Under the pieces are notes generated by a model, which was given only the letters and a program-made list of their open reading frames with translations, ran no database searches and was not told the origin of the DNA. This document shows, one piece after another, positions 1 to 64,000 of a stretch of DNA of 64,000 bases. Numbering within the stretch: the first letter of the stretch is position 1; each line of letters opens with the position of its first letter. The position numbers and the translations under genes are program-made. Origin of the DNA: Eledone cirrhosa (taxonomy: Eukaryota); contig OZ024752.1 in the NCBI GenBank assembly GCA_964016885.1, positions 24,924,001 through 24,988,000 on the forward strand. The letters are read 5' to 3'.

Positions 1-426
1 TCAGGATGTTGTTGTAGATAAACGTGTCTGGAATGATACCAGTGTACTTAGTGTCACGAATGATCAGAAAAAGAAGGCCTGGAAATGTCATTATGAGAGA
101 CTGATGAATGTGGACCACGAATGGGTGAGAGAGAAATTACCCTCAGTAGATCCTAAACAGGGACCAGCTATTGAGATTGACGAATATAGGGTCCAAGAGG
201 CGACTAAGGAAATGAAAAATGGTAAGGCTGCTGGACCGTTGGGGATAGTTGCTGAGATGATGAAGGCATCGGGGGACGTAGGCACTAAACTGGTTGCACG
301 CATCATCAATCAGGCTATATGTGGTGGTGTCATATCCAAAGACTGGTGCAGCAGTATTCACATAAATTGCTACAAAGGGATGCTCTGGAGAGGAGCTATT
401 ATAGGGGTATAAAACTGATGGATCAG
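1..426 (+). mobile_element. RTE-clade LINE fragment (region upstream of the RT core), decayed
   Basis: ORF 104-412 has GKAAGP.GIVAEM and DWCSS..INCYKG, continuing into YRGIKLMDQ; runs off the window start. Confidence 0.9.
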
Positions 427-1816
427 CTTGCAAGGGTGGGACGGGTCTTATTCAGCACAGCATCTCTCCACTTGTCACGGTCCTTCGTCATCTCTACCCT
501 GAGCATCAACAATCTGAAGTCTGTTCTCACCAACTCTGCCCATGTTTTACCTCTAATACGTCTTCCTTCAACTGGCATTTCCTGGCACTTCTTCACCCAT
601 CGGTCATCCTCCATGCGCATCACATGTCCATACCACCTCAGTCTCCTCTCTCGCACACTACATTCTATCCCTCTCAGACACAGTTTCTCTCTCAACACAT
701 TCATGCTGGGTAGTTCACGCACATTGACATTGCACATCCAATGGAGCATGCTTGCCTCATTTCTCTCCAGCCGTCGCATATCCTCTGCAGTTGCTGCCCA
801 TGTCTCATTACCATGCAGAATCGCGCTCCTCACACGGGAATCATATAACCGGCCTTTCGTATGCAGGGAGAAACCCTTCTTCAACAGTAGCTCCCTAAAT
901 TTCTTCCAACCCGTCCTTATTCTAGATGCTATGGCCTCGTAACACCCCCCTCCCATGCTAATCCGATCTCCTAGGTACCGGAAGCTATCAACCACTTCTA
1001 TAGAACCTACCTGCATTTGAAAAATGTGTCTATCACTGCTAGTTCTACTGTCTAATCTCCCTGTACATCTACTGCATACGTATTTCTCCCTACTTGTTAT
1101 TTTGCCTGCTATCCCACTACATCTCTTGTCTACCCAGGAACTGCATTGTATGCATTTTATAGAATTTATGCCAGCTCCTTTTCTGCATAGCGAACATGGC
1201 TATATCCCTGACGGAATCAGAGTTTTGTCCTCTTTTCTACTCATCAACACTTTTGTCTTAGCTAGGTTCACTCTCAGTCCTCTTGCTTCCAACTGCTATT
1301 TCCATAGCCAGAATTTATTCTCTAGCTCCTCTACCGATTCTTCTATAAGAACCAGATCGTCAGCATAGAGAAGTTCCCATGGACAGCCAGTCTTAAACTC
1401 CTCTGTTATGGCTTGGAGGACTACAATGAACAAGAGCGGGCTGAGGACCGAACCTTGATGTACTCCTACTTGTACCTGGAATTCCTCATTAAACTCCATT
1501 CCTAGCCTCACTTTACTGACAGCACCTCTGTACAAAGTTTGCACTGTCCTCACAAGCCATTCCTCAACACCTAGTTTCCTTAGGGACCACCAGATGACAG
1601 ATCGGGGTACCCTATCAAAGGCCTTCTCTAGGTCAACAAACTCTAAGTATAGTGGCTTATTCATCTCTAAGAACCTCTCTTGTAATTGTCTCACCAAGAA
1701 GAGGGCATCTGTTGTACTTTTCCCAGGCACAAAACCAAACTGCATCTCATCTAGTTTAACCCTTTCTCTAATTAGTTGTGCTAATATCATTTCTGCCACT
1801 TTCATAACCTGATCCA
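427..1816 (-). mobile_element. RTE LINE 3' half (RT and C-terminus), inverted relative to 1-426
   Basis: [30 protein letters not shown] and RRLRWYGHV in ORFs 1296-1949 and 423-1016. Confidence 0.92.
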
Positions 1817-1817
1817 C

Positions 1818-1852
<35 letters not shown>

Positions 1853-2108
1853 CAAATATATATATATACATATACATATATATATATACATATACATTTA
1901 TATATATACATATATATATATATATACATATACATTTATATATATACATATATATGTATACACATATATATATATATTTTCGTCAAACCATTCATTCTAG
2001 CCTTAATTTATAAGGCAAATTATTATGCTACCTTAGTACAGTTATAATACCGCAGCTGTTAAAAATATCACCGAGCAGGCCCAACTCTTTATTATATCTA
2101 ATCAAAGA

Positions 2109-2167
<59 letters not shown>

Positions 2168-2170
<3 letters not shown>

Positions 2171-2431
2171 AAGTAATTCCATCGGAAAAGTCCAGGAAAA
2201 AAGAGTGCTCTATGTAAGCAACAGAGCTTAATTATTATTATTATGTAATAAACAACATAAGGCAATTATTCCATTTACCAGTGGTTTCTTAAAAGCAAAA
2301 GGTTTTGCTTTCAATCCTCAGAATGAAAAATCCTGGTTTGTTTATTGAATATGGATTCTAAAAACAAAACCCTTAAGAAACCACTGGTAAATGGAATAAT
2401 TGCCTTATGTTGTTTATTACATAATAATAAT
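2168..2431. mobile_element. Small fold-back insertion related to the PLE-1 terminal repeat, in (TA)n
   Basis: Perfect 59-bp inverted arms 2234-2292 and 2373-2431; shares GAAACC.CTGGTAA, TTGTTTATTA and AGAGCACTCT motifs with 5468-5550. Confidence 0.6.
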
Positions 2432-2502
2432 ATATATATATATATACATATATACATACATATATACATATATACATACATACATACATACATATATATA
2501 TA

Positions 2503-2607
<105 letters not shown>

Positions 2608-2616
2608 CATACAATA

Positions 2617-5590
2617 TAATGTATAATAAACAATACAATATAATTACCTCATTACCAGAGGTTTCCCGAATAAGACGAATACGAAAAACGTCCTCATTCG
2701 TTCGTCGGACAAGACAATTTAAAACATGAAATATTTGAAAAGTCTCCTCAAGAAATGCAAGAGTTTAACGGGCAAAAAATATATAAATAAAAGTAATGCA
2801 AGAGATATATAAAAAATAAGGAAATATAGTTAGGGTATGTGTATAAGTATGTATATACATTCACAAATGTACATATGTGTGTATGTACAAATGCATGTGT
2901 ATGGTGAGAATGTGTGCGTAAGTACATATATGAGGGCAAGTATATTTGTGTATATGTGACCACAAATACGTATATAATATGAGTTGAAAAAGAAATTGTA
3001 AGATAATATAGTTAACACGCATCCAGATACAGGTATTAAATACACATACGAGTATGAAAGCACGCGTATAAACACACACACACGCGCAGTCACTTATATG
3101 CGGAAGATAAAGAAGGATGGGAGTGTAATAGTAAAAAGAAGTGTCATTCTCGATATATGTATAAAAATGAAACAATATATGAGAATGAAAAACATTTTTT
3201 AAATCAAAGAGAAAGTGATCAATTAACACTAGTGAAAAAACAAACATATGTACGCACATACACACACATATATATATTAAAAAATATTTATACACACAAA
3301 TACGTACAGACAAAAGAGCATGCATGCGTACATACATACACACGAGGCACATATATATATATCGCCACATGTATATCTAATCACACGTACGCGACTATAT
3401 ATATATACATATATACATACACACCCATTCATACATATACATATAGACACATATACATACACATACACATACATTCACCCGCATACACACACACGTATAA
3501 ATAAGTATGTAAAAAACATAGATATAAAAACACACATACACACACATATATATACGTACGCACGCACACATACGGAGGCGTTCGTATGCATATACAGAAC
3601 GTATACACACATATGCACTCTCACACGCATAGATACAGATTATAAACCAGCCGTATGAATGAATGAGTACAAATATAAAATCGGCTGCGAAACAACAGAA
3701 TATATCTAGAGTGGAAAACGCAAGTGACATGTAATATCAGGTAGTGAAAGATAATGGGGAAGTAAAATGTGGAATGTGAAGATATTAGGTAAGTGAATCG
3801 AAAAGTAGGAGGGGGGGGGTTACTGGTGGATGTGAAGTAAAAATAAAAATAAAAATAAAAATAAAATTAAAAATAAAGTTAAAAATGAAAGTAAATCAGA
3901 AAGAGAAGTCTGTAAAGAAGATAATTTAAGGAAAGTGAAGAATAAGAGTTTATGTAGGATAAGTATCTGAAAGTGAGTTAAGTTTATATGAGCTAGAAAG
4001 CAAGTGTGATTTCATGTGTGGGCAACTGGTGAAAATTTCTGTTTTTGTATTTAGGCAGGTTTTTGGTGATTTAAGGTTCTGTAAAATCCAATATTTTTCA
4101 CTTATACAGAGTGTGCATCTTCTTGTTCCTCTTGCATATTCTTTAGATTGGTTCAAAATTGGCCAATCCAATTTATATTGTATACCTTGGTCTTTCAAAT
4201 CCCATATTCTGCTAGCCAGAGCTGTTGTGAATCTTTTTTCTGGATGTCGGAAAGATGCGACATGTGAGTAATAATGCGTTTTTAATTTGTCTTGTGTCAT
4301 ACCCACATATCGTTCGCTGGTGACTGGTTGGTTGTTGCTGATGGTTGTCACTTTAGCCGCATATACAATGGCTTTGGTGTTGCATTTACCTTGTAATGGG
4401 CATTCACTTTTGACTCTACAGGAGCAATTTTGATGTTCTCTGGGTGATTTCTTATTGAGGATATAAGATTTAATAGGGGGACCGCAGGAGTAGCTAATTT
4501 TGACACAGTTTCTATTGAAGATCTTATAGTATCTGTGTGTTCTAGGGAAATGTTTATCTAAGAGCTCTAGGAATTTTTTGCCTACATTAGTTTTAACTGC
4601 TAGAGAGTAGAGGGTGTGAACCAGATTATTTTTCTTTTCCTATTATTATGTTTAAAAGAGTTAGTATTGTTGGGTATGTACTTAATCGGTTCGCTAAATC
4701 CGCTATTTTGAAGGGCTTTATTATAGTAGGAGGATGCCCTATTTAAAATAGCTTCTGAGGAAGAGAGGGTGGAGATCCTACGGCTAATATTAGGGATAAG
4801 GTTTTTAAAAATTATAGGAGGATGGAAAGAGCCTTTATTTATATATGTTAAATTTTCATTAGGTTTATGGTATGGTTTATAAGAAGCAGTAGGCAGATCT
4901 AAGTTTATATCTAGAAAATTAACATTGGAAAGGTTAGTGTAAATAGTAATTTTAAGATTAAAACTAGCGAAGGTTTTTATTAAGTCTTTCCTTAATCTAT
5001 CTAACTTATGGCCTATGGTGGTATGGGAAAGTATTAGACCATCGTCGCGATAAAGCCCAAAAATATGATTAGGGAATTTTTCTTTAAGTGTGTGTAGGTG
5101 GAATAGGCCGACTAAATCACAAACATCAGCACTGTCAAAAGAACCCATTGAGACATCGAATGGGTTCTCTGGGTTAGATATTTTTATTCAAGTGTCATTA
5201 TCAGTAAAAAGTAGAGTGTTACTAGCATGCAAGATGACATTCTCTTCAATATCAGAAATATTGGTAAACTTTCTAGCGAAATTTAAGGCTTTCGCTAAAA
5301 GAGTCTGAGTGATAGACAGGTAGAAATCTACAATGTCAAATTGGGTGAATCTAGAACTATTTTTATTTTTAATATTTCTTGAGGAGACTTTTCAAATATT
5401 TCACTATGTTTTAAATTGCCTTGTCCGACGAACGAATGAGGACGTTTTTCGTATTCGTCTTATTCGGGAAACCTCTGGTAATGAGGTAATTATATTGTAT
5501 TGTTTATTATACATTAAATTTTGCTCTGGTACTTATATAGAGCACTCTTCACTCCTATGACTTTTTCAATTTTCAACGGAAACTTCAATA
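2617..5590 (-). mobile_element. Penelope-like element family 1, 5'-truncated and frameshifted, with inverted terminal repeat
   Basis: RT motifs MGSFDSADVCDLVG and GLYRDDGL (ORF 4600-5148); C-terminal GIY-YIG (IVY...YVGMT, CTLCISEK..I; ORF 3950-4351); 2617-2756 is the inverted copy of 5374-5516; both ends abut (TA)n. Confidence 0.88.
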
Positions 5591-5704
5591 CATATATATA
5601 TATACATATACATTTATATATGTACATATATACATATATATATATATACATATATATATACATATATATATATACATATACATTTATACATACACATATA
5701 TACA

Positions 5705-6845
5705 TAGACATGGCTTGTATAGCTCTCATAAGCCATTCTTCTATACCTAGTTTTCTAAGAGCCCACCAGATAATGGTGCGGGGGACTCAGTCAAAGGCTT
5801 TCTCGAAGTCAACAATAGCTAAGTAGAGGGGTTTACTTTTAGCTAGGTACTCCTCCTGTAGTAATCGTACAAGGAAAAGAGCGTCTGTGGTACTTTTACC
5901 TAACACAAACCCAAACTGCATTTCATCTAGATCAATTCGCTCACTGTGACCTTCATGACCTGGTCAACTAATTTAATGCCTCTATAGTTTCCCCTATCTA
6001 GAGCATCCCTTTACCCTTGTATCAGTTAATGATGATGCTGCTACACCAGTCCTTTGGTATGACCTCATTCTGTATTACTTGGTTTACTATCTGGGTGACC
6101 ATAGTATGTCCCACCATTCCAGATGCTTTCAACATTTCAGTAATTATCTCCGACGGCCCAGCTGCCTTGCCTCTCTTCATATCTTTGATTGCCTTACTTA
6201 TTATACTACATTTAACTTGCACTTCTGGTCCCTCGATTGGATCAATTTGGGGCAGACTATCTTTTTCCCATTTATTCTACTCATTTAGTAGTCTCTCGTA
6301 GTGACACTTCCAAGCTATCTTCTTATCAGTAAAAGTGAGGGCAAGTACACCATTATCACTATGGACTCACTTCTCGCCGACAATATCATGATTTTCCTGG
6401 ACACATTGTCTAGCAATCCTGAACATCACACGTTTTAGGTCCTCTTGTGTAGAACATGCTTGAACTTTCTTTCCTCTGCTTCCCTTCTTGCAAAGTACAC
6501 TTGTCTCCTAGCTTCTCTCCTGGCCACTTGATAGCATTCTCTACTTCCCCATCCTGCCATACTTTTCAAGCCTGCTTTTTGGCCTTGATTGACTTTTCCA
6601 CCTTACTGTTCCACCACCAAGTTACTCTCTTCCTGCCTATAGGTCTGCTCCAGCCACAGATTTCATCTGTCACTTTCAGCAGTTCACTTTCAAGAATTTC
6701 CACTGTTCTCTATATTCTACGTCTCTAATTACTCTTCCTTACTGTCAAAAGCATCAAGTAATAAGCTTTTAAATTTGTCACTGGCTGTGGGGTCCTTCAA
6801 CTTCCATATTCTTTTCCTTAAGGTAGTCTTTTGTTTTATGTTCAT
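5705..6845 (-). mobile_element. RTE LINE fragment, decayed
   Basis: GKAAGPSEIITEML and DWCSSIII; inverted paralog of 59740-60750. Confidence 0.85.
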
Positions 6846-6879
6846 TGTTCATCACACACACATACACATATAATTGACA

Positions 6880-7727
6880 TTCTCTTTGGAATTACTGATG
6901 AAACCTGTTAGTGACACAACCGCAAGGGAAGTTCCTAGGTAAATTGCTTTATTTAGCTTTTGTAGATCTAGAAAAGGCCTTTGACAGAGTACCTCACTCT
7001 GTTATCTGGTGGTCCTTCAGAAATTTACGCGGAGAATGGCTTGTGAGAGCAGTGCAAGCCATGTGCTGAGGAGCTGTCAGTAAAGTGAGAGTAGGAAGGG
7101 AGTTTAGTGAAGAGTTCAATGTACAGGTAGGTGTTCATCATTGTTCAGTTCACAACCCACCGCTGTTCATCATAGTTTTCCAGGCCATAACCAATGAATT
7201 TAGGACTGGCTGTTCACGGGAAACAGTCTATGTGAATGATCTGGTCCTTATAGCTGACTCCATAAAAGAACTAAAGAATAAGTGACCCTACTGCATATGT
7301 AGGAAAGGAGTGAGCATAAACTGTACACAATGATAGCTTCTGCTATCTAGGTGGAGAGAAATGGAGCGACCATGCTTCGTACAAAGTAAATGTGAGAGGA
7401 AGGCAGAGATTGGATAAATAGAGGAAGAAATTGGACTTCAGGGGAAACCGAAGTGGTGTGCAAGAGAGAAGACTACTTTAGTAGGAATATGTGATAGGCA
7501 TGGATGATGATCGCTGGTTAAAGAAGCGACAGGGAATACTAGAGGGAAGCCATTCTAGAGGTAGACCAAGGAAGACCAGAGTAAATGTGGTGAGAGCTGA
7601 TCTCAAATTGCTGAGACTCACAGAGAAGATAACGAAGGAACAAGCGAGTAGGGAGATGTTGTGCTTAAAAGGACCCATCCAGCCCATGCCAGGATTGAAA
7701 AACGGACGTAAAACTATGATGATGATG
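6880..7727 (+). mobile_element. RTE LINE RT/3' fragment with (GAT)n tail, decayed
   Basis: VGVHH.SV..P.LFII and RGRPRKT; tail AAAACGGACGTAAAACTATGATGATGATG. Confidence 0.85.
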
Positions 7728-7986
7728 TAGATGAAACAAATTAAATCAAAACAGATTTAGACTAAAACGAACAAAACTTCCCTGAAACAAGAAGGTACAG
7801 CTAAATAGAAAATATATTTTATAATGTAAGGTAGTGAACCACATAATTAAATAGACGGAGGTAATTTAAATAATAAAGATATCTTTAATTTACTTAAAGC
7901 AATAACAAGGTACAGTTAAATACAAACTATATTTTATAATGTAAGGTAGTGAACAAGATAATTAAATAGACGGCGGTATTTTAAAT

Positions 7987-8163
7987 AATTGTTTCTACTT
8001 TTGGCACAAGGCCAGCAATTATCCGTTGTATTACTGGTACTTTATTTTATCGACCCCGTAAGGATGAAAGGCAAAGTTAACCTCGGCGGGATTTGAACTT
8101 AATCCGTAAAGGGACGTAACTGTGCTGCACAGCATGGCGTCCGATCCTCTACCGATACTGCCA
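7987..8163 (-). mobile_element. tRNA-derived SINE
   Basis: Minus strand has A box TGGCAGTATCGG, B box GTTCAAATCC and core GCCTTTCATCCTTACGGGGTCGATAAAATAAAGTACCAG; other copies at 18562 and 20180. Confidence 0.8.
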
Positions 8164-8683
8164 TAAAGACAGTTATAACAATATATTTTATATCACATGT
8201 AACAGTGGAATCTGGTTAATTACTGGATCGTTGTAGGGTTCACATAATTATATTATTTACACACATTAATATAGACATTAAATAAATCTTTGTCAACTTA
8301 CCTCCTTAAGTTATAATCAATGTGTATGTGTTGTTAGTTTTTACTAAACAACCAAAGAAATAATCTCTTTATCAAATTAAAAATTTCAAAGATGTTATCA
8401 GCTTTATTTCACGACATTAACGTTGGTGTATCTTCTTCATCTTTAGTCATAAATTAATATCTTGTCAGAATGAAGCAGTGAGGCTGACTTTATGTCTTTA
8501 ACTACAGATTTGATAGAAAATATATATATAAGGTTGACATGTGGTCTATAAATGACTTATAGCAGATGTTCTGGTGAAATAGTAGTTTTACTACTACAGA
8601 TTGTAATGGAACTCTTAGTAGATACAATTGTAAATTAAGAATAGATATGAGAGTGTAAGACTGATGTCGGGTAAATAAAATGT

Positions 8684-8770
<87 letters not shown>

Positions 8771-8772
8771 GT

Positions 8773-8916
8773 GGCATACATGACTTTTAACGTTCTAAAA
8801 AATGAAAGTAATATATTTTCATTTTCGAACGTCGTGTTTACATTTTGTGTGTGTGCTTAGATCTAAATTAGTTACTGAGATTAAAGACAAAATCAGAGCC
8901 TCTGTCGTTTTAACTG

Positions 8917-8956
<40 letters not shown>

Positions 8957-9141
8957 GACTCCTTCTTCCTCACTTTTCGTTGCTTCACCATCTTTGTTTT
9001 TTTACACTCGTGTCCCCTTTATTTACGTGTCCCAACGACTTTTTTTAGCCGTTGCTCGCACCAACCGGAGGTATATGGTCTTTAAAGCGATGAAATACCA
9101 ATGATGGTTGGAAGATCACTGATGAAGGACTAACTTTATTC

Positions 9142-9174
<33 letters not shown>

Positions 9175-9358
9175 AAGTTGACGGTTGAGAGAAGAGTACT
9201 CAATACCGAAGTAATCTTGTAATGAGGCTTGCAGAATGGTGAGTCCGCCTTTCTGGACGCTGCTGCCTTGTAGAAGTCCCAAATCGAAGCTGTGACACTC
9301 TCGTCCCCATCATTCAGCAGGGATTTTGCCAGGCAGCCGCTTCATCTCCGATGGTTGG
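8773..9358 (+). mobile_element. Merlin DNA transposon remnant (left TIR and part of interior)
   Basis: Paralog of 20909-21258; TIR starts GGCATACATG; ends at ...ISDGW. Confidence 0.75.
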
Positions 9359-9399
9359 TGTAAAAGTAGTTTCAGATTTTCAAGTCCTTTAATAATAAT

Positions 9400-9473
9400 G
9401 CTGTGATATATATTTCAGTGACGACACTGGCCACACTGTTCTGTGTGCGAGTGTCGTGTCATCATCAGACAGC
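9400..9473 (-). ncRNA. Type I hammerhead ribozyme (left arm copy)
   Basis: Reverse complement of 10945-11018. Confidence 0.8.
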
Positions 9474-10944
9474 TTGTTACATAATAAGGTTATGTTTCCG
9501 AGGCAATCCAAATTGGATCGACATGGGAACGGATGAATTGCGTGTTTTGGGGTTTTTCATCCGCTCCCTTGTGAGTACCAATTCACCTCCACCGGCCTGC
9601 GCAAGCGCATGTCTGAAGGAAGTTGACCATTAGCCACCGCAGATTTCAACGAAATTCGCTTAGTCAGTTCACCCTCTCAGTCAAAACAATGGCCCACCAA
9701 TGCCTGTACCATATTTTACTGCTACCCATCAGGGCTGAAGCAGTCAGCCGAGAGCCAGAGGGGATGGGAGAGTGTTAGTTTTTACAGGTCATAATACTAC
9801 CCCTCACTAAGCGTTGACGGTACGACTGACCATCACCTTATAAGGGAAAATAAACTTAATTCTAGGTATCATGGTTTTACGTTGGAAGTTAAGAGTGAGA
9901 GTTGGAAATAAAAATTAAAATCCTAAATCAAATATCAGAAATTATAAATTAAACAATTAAGAAATTAACAATTAGAAATTAAAGAATTTAAAAAAAAATT
10001 CTTTTCAGGTGATAATTCGGATTGAGGTGAGTAAAAATATAGACTGAAGTGAGTAAATAATATGGAGAGAGATGTTTAAGTAATATGTTCTGAGATGGAT
10101 TCTAGTGTCACAGTTACTCTATCCACATATTGAACGACAGTGCCGTACGTTATAACTGAGGGCAAACTACAGGGCTCTAGGCATTAGTCAATCTGGTACA
10201 CAGTCATAATTTCCATCACATGGAACAAAGTCAAAGAAAAACAGACATAAAGTATACAAAAGAAAAGAACAGAACCAATAGTGAATAAATGCAAAAACAC
10301 AGTACATATATGCAAAATGATCCATATGATTGTCCATCTGTCCATGTATAGATTGATTTGAGGGGGCTTCAGTCTATATTTTTACTCACCACAATACGAA
10401 TTATCACCTGAAAAGAATTTTTCTTTTTTAATTCTTTAATTTCTAATTGTTAATTTCTTAATTGTTTAATTTATAATTTCTGATATTTGATTTAGGATTT
10501 TAATTTTTATTTCCAACTCTCACTCTTAACTTCCAACGTAAAACCATGATACCTAGAATTAAGTTTATTTTCCCTTATAAGGTGATGGTCAGTCGTACCG
10601 TCAACGCTTAGTGAGGGGTAGTATTATGACCTGTAAAAACTAACACTCTCCCATCCCCTCTAGCTCTCGGCTGACTGCCACAGCCGTGATGGGTAGCAGT
10701 AAAATATGGTACAGGCATTGGTGGGCCATTGTTTTGACTGAGAGGGTGAACTGACTAAGCGAATTTCGTTGAAATCTGCGGTGGCTAATGGTCAACTTCC
10801 TTCGGACATGCGCTTGCGCAGGCCGGTGGGGGTGAATTGGTACTCACAAGGGAGCGGATGAAAAACCCCAAAACACGCAATTCATCCGTTTCCATGTCGA
10901 TCCAATTTGGATTGCCTCGGAAACATAACCTTATTATGTAACAA

Positions 10945-11018
10945 GCTGTCTGATGATGACACGACACTCGCACACAGAACAGTGTGGCCAGTGTCGTCAC
11001 TGAAATATATATCACAGC
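10945..11018 (+). ncRNA. Type I hammerhead ribozyme with palindromic stem III
   Basis: GCTGT-CTGATGA-[long stem II with ACGACACT/AGTGTCGT and CACAC/GTGTG]-GAAA-TATATA-TC-ACAGC; stem I GCTGT/ACAGC; predicted cleavage after AUC at 11013. Confidence 0.82.
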
Positions 11019-11141
11019 ATTGTTATTAAAGGACTTGGACATCTGAAACTACTTCGCTTTTCCTTATTCGATATTTACTCCGTCACTCCTATGTGGAAAA
11101 AGTACGTTGAGTACTTGAATTGAATTGCATCAATATTTACC

Positions 11142-11144
<3 letters not shown>

Positions 11145-11231
<87 letters not shown>

Positions 11232-11238
11232 TATATAC

Positions 11239-11294
<56 letters not shown>

Positions 11295-11404
11295 GCATAT
11301 ATATATATACATATATATATACATATATATATATACATATATATATATACATATATATATACATATATATATACATATATATATATATACATATATATAT
11401 ATAC

Positions 11405-11453
<49 letters not shown>

Positions 11454-11466
11454 CATATATATACAC

Positions 11467-11505
<39 letters not shown>

Positions 11506-11625
11506 TATACTTATATATACATATATATATACATATATATATATACATATATATATACATATATATATACATATATATATACATATATATATACATATAT
11601 ATATATGCATACATATATATACATA
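11145..11625. repeat. (TA)n/(TATACA) microsatellite
   Basis: Visible directly; similar tracts at about 1817, 2112, 2431, 8686, 13229, 16351, 18117, 39946, 43361 and 53101. Confidence 0.98.
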
Positions 11626-13228
<1,603 letters not shown>

Positions 13229-13315
13229 TATATATATATATATATATACATATATATACATATATATATATATATATACATGTATATATATATATATCCA
13301 TATATATATATATAC

Positions 13316-13444
<129 letters not shown>

Positions 13445-13449
13445 CATAT

Positions 13450-13482
<33 letters not shown>

Positions 13483-13486
13483 CATA

Positions 13487-13605
<119 letters not shown>

Positions 13606-13818
13606 CGTTTCTGAATTTGTTTAGCAAGATTCTTTATCTGAAATCGTGTGTTGAAACCGATATTGTTATACTTTGGGAGGGTCATGTTGCCAATAAGAAA
13701 CACACGCACCAGTTGCTTTCACTTCAATTTAATTTATTAAATATTTATAAATTTACAAATTTATAAATTTCTGGTTGGTTGGTTGGTTCCACAACCAGAT
13801 AGTTGTTTATATATATAT

Positions 13819-13863
13819 AGTCATAGTTCTTTCGTCACACACTCTGTGACCTCTTCAGTGACT
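13819..13863 (-). ncRNA. Minimal type I hammerhead ribozyme in the PLE-2 pLTR
   Basis: AGTCA-CTGAAGA-G-GTCACA gagtg TGTGAC-GAAA-GAAC-TA-TGACT; stem I AGTCA/TGACT. Confidence 0.75.
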
Positions 13864-14146
13864 GGGGATTTCTTTCTTCGTTTCTATGCCTTTCCTTTCT
13901 TCTATCCTACGCCATTTTGTTTGTGTGTGGGTTGCGTGCTCAGTTTGCGCATGCGCCACATCCGGGTGTCTGTGTGTGTTTGTGTTCATTTTTCTATTTT
14001 TCTATTTATATTTTTTTATTTGTTTGTTTATTTATTTATTTATTGTTGGTTGGTTGTTTGTTCTATGTGTGTGTGTGTTTTCATTTTGTGTGTGTTTTCA
14101 ATTGTAAGTTGTTTGTTCGATGTGTGTGTGTGTTTTCATTTTGTCC

Positions 14147-15580
14147 TTAATTGTAAGTTGTGATGTTGCTGTTCCACTCATATTTTCTATTTAATTTTGG
14201 TTTTAATTCTTTTATGCTTACTGCCTCTGTAATTTGCCTAAACATTGCGTCTTTCTTGTGTGTGGATTCTATTTTTATTTCTATGCTCTCTAATTTACCC
14301 CTGTGTTCTATCTTAGCATGTTGGTAGAGCACAGATGATTCTTTATTATCTTGGAGGTCTCGCCAGTGTTCATTTATTCGTTCCCCTATACTACGAGCTG
14401 TCTCACCTATGTACACTACATTTTTGTTTCTACATTGTCCTTCAGTACATCTTATGCTATATACTACATTTCTAGTTTTACAGTTAATATGGGGGCTTAT
14501 TTTACAGGTTATACATTTCTTATCTATACATGAGGGTCTTTGGAACGGGTATGTCTTGCTAATAAGTGTTTTTACGGAGGTACCAGGTCTTTCTACTATC
14601 TTAATATTGAGATTATGTTTCTTTAGGGCCCTTCTAAATTTGTAGGCTAGTTCGCCTCTAGGGGTTGTATTGATGAACATTACACTCTGGTATTTATTGC
14701 TATCATACCATGAGTTTATTCTATTGGCCTTGTTCTTAGTTCTTTCTATTCTATTCCAAAATTTGCTCCTATACAAGGGGCAGGTCCCATTTATGTCATT
14801 ATTTACCATTTTTTCCCATTTGGTTCTGGCTCCTTTATACACTCTGATTCTATCTCTCTGATTGTAGCCAGAGAACTGCATACGGTGGATGAAGTGTTGT
14901 ATGTGTCTCTCTAGTTCTTCGGGGTTGCACATGCGGGACACATTTCTCATCACCCGTACCAAATCCGCAATCAGTATGTTGATTTTGGTATGGTCCGAAA
15001 TGGCCGAGTTTCGGTGGATCAGATGTTTGGAAGTCATGGGTTTGGCATAATGGGAATGGAGGATTTGTTTTTGGTTGTTAATAGTATCTAACCAGAGCTC
15101 TGTGTCTAGTACAGGTAATCGATGGTTGGGGTGTCTACTTGGGTAGTCTATAGTAACTCTAATGCTCTGGTGGATGGAGTTTGCTATTTGCTGGATGCTT
15201 TCCATTGTGTTTTTCTCTAGTTCCTGACTGTTCTTTAGTGGGGGTGTCTTAACTACGATGTTTATATCATCTACGTAGCGGGAGTACATTATCAGGGTTA
15301 AGCTGTCTTCTAATTGTTCATTAAGTTTTTGTTTAAGTCTACTGTCCCACCATACCATGAATAAGTTAGCTATGTCGCCTGCAATGCTAACACCAATGGC
15401 TGCTCCCTCCTCTTGGGCATATGTTTTACCATTAAATTTGAACATATGTTCCTTAAGGGTTAGTTTTATGCTGGCCCCTACCGCATGTGCAATCATTTTC
15501 TTCAGTTCATCATGGTTTTCGGGTGTCCGTATGGCTCTGGTCCACCCGTTCCATCTATCTGTGTGGGTTTTCTTGGCCAT
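14147..15580 (-). CDS. PLE reverse transcriptase plus GIY-YIG endonuclease (5'-truncated, open frame)
   Basis: GAAIG..IAGDIANLFM, RYVDD, LPVLD, CxxC-rich linker, NVVYSIRC...YIGET.R..ERI.EH, PKLN; first ~34 aa of the ORF-track call come from the inverted arm. Confidence 0.9.
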   Translation of the reverse strand: MAKKTHTDRWNGWTRAIRTPENHDELKKMIAHAVGASIKLTLKEHMFKFNGKTYAQEEGAAIGVSIAGDIANLFMVWWDSRLKQKLNEQLEDSLTLIMYSRYVDDINIVVKTPPLKNSQELEKNTMESIQQIANSIHQSIRVTIDYPSRHPNHRLPVLDTELWLDTINNQKQILHSHYAKPMTSKHLIHRNSAISDHTKINILIADLVRVMRNVSRMCNPEELERHIQHFIHRMQFSGYNQRDRIRVYKGARTKWEKMVNNDINGTCPLYRSKFWNRIERTKNKANRINSWYDSNKYQSVMFINTTPRGELAYKFRRALKKHNLNIKIVERPGTSVKTLISKTYPFQRPSCIDKKCITCKISPHINCKTRNVVYSIRCTEGQCRNKNVVYIGETARSIGERINEHWRDLQDNKESSVLYQHAKIEHRGKLESIEIKIESTHKKDAMFRQITEAVSIKELKPKLNRKYEWNSNITTYN

Positions 15581-16150
15581 TGAGAAACAAAAATGTAGTG
15601 TACATAGGTGAGACAGCTCGTAGTATAGGGGAACGAATAAATGAACACTGGCGAGACCTCCAAGATAATAAAGAATCATCTGTGCTCTACCAACATGCTA
15701 AGATAGAACACAGGGGTAAATTAGAGAGCATAGAAATAAAAATAGAATCCACACACAAGAAAGACGCAATGTTTAGGCAAATTACAGAGGCAGTAAGCAT
15801 AAAAGAATTAAAACCAAAATTAAATAGAAAATATGAGTGGAACAGCAACATCACAACTTACAATTAAGGACAAAATGAAAACACACACACACATCGAACA
15901 AACAACTTACAATTGAAAACACACACAAAATGAAAACACACACACACATAGAACAAACAACCAACCAACAATAAATAAATAAATAAACAAACAAATAAAA
16001 AAATATAAATAGAAAAATAGAAAAATGAACACAAACACACACAGACACCCGGATGTGACGCATGCGCAAACTGAGCACGCAACCCACACACAAACAAAAT
16101 GGCGTAGGATAGAAGAAAGGAAAGGCATAGAAACGAAGAAAGAAATCCCC

Positions 16151-16195
16151 AGTCACTGAAGAGATCACAGAGTGTGTGACGAAAGAACTATGACT
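16151..16195 (+). ncRNA. Minimal type I hammerhead ribozyme in the inverted PLE-2 pLTR
   Basis: Same motif with one G>A change at the base of stem II. Confidence 0.72.
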
Positions 16196-16370
16196 ATATA
16201 TATATAAACAACTATCTGGTTGTGGAACCAACCAACCAACCAGAAATTTATAAATTTGTAAATTTATAAATATTTAATAAATTAAATTGAAGTGAAAGCA
16301 ACTGGTGCGTGTGTTTCTTATTGGCAACATGACCCTCCCAAAGTATAACAATATATATATATACATATAC

Positions 16371-16455
<85 letters not shown>

Positions 16456-16487
16456 TATATACATATATATATATACATACATATACA

Positions 16488-16521
<34 letters not shown>

Positions 16522-16544
16522 CATACATATACATATATATATAT

Positions 16545-16602
<58 letters not shown>

Positions 16603-16604
<2 letters not shown>

Positions 16605-18116
16605 ACGTGCTGTAATCTGGTGGGCTCTTAGAAAACTAGGAGTAGATGAATGGCTTGTGAAAGCGCTACAAGCCATGTATAGGGGAGCAGTCAGCAAAGT
16701 TAGGATTAGCAATGAGTATAGCGAGGAATTTAGTGTACAGGTTGGGGTCCACCAGGGCTCTGTTCTTAGCCCCCTCCTGTTCATCATAGTCCTGCAGGCA
16801 ATAACGGAGGAGTTTAAGACCGGATGCACATGGGAACTCCTGTATGCTGATGACCTCGCACTTATAGCTGAATGTATGGTAGAACTAGAGAAGAAATTCC
16901 AAACTTGGAAGCAGGGACTAGAAAGAAAGGGTCTCAAAGTCAACATGACAAAGACTAAGGCCCTTGTAAGTAGACGAGCAAACAGAACCCAGATCCCCTT
17001 AGGGAAATGGCCTTGCTCAGTATGTAGGAAAGGTGTAGGTAGGAACTCCATTCTCTACCCCAAATGCAAACAATGGGTACACAAGAGATGTAGCGGGATC
17101 TCAGGAAGCTTAATTAAGAATGTAGGCTTCACATGCAGCAGCTGTGCTGGGACAGCAAGCAGCAAACAGCCACAGGAAACAAGTACCACCAATCTCTGGG
17201 AGGGCTCTGTAGAAACAGTAGACAGCTTCTGCTACGTAGGTGACCGAATTAACAGCGGAGGTGGGTGTTCAGAAAGTACAATAACTAGGGTAAGAACGGG
17301 ATGGAAGAAGTTTAGAGAACTACTACCACTGCTAGCTGCAAAAGGCTTCTCCCTCAGAATGAAAGGCAGACTGTATGATGCGTTTATCCGAACAGCGATG
17401 TTGCATGGTAGTGAGACTTGGGCGCTGAAGGTGGAAGACTTACGTAGATTAGAGAGAAACGAAGCTTGCATGCTCCGATGGATGTGTAACAGTAATATAC
17501 GTGAACGACAAAGCATAAATGAATTGAGAAAGAGACTGAGCATAAGAGGAATCAAATGCTGTGTGCAGGAGAAGCGGTTGCGCTGGTATGGACATGTGAT
17601 GCGTATGAAGGATGACAGCTGCATAAAAAGGTGCAGAGCACTAGAAGTCGATAGAAACCGCGGAGTGGGGAGACCCAAGATGACCTGGGATGAGTTGATA
17701 AAAGCCGACCTTACCCAATTACACCTCTCAAAGGCAATGACACACGACCGTGACCTCTGGCGTCACGCAGTAATACAGAGTGCCCGACGTCCCATGGGTA
17801 CAAGCTGAATCATATAGACAATATGCCCCCACCCCCACCCCCACCGCAAGGTGGTCGTGGAGGTGCCACGGCTAAAAAGCACCCAGCCCACACTGTAAAG
17901 TGGACGTGTAGGCGCCACGAAAAAGCACCCAGCACTCACTGTAAATGAGGTTGGTGTTAGGAAGGGCATCCAGCTGTAGAAATCAAGCCAAATCAGTTCC
18001 TGTATGAGCAAGGCATGGTCAGCCGACCAGACACTGCCCACAACAGGACAACCCGTCTAACCCATGCTAGCGTGGAAGAACGGACGTAAAACGGTGATGA
18101 TGATGATGATGATGAT
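16603..18116 (+). mobile_element. 5'-truncated RTE LINE with intact 3' ORF and (GAT)n tail, in (TA)n
   Basis: ORF 16657-17808: [17 protein letters not shown], CxxC..CxxC.WVHxxC module, RLRWYGHV; 3' UTR ends in GAT repeats. Confidence 0.93.
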
Positions 18117-18122
18117 ATATAC

Positions 18123-18155
<33 letters not shown>

Positions 18156-18175
18156 CATATATATATACACATATA

Positions 18176-18207
<32 letters not shown>

Positions 18208-18265
18208 GATATATATATATAGATATATATATATTACGCAAATATGACCCTCCCCAAATATAACG

Positions 18266-18302
<37 letters not shown>

Positions 18303-18561
18303 CATATATATTATATACATATATATACATATATATATATATACATATACACATATATATATATATACACACATATATATACACATATAATAATTGATAT
18401 TTTACTGAGTGATACTTTCTGATTTACAATCAATTAAATACGACTGGAACCGTGTCTGGAACTGTGTATTAAATTATATCAGGGACTTTTAACGTATGAC
18501 ACCGGTACGAGAGTTGAAACATTCTCACCGACACCGGGTACCTGCTGTCTTCATTATAGGA

Positions 18562-18726
18562 TTGGCAGTATCGGTAGAGGGTCGGACGCCATGCTTTCCA
18601 GCATAGTTACGTCCCTTTACGATCTGAGTTCAAATCCCGCCGAGGTTGACTTTACGGGGTCGATAAAATAAAGTACCAGTAATGCACTGAGTAATTGCTG
18701 GCCTTGTGCCTAAAGTAGAAACAATT
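18562..18726 (+). mobile_element. tRNA-derived SINE
   Basis: A and B boxes, same family as 7987-8163; absent from the paralogous position in the 29264 and 57898 blocks. Confidence 0.8.
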
Positions 18727-18863
18727 ATAGCTTTAATTAATCTAATTATATCTTGTGTAACAATTATATATATATATATATATATATACAATTTTAATTC
18801 CCCGACAGCAGTCTTACACTGTCATATCTATTCTTACTTTACAATTGTGTCTACTAAGATTTC

Positions 18864-19213
18864 TGTAGCGCTCTCTAGACAGGGAAGTAGTTAGAGTTAC
18901 GTCCCGTCGAAAGTCTAGAATCTTCTTTTGAAACTTCCGGAAAGAGGTTATAAATAGAGGCAATCAAGCCCATCTTTCTCTATTTGGCGCTTTCCTTCGA
19001 ACCGTCTACACCGGAAATGAACATGTTAATCACGAGCTTGGACTATACTTAAATATGCGTGAGGATATTTTGTATACCATGATTATGACGGAGTTAAAAT
19101 AAAATGAAGACTTGTATTCGATATGGTGTTTTGTAAATATATCTTATCCTTTTCTGTATAAAAATTAGTGATATTTACTCAAGTAAATAATCCTGGGTCT
19201 GACAAAACACTAA
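18864..19213 (+). mobile_element. Probable solo LTR
   Basis: 350-bp insertion absent from paralogous blocks; starts TGTAGCG, ends CACTAA; near-TSD ATTTC/AGTTC; TATAAATA at ~18949; AATAAA inside. Confidence 0.55.
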
Positions 19214-19256
19214 AGTTCCATTACAATCTGTAGTAGTAAAACTATTATTTCACCAG

Positions 19257-19543
19257 AACATCTGCTATTAGTCATTTATAGAGAATATATATATTTTAGA
19301 TCACATATCAACCTTATATATATATATTTCCTATCAAATATGTAGCTAAAGACATAAAGTCAGCCTCATTACTTCATTCTGACAAGATATCAATTTATGA
19401 CTAAAGATGAAGATACACCAACGTTAATGTCGTGAAATAAAGCTGATAACATCTTTGAAACCTCTAATTTGATAACGAAGAGATTATTTCTTTGGTTGTT
19501 TAGTAAAACTAACACCACAGCACATTGATTATATCTGAAGGAG
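19257..19543 (+). other. Putative non-coding (5' UTR) exon of the ZNF gene
   Basis: Acceptor TTTCACCAG and consensus donor GAG|GTAAGT are kept in all five copies of block B. Confidence 0.5.
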
Positions 19544-20179
19544 GTAAGTTGACAAAGATTTACTTAATGTCTATATTAATGTGTGTAAATAATATAATTA
19601 CGTGAACCCTACAACGATCCAGTAATTAACCAGATTCCACTGTTACATGTGATATAAAATATATTATCATGACTGTCTTTATTATTTAATTACCTCCGTC
19701 TATTTAATTATCTTGTTCACTACCTTACATTATAAAATATAGTTTATATTTAACTGTACCCTTTTGTTGTTTCAGCGAAGTTTTGTTCGTTTTAGTCTAA
19801 ATCTATTTTGATTTAATTTACTTCATCTACATCATCATAGTTTTACGTCCGTTTTTCAATTCTGGCATGGGTTGGATGGGTCCTTTTAATCACAACATCT
19901 CCCCACTCGCTTGTTCCTTTGTTATCTCCTCTGTGAGTCTCAGCAATTTGAGATCAGCTCTCACCACATCTACCCTGGTCTTCCTTGGTCTACCTCTACT
20001 ATGGCTTCCCTCTTCTGGCATTCCGTGGCACTTCTTTAACCAGTGATCACCATCCATGCATATCACATATCCATACCAAAGCAGTCTTCTCTCTTACACA
20101 CCATTCGGTTTCCTCTGAACTATATTTTATAATGTAAGGTAGTGAACAAGATAATTAAATAGACGGAGGTATTTTAAAT

Positions 20180-20361
20180 AATTGTTTTTACTTTTGGCAC
20201 AAGGCCAGCAATTATTCCAGTGTATTACTGGTACTTTATTTTATCGACCCCGTAAGAATGAAAGGCAAAGTTAACCTCGGCGGGATTTGAACTCAATCCG
20301 TCCGTAAAGGGACGTAACTGTGCTGCACAGCATGGCGTCCGACCCTCTACCGATGCTGCCA
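20180..20361 (-). mobile_element. tRNA-derived SINE
   Basis: Paralog of 7987-8163 at the same position in the inverted block. Confidence 0.8.
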
Positions 20362-20908
20362 TAGAGACAGTCATGATAACAATATATTTTATATCACATG
20401 TAACAGTGGAATCTGGTTAATTACTGGATCGTTGTAGGGTTCACATAATTATATTATTTACACACATTAATATAGACATTAAGTAAATCTTTGTCAACTT
20501 ACCTCCTTCACATATAATCAATGTGTTGTGTTGTTAGTTTTTACTAAACAACCAAAGAAATAATCTCTTTATCAAATTAGAAGTTTCAAAGATGTTATCA
20601 GCTTTATTTCACGACATTAACGTTGGTGTATCTTCTTCATCTTTAGTCATAAATTAATATCTTGTCAGAATGAAGTAGTGAGGCTGACTTTATATCTTTA
20701 GCTACAGATTTGATAGGAAATATATATATATATAAGGTTGATATGTGGTCTAAAATATATATATTCTCTATAAATGACTTATAGCAGATGTTCTGGTGAA
20801 ATAGTAGTTTTACTACTACAGATTGTAAAGTAAGAATAGATATGAGAGTGTAAGACTTATGTCGGGTAAATAAAATGTATATATATATATATATATATAT
20901 ATAATTAT

Positions 20909-21501
20909 GGCACACATGACTTTTAACGGTCTGAAAAATGAAAGTAAATTTATTTTCATTTTCGAACGTCGTGTTTACATTTTGTGTATGTGTTTAGATC
21001 TAAATTAGTTACTGAGATTAAAGACAAAATCAGAGCCTCTGTCGTTTTAACTGATTATATATATATATGTTTGTGTGTGTAGTTGACGGTTGAGAGAAGA
21101 GTACTCAATACCGAAGTAATCTTGTAATGAGTCTTGCAGAGTGGTGAGTACGCCCATCTGGACGCTGCTGCCTTGTATAAGTCCCAAATCGAATCTATGA
21201 CACTCTCGTCCCCATCATTCAGCATTTGCCAGGCAGCCGCATCATCTCCGATGGTTGGGCTTCCTATTCGGAAATTGAAGGTGGGATTTACGTTTATGAT
21301 GTTGTGGTGCACGAACGGAACTTTGTAGATCTTGCGGACCCTGATGTGCACACACAGCTCATAGAGAACACATGGAGCCGTGAAAAGAAGCTTCGTCGCC
21401 AGCATGTTTCGTTTAAACACACACACAAAATGTAAACACGACGTTCGAAAATGAAAATATATTTTCTTTCATTATTGTGACCGCTAAAAGTCATGTATGC
21501 C
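20909..21501 (+). mobile_element. Non-autonomous Merlin (IS1595/ISXO2-like) DNA transposon
   Basis: ~90-bp TIRs starting GGCA; transposase remnant PGSRIISDGWASY...VVHERNFVD...VHTQLIENTW. Confidence 0.85.
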
Positions 21502-21766
21502 ATATATATATATATATTAATGAGACTATATATATAGTTTATATATATATAAATACAATATATATACGCACACACACATGTATATATATATAGATGTGTA
21601 TATATATATATATATAGATGTATTCATGTATATATGCTGTTTGAGCAACTCTTCCTCAATCATTCATAGATGTGAGTGTATATAATAATTATTTTGTATA
21701 ATGTGTCTATTTATAAATATGTATGAGTAGATGTGTGTATAACTCAGTAGATGTGTGTGTAACTCA

Positions 21767-22010
21767 AATAATTGTCCCCCACCATCACTTTGGTCTGAAA
21801 TAATCGTTCCCCACCCTCACTTTGGTCTGAAATAATCGTCCCCCACCCTTGCTTTGGTCACAAATAATTGTCCCCCACCCTTCCTTTGGTCTGAAATAGT
21901 CTTCCACCACCCTTACTATGGTCTGAAATAATCGTTCCCAACCCTCACTTTGGTCTCAAATAATTGTCCCCCACCCTCGCTTTGGCCTCAAATAATTTTG
22001 CCCCACCCTC
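21767..22010. repeat. ~32-bp minisatellite (AAATAATCGTCCCCCACCCTCACTTTGGTCTG-like)
   Basis: About 7-8 tandem units. Confidence 0.9.
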
Positions 22011-23309
22011 ACTTATTTATTTTTCAGATTTTTTACACCGCCACTCCATTCTTAATTCACCCCACCCTCACTTATTTATTTTTCAGATTTTTTACACTGC
22101 CACCACTCTCTTAATTCACCCCACGCCCTATTTATTAAATTTTATCACATCTCTGCTGAAATATTATTTTAAGTGGTCGCATTCCTGCGACAATTTTCTT
22201 TAGACATTAAAAAACATTATAAATGACATAAAAAGTACATTACTAGAAATGCCAAATGTTATAAAATAAATAGGATGGGTTGGGGCCTCATGTAAACTAA
22301 ATGACTAATTCTGATTTTCTATCTCTGGTGAAATTTATATGTATATAAATATATATACATATGTATATATATATATATAAATATCTATACATATGTATAT
22401 ATATATATATAAATATCTATACATATGTATATATATATGTATATATATGAGCTCTTAAGTCCAGTAAAATAACCTCTAGTACCACAAACAATACACCCAG
22501 TCTTTGCTGTAAAATGGTTGATGAGAGGAAGGGCATCCAAACAGAAAAGAAAAAAATAGTGCTAAAATTATGGAAAGCCCTGCAAATAAAAATGTCCACT
22601 AATTGTGTCTACAGGCCTAATACAAGTCGTGTTATTGGGGTACCTAGGGTAGCCATGTTTGAGAATCCTTTGACTGTTATCAAGCAATTGCACAGCACTT
22701 TTCCCTTCCAGGTAGAAAGAACTGTTACTCAAGGAACTGTCAAGTTACACATCTCGGGTCTCAGACAATTACCATGTTAGAATGTCATATAAGAATGAAG
22801 TTCTTGGGTAAAGAGCTCCCAAGAGTTAGGAGGATATAATTTATAGAGCTTGCTGGAATACCACTACTTATATTGGAGAGAATAACTCTGGACAGGAAAG
22901 TTGATATCTACAGTTTATCAATATAGAAATATAAAATTTCCAATGTTAAATCTATCTCTGTTTCTAAAGTATTCTCCAATATCTCATACGGTTTCTTTCT
23001 TATTCCAGAATATCAGATGACATTGGGATAAAATTATTTTTTAATCTTGAATACACCCCCTCTATTTATCATTTCAAGACTAAAGCTTTTGATATGGAAC
23101 TCATATAACGGTGTTTATAGAAATCTATGGCAGAATTACTGTGAAATATTTCCTCAGAACTGTGTGTCTTGGAAAAGTATTGTTTCATCAGCATCTGAAA
23201 TATTTACAAGATGATTTTGAATCTTAACTAAACTTGGATCAGAAAGAAGTTTGCATCATCTTCAGATCTTGACTGAGGTCACAGTTGCCGGAAATATAGC
23301 AGAAGAAAC

Positions 23310-24656
23310 ATGGAAAATAAATTGAGTGAGAAGAAGATTAAATGTGAAACATTGTCTAAAGATATGGCTATTCCAGAAGAGATGCCAAAGCCTAGAGGAG
23401 AGAAGCCATATCACTGTGATGTCTGTGGTAAATCATTCTCTCAAAGTGGTCAGTTAACTCCACACAAACGTATACATACAGGAGACAAGCCATATCACTG
23501 CGTTATCTGTGGGGAATCATTCTCTATTAGTAGTACCTTAACTAGACACAAACGTATACATACAGGAGAGAAGCCATACCACTGTGATATCTGTGGTAAA
23601 TCATTCTCTCGTAGTGGTAATTTAACTTCTCACAAACGTATACATACAGGTGACAAACGATATCACTGTGATATCTGTAGTAAATCATTCTCTGAAAGTA
23701 GTACCTTAACTAAACACTTATGTACCCATACAGGAGATAAGCCATACCACTGTGATATCTGTGGTAAATCAATCTCTTGTAGTAGTACCTTAACTAGACA
23801 CAAACGTATACATACAGGTGAGATGCCATCCCACTGTGATCTCTGTGGTAAATCATTCTTTACAAATAGTGACTTAACTAGACACAAACATATACATACA
23901 GGTGAGAAGCCATATCACTGTGATATCTGTGGTAAATCTTTCTCTCAAAGTAGTACCTTAACTAAACACTTACGTACCCATACAGGAGACAAGCCATATC
24001 ACTGTGATATCTGTGGTAAATCATTCTCTCAAAGTAGTGCCTTAACTAAACACTTACGTATCCATACAGGAGACAAGCCATATCACTGTGATATCTGTGG
24101 TAAATCATTCATTACAAGTGGTGACTTAACTAGACACAAATGTATACATACAGGAGAGAAGCCATACCACTGTGATATCTGTGGTAAATCATTCTTTACA
24201 AGTAGTAACTTAACTAAACACAAACATATACATACAGGAGATAAGCGATACTGTGATATCTGTGGTAAATCATTCTCTGAAAGTAGTAACTTAACTAAAC
24301 ACTTACGTACTCATACAGGAGACAAGCCATACCACTGTGATATCTGTGGTAAATCATTCTCTGTTAGTAGTACCTTAACTAAACACTTACATACCCATAC
24401 AGAAGACAAGCCATACCACTGTGATATCTGTGGTAAATCATTCTTTACAAGTAGTGACTTAACTAGACACAAACGTATACATACAGGAGATAAGCCATAT
24501 CACTGTGATATCTGTGGTAAATCATTCTTTACAAATAGTGACTTAACTAGACACAAACGCATACATACTGGTGAGAAGCCATATCACTGTAATATGTGTG
24601 GTAAATCTTTCTCTCAAACTGGTCAGTTAACTTTCCACAAACGTAAGCACCGATGA
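23310..24656 (+). CDS. C2H2 zinc-finger protein, 15 tandem fingers, 448 aa, no recognisable effector domain
   Basis: Repeated [10 protein letters not shown]...L..H.R.HTG(E/D)KP; splice acceptor TTCTTATTCCAG at ~23008 upstream of the ATG. Confidence 0.92.
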   Translation: MENKLSEKKIKCETLSKDMAIPEEMPKPRGEKPYHCDVCGKSFSQSGQLTPHKRIHTGDKPYHCVICGESFSISSTLTRHKRIHTGEKPYHCDICGKSFSRSGNLTSHKRIHTGDKRYHCDICSKSFSESSTLTKHLCTHTGDKPYHCDICGKSISCSSTLTRHKRIHTGEMPSHCDLCGKSFFTNSDLTRHKHIHTGEKPYHCDICGKSFSQSSTLTKHLRTHTGDKPYHCDICGKSFSQSSALTKHLRIHTGDKPYHCDICGKSFITSGDLTRHKCIHTGEKPYHCDICGKSFFTSSNLTKHKHIHTGDKRYCDICGKSFSESSNLTKHLRTHTGDKPYHCDICGKSFSVSSTLTKHLHTHTEDKPYHCDICGKSFFTSSDLTRHKRIHTGDKPYHCDICGKSFFTNSDLTRHKRIHTGEKPYHCNMCGKSFSQTGQLTFHKRKHR

Positions 24657-25590
<934 letters not shown>

Positions 25591-26519
25591 GAGAAGATAA
25601 AAAACATATCACCCAAAATAGTGCCACCAATGCTGTTAATATTTTGAATAAAACAGTTTTACAAAGAAATTCTTCTTTCATTTTATTTGTAGAAGTTGTA
25701 ACCAAGACTTGTGCTGACAAATCTGTAGCGTTCAGAATTTACATACACTATATATATAAATGTATGTGTGCAGAAATTTGTGACTCCTTTTGTTTGTTGC
25801 ATATATAGTGGATAAATGTATGAATGATAAAAAGAATAATGCCAGAATTGTGATGTTGACAATGTTTATTTTACAATAACAATATTCACTTGTTGCTACA
25901 TTGAATATCAAGTAATAAAAATTGTGACAGGAATTATCACTACATCAATTTGCTGACTAGCTACTTCGAGCTAGTGTGTATGTATGTATCAATACAACGA
26001 TACAATAGAAGTGATTCAACAGGAAGACGAAAGAATAGATAAAACACAGAAGTAAACAGTATAATGAAACACCTACTGAGTGTGTGTGTATCCTTAGTAT
26101 TTGTTATTCCTCTCAAGGACTGCTGCTTCGGTCTCTCTTGTCTGGTGGTGTAGTCTGTGGCCGAGAGGGTGAGAGCCAGTAAGGTCAGGAGAGAGAGATA
26201 GAGTAAATGGTCCGTAGAAGCCTGTAGAACATGAATGTTTCACATCGTTATTCTCTCAAGGACTGCTGCTTCGTGGTGTGGCTGCAGGATTCCCTTTGTA
26301 CTTGTATTTATAATAACCCTATAGCTAGAAGGATGTGTATACAGGGTTGATTTTTGAGTAGCCATGTGAGTTTCATCTATCATGAAGCTGGGGTCACAGG
26401 TCAAGTGGTATGTACGTTTATCATTGTTGTCTCTTGACAGGACAATGGTGGGAAACTCGCAACGATAGGTGGTCCCAGATGCGAGAACTCTTAGATTTGG
26501 TTTCGAATTATAGGAGAAT

Positions 26520-28799
26520 TCCTGTGGACTGGGAGGTATTTACCGTGTTACCTACACGGCCACATTACAGCGTGGACCGTGTGTTTTATTGTCGTGACAC
26601 CTACACGGCTGGGTGCCCTTCCCAACACTAACCACGTTTACAGTGTGTACTGGGAGGTTTTTACCGTGTTACCTACACGGCCACATTACAGCGTGGACTG
26701 TGTTTTTTTGTCGTGACACCTACACGACCTCATTTGTTTCGGACTGGATGTTGTACCAACATAACTTCACATTTAAGGGGGTGGGGGTAGTGGGACGGGG
26801 GTGTATTTTTTAGAGGTACCTACTGACTAGGTTTCGCTTTGTACTTAGGTAAGGCGGGTCTTCTGTATAACTGTGTAGCGCCAAAGATCTCGGTCCAGTG
26901 ACATTGTCTTGGAGAGGTGTAAGTGTGTGAGGTCGGAATTTATCAAGTCATCCCAGGTTTTTCTGGGTCTGCCTACTCCGTGGCTACCGTCTATTTTTAT
27001 CGCCCTGCACTTTTTTATACAGCTGTCGTCTTTCATGCGCATCACGTGACCATATCAACGTAGTCTTCTCTCGAGTAAACAACATCTGATCCCTCTTATT
27101 CCTAATTTCTCCCTTAGTTCGTTTATGCTTTGCTGTTCACGTATATTACTATTACACATCCAACGGAGCATGCAAGCTTCATTTCTCTCCAGTCCGCGTA
27201 TATCCTCTGCACAAAATGCCCAGGTATCACTGCCATGTAACATTGCTGTTCGTATGCAGGCATCATACAGCCTGCCTTTCATTTTTAGAGAGAAACCTTT
27301 AGCGGCTAATAGTGGTATAAGCTCTCTGAACTTTTTCCATCCCATTCTGACTCTAGCTACTGTACTTTCAGAGCACCCTCCCCCACTGCTGATTTTGTCA
27401 CCCAGGTAACGGAAGCTGTCCACTATTTCTATAGAACCATCTGTGCAATGGAATGAGCTAGTATTCTGTGGGCACTTGCTGCTACTTATTGCACCAGAGC
27501 ACTGGCCACATATAAAATCTATATTCTTAGTTAGCTTACCTGTGATCCCACTACATCTTTTATGCACCCATACTTTGCATTTGGGACATAAAATGGAGTT
27601 CCTGCATTTGGGACATAAAATGGAGTTCCATGTTTGGAATTTCTTCTCTAGTTCAGCTATGAGCGTTAGATCATCTGCATATAGGAGTTCCCATGGGCAC
27701 CCGGTCTTGAACTCCTCTGTTATAGCCTGAAGGGCAATAATAAATAGTAGGGGGCTAAGGACGGAGCCCTGATGAACACCAACTTTTATGCTAAACTCTT
27801 CACTATATTCGTTGTTAATTCTAACCTTGCTGACTGTTTCTTTATACATGGCTTGTATAGCTCTCACAAGCCATTCATCAACACCTAGTTTTCTAAGGGC
27901 CCACCAGATAATCGAGCGGGGTACTCTGTCAAAGGCTTTCTCCAAGTCAACAAAGGCTAAGTATAGGGGTTTACTTTTAGCTAGGTACTTCTCCTGTAGT
28001 TGTCATACAATGAAGTGAGCGTATGTTGTACTTTTACCTGACACAAACCCGAACTGCATTTCGTCTAGATCAATTCGCTCTCTGATTAGTTGCGCTATTA
28101 CTTTTTCTGTGACCTTGATGACCTGGTCAATTAATTTAATGCCTCTATAGTTTCCCCTATCTAGGGCATCACCTTTACCCTTGTAGCAGTTAATGATGAT
28201 GCTGCTGCGCCAGTCCTTCGGAATGAAACCATTCTGTATGACTTGGTTTACTATCCAAGTGACCATAGTGTGTCCCACCGTTCCAGATGCTTTCAGCATT
28301 TCAGCAACTATTTCCGAAGGCCCGGTCGCCTTGCCCGTCTTCATGTCTTTGATCGCCTTACTTATTATACTACCTTCAACTTGCACTGCTGGTCCCTCTA
28401 TTGGGTCGATGTGGGGGAGACTGTCTTTCTCCCAATTATTCTCCTCATTTAGTAGCCTTTCGTAGTGACACTTCCAGGCTACCTTCTTATCAGCATCAGT
28501 GATGGCAAGTACACCATCATCATTAAGGACACACTTCTCCCCGACAATACAACTGTTTTCCTTGACACATTGCCTAGCAATCCTGAACACCTCACGTTTT
28601 TGGTCCTCGTGTTGTAGAACATGTTTGAACTTTCTTTCCTCTGCTTCCCTTCTTGCGAAGTACACTTGTCTCCTAGCTTCCCTCCTGGCCACTTGATAGT
28701 CTTCTCTACTTCCCCCATCTTTTCAAGCCTGCTTTTTGGCCTTGATTGACCCCTCCACCTTACTGTTCCACCACCAAGTTACTCTCCTCCTACCTATAG

Positions 28800-28802
<3 letters not shown>
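26520..28802 (-). mobile_element. RTE LINE, 5'-truncated, decayed
   Basis: ORFs 28003-28692, 27055-27945 (YADD) and 26845-27045. Confidence 0.92.
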
Positions 28803-28851
<49 letters not shown>

Positions 28852-28970
28852 TACACACATTCTTCGTCTAAGTATAATTTGTAATGTTATTTACAAAACT
28901 AGGAATAAAATAATTCTTGAGATATTTACTGCGAACCTGTAATTTCTGTATATCCTATTCGGACCTGGTG

Positions 28971-29003
<33 letters not shown>

Positions 29004-29160
29004 TTTTTATCTATTTGATATTTGTGATATTTATAATGTTTTGTAATGTTGTTTATACATCCAGGAATAAAATAATTCATACCCTAATCCTTACAATTCA
29101 CTGAGAGACTGTGCTTGCTGTTCGGACCTGGGATATATATATATATATATACATATATAT

Positions 29161-29219
29161 ATTAATTTCAGAAGATCCCGTTAAGGGTGAAAGCAACGAT
29201 TCTTTGCTTAAACTTTAAT
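29161..29219 (+). ncRNA. Hammerhead-like motif with variant core
   Basis: ATTAATTT-CAGAAGA-TCCC gttaa GGGT-GAAA-GCAA cgattct TTGC-TT-AAACTTTAAT, followed by AATAAA; between TA tracts. Confidence 0.5.
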
Positions 29220-30179
29220 CTGTTATTTTAATAAATACATATATATCTATATATATACATATAATAATTGATATTTTACTGAGTGATACTTTCTGATTTA
29301 CAATCAATTAAATACGACTGGAACTGCGTCTGAAGGTATTAAATTATATTAGGGACTTTTAACGTATGATACCAGTACGAGAGTTGAAACATTCTCAACG
29401 ACACAGGGTACCTGCTGTCTTCATTTTAGCTTTAATTAATCTAATTATATCTTGTGTAACAATTATATATATATATATATATATACAATTTTAATTCCCC
29501 GACATCAGTCTTACACTGTCATATCTATTCTTACTTTACAATTGTGTCTACTAAGAGTTCCGTTACAATCTGTAGTAGTAAAACTACTATTTCACCAGAA
29601 CATCTGCTATCAGTCGTTTATAGAGAATATATATATTTTAGACCACATATCAACCTAATATATATATATATTTCCTATCAAATATGTAGCTAAAGACATA
29701 AAGTCAGCTTCATTACTTCATTCTGACAAGATATCAATTTATGACTAAAGATGAAGAAGATACACCAACGTTAATGTCGTGAAATAAAGCTGATAACATC
29801 TTTGAAACTTCTAATTTGATAACGAAGAGATTATTTCTTTGGTTGTTTAGTAAAAACTAACACCACAACACATTGATTATATCTGAAGGAGGTAAGTTGT
29901 CAAAGATTTACTTAATGTCTATATTAATGTGTGTAAATAATATAATTACGTGAACCCTACAACGATCCAGTAATTAACCAGATTCCACTGTTACATGTGA
30001 TATAAAATATATTGTTAAGATGACTGCCTTTATTATTTAAAATGCCTCCGTCTATTTAATTATCTTGTTCACTACCTTACATTATAAAATATAGTTTATA
30101 TTTAGCTGTACCCTGTTGTTGTTTCAGGGAAGTTTTGTTCGTTTTAGTCTAAATCTATTTTGATTTAATTTACTTCATC

Positions 30180-31620
30180 TACATCATCATAGTTTTACGT
30201 CCGTTTTTCAATTCTGGCATGGGTTGGATGGGTCCTTTTAATCACAACATCTCCCTACTCGCTTGTTCCTTTGTTATCTCGTCTGTGAGTCTCAGCAATT
30301 TGAGATCAGCACTCACCACATCTACTCTGGTCTTCCTTGGTCTACCTCTACTATGGCTTCCCTCTTCTGGTATTCCGTGGAACTTCTTTAACCAGTGATC
30401 ACCATCCATGGATATCACATATCCGTACCAAAGCAGTCTTCTCTCTTGCACACCACTTTGGTTTCCTCTGAAGTCCAATTTCTTCCTCATTTTATCCAAG
30501 CTCTGCCTTCTTCTCACATTTACGTTGCACATCCAATGGAGCATGGTTGCTCCATTTCTCTCCAGCTTATGCATGTCTTCTGCAATTACTGCCCATATTT
30601 CACTTCCATGCAGTATTGCACTTCACACATAGGCATTGTATAGCCGACATTTTTGTAGGTAGGGAGAAACCTTTATTTGCCGACAGTGGAAGTAGCTCTC
30701 TAAACTTCAATCCTATCCTCTCTTACAAAGCATCCACCTCCGCTGGTAATTATGTGACCTAGATAGCGGATGTTATTATTGTGTACAGTTTATTCCATAC
30801 TCCTTTTCTACATATGCAACAGGGTCACTTATTCTCTAGTTCTTTTATGGATTTAGCTATAAGGACCAGATCATTCACATAGACTGTTTCCCATGAACAG
30901 CCAGTCTTAATCCCACTAGTTATGGCCTAGAGAAATATGATGAACAGCAGTGGGTTGTGAACTGAACCATGATGAACATCTACCTGTACATTGAATTCTT
31001 CACTAAACTCCCTTCCTACTCCCACTTTACTGACAGCTCCTCTGTACATGGTTTGCACTGCTCTCACAAGCCATTCTCCACCTAATTTTCTGAAGGACCA
31101 CCAGATAACAGAGTGAAGTACTCTGTCAAAGTCCTTTTCTAGATCTATAAAAGCTAAATATTGCAGCTTAATCTTGGCTAGGAACCTCTCTTGTAGTTGT
31201 GTCACTAACAAGTTTCATCAGTAATTCCAAAGAGAATGTCAATTATATGTGTGTATGTGATGAACAATGAACATATAACAAAAGTCTAAGATTTCTTCTT
31301 AATTTATTCTCTACATTCATCAATCTCTCATAGTAACATTTCCAGACCTCTTTCTTTTGAGCATCAGTGGTGCTAAGTGTACCAGTGTCTTTCCCTGTCT
31401 TGCAATGTGGAACACTTCACACCTCTGATTCTCACGTCTCAAGACTTTGGCAAACTTTCTTTTCTCAGCCTCTCTCTGTGTTATGTATACCTGTCTTCTA
31501 GCTTCTCTCTTAGCTACCTGGTCCTGGTCTGATACCCCTATTTTTCCAGTCTTTCCATGCCTGTCACTTGTCTTTAACCCTTTATAATTTAAACTGGCTA
31601 TATCCAGCCAGAATTCTCTC
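30180..31620 (-). mobile_element. RTE LINE fragments, decayed
   Basis: ORFs 30242-30574, 30927-31211 and 31320-31622 carry RTE motifs. Confidence 0.85.
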
Positions 31621-31769
31621 ACTTCTTTCTGTTCAAACCGGCTGTAACTGGTCGCTCATATTGATGTTAATGTATTGTCCTCAAAATAAGTAATATCAAA
31701 GTCTCATAGATTCAATATTATGTGAGATAAAGACTTTACCATGAAAATATAATAGAAATTGTCAGAGTA

Positions 31770-32039
31770 TTGAACACTGAAAATAAAACAAAAGTCTTGA
31801 GATATGGTTCATTTTTTATAATCGTTTCAGAGTGTTTATTGATCATGGTAAATCAATATATTGATACGGTCTGATTGATCAGGGATTTTGAGACTAGAAA
31901 TAGTTAGTGACATGACAACTACCTTTTTGTCAATATATCAATCTACCATGATCAATCAATCCTCTGAGTTGATCGTAAAACAATAAACTAATTAAGAACA
32001 TATCTTTGTCTCTAGCTTTATTTTATTTTCATTGTTCAA
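31770..32039. mobile_element. Degenerate MITE-like inverted repeat
   Basis: TTGAACACTGAAAATAAAA/TTTTATTTTCATTGTTCAA and ATTGATCATGGTA/TACCATGATCAAT arms. Confidence 0.6.
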
Positions 32040-32604
32040 AACACACACATATATACAAATGACATATATATAAATTACTTTGTAACTCTAGACGAATCTT
32101 TGAAGGAACCTTATGTGATGAGATCCTACTACAAAAACTATAATTTTCACCACCCAATCTTGTTGAAACCATCTCTTCAAGGCTGCAATGAGTTCTAACA
32201 ATATTATCGGTCTCTCCCTAAACACTTGAATACTAGTATATCATAATCTATAAAGCTCAGTTTATGGACATGCTCCTTTGTTATAGAAATCTACGATATA
32301 GAATTTCTTCAATTGAAATTTACAATTCAGTATTCGAAATAGCTTCGATTGCGTCTTGACACATATAATTTTTTCAATTTCACCCACAATTACGCAAAAA
32401 ATAGATAAAACTCAATATTTTACGATTTTTTCTCTTTCATTTAAATTGCTAAACTCTTTCCATTACCATTCAAAATCTATACAACGTCATACTTTCTGCT
32501 ACTTTCTCTTTCCAAGCTTGATGGTGATACTGTCCGTTTTACTCTCTCATATCATCTGCTACCTCTATCTACAACCCACACATTTTGCTACTTTCTCTTT
32601 TATA

Positions 32605-32885
32605 CTTCAAACTTACTGATTTATTTCCAAACGCATACAAACACACACTCACTTCAAATGATAAAAAAACATTTAAAGCAATTAAACAACGTGCGTGATT
32701 TATAACCACACTAACTTTTAGTTGCTTCAAACTTAATGATTTATTTACAAACACATACAAACACACACTCACATAAATTGATAAAAAAAAATTTAAAGCA
32801 ATTAAACAACGTGCGGGATTTATAACCACAAATACACGACTATTCATTAACAACATTTAAAGCAATTAAACAACGTGCGTGATTG
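32605..32885. repeat. 120-bp tandem duplication plus a partial third copy
   Basis: ATTTAAAGCAATTAAACAACGTGCG occurs three times. Confidence 0.8.
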
Positions 32886-33199
32886 CCGAAGAGAGTGAGA
32901 GAGAGAGAACGTTTATTATTACATAAAGTACCAGTAATGTACTGAGTAATTGCTGGCCTTGTGCCAAAAAAGTAGAAACAATTATTACATTTCATACGAA
33001 ACGACAATTATTCAAAAGCAACAGATACATTTATTCAACAACAAGCGATAAATCTTTTTTAAAACCTCTCAACGAACGTGGATTCTTACAGACTTTGAGT
33101 CGAATCGGCTTGAAATTGTGCAAATGTATAAACATGGAACATGTGCACACACACAACAACAACAACAATCTGCCTTTTATAGATAATGATAAACAATAA

Positions 33200-33570
33200 T
33201 ATCCTCTATGAGGTCACTAAACCTGCTAGAAACAGCAGCTAACTCTCCCCCCATACCACACCCCTCCCTACTGTCTTAAATCTAGAAAACATATCTTCTA
33301 TGAGGTCACTAAACCTGCTAGAAACAGCAGCTAACTCTCCCTCATATCACACCACTCCCTACTGTCTTAAATTTAGAAAACACATATCCTCTATGAGGTT
33401 ACTAAACCTGCTAGAAACAGCAGCTAACTCTCCCCCATATCACACCCCTCCCTACTGTCTTAAATTTAGAAAACACATATCCTCTATGAGGTCACTAAAC
33501 CTGCTAGAAACAACAGCTAACTCTCCCTCATATCACAACCCTCCCTACTGTCTTAAATTTAGAAAACACA
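33200..33570. repeat. ~92-bp tandem repeat, 4 copies
   Basis: TCTATGAGGTCACTAAACCTGCTAGAAACAGCAGCTAACTCTCCC... repeated. Confidence 0.92.
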
Positions 33571-33871
33571 CAGACAACCATGCAGAACAACTCCATCGCA
33601 GCTCTGTTGTTCGGCTGGCATCGTCTACGCGTGTGTTGCGCAAGTACTGTGAAACAATAAATTTCAACACTTTTTTGCACAGAGATAATATCGATAGGCG
33701 AAACTACAATTGTCACTGCTGGCGCAGCTCATGCTTCCAAGTCTGCAATTCATTCACCCAGTGCCTGGCAGACAAAAAAGTGCTGCCATAAAATGGGTGG
33801 TGCAACCTAACTTTGGTAACTTAATGACCCCGGCTTTAATGCTAGTATATATATATATATATATATATATA

Positions 33872-35330
33872 TCATCATCATCATTTTACGTCCGTTTTTC
33901 CCTGCTTGCAAGGGTGGGACGGGTCCTATTCAGCACAGCATCTTTCCACTTGTCATGGTCCTCCGTCATCTCTTCAGTGAGTTTCAGCGATCTGAGGTCT
34001 TCTCTCACCACCTCCGCCCATCTTTTATGTGGTCTACCTCTTCTGCGTCTTCCTTCTACTGGGATTTCTTGGCGGTCATCCTCCATGCGCATCACATGTC
34101 CATACCATCTCAGTCTTCTCTCCTGCACACCACAAATTATCCCTCTTATACCCAGTTTCTTTCTCAACTCATCTATGGTTTGTCGTTCACGCACATTGAT
34201 ATTGCACATCCAACAGAGCATGCTTGCTTCTCTCCAGCCATCACATATCCTTTGCAGTTGTTGCCCATGTCTTACTACCATGCAGCATCGCACATCTCAC
34301 ACAGGCATCATATAACCCTTCTTTGTCAACAGAAGAAGCAGCTCCCTAAACTTCTTTCAACCCGTCCTTATTCTAGATACTATGGCCTTGGAACACCCCC
34401 TCCCATGCTAATCTGATCACCTAGGTACCGAAAGCTATCAACCACTTCTATAGAACCCACCTGTATTTGAAAAATGTGTATATCACTGCGATTACTACTG
34501 CCAACTTTCCTTGTACATCTACTGCATAGGCAGTTTTCCCTACCTGTTAGTTTGTCTGCTATCCCACTACAGCTCTTGTGTACCCAAGATCTGCATTGCT
34601 TACATTTTATGGAATTTATGCCAATTCCTTTCCTACATATCGAACATGGCCATTTCCCTGATGGAATCAGAGTATTGTCCTCTCTTCTACTTATAAACAC
34701 TTTTGTTTTAGCTAGGTTCACTCTCAGTCCTCTTGATTCCAACTACTGTTTCCATAGCCAGAATTTATTCTCTAGCTCCTCTACTGATTCTGCTATAAGA
34801 ACCAGATCATCAGCATAGAGAAGTTCCCATGGACAGCCAGTCTTAAACTCCTCTGTTATGGCTTGGAGGACTATAAGGAACAAGAGTGGGCTGAGGACCG
34901 AACCTTGATGTATACCTACTTGTAACTGGAATTCCTCACTAAACTCCATTCCTACCCTGACTTTACTGACAGCACCTCTGTACATAGCTTGCACTGTCCT
35001 CACAAGCCATTCCTCTACACCTAGTTTCCTTAGGGACCACCAGATGACAGATCGGGGTACCTTGTCAAAGGCCTTCTCTAGGTCAACAAAAGCTATGTAT
35101 AGTGACTTATTCTTCTCTAAGAACCTCTCTTGTAATTGTCTCACCAAGAAGAGGGCATCTGTTGTACTTTTCCCAGGCACATAACCAAACTGCATCTCAT
35201 CTAAATTGACCATTTCTCTAATTAGTTGTGCTAATATTCTCTCGGCCACTTTCATAACCTGATCCATCAGCTTTATGCCCCTATAATTGCTCTTCTCTAG
35301 AACATCCCCTTTATCTTTGTAGTGAATACT
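33872..35330 (-). mobile_element. RTE LINE 3' portion with (GAT)n tail
   Basis: ORFs 34743-35267 (YADD), 34380-34742 and 33886-34293. Confidence 0.92.
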
Positions 35331-35394
35331 GCTGTACCTACATTATATGCTTTCATTTACCATTCTACTTAGATTACATATATTGCTTGTCTTC

Positions 35395-35828
35395 ATTATC
35401 ATTTAACGTCTACCTTCCACGCTAGCATGGGTTTAGACGGGAATTGTCCCACTTGAGGCAAGATTGGTCGGGTGAGCATGTCTCGCTTGTATAGGACTAT
35501 ATGGCAGGTTTTCTACGGCTGGATGTCCTTCCTAACACCAACCACGTTTACAGTGTGGACTGGGAGGTTTTTACCGCGTTACCTACATGGCCACATTACA
35601 GTATGGGCTGTGTGTTTTTTGTCGTGACACCTACACGACCCCATTTATTTAGGACTGGATGTTGTGGTACCAACATAACTTTACAGAGAAAGGGTGGTGT
35701 TGGTGGAGTAAGGGTAGTGGGATGGGGGTGTATATTACTGACTGTAGGTTTCGCTTTATACATAGGCAAGGTGGGTCTTCTGTATTACTGAGTAGCGTCA
35801 AAGATCTCGGTCCAGTGATATTGTCTTA
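35395..35828 (-). mobile_element. RTE LINE 3' end fragment
   Basis: Similar to the 3' UTR at 17800-18110 and to 26520-26910. Confidence 0.75.
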
Positions 35829-36129
35829 ATGTATATATATATATATATATACACACACAATTATATAAATATATATATATATATATGTGTGTGTGTGTTA
35901 AACTGTTCGTATACACGCATTATTCAACCTCCCCTTTGTTTTGAGGAAAAAGCCTTTAGTAAGTTGCAGTGGTAGTAGCATCCTGAACCTTTTCCCTTCC
36001 ATGTTCACTCAGGCTGCTCTACTTTCAGAACACCCACCTCCACTGATGATATCATCACCCAGGTTGCAGAAGCTTTCTACCTCTTCTATGTGACCCTCCA
36101 AAAGTTTGTTAGAGCTTGTTTCCTGTGAA

Positions 36130-36246
36130 GGCGTGTGGCTGAGTGGTTAGAGAATTGGATTCACAATCGTGAGTTTGTGAGTTCGATTCACCGACCGGGT
36201 GGTGTGTTATGTCCTTGAGCAAGACATTTTATTTCACATTGCTCCT
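36130..36246 (+). mobile_element. tRNA-derived SINE head (second family) within RTE debris
   Basis: A box TGGCTGAGTGG, B box GTTCGATTC, CORE-like TGTCCTTGAGCAAGACA. Confidence 0.7.
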
Positions 36247-37461
36247 TCTACCTGGAGTTGCGACCGAAAGATAGTAATAGCAATTGGAAAGACCAATGGA
36301 AACATTGTTTCCTCAGTCCGATTTGACGAAAGCCAATCGTTGCTTCCTGTGAATGTTTGCTACTTACTGCTCCTGTGCAATGGCCACATGTAAAACCTAT
36401 ATTCTTAGCTAACCTACCTGAGATCCCACTACATCTCTTGTGTACCCATTGTTTGTATTTCTAGCACACTGAGCAAGGCCATTTTTCTGAGGGGATCAGG
36501 GCCCTGTTTTCCCTTCTACTGATACTTGGCTGGCTAACCCAGACATAGTCCTAAATAAATGAAACACTGGCGGAGTCGTAGGGGTATCTAAGTGACATAC
36601 AGTATTTCTTGGGCATATTTTAAAACCTGATGGAGCCCATCACCTCACTCGTCTGAACACAATTGAGATCTGAATAAAACTTCAAGTGAAATCAGATATT
36701 GTATGGATTCATATAGAGTCGTAACTCCTGGTCTAAGCACAGCCGATTTCTCCCAGAGAAAGATAGAAAAGAAGAAAAAGATATAGAGGAACAATTGACT
36801 CCTACTAATAAAAAGATGGAAGTTAAACTGGTTTTGACATGTCACCAGGAGAGGAGATGATTTCTATGTTAGAAATTCCTATCAGAATGAATTTTTCACT
36901 AAACTGCCATAGAGCAGACCTCTCTAGAGATAGAAGGATAACATTTATAGAGCATGCTGGAATACCACTGTTTACATTGGAGATAATTACTCTGAACAGG
37001 AAAGTTGATATCTATAGTTTATCAATATAGAAATATAAAATTTCCTCTGTTAAATCTATCTCTGCTTCTAAAGTATTCTCTATTATCTCATACTGTTTCT
37101 TTCTTATTTCAGAATACCAGATGACATTGGGATAAATTATTATTTTCAATCTTGGATACATCACCTCTATTTATCATCATTTGAAGACTAAAACTTGTTA
37201 AATAGAACTCATATAACACTGTTTATATAAATCTGTCGTGAAATTACTTTGAAATATTTCCTCAACACTGAGTTTATTTTTTTTCACTATCAGATGATTT
37301 TGTATTTTAACTAAACTTGGATGAAAAAGAAGTTTGTATTATCTTCAGATATTAACTGAAATCACAGTTGAGGGAAATATAAAATATATATTTTTTAGGA
37401 ATATAATATAAAAAATATTACAAGAAAAACATTTGTATATTCTGTTGAAGAAAAAATTATA

Positions 37462-38256
37462 ATGGAAAATAAATGCAAAACACAATCGAAAATGTTTAGT
37501 ATTCCTGGTGAGATGCCAAAGGTTGGAGAAGAGAAGCCATATCACTGTGATATCTGTTGTATATCATTCTATGTAAGTAGTACCTTAACTCGCCACAAAC
37601 ATATACATACAGGAGACAAGCCATATCACTGTGATATCTGTGGTAAATCATTCTCTCAAAGTGGTACCTTAACTAGCCACAATCGTACCCATACAGGAGA
37701 CAAGCCATATCACTGTGATATCTGTGGTAAATCATTCTCTGAAAGAGGTAAATTAACTAAACACAAACAAACACATACAGGTGAGAAACTATATCACTGT
37801 GATAAGCCATATCATAGTGATATCTGTGGTAAATCGTTCTTGCAGAAAGGTCAATTAACTTCTCACAAACGTACCCATACAGGTGCGAAGCCATATAACT
37901 GTGATATATGTGGTAAATTATTCTCTCAAAGTGGTAACTTAACTAGCCACAAACATATACATACAGGAGACAAGACATATCACTGTCATATCTGTGGTAA
38001 ATCATTCTCTCAAAGTGGTACCTTAACTAGCCACAAACGTACCCATACAGGAGACAAGCCATATCACTGTGATATCTGTGGTATATCATTCTCTGGGAAA
38101 AGTAGCCTAACTACTCACAAACTTATACATGCAGAGGAGAAATCACAATGCATTGACATCAGTGATAAATCCTCTCAAAATTGTGAATTAATGAGAATAC
38201 AAATACATATCTGTGTAATATCTATGGTAAATCATTCTCTTTCAATGCTACATTAA
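37462..38256 (+). CDS. C2H2 zinc-finger protein paralog, 264 aa (6 intact fingers, 1 broken)
   Basis: Same finger consensus; paralogous upstream acceptor TTCTTATTTCAG at ~37112. Confidence 0.8.
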
Positions 38257-38367
38257 CTTCACACAAACATATACAGGTGGGAAGCCATATCACTTTGATA
38301 TGTTTGGAAAATATTTCTTTTAATGGAGCAATTTAACTAAATATATGCATAGATGAGGGAAACCATA

Positions 38368-38512
38368 TCATCATCATCATCATTTTATGTCCACTTTTCC
38401 CTGCTTGCAAGGGTGGGATGGGTCCTATTCACCACAGCATCTCTCCACTTGTCACGGTCCTTCGTCATCTCCACCGTGAGCTTCAGAGGTCTGCTCTCGC
38501 CACCTCCACCCA
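38368..38512 (-). mobile_element. Short RTE 3' end inserted in the ZNF2 relic-finger region
   Basis: (CAT)n tail then TTTTATGTCCACTTTTCCCTGCTTGCAAGG. Confidence 0.8.
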
Positions 38513-38536
38513 TGTAAATCATTTTCTAATTTTGGT

Positions 38537-39044
<508 letters not shown>

Positions 39045-39311
39045 TAAAAACCATGTAACTCACCTAAAATAGTGCCACCAATGTTGTTAATATTTTGAAT
39101 AAAACTGTTTTAATTTTTCTCCTTTCATTTTATTTGTAGAAGTTGTAACCAAGACTTGTGCTGACAAAACTGTATCGTTCAGAATTTACATATGTTATAT
39201 ATATGTGAATGTATGTGTGTAGAAATTTGTGTCCATGTATATGTTTGTATCTGTGTTTGTATATAAGTATGTGCATATCTGTATTTGATTTATTTGTGTA
39301 TGTATATGTAC

Positions 39312-39810
39312 GTCATCTTCATCAACATCATCACTGTTTTTATGTCCGTTTTTCCATGCTTCCTTGGGTTGGACAGGTCCTTCTCAACATGGCATCTTTC
39401 CACTTGTCGTGTTCCTTTGTCATGTCCTCTGTGAGAGTCAGTTATTTGAAGTCAGTTCACACAGCCTCTGTCCAGGTCTTTCTTCGTCTACCTCTACTAT
39501 GGCTTCCTTCTACTGGGATGTCCTGGCACTTCTTCACCCAGTGGTCATTATCCATGTGTATCACATGTCAGTACCACTTAAGATCCCGCTTAAATCCAGC
39601 TTCTCCCTCAACTTGTCCAAGCTCTGCCTTTCTCTCATACTTAAATGGCACATCCAAAGAAGCATCGTTGCTTCATTTCTCTCCAGTCTACACTTTTTTT
39701 CTGCTGTCACAGCCCATGTTTCCCTACCATGCAGCATCATATTTTATTGGCAGGTGTTATACAGTCATCCTCCACTGCTAATTAAGTCACAGAAGATATT
39801 AACCACTTCT
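39312..39810 (-). mobile_element. RTE LINE 3' fragment, decayed
   Basis: Homologous to the other RTE 3' ends. Confidence 0.75.
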
Positions 39811-39942
39811 ATGTGTGTATAATTACTTGTGTATCTTTGTGTTTGTGTATATATGTGTATACATCTGCATAGATTTGCAGTATATGATACAGCCAGGAGA
39901 ACATCTCTTATTATCTGGGTCCTTCTAGCAGATCCAGCAAGT

Positions 39943-40027
<85 letters not shown>

Positions 40028-40047
40028 CATTATTTACCATTTTTATC

Positions 40048-41030
40048 ATCAGAGTATATAGAGGAAAAAATGGGAAAAATGGTAAATAATGATACAAATG
40101 GGACCTGCCCCTTGTATAGGAGCAAATTTTGGAATAGAATAGAAAGAACTAGGAATAAGGTTAATAGAATAAACTCATGGTATGATAGCAATAAATACCA
40201 GAGTGTAATGTTCATCAATACAACCCCTACAGATGAATTAGCTTACAAATTTAGAAGGGCCCTAGATAAACATAAACTCAATATTAAGATAGTAGAAGAC
40301 CAGATACTTCCCTAAAAACACTTATTAGCAATACATCCCCTTTTCTAGAAATGTAGTATATAGCATAAGATGTACTGAAGGACAATGTAGAAATAAGAAT
40401 ATAGTGTACATAGGTGAGACAGCTTGTAGTATAGGAGAACGGATAAATGAACACTGGCGAGAGCTTCAAGTTAGAAAAGAATCATCTGTACTCCACCTAC
40501 ATGCTAAAATAGAACATAAGGGTAAATTAGAGAACATAGAAATAAAAATAGAATCTACACACAGAAAAGACACAATGTTTAGACAAATCACAGAGGCAAT
40601 AAACATAAATGAACTCCAACCAAAATTAAATAGAAAACAGGAATGGAATAGCAACATCACAACTTACAATTAAGGACAAAATGAAAACACACACACACAT
40701 AGAACAAACAACCAACCAGTAACATGTAAATAAACAAATAAATAAACAAATATAAACACACACAGACACCGGATGTAACACATGCGCAAACTAAGCACAC
40801 AACACACACAAAAATAAGATGGCGTGGGACAACAAAGGAGAGGCACAAAAACAAAGAAAAGAATCCCCAGTCACTGAAGAGGTCACAGAATGTGTGACGA
40901 AAGAACTTTGACAATATATGAACAACCGTCCGGTTGTGGAACCAACCAACCGGAAATTTATAAATTTAATTTATAATAAATTGGAGTGAAAGCAACTGGT
41001 GCGTGTGTTTCTTATTGGCAACATGACCCT
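40048..41030 (+). mobile_element. PLE-2 copy, 5'-truncated, decayed
   Basis: GTCPLYRSKFWNR and YIGET...PKLN; pLTR with HHR at 40869-40913. Confidence 0.9.
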
Positions 41031-41860
41031 CGGCTTAATTCGGGATGTCTGTTTGTTTACAAACAAACCTAGCATTATAATAAATGTTCGGTAAATCCAT
41101 ACATACATATATATATGTGTGCATGTATGTATATATATACATACTACTGTACGTCTGTATACATATATGTAATAGATAGCTAATAAGCTTGAAACAAGTA
41201 CAGCGTTCCTTTGTCAGTGTTGAACAAAAGGGCAACGATAGTTGTTTCACACTGTACGGCTTAATTCGGGATGTTTGTTTACAAACAAACCGGGCATTAT
41301 AATAAATGTTCGGTAAATCCATACGTACATATATATATGTGTGCATGTATGTATATATATACATACTACTGTACGTCTGTATACATATATGTATGTACGT
41401 ATACATACTTATATTTAAGTAACAGCCATACTAAGAGTGAGAAATGAAATTTCGTTTCATTTTTTCCATTTATCGTTTTTGGTGCGCCCGGCCGATTAAC
41501 TCACTCGATATGCAAATTAGGCTGTTCAGCCGTTAATATGCATAAGGAAAGTATATACTTTCAGACGTTCAATCATCTGGCAGGAAGGTATACGGTGCTG
41601 ACGATAGCTAATAAGCTTGAAACTAGTACATCGTTCCTTTGTCAGTGTTGAACAAAAGGGCAACGATGGTTGCTAAATATTGTACGGCTTAATTCGGGAT
41701 GTTTGTTTGTTTACAAACAAACCGAGCATTATAATAAATGTTCGGTAAATCCATACGTACATATATATATGTGTGCATGTATATATACTACTGTACGCAT
41801 GTGTGCATGTATACATACTACTGTACGTCTGTATACATATATGTATGTACGTATACATAC
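41031..41860 (+). mobile_element. Retrozyme-like tandem array of a ~428-nt non-coding unit
   Basis: CGGCTTAATTCGGGATG recurs at 41031, 41257 and 41685; unit carries an HHR and many hairpins. Confidence 0.78.
41592..41634 (+). ncRNA. Minimal type I hammerhead ribozyme, palindromic stem III
   Basis: ACGGTG-CTGACGA-T-AGCT aata AGCT-T-GAAA-CTAG-TA-CATCGT; predicted cleavage after GUA at 41628. Confidence 0.85.
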
Positions 41861-41887
41861 CTATATATATATATATACATATATATA

Positions 41888-42805
41888 TTGTTATACTTTG
41901 GGAGGGTCATGTTGCCAATAAGAAACACACGCACCAGTTGCTTTCACTTCAATTTATTATAATAAATTTATACATTTAGGAATTTATAAATTTCTGGTTG
42001 GTTGGTTGGTTCCACAACCAGATAGTTGTTTATATATATTGTCAAAGTTCTTTCGTCACACATTCTGTGACCTCTTCAGTGACTGGGGATTCTTTTCTTT
42101 GTTGTTGTGCCTCTCCTTTGTTCTGTCCTATGCCATTTTGTTTCTGTGTGTGTGTTGTGTGCTCAGTCTGCGCATGCACCACATCCCGGTGTCTGTGTGT
42201 GTTTATATTTGTTTATTTATTTGTTTATTTACATGTTACCGGTTGGTTGTTTGTTCTATGTGTGTGTGTGTTTTCATTTTGTCCTGAATTGTAAGTTGTG
42301 ATGTTGCTGTTCCACTAATATTTTTTATTTAATTTTGGTTGTAATTCTTTTATGTTTAATGCCTCTGTGATTTGTCTAAACATTGCGTCTTTTCTGTGTG
42401 TAGATTCTATTTTTATTTCTATGTTCTCTAATTTACCCGTATGTTCTATTTTAGAATGTTGGTAGAGTACAGATGATTCTTTACTATCTTGAAGGTCTCG
42501 CCAGTGTTCATTTATCCGTTCCCCTACACTACGAGCTGTCTCACCTATGTACACTATATTTTTGTCTCTACATTTCCCTTCAGTACATCTTATGCTATAC
42601 ACTACATTTCTAGTTTTAAAGTCTCTACATTTCCCTTCAGTACATCTTATGCTATACACTACATTTCTAGTTTTACAGAATCCCCATGGGAGCTTATTTT
42701 ACAGGTTATACATTTCTTATCTATACAGGGGGGGTCTTTGGAAAGGGTATGTCTTGCTAATAAGTGTTTTTACGGAGGTACCTGGTCTTTCTACTATCTT
42801 AATAT
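41888..42805 (-). mobile_element. PLE-2 copy, 5'-truncated
   Basis: GIY-YIG ORF 42315-42659; pLTR with HHR at 42040-42084. Confidence 0.9.
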
Positions 42806-43360
42806 ACATATGTCGGTAGATATACTAATTCTTTATAATTATCTCCAAATTATTTGTTGAGCAAAATTTGCCGAAATTACTACTGTGATTAATAGTAGTG
42901 GCTAGGCTCTGTCTTAATAGCACCCCCACTCCTGGCTGATTAACCTCAGTGTCACGTGATTGATTCTTTTGAATTTGCCACTTGACCAAGTAGGCAGTGA
43001 ATTTTTCAATGTCTTGGAATCTAGCCCCGCTCGCTTTTTTCCATCCACTGAATTATTTTTATATAAGTTCCCAGTGTCCCCGCATTGCCTGGAAGCTTAG
43101 CTGAGAATAGACTCCCTGATGACGTAAAGCTTCTTTATGGATACACTCCGTAACCATATTTATCCCCTTACAGAAACTAATTAGTTGGAGTGAAATTTTA
43201 GTAAGTAAGTCAATTTTCATAACTTTCTTATTTACGTCTTTCATATAATTGTTCTGCATCCCCTTGCATAGAACCACAAAGTTACTAAGACAAAACATAT
43301 ATTTGCTAGCATAGGTATGCATCTGTATACATATGTCGGTAGATATACTAATTCTTTATA
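42803..43360 (+). mobile_element. Retrozyme-like element: 523-nt unit plus 35-bp terminal direct repeat
   Basis: TATACATATGTCGGTAGATATACTAATTCTTTATA at 42803-42837 and 43326-43360; no credible ORF; central HHR. Confidence 0.78.
43111..43191 (+). ncRNA. Type I hammerhead ribozyme, palindromic stem III
   Basis: ACTCC-CTGATGA-C-GTAA...GGATA...TATCC..TTAC-A-GAAAC-TAATTA-GTT-GGAGT; predicted cleavage after GUU at 43186. Confidence 0.8.
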
Positions 43361-43849
43361 TATCTATATATATATAAAGTATATATATATATGAAGTATA
43401 TATATATATATAAAGTATATATATATATATATATAAAGTATATATATATATAAATTATGTATATATATGTATAAAGTATATATATATATATAAAGTATAT
43501 ATATATATATTGCAAATGTTCTGCTCACAATTATTGCTGTATTTCTCATTTCGCTAGCTTCCACAACACATTTATTTTTTTACCCTCATTTTCTCTACCA
43601 TGTTGCCTCTCTATCTGTCTATTTTTCCATCAGATGCTACAGGCCATGACTTGGCTATTATTATTGTTGCTGTATTCAATTCTATCGGTTATTTTGCCAT
43701 GACGGCGACACTCTCTCTATCTCTCTCTCTATGAGGGCTATACCCTCTCTCTCTCCCTCTCTCTCTATGAGGGCTATACCCTCTCTCTCTCCCTCTCTCT
43801 ATCTATCTCTAGCCACATATTACCTCCCTTTCGCTCTCAGCCATTCCTT

Positions 43850-46800
43850 CCTCACTCATCTTGAAGTTCTTGAAGAGATAAGACACACTTGACTCTGAAA
43901 GGCTAAAATGAATCACTTAGAGCTGCTTAACAACGTTCCAGCCATCCATCCACACAAATCTTTCAGATATCCCTCTATTTCCCCAATTGCAAATGTTCTG
44001 CTCACAATTATTGCTATATTTTTCACTTCGCTAGCTTCCACAACTCATTTATTTTTTTACCCTCATTTTCTCTACCATGCTGTCTCTCTATCTGTCTATT
44101 TTGCCATCAGATGCTACAGGCCATGACTTGGCTACCTACCTCACAATTTTCCTCCCACCCATCCCCTCACACCACCATAGCCTATTCGACCAATCAAACC
44201 TCAGCATGCTCCCCCCCACACTACCAACCCCAACAAACCCTGCATTTCTACTACTACCTAACTCTCTCCTCCCCCGTCCCAGCCCAACACACGCTGCCAT
44301 TATTACCACCACCACTGTTCTTCTAGCCCTGAATTTTCCTACCATTATGTATGGATGAGCTGAGAATAAATTGGAGCAACTCTGAATTAATAGATGAAAA
44401 TGAATATGAATCCGCGAGCTACTAAGCACCCATGTGAAGCTCCAATTCAGAGACAGGAAGCACACACATACACACACACCTGCAAAAATCGACCCTTCCC
44501 TGCGAATGTCGACAAATGCCAAAACTCCGAGTTGGTACCATCAATGTAAGCACAATGAAAGGAAGAGCAGGAGAAATCGTAGAGATGCTAGAGCGAAAGG
44601 AAATTGATGTTTGCTGTGTGCAAGAGACTAGATGGAGAGGAGAGTCTGTTAGAGTCCTTGTAGGAAAAAGTCAGTGCTACAAATTTTTCTGGGTGGGAAA
44701 TGACGATGGGATGGGTGGTGTAGGTATACTACTCGCTGACAAATGGGTAGATAAAGTAATCTCAGTGTACAGGATAAATGCAAGAATCATTAAACTCAGA
44801 CTAACCTGAATAAAACAATTACCACAATAATATCAGCTTACGCACCCCAATCGGGGTTGCCAGACGAACTTAAGGATAGGTTTTACGAGTCCCTAATGCA
44901 CATTACTGCTCTAACAAACGACAATCACTTCTTAATCATCGCAGGAGATTTTAACGGACACATAGGTAATCACTGTGGCGGCTTCAATAGAGTCCATGGA
45001 GGCCATTGGGTTGGCACAAGAAATGAAGGATTCAGACTTCTAGAATTCCGCGACGCAAATGACATGTCGATATGTAACACAAACTTCAAAAGACTACACA
45101 ACCACCTGATCACCTATAGATCAGGGGTGCATTCTAGACAGATAGATTTTATCCTCATCAGAGGACCCTCACGGTCAGAACTAGACGAACCTGGAAACAG
45201 AGGCCAACCTGGAGAAGAAAGATCTGGAAGCTGAAAGACCCCTCAGCTAGTAACAGATTTAAAGATATTTTACTCAACGCCTGCGACAGTCAAGAAGGAC
45301 AGATAGAGACATTCAATGTAGAAGAACACTGGGAGTTCCTAAAAAATAACTTACTAGAGGCGACGGATGAGATCTGTGGCTGGAGTAAGACCACAAGCAG
45401 GAGGAGAGTGACTTGGTGGTAGAACAATAAGGTAGATGAGGCAGTTAAGGCCAAGAGACAGGCATGGAAAGAATGGAAGAACGGGGGAAGCAGGGTACAT
45501 TACATAGAGACCAAGAGGGAAGCTAGGCGACAAGTATACTGAGCTAGGAGGGAAGCAGAGGATAGGAAATTCAAGCATGTTTTGCAACGTGAGGACCAGA
45601 AACAGGAGGTATTCAAGATTGCGAGGCAGTGTGTAAGAGAGAATTGTGATGTCATTGGAGAGAAGTGTATCCGGAATGATAAAGGTGAGCTTGCCCTCAC
45701 AAGTGCTGAGAAGAAAGATGCATGGAAGAGCCATTATGATAGATTACTAAATGAGGAGAATGCATGGGAAGAAGAGACCCTACCCCAAGTAGACCCTATA
45801 GGGGGGCCAGCAGTACAAGTCAGCAACAGCGTAATAAGTAAGACAATCAAAGATATGAAGATGGGGAAGGCAACCGGTCCATCGGGTATAGCTGCCGAGA
45901 GGCTGAAGGCATCTGGGTCTGTAGGTCACACTATAACCACACGTATTGTTAACCAGGTAATACTAGAAGGTGTCATACCAAACGATTGGTGCAGTAGCAT
46001 CATTGTCAACTGCTACAAAGGTAAAGGTGATGCACTAGATAGAGGAAACTATAGAGGTATAAAGCTGTTGGACCAGGTCATGAAAGTAACAGAAAGAGTT
46101 ATACCACAGTTGATTAGGGACCGGGTGAAACTAGATTAGATGCAATTTGGGTTTGTACCAGGAAGAGGCACCACTGATGCCCTCTTCCTTGTGAGGCAGT
46201 TACAGGAAAAGTACCTAGATAAAAGTAAGCCACTCTACCTGGCATTCGTCGATCTCGAGAAAGCCTTTGACAGAGTTCCACGTGCTATAATCTGGTGGGC
46301 TCTTAGAAAACTAGAAGTAGACGAATGGCTTGTGAAAGCTGTACAAGCCATGTATAGGGGAACAGTCAGCAAAGTTAGGATTAGCAATGAGTATAGCGAG
46401 GAATTTAGCGTACAGGTTGGTGTCCACCAGGGCTCTGTTCTTAGCCCTCTCCTGTTCATCATAGTCCTGCAGGCAATAACGGAGGAGTTTAAGACCGGAT
46501 GCCCATGGGAACTCCTGTATGCAGATGACCTCGCACTTATAGCTGAATCTATGGTAGAACTAGAGAAGAAATTCCAAACTTGGAAGCAGGGACTAGAAAG
46601 AAAGGGTCTCAAAGTCAACATGACAAAGACTGAGGTCCTTGTAAGTAGACGAGAAAACAGAACTCAGATCCCCCTCAGGGAAATGGCCTTGCTCAGTATG
46701 TAGGAAAGGGGTAGGTTGGAACTCCATTCTCTGCCTCAAATACAAACAATGGGTACACAAGAGATGTAGCGGGATCTCAGGAAGCTTAATTAAGAATGTA

Positions 46801-47756
46801 GGCTTCACATGTAGCAGCTGTGGTGGGACAGCAAGCAGCAAATAGCCACAGGAAACAAGTACCACCAATCTCTTGGAGGGCTCTGTATAAACAGTAGACA
46901 GCTTCTGCTATCTAGGTGACCGAATTAGCAGCGGAGGTGGGTTTTCAGAAAGTACAATAACTACGGTAAGAACGGGATGGAAGAAGTTCAGGGAACTACT
47001 GCCATTGCTAGCTGCAAAAGGCTTCTCTCTCAAAATGAAAGGCAGACTGTATGATAGGTGTATCCGAACAGCAATGTTACATGGTAGTGAGACCTGGGCG
47101 CTGAAGGTGGAAGACTTACGTAGATTAGAAAGAAACGAAGCCTGCATGCTCCGATGGATGTGTAATAGTAATATACGCGAACCGCAAAGCATAAATCAAT
47201 TGAGAGAGAGACTGAGAATAAGAGGAATCAAATGCTGTGTGCAGGAGAGGCGGTTGCGTTGGTATGGACATGTGATGCGTATGAAGGATGACAGCTGCAT
47301 AAAAAGGTGCAGAGCACTAGAAGTCAATGGAAACCGCGGAGTGGGGAGACCCAAGAAGACCTGGGATGAGATGATAAAAGCCGACCCTACCCAATTACAC
47401 CTCTCAAAGGCGATGACACACCACACGACCGTGACTTCTGGCGTCACGCAGTAATACAGAGTACCTGACCTCCCATATAGACAATATGCCCCCACACCCT
47501 CCCACTGCAAAGTGGTCGTGGAGGTGCCACGTCAAAAAAAGCACCTAGCCCACACTGTAAAGTGGACGTGTAGGCGCCACGGAAAAAAGCACCCAGCACT
47601 CACTGTAAATGAGGTTGGTGTTAGAAATCAAGCCAAAATCAGTTCCTGTATGAGCAAGGCATGGTTAGCCGACCAGACACTGCCCACAACAGGACAACCC
47701 ATCTAACCCATGCTACCATGGAATAACGGACGTAAAACGGTGATGATGATGATGAT
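43850..47756 (+). mobile_element. Near full-length RTE LINE (APE endonuclease and RT), disrupted
   Basis: LRVGTINV, CCVQETRW, SAYAPQ, AGDFNGH and QIDFIL endonuclease motifs; YADD RT; (GAT)n tail; 5' boundary approximate. Confidence 0.92.
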
Positions 47757-47838
47757 ATAACGTATATATATATAGAAAAATGTATGACCCTGACGGCAGA
47801 GCTCAAGCCGTTCCAACGGCTATTTCTGGACAATTTGG

Positions 47839-47875
<37 letters not shown>

Positions 47876-47923
47876 TGAGACTATATACATACATAAAATA
47901 TATATATAGTTTATATATATATA

Positions 47924-48995
47924 TTGTTATACTTTGGGAGGGTCATGTTGCCAATAAGAAACACACGCACCAGTTGCTTTCACTTCAATTTATTATATAT
48001 TTATAAATTTATAAATTTCTGGTTCGTTGGTTGGTTCCACAACCAGATAGTTGTTTATATATAGTCATAGTTCTTTCGTCACACATTCTGTGACCTCTTC
48101 AGTGACTGGGGATTCTTTTCTTTGTTGTTGTGCCTCTCCTTTGTTCTGTCCTACGCCATTTTGTTTCTGTGTGTGTGTTGTGTGCTCAGTCTGCGCATGC
48201 GCCACATCCGGGTGTCTGTGTGTGTTTATGTTTATTTATTTATTTGTTTATTTACATGTTACTGGTTGGTTGTTTGTTCTATGTGTGTGTGTGTTTTCAT
48301 TTTGTCCTTAATTGTAAGTTGTGATGTTGCTGTTCCACTCATACTTTCTATTTAATTTTGGTTGTAATTCTTTTATGTTTATTGCCTCTGTAATTTGTCT
48401 AAACATTGCGTCTTTTCTGTGTGTAGATTCTATTTTTATTTCTATGTTCTCTAATTTACCCTTGCGTTCTATCTTAGCATGTTGGTAGAGTACAGATGAT
48501 TCTTTATTATCTTGAAGGTCTCGCCAGTGTTCATTTATCCGTTCCCCTACACTACGAGCTGTCTCACCTATGTACACTATATTTTTGTCTCTACATTGTC
48601 CTTCAGTACATCTTATGCTATACACTACATTTCTAGTTTAACAGTTAATATGGGGGCTTATTTTACAGGTTATACATTTCTTATCTATACATGAGGGTCT
48701 TTGAAAAGGGTATGTCTTGCTAATAAGTGTTTTTACGGAGGTACCTGGTCTTTCTACTATCTTAATATTGAGTTTATGTTTATTTAAGGCCCTTCTAAGT
48801 TTGTAAGCTAATTCACCTCTAGGGGTTGTATTGATGAACATTACACTCTGGTATTTATTGCTATCATACCATGAGTTTATTCTATTAGCCTTGTTCCTAG
48901 TTCTTTCTATTCTATTCCAAAATTTGCTCCTATACAAGGGGCAGGTCCCATTTATGTCATTATTTACCATTTTTTCCCATTTGGTTCTGGCTCCT
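47924..48995 (-). mobile_element. PLE-2 copy, 5'-truncated, in (TA)n
   Basis: ORFs 48638-49207 (part) and 48308-48625; pLTR HHR at 48063-48107. Confidence 0.9.
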
Positions 48996-49326
48996 ATATA
49001 TATATACTTTATATATAAATACAATATATGAATGGACACACACATGTATATATAGAGATGTGTATATATAGATGTATTCATGTATATATACATACGTACA
49101 TTATACATAATTGACAAGATATTACCCCTCCACATCTGATATATACACTCATAATATAAGAATACGGATAGGCTATGTAGCCGGTAAAACCAAAAGGTGT
49201 GCAACACACATATTGATATAGTGTTTCACCAGCTCTTCCTCAATCATACATAGATGTGAGTGTGTATAATAAGTGAGTGTATATAATAATTATTTTGTAT
49301 AATGTGTTTATTTATAAATATGTATG

Positions 49327-52300
49327 AGTAGATGTGTATATAACTCAGTAGATGTGTATATAACTGAGTAGATGTGTGTGTAACTCAGAAAATGTGTGTG
49401 TAACTCAGTAGATGTGTGTATAACTCAGTAGATGTGTGTGTATCTCCGTAAATAAGTGTGTAACTCAGTAGATATGTATAACTCAGTAGATGTGTGTGTA
49501 ACTCAGTAGCATGTGTAACTCAGTAGACGTGTGTGTTACTCAGTAGATATGTATATAACTCGGTAGATGTGTGTATAACTCAATAGATGTGTATAACTCA
49601 GTAGATGTGTGTGTAACTCAGTAGTGTGTGTAACTCAGTAGATGTGTGTGCAACTCAGTAGATCGTGTGTAACTCAGTAGATGTGTGTGTAACTCAGTAG
49701 ATGTATGTGTAACTCAGAAGATGTGTCTATAACTAAGTAAATACGTGTATAACTCAGTAGCTGTGTGTGTAACTCTGTAGATGTGTGTGTAACTCAATAG
49801 ATGTGTATATAACTCAGTAGATGTGTGTGTAACTCAGTAGATGTGTATATAACTCGGCAGATGTGTATGTAACTCACTAGTGTGAGTAACTCACTAGCTG
49901 TGTGTGTAACTCAGTAGATGTGTGTAACTCGGAAGATGTGTGTATATCTCAGTAGCTGTGTGTGTATGTCAGTAGATACGTGTGTATCTCAAAAGATACG
50001 TGTGTAACTCAGTAGATATGTATATAACTCAGTAGGTGTGTGTATAACTCAGTAGATGTGTGTGTGACTCAGTAGATATGTATATAACTCGTTAGATGTG
50101 TGTGTAACTCAGTAGATGTGAATAACTCAGTAGATGGGTGTGTAACTCAGTAGATGTGTGTGTAACTCAGTAGATCGTGTGTAACTCAGTAGATGTGTGT
50201 GTAACTCAGTAGATGTATGTGTAACTCAGAAGATGTGTGTGTAACTCAGTAGATGTCTGTATAACTCAGTAGATGTGTGTGTAATCAGTAGATGTGTATA
50301 CAACTCAGTAGATGTGTGTGTAACTCAGTAGATGTGTATACAACTCAGTAGATGTGTGTGTAACTCAGTAGATGTGTATATAACTCGGTAGATGTGTATT
50401 TAACTCATTAGTGTGTGTAACTCAGTAGCTGTGTGTGTAACTCAGTAGATGTGTCTGTAACTCAGTAGATGTGCGTGTAACTAAGTAGATATGTGTGTAA
50501 CTCAGTAGATGTGTGTGTAATTAAATAGATATTTGTATAACTCAGTATATGTTTGTGTATCTCAGTAGATACGTGTGTAACTCAGTAGATATGTGTGTGT
50601 AACTCAGTAGTTGTGGGTATAACTCAGTAGATGTGTGTGTAACTCAGTAGATATGTGTATAACTCAGTAGGAGTGTGTGTAACTCAGTTGATATATGTGT
50701 AACTCAGTAGGTGTGTGTGTAACTCAGTAGATGTGTGTGTAACTCATTAGATGTGTGTGTGTAACTCAGTAGAGGTGTGTAACTCAGTAGGTGTGTGTAT
50801 AACTCAATAGATGTGTGTGTATAACTCAGTAGATGTGTTTGTAACTCAGTAGATGTGTGTAACTCAGTTGATATGTGTAACTCATAAGATGTGTGTATAT
50901 CTCAGTAGCTGTGTGTGTATATCTCAGTAGATACGTGTGTATCTCAGTAAATACGTGTGTAACTCTGTAGATATGTATATAACTCAGTAGGTGTGTGCGT
51001 AATTCAGTAGATGTATGTGTAACTCAGAAGATGTGTGTGTAACTCAGTCGATGTGTGTGTAACTCAGTAGATATTAGTATAACTCAGTAGATGTGTATAT
51101 GACTCACTAGATCTGTGTGTAACTCAGAAGATGTGTGTGTAACTCAGTAGATGTGTATGTAACTCAGTAGAATATGTGTGTAACTCTGTAGATGTGTGTG
51201 TAAATTAGTAGATGTGTGGATAACTCAGTAGATGTGTGTGTAACTCAGTAGATGCCTGTGTAACTCAGTAGATGTGTGTATAACTCAGTAGCTGTGTGTG
51301 TAACTTAGTAGATGTGTGTGTAACTCAGTAGATGTGTGTATAACTCAGTAGGTGTGTGTGTAACTCTGTAGATGTGTGTATAACTCAGTAGTTGTGTGTG
51401 TAACTAAGTAGATGTGTGTACCTCAGTAGATGTGTGTAACTCAGTAGATGTGTGTAACTCAGAAGATGTGTGTATAACTCAGTAACTGTGTGTGTAACTT
51501 AGTAGATGTGTGTGTAACTCAGTAGATGTGTGTATAACTCAGTAGATGTGTGTGTAACTCAGTAGATGTGTGTTTAACTCAGTAGATGCGTGTGTAACTT
51601 AGTAGATATATGTGTAACTCAGAAGATGTGAGTATAACTCATTAGATGTGTATATATCTCAGTAGATCTGTGTGTAACTCAGAAGATGTGTGTGTAACTC
51701 AGTAGATGTGTATGTAACTCAGAAGATGTGTGTGTAGCTCAGTAGATGTGTGTATAACTCACTAGATGTGTGTGTAACTCTGTAGTGTGTAACTCAGTAG
51801 ATGTGTGTGTAACTCAGTAGATGTGTGTGTAACTCAGTAAATGTGTGTGTAACTCAGTAGTGTGTATGTAACTCAGTAGATCTGTGTATAACTCAGTAGC
51901 TGTATGTGTAAATCAGTAGATGTGTGTGTAACACAGTAGATGTGTGTGTAACTTAGTAGATGTGTGAGTAACTCAGTAGATGTTTGTATAACTCAGTAGA
52001 TGTGTATATAACTGAGTAGATCTGTATGTAACTCAGTAGATGTGTGTATAACTCACTAGATGTGTGTGTAACTCTATAGTGTGTGTAACTCGGGAGATGT
52101 ATGTGTAACTCAGTAGATGTGTGTGTAACTCAGTAGTGTGTATGTAACTCAGTAGATCTGTGTATAACTCAGTAGCTGTGTGTGTAAATCAGTAGATGTG
52201 TGTGTAACACAGTAGATGTCTGTGTAACTTAGTAGATGTGTGAGTAACTCAGTAGATGTGTGTGAAACTCAGTAGATCTGTATGTAACTCAGTAGATGTG

Positions 52301-52445
52301 TGTATAACTCAGTAGATGTGTGTGTAACTCAGTAGATGTGTGTGTAAATCAGTAGCTGTGTGTGTAACTCAGTAGATGTGTGTATAACTCATTAGATGTG
52401 TATATAACTCAGTAGATCTGTGTGTAACTCAGTAGATGTGTGTGT
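49327..52445. repeat. 20-bp minisatellite (AACTCAGTAGATGTGTGTGT)n, roughly 155 units
   Basis: Visible directly; unit count estimated from length divided by 20. Confidence 0.97.
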
Positions 52446-52469
52446 ATATATATATATACATATATATAC

Positions 52470-52502
<33 letters not shown>

Positions 52503-53177
52503 CATATATAAATACATTATCGGAGAAATCTAATAGCGATACTCCGGCCAAATCCCAACTCACTCAACAAACATTAGGAAATAAGTGAGTATATTCCTAA
52601 TTAATTTTCGGGGTGCTAACTAATTGTATTGTGTGGAAAACTGGCTGTATTATTTCATATGAGATATATCAAATATATCTCCTCCAGACGGACGTCTCGT
52701 TTCATTATAAGATTCCTACAAGTTAGGTGAAATTATACCAATTTATGTAGAAGCTTGTATAAGATCAACAGATACTTATTCAAGTGGGCTCTTATAATTA
52801 TTCAGTGGGTGCCCAATAACATTAATATTGATAGTCAAATCAACATCAATATTTAGCGATAATCACCATCAGTGCTTGAGGTAGCTGTTAGGTTGCTAGC
52901 CCAGCAGTTCTAAAGAAATTCTCATACTGTCTCAAAAAAAGAGGAAGGAGAATTCCCGCCAAAAAACAATACATGCGCAGGACAATGAATTCCAAAAGGA
53001 ATTTAAGCCACGTGCTAGAACTCAATTGGAATTTGAAAAAATACCCATATGTGTACATCATTTGATGACACACATAGATATTTTCTCGGGCAAAATAACA
53101 TATACATATATATATCCATATATATATATACATATATTTATATATATATATACATATATATACATATATATATATAC

Positions 53178-53222
<45 letters not shown>

Positions 53223-53224
<2 letters not shown>

Positions 53225-53807
53225 AAATACAATATGTTGAAAAGGTAACACACTAGAGAGAGATAGTGTGCCATCAATAAAACAGGGAAAAACCACCAGT
53301 GTATGGAATCTATAACCTATGAAAGGAAGGGTAGACACACGATAATTAAAAATATGAATTAAAATGTATATACACACCTCTATAATTATATAACACACAC
53401 GTACAAATCCAAAGAGATCTGTTTCGCCAATAAGTTGTTGACAGAAATGAAATAGCCTATGGGTCATCAGCATGTGCAAGACTATACATTTCAGACAACT
53501 CTAAAAGAATTTAAGGTGACCGTCCAGCTACACGTTAGAGAGAGATCTCACAGCATGTTTAGGGCAGTGAAACAGTGGCTTCTGAGGGATGAGCTGCTAG
53601 AAAGGGCAGCCCAAACCACTCAGAGAAGTGTGCTCAACCAAACAGAGAGAGAGGAAAGACTGTTATAAGGAGCGAAATATCACGATAAATTAACGGAGCC
53701 ATAGACTCTCGCTATTCCCTGTCAATAATGTGCTCGAAGGAGAAGGAATCCTGAGCTCTTTAAAATACAATATGTTTTAAAAGGTAACACACTAGAGAGA
53801 GATAGTG
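53223..53807 (-). mobile_element. Retrozyme-like element: 538-nt unit plus ~46-bp terminal direct repeat, in (TA)n
   Basis: TAAAATACAATATGTT..AAAAGGTAACACACTAGAGAGAGATAGTG at 53223-53268 and 53761-53807; HHR on - strand. Confidence 0.8.
53395..53477 (-). ncRNA. Type I hammerhead ribozyme with full-length stem III
   Basis: GCACATG-CTGATGA-CCCATAGG...CTTATTGGC-GAAAC-AGATCT cttt GGATTT-GTA-CGTGTGT; 7-bp stem I and 8-bp stem III using G-U pairs. Confidence 0.85.
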
Positions 53808-53849
53808 CGTATATATATATATGCATATATATATATATATATGTATATA

Positions 53850-54080
53850 CAGGGTGTGGCGATATTTGTTCGCAATTTTCAACTGCTAATATTATGAATT
53901 TTTTTTTTACTTCCGTTGTCACTCTTGTCTTCATAAAAACACTGACTATATTTCCATTATTTATTTTCAGAATAATTGATTATGAATAATTTTGAACCTC
54001 CAAATTTGCGGAAGAGACACGGAATTCTTCTTGGAATCTGCACCGGGAGGACAAATAAGGACCAGAAGATCAACTCCCAG
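53850..54080 (+). mobile_element. Possible Tc1/mariner left-end remnant
   Basis: TA|CAGGGTG terminus after a TA tract; no right TIR seen. Confidence 0.35.
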
Positions 54081-54085
54081 AACAA

Positions 54086-56234
54086 CATCAGCATCATCAT
54101 CATTTTACGTCCGCTCTTCCCTGCTTGCAAGGGTAGGACGGGTCTTATTCAGCACAGCATCTCTCCACTTGTCACGGTCCTGCGTCATCTCCACCGTGAG
54201 CTTCAGCGATCTGAGGTCTGTTCTCACCACCTCCGTCATGTTTTTCGTGGTCTACTTCTACCATGTCTTCCTTCAACTGGCATTTCCTGGCACTTCTTTA
54301 CCCATCGGTCATCCTCCATGTGCATCACATGTCCATACCACCTCAGTCTCCTCTCCCGTACACTACATTCTATCCCTCTCAGACACAGTTTCTCTCTCAA
54401 CACATTCATGCTGGGTCGTTCACGCAGATTGACACTGCACATCCAATGGAGCATGCTTGCCTCATTTCTCTTCAGCCGTCGCATATCCTCTGTAGTTGCT
54501 GCCCATGTCTTACTACCATGCAACATCGCGCTGCTCACACAAGCATCATATAACCGGCCTTTCGTATGCAGGGAGAAACCCTTCTTCGTCAGCAGAGGAA
54601 GCAGATCCATAAACTTCTTCCAACCCGTCCTTATTCTAGATACTATGGCCTCGGAACACCCCCTCCCATGCTAATCTGATCTCCTAGGTACCGGAAGCTA
54701 TCCACCACTTCTATAGCACCCGCCTGCATTAGAAGTGTCTATCAATGCGACTTCTACTGTCTAATTTCCCTTTACATCTACTACATACATATTTCTCCCT
54801 ACCTGTTAGTTTGCCTGCTATCCCACTACATCTCTTGTGTACCCAGGATCTGCATTGTGTGCATTTTATAGAATTTATGCCAGTTCTTTTTCTGCATATC
54901 GAACATGGCCATTTCCCTGACGGAATCAGAGTTTTGTCCTCTTTTCTACTCATCAACATTTTTGTCTTAACTAGGTTCACTCTCAGTCCTCTTGCTTCCA
55001 ACTGCTGTTTCCATAGCCAGAATTTATTCTCTAGCTCCTCTACTGTTTCTGCTATAAGAACCAGATCGTCAGCATAGAGAAGTTCCCATGGAGAGCCAGT
55101 CTTAAACTCTTCTGTTATGGCTTGGAGGACATAGAGATGAACAAGAGCGGACTGAGGACCGAACCTTGATGTACTCCTACTTGTATCTGGAATTCCTCAC
55201 TAAACTCCATTCCTACCCTGACTTTACTGACAGTACCTCTGTACAAAGTTTGCATTGTCCTCACAAGCCATTCCTCAACACCTAGTTTCCTTAGGGAGCA
55301 CCAGATGACAGATCGGGGTAACCTATCAAAGGCTTTCTCTAGGTCAACAAAGGCTATGTATAGTGGCTTATTTTTCTCTAAGAACCTCTCTTGTAATTGT
55401 CTCACCAAGAAGAGGGCATCTGTTGTACTCTTATCAGACACAAAACCAAACTGCATCTCATCTAGTTTGACCCTTTCTCTAATTAGTTGTGCTAATAACC
55501 TTTCTGACACTTTCATAACCTGATCCATCAGTTTTATACCCCTATAATTGCTCCACTCCAAAGTATCCCCTTTACCTTTGTAGCAATTTATGGGTATGAC
55601 ACCACCATATACAGCCTGATTGACGATGCGTGCAACCAGCTTAGTGCCTATGTCCCCTGATGCCTTCAGCATCTCAGCAACTATTCCCGATGGTCCAGCA
55701 GCCTTACCATTTTTCATTTCATTAATCGCCTCTCGGACCCTATATTCGTCAATCTCAATAGCTGGTCCCTGTGTCGGATCTACTGAGGGTAATTTCTCTC
55801 TTTCCCATTCATTCTCCACATTCATCAGTCTCTCATAATGACATTTCCAGGCCTCCTTTTTCTGATTATTCGTGACACTAAGTACACCGGTATCATTCCG
55901 GACACATTTATCTCCAACAACATCCTGATTTGCATTGACACACTGCTTTGCAATGTGGAACACCGCACGCCTCTGATCTTCCCGTTGCAGAACATTGGCA
56001 AACCTCCTACTCTCAGCCTCCCGGCGTGCTAAGTACACCTGACGTCTAGCTTCTCTCTTAGTGGCTGTATATTCTTCCCTACTCGCACCCTTTTTCAAAG
56101 CCTTCCATGCTAGTCTTTTGTCTCTAATGGCCTTATCTACTGTGCTGTTCCACCGCCAGGTCACTCTCTGTCTGGTTGGAGCTCTGCTCCAGCTAAAAGT
56201 TTCATCTGTAGCCTGCAGTAAGTTGTCACGTAAG

Positions 56235-56236
<2 letters not shown>
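54086..56236 (-). mobile_element. RTE LINE, 5'-truncated at (TA)n
   Basis: ORFs 55115-56314, 54729-55001 and 54236-54610; degenerate (GAT)n tail. Confidence 0.92.
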
Positions 56237-56270
<34 letters not shown>

Positions 56271-56532
56271 TGGATTATACCATCAATTTCCGCGGGTCCG
56301 GGTGAATATGTCATTTATTTTGTCTGTCCCGTTTAGCTTGACTCGTTTATTTTGCTTAGGTGGTTAATGGCTTCTTGACTGCCTTCTCAGTTTGTATGGC
56401 CTTTATAACCTATTTTTATTGCTCTGGTCTCTTTAGCCCATGGAGCGCTTGCCAGCACAACTCGGAATTTGCGTTGTGTTTCGCTTTATCTACCCGCCGA
56501 AATGAGATTCTTGCTGAATTTATATATATATA

Positions 56533-57719
56533 TGTAATGACCTACATTCCGAGGGTTCATGGATACATTCTCCGGCCGTAGTTTGGCTCAGTTCAGCCAA
56601 TCGCTACTAGCGAAGGAAAATGTATCCCACTAGGAAAACAACAAATGGAACTGGACTTGTCAGCATTTCCACCATTTCTCTTATGGATTCGCCAGAATTA
56701 TGGAATTACCGCTTCAACTACTATCCACCTACAGATTCAACTTGCTTTTTTTATTTTCAAAGCTACTAGCCATATTTCCTGGCTTCTTAGCCCTTCCGGC
56801 AATTCATTTGGGAGGCCGACAATTTCTCGCCTACCCATCATCTTCTTGCCAGCTCTGCTTCAACATTTACCATAACAACTCCAACTATACAGCTCTGGTA
56901 TAACATTTACCATAACAGCTCCGGTATAACACTTACCATAACAGCTATACAGCTCTGGTAACATATGAACAGCACCAGCATTGACAACAGCTACTGGTAA
57001 ACTACCATAGCAGCTTCCTCCACAGCTCTGGTACAACACTTACCATAACAGCTAACATTTAATGCAAGAACAGCAGCTTTTCCCATGTCAGACTTTATCC
57101 ATTTTCTGTTAGACCCTGGGTGGCCACGAATAAATAGCAAAACAGCTAGTCATTTGACACAGCGGCTCAACACGGCCCTTAGCGCCCCATTTTCTTCTTG
57201 CATGCATTCTTTTGTTCAATTTTTTCATTGATGTGCTCTCTTTCAGCATTTTTCCTGCTGATTCAATCTTATATATCGTCTTGCAGAGACTAAATAGGGG
57301 GTATTGTAGTGACCTACATCCCGAGGGCTCATGGATACATTCTCCATGCGTTGTTTGGCTCAGTTCAGCCAATCACTACCAGCGTAGGAAAATGTATCTC
57401 GACTTCCGCACAGAGGGAAAAATTACAGCGGCAATTCAAAACTCTCTCTCTTGCAGTTCGACACCGTGAAGGTAAAGATCTCTTGCTTTCGTTCCTCAAG
57501 CATAGACAATATGTAGCAACAGATATCACTACGGTACTGGCTAAAGCCTCAGCCAGTTGACCGTATCTTCTTAAACTCTTAATTAATAATTTCTCTTGGC
57601 ATGCCATTTAAACCTTTATAAACTTTTTATTGATAACATTAACTATCCTCTCAAGAGACATTCTTCTAACCTTTGTAATATGTAAATAAATTATATATAA
57701 ACAATTATAAAGTCGTACA
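56533..57719 (+). mobile_element. Deleted LTR retrotransposon remnant
   Basis: ~95-bp direct repeats starting TGTA at 56533 and 57305; PPT-like AAATAGGGGGTAT before the second; right end uncertain (57533 or 57719). Confidence 0.55.
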
Positions 57720-58899
57720 ATGTTATTTTCCACAACATTGCTTTTAACATCTTCAATGGTGACTTCCGTAATACAATACACAAATACACACATTCTCAAC
57801 ACAAACATCTACTAAACGTAAGAGTTTAAAGAAAGGAAAGTCTGTAATGGATAATTTCACTGCTATTTCTAACAGTCAGAGAGACTACCTAGATATATAA
57901 TTGATATTTTACTGAGTGATACCTTTTGATTTACTATCGATTAAATACGATTGGAACTGTCTGAATGTATTAAATTATATCAGGGACTTTTAACGAATGA
58001 CATCGGTAAGGGAGTTAAATCATTTCCAACAACACCGAGTACCTGTTGTCTTCATTATAACTTTAATTAATCTAATTATATCTTGTGTTCTATATATATC
58101 TATATACGCAATTTTAATTCCCCGATTTTAATTACACTGTCATATCTATTCTTACTTTACAATTGTGTCTACTAAGAGTTCCATTACAATCTGTAGTAGT
58201 AAAACTAGTATTTCACCAGAACATCTACTATCAGTCATTTATAGACAATATATATATTTTAAACCACATATCAATCTAATATATATATATATATTTCCTA
58301 TCAAATCTGTTACTAAAGACATAAAGTCAGCCTCACTACTTCATTCTGACAAGATATCAATTTATGACTAAAGATGAAGAAGATACACCAACGTTAATGT
58401 CGTGAAATAAAGCTGATAACATCTTTGAAACTTCTAATTTGATAACAAAGAGATTATTTCTTTGGTTGTTTAGTAAAAACTAACAACACAACATATTGAT
58501 TATATCTGAAGGAGGTAAGTTGACAAAGGTTTACTTAATGTCTATATTAATGTGTGTAAATAATATAACTATGTGAACCCTACAACGATCCAGTAATTAA
58601 CCAGATTCCACTGTTACATGTGATATAAAATATATTGTTAAGATGACTGCCTTTATTATTTAAAATACCTCCGTCTATTTAATTATCTTGTTCACTACCT
58701 TACATTATAAAATATAGTTTATATTTAGCTGTACCTTGTTATTGCTTTAAGTAAATTAAAGATATATTTATTATTTAATTATGTGGTTCACTACCTTATA
58801 TTATAAAATATATTTTATATTTAGCTGTACCTTGTTGTTTCATGGAAGTTTTGTTCATGTTAGTCTAAATCTATCTTGATTTAATTTACTTCATCTACA

Positions 58900-60750
58900 T
58901 CATCGTAGTTTTACGTCCGTTTTTCAATTCTGGCATGGGTTGGATGGGTCCTTTTAAGCACAACATCTCCCCACACGCTTGTTCCTTCGTTATCTCCTCT
59001 GTGAGTCTCAGCAATTTGAGATCAGCTCTCACCACATCTACCTCTAGTATGGATTCCCTCTTCTGGTATTCCGTGGCAGTTCTTTAACCAGTGATCACCA
59101 TCCATGGATATCACATATCCATACCAAAGCAGTCTTCTTCTTGCACACCATTCGGTTTCCTCTGAAGTCCAATTTCTTCCTCAATTTATCCAAGTTCTGC
59201 CTTCCTCTCACATTTACGTTGCACATTCAACGAAGCATGTTCGCTCCATTTCTCTCCACCTAGATAGCGGAAGCTATCATTGTGTACAGTTTATGCCTAC
59301 TCCTTTCCTACATATGCAGTAGGGTCATTTATTCTTTACTTCTTTTATGGAGTTAGCTATAAGGACCAGATCATTCACATAGACTGTTTCCCGTGAAAAA
59401 ACCCAGTCCTAAACTCATTGGAGAACTATGATAAACAGCAATGGGTTGTGAACTGAACCTTGATGAACACTTACCTGTACATACAATTCCTCATTAAACT
59501 CCCTTCCTACTCTCACTTTTCTGACAGCTCCTCTGTACATGGCTTGCACTGCTCTCACAAGCTATTCTCCACCTAAATTTCTGAAGGACCACCAGATAAC
59601 AGAGTGAGGTACTCTGTCAAAGGCCTTTTATAGATCTACAAAACTAGGAACTTCTCTTGCGGTTGTGTCACTAACAAGTTTCATCAGTAATTCCAAAGAA
59701 TGTCAATTATATGTGTATGTGTGTGTGATGAACAATGAACATAAAACAAAAGACTACTTTGAGGAGAAGAATATGGAAGTTGAAGGACCCCACAGCCAGT
59801 AAGGTAGAGCAATTAGAGACGTACAATATAGAGGAACAGTGGAAATTCTTGAAAGTGAACCTGCTGAAAGCGACGAATGAAATCTGTGGCTGAAGCAGAC
59901 CTATAGGCAGGAGGAGAGTAAGTTGGTGGTGGAACAGTAAGGTGGAGGAGACAATCAAGGCCAAAAAGCCGGCTTGGAAAGTATGGCAGGATGGGGTAGT
60001 AGAGAGCAGTGGCCAGGAGAGAAGCTAGGAAACAAGTGTACCTTGCAAAATGGAAGCAGAGGATAGAAAGTTCAAGCATGTTCTACATCAAGAGGACCAA
60101 AAACGTGAGGTGTTCATGATTGCTACGCAATGTGTCAAGGAAAATCGTGATACTGTTGGGGAGAAGTGAGTCCGTAATGATAATGGTGTACTTGCCCTCA
60201 CTTTTGCTGATAAGAAGATAGCTTGGAAGTGTCACTCGAGAGACTACTAAATGAGGAGAATAAATGGGGAAAAGGTAGTCTGCCCCAAATCGATCCAATA
60301 GAGGGACCAGCAGTGCACGTTAAAGGTAGTAAAGTAAGTAAGGCAATCAAAGATATGAAGACAGCTGGGCCTTCGGAGATAGTTGCTGAGATGTTGAAAG
60401 CATCTGGAATGGTGGGACATACTATGGTCACCCAGATAGTAAACCAAGTAATACAGAATGGGGTCATACCAAAGGACTGGTGTAGCAGCATCATCATTAA
60501 CTGTTACAAGGGTAAAGGGGATGCTCTAGATAGGGGAAACTGTAGAGGCATTAAGTTAGTTGACCAGGTCATGAAAGTGACAGAGAGCGAATTGATCTAG
60601 ATGAAATGCAGTTTGAGTTTGTGTCATGTAAAAGTACCACAGACGCTCTTTTCCTTGTACGACATCTACAGAAGTACCTAGCTAAAAGTAAACCCCTCTA
60701 CTTAGCATTTGTGGACTTGGAGAAAGCCTGTGACAGAGTCCCCCGCGCCA
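58900..60750. mobile_element. Head-to-head RTE fragments of the duplicated block
   Basis: Inverted paralog of 5750-7727. Confidence 0.85.
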
Positions 60751-62845
60751 TTATCCCTCTCAGACCCAGTTTCTCTCTCAACACATCCATTGACATTACA
60801 CATCCAACAGAGCATGCTTGCCTCATTTCTCTCTAGCCATTGCATATCCTCTGCAGTTGCTGCCCATGTCTCACTACCATGCAGCATCACGCTCCTCACA
60901 TGGGCATCATATAACCGGCCTTTCGTACGCAGGGAAAAACCTTTTTCGACAGCAGAGGAAGCAGCTCCCTAAACTTCTTCCAACCCGTCCTTATTCTAGG
61001 TACTATGGCCTCAGAACACCACCCCCCCTTCCATGCTAATCTGATCTCCTAGGGATCGGAAGCTATCCACCACTTCTATAGCACCCGCCCGCAATTGAAG
61101 AATGTGTCTATCACTGCGACTTCTACTGTCTAATTTCCCTGTACATCTACTGCATGCGTATTTCTCCCTACCTGTTAGTTTGCCTGCTATCCAACTACTT
61201 CTCTTGTGTACCCAGGATCTGCATTGTGTGCATTTTATAGAATTTATGCCAGTTCCTTTTCTTCACTAAACTCCATTCCTACCCTCACTTTACTGACAGC
61301 ACCTCTGTACAAATTTTGCACTGTCCTCACAAGCCATTCCTCAACACCTAGTTTCCTTAGGGACAACCAGATGGCAGATCAGGGTACCCTATCAAAGGCC
61401 TTCTCTAGGTCAACGAAGGCTAAGTATAGTGGATTATTCTTCTCTAAGAACCTGTCTTATAATTGTCTCACCAAGAAGAGGGCATCTGTTGTATTTTTCC
61501 CAGGCACAAAACCAAACTGCATCTCATCTAGTTTGACCCTTTCTCTAATTAGTTGTGCTAATATCCTTTCTGCCACTTTCATAACCTGATCCATCAGTTT
61601 TATAGCCATATAATTGCTCCTCTCCAGAGCATGCCCTTTACCTTTGTAGCAATTTATGTGAATACTGCTGCACCAGTCTTTGGGTATGACACCACCATAT
61701 ATAGCCTGATTGATGATGCGTGCAACCAGTTTAGTGCCTACATCCCCTGATGCCTTCAGTATCTCAGCAACTATCCCCGACGGTCCAGCAGCCTTACCAT
61801 TTTTCATTTTCTTTATCGCCTCTTGGACCATATATTCGTGAATCTCAATAGCTGGTCCCTCTGTTGGATCTACTGAGGGTAATTTCTCTCTCTCCCATTC
61901 GTTCTCCCCATTCATCAGTCTCTCATAATGACATTTGCAGGCCTCCTTTTTCTGATCATTCATGACACTAAGTACACCGGCATCATTCCGGACACATTTA
62001 TCTCCAACATTCTCCAACACACTGCCTTGCAATGTGGAACACTGCACGGCTTTGATCTTTCCATCGCAGAACATTGGCAAACCTCCTACTCTCAGCCTCC
62101 CTGCGTGCTAAGTACACCTGACATCTACTTTGTCTCTTAGTAGCTGTATATCCTTCTCTACTCCCACACTTTTTACAAGCTTTCCATGCTAGTCTTTTGC
62201 CTCTAATGGCCTTATCTACTGTGCTGTTCCACCACCAGGTCACTCTCTGTCTGGTTGGAGCTCTGCTCCAGCCACAAGTTTCATCAGTAGCCTGCAGTAA
62301 GTTGTCATGTAAGAAATTCCAGTTATCATCTATGTCATATATCTCTAAATCGTCTTCTTTTTCGTCATACACATCTTAAAGGGCTTTCCTAAATTTGTAT
62401 TTTAGTGAAAGGTGTTTTAGCTTCTATACCTTTCTTTTACACACCTTCCTGTATGTCTCATTCCATCTCTTGCTTACTGAGATATCATAACGTCTAAGCT
62501 ATGCTGTGGGGTACATTCTTCCTCAGGGTATGTCTTGTTATTTTACACCATCTGCCTGTCCCGCTGCCTAACTAGTAAGAAGTCAATATGGCTTATGTGC
62601 TCGCCTGATTTGTAGGTTATTAGGTCGTTGGCAGGTTTCTGGAAGTTAGTGTTGCAAATAGTCAGTGTACTTGCATCACAAAATTCAAGAAGTGTCACTC
62701 CTTCTTCATTTCTTGAGCCGTAACCATGCCCACCATGTACCCCAATGTAACCATTCTGGAGCTGCCCAACATGACCATTGAAGTCCCCTGCTAGCATAAC
62801 GATGTCTCCATCCTCTGTCTTTGCTGTTATTTGTAAAAGTTGCAT
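60751..62845 (-). mobile_element. RTE LINE with internal deletions (endonuclease to RT)
   Basis: AGDFNGHVG...HIDFLL (62543-62935) and [13 protein letters not shown] (61457-62080). Confidence 0.9.
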
Positions 62846-63538
62846 ATATATATATGTATATATATATATGTATATGTGTATGTGTGTGTGTATATATTTA
62901 TATATGTATATGTTAAACCGGTGTTGACATATCACCAGGAGAGAAGATGATAGCTACATTAGAAAGTGCTATCAGAATGAATTTTTCGCTAAACTGTCAT
63001 AGAGCAGACCTCCCAAGAGATAGAAGGATATAATTTACAGAGCTTGCTTGAATACCACTGCTTACATTGGAGAGAATTGCTCTGGACAGGAAAGGTGATA
63101 TCTACAGTTTATCAATATAGAAATATAAAATTTCCACTGTTAAATCTATCTCTGCTTCTAAAGTATTCTGTATTATCTCATACTGTTTCTTTTTCATTTC
63201 AGAATACCAGATGACAGTGGGATAAATTATTATTTTCAATATTGAATACATCACCTCCATTTATCATAATTTTAAGACTAAAACATTTTAAACAGAACTT
63301 ATATAACACTTTTTATATAAATCAATTACTGTGAAATATTTCCTCAGAACTGAGTTTATTTTCATCACTATGAGATGATTTTGTATTTTAACTAAACTTG
63401 GGTGAAACATAAGTTTGTATTATCTTCAGATATTAACTGAAATTACAGTTGAGGGAAATATAGAAGAAATATTTTTAGGAATATAATATAAGAAATCTTT
63501 CATGAAAAACATTTGTATATTCTGTTGAAGAAAATATC

Positions 63539-64000
63539 ATGGAAAATATGTTGACTGAGAAGATTAAATGTGAAACACAATCTAAAGTGTTTAGTATTCC
63601 TGGTGAGATGACAAAGGTTAGAGAAGAGAAGACATATCACTCTGATATCTGTGGTAAATCATTCTCTGTAAGTACTACCTTAACTAGACACAAACGTATA
63701 CATACAGGTGAGAAGCCATATCACTGTGATATCTGTGGTAAATCATTCTCTGTAAGTAGCGACTTAACTAGACACAAACGTATACATACAGGAGAGAGGC
63801 CATATTACTCTGATATATGTGGTAAATCATTCTCTGATGGTAGTACCTTAACTAAACACAAACGTATACACACAGGAGACAAGCCATATCACTGTGATAT
63901 CTGTGGTAAATCATTCTCTTATAGTGGTACCTTAACGTCTCACATACGTACCCATAGAGGTGAGAAGCCATATCACTGTGTTATCTGTGATAAATCATTC
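63539..64000 (+). CDS. C2H2 zinc-finger protein paralog 3, runs off the window end
   Basis: [16 protein letters not shown]...[10 protein letters not shown] repeats; fingers 1 and 3 have C>S; acceptor TTTCATTTCAG at 63202. Confidence 0.8.

Follow-up and report, generated by a model that had tools for sequence, protein, structure and literature searches.

The locus described here (positions 39946 to 43510 of a 64,000-nucleotide stretch of the Eledone cirrhosa genome, herein referred to as the window) contains two 5′-truncated copies of a Penelope-like element (PLE), PLE-2, each joined directly to a short unit that bears a hammerhead motif, U428 in the first case and U523 in the second (table 1). 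PLE copy 1, on the plus strand, stops at ATGACCCT and runs straight into CGGC; intact copies continue through CCCAAAGTATAAC-AATAT into (TA)n, and 13 nt are thus absent from its 3′ end, or 18 if the AATAT common to the target is counted. PLE copy 2 (minus strand) and the U523 arm (plus strand) meet head-to-head through a TAT overlap at 42803-42805, and the free 3′ ends adjoin (TA)n at 41862-41888 (U428 and PLE copy 2) and 43357-43510. The sequence bears out the original prediction in three respects, namely the fusion of a PLE 3′ end to a 428-nt unit in the same orientation with ~13 nt lost, the head-to-head joining of a 523-nt unit to the next PLE through TAT, and free 3′ ends that abut (TA)n. 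The 428-nt array that it described is also present, but amounts to ~1.9 units with an internal jump and a single complete hammerhead. Because the two PLE copies are merely 90% identical, the locus represents two separate insertions in one common TA run.

Table 1. Features of the fusion locus and the reference PLE-2 twin, in window coordinates.
Feature	Position	Strand	Details
Left (TA)n target	39946..40027	none	Flank of insertion 1
Inverted PLE piece, 17 nt	40028..40044	-	Reverse complement of 40075-40091; apparently a vestigial second arm with noncanonical end (sequence reading)
PLE-2 copy 1	40048..41030	+	5′-truncated; GIY-YIG end of ORF (to 40674) and pLTR; cut 13-18 nt short of short 3′ end
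PLE pLTR hammerhead	40870..40913	+	Minimal type I motif, commonest of 31 variants (motif only)
U428 piece	41031..41171	+	Unit positions 1-137, fused to end of PLE copy 1 with 1-nt overlap
U428 main arm	41175..41869	+	Positions 347-428, full unit (41257-41684), then 1-161; stops at the family's fixed "161" end
U428 hammerhead	41592..41634	+	Type I motif: CUGACGA core, 4-bp stem II, palindromic 2-bp stem III, GUA site at 41628
Shared (TA)n	41862..41888	none	Common to U428 arm and PLE copy 2, tail-to-tail
PLE-2 copy 2	41885..42805	-	5′-truncated; short 3′ end intact; 57-nt internal duplication 42564-42675
U523 arm	42803..43360	+	Full unit (42803-43325) and positions 1-35; stops at the family's fixed "35" end
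U523 hammerhead	43111..43191	+	Type I motif: CUGAUGA core, extended stem II, palindromic stem III, GUU site
Right (TA)n target	43357..43510	none	Flank of insertion 2
Reference PLE-2 self-twin	13600..16340	none	Long end left, short end right; ORF with RT, Cx4CxxC linker, GIY-YIG with CCHH

Two other long PLE-2 copies lie in the window, at 13600-16340 and 47862-49109. The prediction that other PLE copies here bear an inverted pLTR fits the first, which is a twin, but not the second, which has no inverted partner on its 5′ side. The PLE-2 ORF combines an RT with a C-terminal GIY-YIG containing CCHH (motifs read in the ORF), the combination that defines EN+ PLEs, and the Cx4CxxC linker between RT and EN fits the CX2-5CxxC of the Neptune clade, a linker also found in Nematis. 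The RVT_1 match (E 1.8e-4) falls below the curated cut-off; Atlas neighbors of PLE-2 (0.95-0.97) carry HTH_animal, RVT_1 and GIY-YIG on a minority or majority of members. Judged by these predicted domains and the linker, PLE-2 is a Neptune/Nematis-type EN+ PLE, and its structure comprises a pLTR with a hammerhead motif, a partial tandem, an inverted 5′ copy and a tail on one end. An exact 16-mer count gives 30,826 PLE-2 ends genome-wide. There are two alternative 3′ ends (short and long), 60 nt apart, and at two loci (L081 and L274) PLE-2 sequence continues beyond the long end into the ORF's start; the PLE RNA thus runs past the long end, making both ends internal sites. Solo PLE ends have no short/long bias (19 vs. 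19 of 40, scored by eye) and are hence unusable for assigning roles to the ends. A second TA-targeting PLE family, Hydra-like, occupies window positions 3950-5590, ends in TA and forms a twin there.

The genome-wide search of the units that had been proposed with the original prediction establishes both U428 and U523 as genome-wide families: 1787 and 2284 first-look candidates, respectively, were returned from the 3.0-Gb genome, of which 40 each were scored (95-98% identity). Twenty evenly spaced 10-kb samples contained four U428 sites, one U523 site and no PLE-2, which corresponds to tens of thousands of copies within a wide margin of error. All three families are also covered by contigs that carry a second organism label. 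The units have a GC content of 36-37% and, when circularized, a longest ATG ORF of 58 aa (U428) or 87 aa (U523); folded in silico as circles and compared with 25 dinucleotide shuffles, they reach z scores of -9.9 (U428, aided by a TA/CA-repeat hairpin) and -4.3 (U523). They are also repeated head-to-tail, in that arms exceeding one unit in length continue around into the same unit and never into an ORF (61 of 99 U428 arms and 45 of 72 U523 arms; the longest is 2352 nt). Local alignment to the PLE-2 end, to a 2.9-kb PLE-2 arm and to the terminal 226 nt of the Hydra-like family, the two PLE families that the comparison covered, detected no significant similarity (z<=1.5). We accordingly rejected the idea that the units are pLTR or 3′ UTR pieces of the sampled PLEs, as their arms wrap into themselves and do not resemble PLE ends; the possibility that they are pLTR pieces of coding PLEs, raised beforehand as one that would undo the prediction, does not hold for PLE-2 or the Hydra-like family. 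The description of the two units as ORF-less stands; their being wholly unrelated is qualified by one low-complexity stretch at the start sites (U428-161 and U523-35) that aligns weakly (z 3.4).

A structure-based scan covering the 64 kb on both strands produced three matches, two of which are the U428 motif (41598) and the U523 motif (43116). The U428 motif in the window is identical to the family majority, and its assignment as a hammerhead is based on the motif and its conservation among copies. For U523, a comparison of 15 hand-picked variants indicates covariation in stem II, with six pairs changed on both sides (0 of 500 shuffles) and 95% of cells paired (31-44% in slid controls). Both hammerheads deviate from the usual form, having unpaired bases where G10.1-C11.1 is usual and, in U523, a GUU site. 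The Rfam hammerhead models matched nothing in the whole window at gathering score, or in 40700-43400 at E<=10; the Rfam matches that were obtained, microRNA models on TA/CA repeats, were dismissed as an effect of composition. By sequence criteria (a hammerhead, a tandem low-GC monomer, no coding capacity and a self-paired predicted circle) U428 and U523 qualify as two non-LTR retrozyme families.

The main result is an insertion footprint that extends beyond the junctions of the window; the fusions form its weaker part. Both retrozyme families insert exactly as the PLE does, into (TA)n, with two fixed ends and as inverted twins. The fixed 3′ ends fall at unit position 161 or 217 in U428 and 445 or 35 in U523, and every fixed end sits at a 4-5-nt UA-rich word that matches the (TA)n target. 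Among the scored loci, whose selection as top matches favors young, long copies, a canonical end borders TA in 77 of 92 PLE arms, 71 of 99 U428 arms and 65 of 72 U523 arms, and head-to-head self-twins account for 50/74, 60/91 and 47/70 of the 5′ junctions, respectively. De-duplicated self-twins with both ends canonical have one end of each kind in 26 of 27 PLE cases, 21 of 23 for U428 and 21 of 21 for U523 (twins with a noncanonical end, 10, 13 and 5, respectively, are outside this count). The first 100 of the 30,826 PLE ends follow the same rule, 28 of 30 neighboring -/+ pairs being one-of-each by eye and the two exceptions not being simple twins. Additionally, the arms of a twin are closer to each other than to other twins (22/22 for U523, 19/23 for U428 and 11/16 for PLE), and the variants they share would fit either derivation from a single source RNA or gene conversion between the inverted repeats at a later time. 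Target, fixed ends, twin rule, multi-unit arms and shared source variants can all be read directly from the genome, and the wrap-around arms together with this PLE-type footprint support the earlier view of the units as retrozyme-like and dependent on PLE machinery.

An inverted 5′-truncated copy with a tail on one end is, in the available text of PMC8557442, the signature of PLEs, and the anole PLE in vitro uses two internal RT start sites, cuts and extends both target strands, and leaves a tail that lies between the sites (PMC11167929). We hypothesize that a Penelope-like RT/GIY-YIG protein, in the simplest case that of the abundant PLE-2, mobilizes U428 and U523 in trans via two-site priming, and we consider this probable. 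The PLE protein would cut both strands of (TA)n, both DNA ends would serve as primers for reverse transcription at two sites within a single RNA, either a circle or an uncut multimer, and the two 5′-truncated cDNAs would then be joined through microhomology; PLE-retrozyme fusions would be rare by-products. Run-off from a cleaved monomer as the main route was rejected, there being no evident pile-up of 5′ truncations at the hammerhead cut site.

Direct PLE-retrozyme fusions are real but rare, and by themselves do not prove that the enzyme switched between RNAs. A pattern search requiring inverted U428 no more than 400 nt from a PLE end identified 14 places, 10 seamless and four with TA in between; the same pattern for inverted U523 returned none, both known U523 fusions lying beyond its reach. 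Long composite DNA queries aimed at chimeras returned the best single-family copies, with no enrichment. Nearly all U428 and U523 copies are self-twins or solos, and the tally of junction partners suggested with the original prediction is accordingly mixed: fusions recur, but a PLE is the partner at just 1 of 91 U428 and 1 of 70 U523 5′ junctions, the U523 case being the window itself. Seamless U428-PLE twins make up ~0.3% of short twins (10 against roughly 3,000 PLE self-twins of like size, the latter estimated from 10/30 twins of that size per 100 ends). Each exact window junction is single-copy among the 40 scored candidates. At L084/L269 a 39-nt PLE long-end arm is joined by a 7-nt microhomology to a U523 subfamily array, and the far end of L269, predicted beforehand to be 445, was found to be 445. 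At L044 the RT region of the Hydra-like PLE is fused to U523. One further candidate, L252, was rejected as an overlap and is a tail-to-tail pair across a few TA, and L140, with a 140-nt spacer of unknown sequence, was left out of the fusion count.

The origin of these junctions has to be weighed separately from the mobilization of the units. In one reading they are two-step accidents, in which independent insertions in the same (TA)n lost the TA and flank at the 5′ join, or were brought together by later deletion between palindromic twins; this concerns the junctions only, is compatible with PLE mobilization, and in our estimation falls just short of an even chance. Solo arms frequently join non-TA flank directly (15 of 91 U428 and 12 of 70 U523 5′ ends), so that a later insertion in TA beside a PLE followed by loss of the TA gives the same picture. 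Tail-to-tail neighbors across TA are common (nine pairs), TA is kept between the partners in 4 of the 14 candidates, and mixed twins are few beside the like-sized PLE self-twins. Among 45 PLE ends examined (46 matches), eight are truly cut at the window breakpoint, six of which run into unrelated DNA; the other two join U428, in the window and at L092. L005 and L014 look like nested insertions, and L014 was dropped as a head-to-head fusion, since its neighbor is a complete mini-twin PLE, whose long end it adjoins. Several observations argue against a purely two-step origin, however: seamless joins outnumber TA-separated ones (10 vs. 4), the PLE breakpoint of the L092 fusion coincides with that of the window, and the ends of mixed twins are nonindependent in a small sample, a bias that tail-to-tail neighbors (n=9) lack. 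This end association (9 of 11) pairs PLE-short with U428-161/U523-35 four times and PLE-long with U428-217/U523-445 five times, with two exceptions; it was recognized post hoc (Fisher p ~0.06; 0.17 for U428 alone) and is a lead, not a result.

The original prediction took both junctions to record PLE RT switching between PLE RNA and retrozyme RNA in a single insertion event, which the data do not establish and which we rate as plausible, if somewhat below even. The joins are seamless with 1-7-nt overlaps and resemble those of self-twins, a breakpoint 17-18 nt upstream of the short start site recurs (2/8), short long-end arms stop in the same zone, and template jumps and trans capture have been proposed for rotifer PLEs (PMC3846280, available text). 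Set against this, of the two cases that share a breakpoint, one is the query itself, and self-twins appear to come from one source molecule, which would make two-RNA events the exception. An end pairing specified in advance for single events, U428-161 with PLE-long and U428-217 with PLE-short, yielded two complementary cases, seven same-class and one unresolved; under that labelling, the one-short-one-long rule failed in mixed twins of U428 (2/9) and held in those of U523 (2/2), and nesting plus deletion gives the same picture as switching. The head-to-head junction at 42803 is not the usual template jump, because it needs two separately primed arms; we lean slightly toward two ends primed on different RNAs, and place a later insertion or deletion slightly under the midpoint. 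For the tail-to-head fusion at 41030, a jump onto PLE RNA and a nested insertion that removed the PLE end seem about equally probable.

It is unlikely, in our view, that the carrier is an element other than PLE-2, whether the Hydra-like PLE, a further PLE family from whose pLTR the units derive or, least likely of the three, RTE-type LINEs. The fusion at L044 means that the carrier is not pinned to PLE-2, the Hydra-like family likewise ends in TA and twins in the window, the sequence comparison took in only two PLE families, and 24 of 57 frog retrozyme families are homologous at their termini to known repeats, nearly all PLEs (10.64898/2026.07.22.740005, available text). Neither unit, however, resembles the Hydra-like terminal 226 nt, and PLE-2 is very abundant. 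LINEs are not known to produce the two-end twin pattern, which published work attributes to PLEs. PLE-2 is the likeliest carrier, with the Hydra-like family or another PLE possible. Alignment to the PLE-2 end and the 2.9-kb arm found no sequence common to the units and PLE-2 that would explain recognition. We tentatively suggest that the PLE protein could recognize sequence-unrelated circular ribozyme RNAs by structure, prime from both ends of a severed (TA)n at two role-specific sites and occasionally load two RNAs, which would yield mixed twins with role-paired ends (PLE-short with U428-161/U523-35, PLE-long with U428-217/U523-445). That the junctions are assembly artefacts is highly improbable: inverted repeats are hard to assemble, and in four sequencing runs mapped to 40700-43340 other copies dominate and no listed read or contig bridges either junction, but junctions of this class are present at 11 further loci, where the breakpoints differ, and the two junctions here show plausible microhomology as well as canonical outer ends.

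PLEs have been proposed to supply the enzyme that carries animal retrozymes, from shared hammerheads, co-occurrence and frog pLTR homology. Here, two retrozyme families without detectable pLTR homology bear the full PLE footprint; many copies do so, and their start sites are resolved to the single base. The identity of the carrier thereby becomes testable in vitro, since a protein, a pair of RNAs, their target and the expected initiation sites are all specified. Models of how the inverted structure of PLEs arises are likewise constrained, both by the one-of-each rule and by the variants that twin arms share; the elements themselves are of known kind. Should recognition by structure and the loading of two RNAs prove true, the retrozyme carrier would be named, the inverted-repeat-plus-tail form of PLEs explained and a small RNA provided as cargo for targeted insertion into (TA)n.

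The link between retrozymes and PLEs has already been proposed in print. PLEs were named as likely carriers of animal non-LTR retrozymes, with which they co-occur (Cervera & de la Pena 2020, PMC7229834), and a recent preprint treats retrozymes as non-autonomous PLE dependants, while also suggesting local tandem amplification (Li, Clavereau & Pollet 2026, 10.64898/2026.07.22.740005); both are cited here from their available text. Our literature search, in which subscription journals were thinly covered, turned up nothing on the ends of retrozyme insertions, on PLE-retrozyme fusions or on mixed twins, and the footprint evidence is, to that extent, apparently new. The retrozymes of PMC7229834 resemble U428 and U523 in being noncoding low-GC tandem monomers with a type I hammerhead with short palindromic stem III, a strongly self-paired predicted circle and co-occurring PLEs. 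Their monomers measure ~170-400 nt (428 and 523 nt here), and their circles and cleavage have been demonstrated, whereas circles of U428 and U523 are predicted from sequence; U428 and U523 are mostly dispersed head-to-head twins of one to three units and have variant hammerheads. How the insertions of those retrozymes end is not covered in the available text. The evidence of the preprint, as far as its available text goes, consists of co-occurrence and pLTR homology, mostly in vertebrates, in contrast to the insertion footprint reported here, where pLTR homology was undetected; eight of nine frog retrozyme dimers did not cleave (10.64898/2026.07.22.740005). MRC1-type non-autonomous elements of Chlamys (PMC8557442) and pLTR-flanked trans capture in Adineta (PMC3846280) are similar in that noncoding or host sequence is moved by PLE proteins as head-to-tail copies; according to the portions available, these share 3′-end or pLTR sequence with the autonomous partner, which U428 and U523 do not detectably do.

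The closest comparison for PLE-2 itself is with the EN+ Neptune and Nematis PLEs and anole PAc (PMC8557442, PMC11167929, the former from its available text). The tail measures 60 nt in PLE-2 and 30-40 nt in those elements, a UA word is common to the start sites here and the target, while PAc initiates with no homology (PMC11167929), and U428 and U523, unlike EN+ PLEs, encode nothing. PLE-2 has in common with them a C-terminal GIY-YIG with CCHH, a CxnCxxC linker and a pLTR hammerhead, as well as the inverted 5′-truncated copy, the one-end tail, two internal RT start sites and an AT-rich target (PMC8557442, PMC11167929).

A second Penelope-like element (PLE) family is present in the window, with an ORF that lacks CCHH and whose linker is of the CxCx5C type; judged by the published description of that group, it is Hydra-like. 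Within its inverted terminal arm lies a hammerhead-like motif (near window 5420-5490), in which stem II is long and the first core base is changed.

Features located in the window and at numbered genomic loci
Feature	Location	Remark
Second PLE family copy	window 3950-5590	ORF on -
Its inverted terminal arm	window 5375-5588	end adjoins TA
Additional U428 arm	window 18241-18381	short, inverted; adjoins TA
Mini-twin PLE insertions	L005 1126-1191; L014 2140-2186; L072 2440-2518; L238	
C2H2 zinc-finger arrays	window 23277-24915, 37399-39002, 63625-64000	84-nt period
Transposase fragment	window 11966-12400	
Minisatellite	window 49327-52446	20-nt unit, 158 copies
Minisatellite seed	window 21726-21766	two copies
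Decayed LINE copies	window 44440-47450, many other places	APE + RT fragments

The mini-twins, of 60-100 nt, consist of nothing but both PLE ends, head-to-head. In the PLE twins, the long-end arm often breaks off no more than about 55 nt from the short start site (14 arms, counted by eye), as if one RT had met the other on the same RNA; two arms of the hammerhead-bearing repeat U428 that end at unit position 217 likewise stop short, in the same pattern. Among diverged subfamilies (73-88%) of U523, the other such repeat (L036 1-880, L269, L015, L212), one of which takes the form of a 540-nt array, hammerhead stem II carries compensatory changes.

Elsewhere in the window, an 80-nt period represents a decayed form of some zinc-finger arrays, the transposase fragment is presumably Tc1/mariner-type by its motifs, and the LINE copies we take to be RTE-type.

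At L081, after 1900, a partial tandem supplies the 5' part of the ORF of PLE-2, the PLE family abundant in this genome, including an asparagine-rich stretch with CAA repeats, which is reminiscent of the N-rich inserts described in rotifer PLEs (PMC3846280).

Follow-up and report, generated by a model that had tools for sequence, protein, structure and literature searches.

A hammerhead retrozyme copy with Penelope-type insertion anatomy and a predicted distal lock

The locus and its retrozyme family

The window, a stretch of 64,000 nucleotides that was analyzed as a whole, contains a non-coding, hammerhead-bearing element bounded on one side by an arm of a Penelope-like element and on the other by a (TA)n tract (Table 1). 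The longest ATG open reading frame of the unit encodes 87 amino acids on the minus strand, indicating that the unit is non-coding, and GC content is 35% over the 2 kb around the copy. No tRNA gene was found. When 42838..43360 was folded as a circle, a z score of approximately −3.6 was obtained against 60 shuffles.

Table 1. Coordinates of features at the retrozyme locus (window positions)
Feature	Position	Strand	Basis
5'-truncated Neptune-type Penelope-like arm with GIY-YIG coding piece; hammerhead at ~42083	41885..42805	-	
Truncated last 35 nt of preceding unit (apparent terminal repeat)	42803..42837	+	sequence comparison
Whole 523-nt unit without long ORF, ~98% identical to nearest copies	42838..43360	+	
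Covarying helix beside lock, 5' arm (partner 43281-43291)	42911..42921	+	
Predicted distal lock (partners 43178-43185 and 43187-43192)	42927..42942	+	
Type I hammerhead	43111..43191	+	fold and covariation
Inner CACTCC, mostly variable loop of upper hairpin; small young subfamily	43144..43149	+	
Fixed end A, unit position 445, internal in window copy	43238..43247	+	
Covarying helix beside lock, 3' arm	43281..43291	+	
Fixed end B, in loop of short hairpin	43349..43360	+	
Degenerate (TA)n target tract	43361..43510	.	

A 22-mer from the 3' part of the hammerhead had 9,169 exact matches genome-wide (3.0 Gb), while the reversed control had none; together with the covarying stems described below, these counts place the hammerhead beyond chance. 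The closest copies (best 40 of 2,300 candidates) were 95 to 100% identical across most of the query. Units are ∼520 to 580 nt long, and subfamilies reach down to 73 to 75% identity. The features of a retrozyme are present (type I core with three stems, a short tandem multicopy unit, no coding content, low GC), as are those of a Penelope-like element that is not autonomous (a partial tandem, an inverted 5' arm, a tail on one side, and a microsatellite as target). No Rfam hammerhead model matched the element at the gathering score or at an E value of ≤5, and no description of the family was listed in the largely open-access literature searched.

The initial annotation had counted the element as a third independent retrozyme family. 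Its distinctness from the others in the window stands, as the unit had no similarity to the remainder of the 64 kb at an E value of <1; the count does not, since one of the other hammerhead families there belongs to an autonomous Penelope-like element as its pLTR and is no retrozyme. Judged from sequence, the retrozyme family is real and new, its insertions are of Penelope type, and its ribozyme activity is predicted; the element itself is very probably a 5'-truncated, one-armed copy of this abundant, non-coding, animal-type hammerhead retrozyme of Penelope type.

The copy at the window locus has a single hammerhead, and numerous sister loci have at least two; according to a preprint (10.64898/2026.07.22.740005), an active copy requires at least two consecutive hammerheads. 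One sister array, extending from L031:8200-10000 to L032:1820, carries ∼3.5 units of a 550-nt subfamily end to end, and its TA tract also contains a two-armed insertion of the subfamily to which the window retrozyme belongs. Outside the hammerhead, the best conserved block of the unit is 42946-42990 (column identity, 0.93 to 0.96), which is a candidate enzyme-binding or promoter site.

Other hammerheads occur nearby. Another retrozyme-like family (window 41050-41880; unit, ∼430 nt) lies between two Penelope arms, with a hammerhead at 41592, an ACTAGT palindrome, and a T.T mismatch, and has copies in several fetched loci. An isolated hammerhead-like motif, whose stem III is long and whose stem II has a C.C mismatch at its base, lies at 53394-53478 (minus strand), and at least 10 other type I hammerhead families, mostly with a palindromic stem III, were seen in the flanks of fetched loci. 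LINE remnants are numerous across the window, and inspection by eye recognized two frames encoding C2H2 zinc-finger arrays, as well as the remnant of a Tc1-type transposase (23277-24656, 37399-38256, and 11966-12760). The zinc-finger arrays and LINE remnants indicate an animal genome, conceivably that of a cephalopod.

Insertion anatomy and the adjoining Neptune-type element

Copies of the family stop before (TA)n at one of two fixed points, B (43360) or A (43247), which are 113 nt apart. Across 87 loci, each of the 47 traceable two-armed insertions had one A end and one B end (A+A, 0; B+B, 0), and the same arrangement was found in 33/33 two-armed insertions at loci chosen solely by the hammerhead motif. 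Eighty-nine loci, overlapping the 87-locus set at a few loci, were chosen by end B; at 64 of them an inverted arm ended at position 445 (A), at 7 the inverted arm ended elsewhere or was incompletely traced, and the rest led into TA (10 loci) or other DNA (8 loci).

The B arms at these 89 loci were 32 to 1354 nt long, with scattered 5' breakpoints. Because arm lengths at the same 3' end vary to this extent, the 35-nt length of the repeat is best viewed as an accident of 5' truncation, and the pattern of one arm per fixed end with truncation indicates that the true unit is 42838-43360 and that the preceding 35 nt are a truncated earlier unit. Thus, the perfect 35-bp terminal repeat reported initially is an exact repeat (42803-42837 and 43326-43360; spacing, 523), but it is a truncated partial tandem and is not terminal. 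Readings of the repeat as a target duplication or an LTR were rejected, as arm length is variable and no duplication of the flanks is present. A template starting at the cleavage site was rejected as well: 5' breakpoints did not clearly accumulate there (383-387 contained 4 of 89, in a region where breakpoints are dense overall). Insertions of Penelope-like elements are described in PMC8557442 as partially tandem, inverted, tailed, and microsatellite targeted; the partial tandem, inverted, tailed, (TA)n pattern found here matches that description, and we therefore assign the family a Penelope-type anatomy.

Eleven of the 89 B arms exceeded 697 nt and consequently span two cleavage sites. The 3' arm of the end B hairpin is the start of the following unit, beyond the inserted end; this hairpin was 95.2% paired, and one of its pairs showed a two-sided change in 9 of 25 units. 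Arms that extend over two cleavage sites and an end hairpin closed by the next unit argue for a template longer than one cut unit, as does the sister array of ∼3.5 units, and the template is, on this sequence evidence, a circle or a multimer. At L003 and L026, two informative sites set the units near the ends apart from those near the junction, a pattern that suits a one-unit circle less well than a multimeric template or arm-to-arm conversion; L038 has two more split sites, within an A/T run, and the complex locus L111 has one.

These register-specific variants, together with the low predicted competence for cleavage (see below), would suit a route with no circle, in which copies are made from uncut linear multimeric transcripts of tandem sources and the hammerhead trims rarely or is inactive. 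However, arm-to-arm conversion explains the L003 and L026 sites equally well, the unit folds closed with helices across the unit boundary, and stem II shows compensatory changes, which implies that the fold of the ribozyme is under selection. We consider it unlikely that circles are dispensed with.

The left-flank arm includes a GIY-YIG piece that scored above the cut-off of Pfam PF01541, and it has 99 to 100% matches elsewhere up to 42805. It is called Neptune-type by motif, from a C-X4-C-X2-C linker that fits the description. The Neptune-type element has many intact young copies, including one at L166 with an intact 1279-amino-acid ORF starting inside its pLTR, and it likewise stops at two fixed points (58 nt apart), with the arms of three two-armed insertions each ending at a different one. 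A young two-armed insertion with one long and one short end and a 516-amino-acid reverse transcriptase (RT)/endonuclease frame is located at window 13630-16354, and further Neptune-type pieces are located at 40048-41031 and 47921-49000. A remnant of a second Penelope clade, which we take to be Hydra-like from its motifs, is present at 3950-5187 (minus strand), with a separate hammerhead nearby at 2269-2328 (minus strand).

At the window locus, the Neptune-type arm meets the retrozyme B arm head to head at the short end of the former, with three letters (42803-42805) common to both. This join conforms to the A+B rule and could represent a single hybrid event; it is also explained by a deletion between neighbors. 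The Neptune-type element accounts for 6,993 of the 453,060 bases around retrozyme loci, and its end motifs number 22,691, an abundance that makes chance adjacency plausible. At L219, a second join between the two elements retains 14 nt of the retrozyme along with the two long ends and for these reasons looks like a deletion. Other B arms are joined head to head with an arm of another hammerhead family (L002:930-1101) or, in the same direction, with a different Penelope RT piece (L025:700-1341). No pLTR homologue of the retrozyme unit was found in the two Penelope families of the window or in the fetched loci, and a search for shorter-stem relatives returned 16 matches that resemble deletion derivatives. 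The adjoining element is a weak and rather doubtful candidate for the source of the helper enzyme.

Hammerhead folds, the inner CACTCC, and the distal pairing

The hammerhead described initially, with stem I ACTCC/GGAGT and a palindromic stem III, was found as described and is of type I. Stem I is formed by ACTCC (43111-43115) and GGAGT (43187-43191), the core by CTGATGA (43116-43122) and GAAA (43173-43176), and stem III by the palindrome ACTAATTAGT (43176-43185), with the cut predicted after U43186 (GUU triplet). Stem II (43124-43129/43166-43171) carries an upper hairpin (43136-43144/43150-43158) and, at its base, a C43123.A43172 mismatch shared by almost every family member. Both a GUU triplet and a C.A mismatch are expected to slow cleavage, and eight of nine Xenopus dimers tested in 10.64898/2026.07.22.740005 did not cleave. 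GAGAA (43104-43108), beside stem I, is complementary to TTCTC (43131-43135 in the stem II internal loop of typical copies); both sides are nearly invariant, and a pseudoknot contact is possible. In an alignment of the window copy with 67 of 68 motif-picked hammerheads (one partial row was dropped; 49 were distinct), 93.5% of the cells were paired in the active fold, with 95 two-sided changes, a count inflated by the relatedness of the copies. Sliding controls reached only 30 to 44%.

The initial annotation had also proposed a built-in switch, in which an inner CACTCC captures GGAGTG while CGTAAAG and CTTTATG form a hairpin. The letters are there (CACTCC, 43144-43149; CGTAAAG, 43123-43129; CTTTATG, 43133-43139), and the pairing is possible in the window copy, with a probability of ∼0.06 locally and 0.001 in the whole unit. 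As a family trait, the switch did not hold up. The alternative hairpin depends on A43128 and T43135, which are private to the window copy among 62 rows from the closest loci (some of them duplicates from overlapping loci), and at both positions every contig of run X1 has the other letter. Genome-wide, the CGTAAAG/CTTTATG context is found a single time, its longer-spacer version does not occur, and the inner CACTCC in its exact context has 49 matches versus 9,169 hammerhead motifs, the site being mostly the variable loop of a covarying hairpin. The annotation had named conservation of both folds among copies as the check; this was run on the 49 distinct hammerheads, and the switch fold had 63.7% of cells paired and no two-sided changes, with 360 of 500 shuffles as high; the difference from the active fold is large despite the relatedness of the copies. 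CGCTCC variants do retain six pairs of the switch via wobble, and in one of seven cleaved units (L017) CGCTCC was the preferred partner of GGAG (0.64). Nevertheless, with a hairpin context unique in the genome and no two-sided changes, it is very improbable that the inner pairing is a selected inactive fold.

The broader idea of a conformational lock persists at another site. Whole-unit folding predicted that 42927-42942 pairs with 43178-43192 over the cut site, leaving U43186 at a bulge. In the window copy, the duplex was calculated at −17.1 kcal/mol, versus −10.2 ± 1.7 kcal/mol in 200 shuffles. Among 17 representatives, no more than 2 of 200 shuffles were as strong in nine and 5 to 14 were as strong in four, while the best duplex lay elsewhere in the other four. 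A duplex of −10.7 kcal/mol or better was present in 52 of 54 motif-picked rows (the other two were junction artifacts), a threshold so close to the shuffle mean that its weak end is uninformative. The lock ranked first to third by energy among ∼90 windows in five of seven units and 13th and 14th in two sister-subfamily units, where it is weaker; its motif is retained across subfamilies that are 73 to 75% alike. In units chosen for the lock motif, the pairing probability was at least 0.8 in 13 of 16 circles, and three were unlocked.

RNAalifold analysis of 25 units, hand chosen from 52 to span subfamilies, paired the CACUCC/GGAGUG core in 25/25 at all six positions, with C-to-U changes only. 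Over the 14-pair helix, 94.3% of cells were paired; six changes were one-sided, none was two-sided, and one pair was disrupted in 12 of the 25 units. The partner strand is the hammerhead arm, which is nearly invariant, in part through the choice of search anchors. The covarying helix beside the lock (42911-42921/43281-43291) can form locally around end B and is no proof of the long-range pairing.

Stem I had a pairing probability of 0.88 when the pairing span was limited to 100 nt and of 0.002 when it was unlimited, which fits cutting during transcription with locking later, span being a proxy and not kinetics. In most units, the equilibrium fold has the uncut precursor blocked by the lock as well (it was released in 2 of 16), so that cleavage must be kinetic or dimeric. 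A scheme in which the cut 5' end pre-occupies the lock and frees the next hammerhead held at equilibrium in only 2 of 16 units and was rejected. As a splint, the lock kept both ends of the cut unit together in three of seven cut units.

The hammerhead may instead need no dedicated lock. The single ribozyme would be inactive, owing to a weak 3-bp stem III and mispairing of core CUGAU with palindrome AUUAG, and cutting only as a dimer would spare the monomeric circle; the upstream complement would then be a relic duplicate of the hammerhead 5' half. Local folding is consistent with this: the mispairing dominates (probability, 0.47 in the window copy; median, 0.76 over 124 copies), the single active fold has a median probability of 0.008 in the same 124 copies, and RNAalifold also returns the mispaired fold. 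A double hammerhead was favored over two singles by 6.4 to 8.5 kcal/mol in 5/5 tandems, although it still lay 4.4 to 7.4 kcal/mol above the free ensemble. Dimer-only cleavage has precedents in newt, axolotl, and Penelope hammerheads. Moreover, the lock resembles ACTCC-CTGAT, its column conservation is not unusual (0.875 versus an average of 0.873), and, of its 10 types of substitution, 4 disrupt a pair. Against a relic stand the six-pair core, paired in every unit with C-to-U changes only, and the whole-unit fold of the window copy, which places the lock at 0.99 and the local core mispairing at 0.002. Dimer-only cutting could protect circles without a lock, and the two are compatible; protection with no lock at all is possible but is the less favored reading. 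On the modeled folds, our preference is slightly for 42927-42942, ∼250 bases upstream of the cut site, acting as a functional lock against re-cleavage.

Proposed mechanism and comparison with known systems

Overall, the locus is probably best explained as a Penelope-pasted retrozyme copy with a predicted distal lock. Tandem copies would be transcribed, and the hammerhead would cut either while folding is local or as a double hammerhead via the palindrome. A host ligase may then close the cut unit into a circle, possibly with 42927-42942 keeping the two ends together, after which pairing of this strand would block stems I and III. An enzyme, likely a borrowed Penelope-type reverse transcriptase, would nick (TA)n DNA and paste the retrozyme into it, using the UA-rich, single-stranded sites A and B in a circular or multimeric RNA template to prime both target ends. 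A larger, viroid-like version of this scheme can be drawn, in which a single 16-nt strand serves first as the splint that brings the cut ends together for ligation and later as the seal of the circle, the circle is copied by a Neptune-type Penelope enzyme from two fixed single-stranded sites at once, and the locus is a hybrid with one target end primed on helper RNA and the other on retrozyme RNA; taken as a whole, we regard this version as rather improbable.

The family was compared with three known systems. The family resembles metazoan non-LTR retrozymes (PMC7229834; 10.64898/2026.07.22.740005) in its non-coding, AT-rich unit, type I hammerhead whose stem III is short and palindromic, basal mismatch in stem II (which axolotl HHR_Amex2 also has), copy number in the thousands, and coexistence with Penelope-like elements. 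Its unit of 520 to 580 nt compares with the 150 to 450 nt given as typical in PMC7229834 and falls within the 51 to 972 nt of 10.64898/2026.07.22.740005. It differs in occurring as dispersed two-armed insertions and not in long arrays, in its 50-nt branched stem II, and in having no detected pLTR homology. It also has a predicted self-pairing lock, unlike most animal retrozyme circles, which according to PMC7229834 are predicted with the hammerhead free (some mussel circles excepted) and must be protected in some other way, which that paper leaves open. Beyond the mussel remark, no animal retrozyme lock was listed in the largely open-access literature searched. A family-wide lock over the cut site would give a testable answer to the question of how animal circles are protected; if the lock fails that test, this is an ordinary new retrozyme family.

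Endonuclease-positive (EN+) Penelope-like elements of the Neptune and Hydra clades, as described in PMC8557442, share with the family 5' truncation, partial tandems, an inverted 5' copy, a tail at one end, (TA)n targeting, and a hammerhead in the repeat. The family differs from them in lacking RT or GIY-YIG coding capacity and in its tail of 113 nt (versus 30 to 40 nt), and its sequence is not similar to that of either Penelope family in the window. The strict A+B rule, common to the retrozyme and an intact Penelope-like element, bears on how inverted, tailed insertions form, a question left open in PMC8557442.

Plant LTR retrozymes and hammerhead viroids, as described in PMC4918200, are similar in that the hammerhead in the circle is predicted to be paired with a complement that blocks its fold. 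Compared with plant LTR retrozymes, the family has a type I and not a type III hammerhead, a 14-pair lock in place of a long hairpin, and, instead of LTRs and a 4-bp target duplication, a variable truncated repeat and (TA)n flanks.
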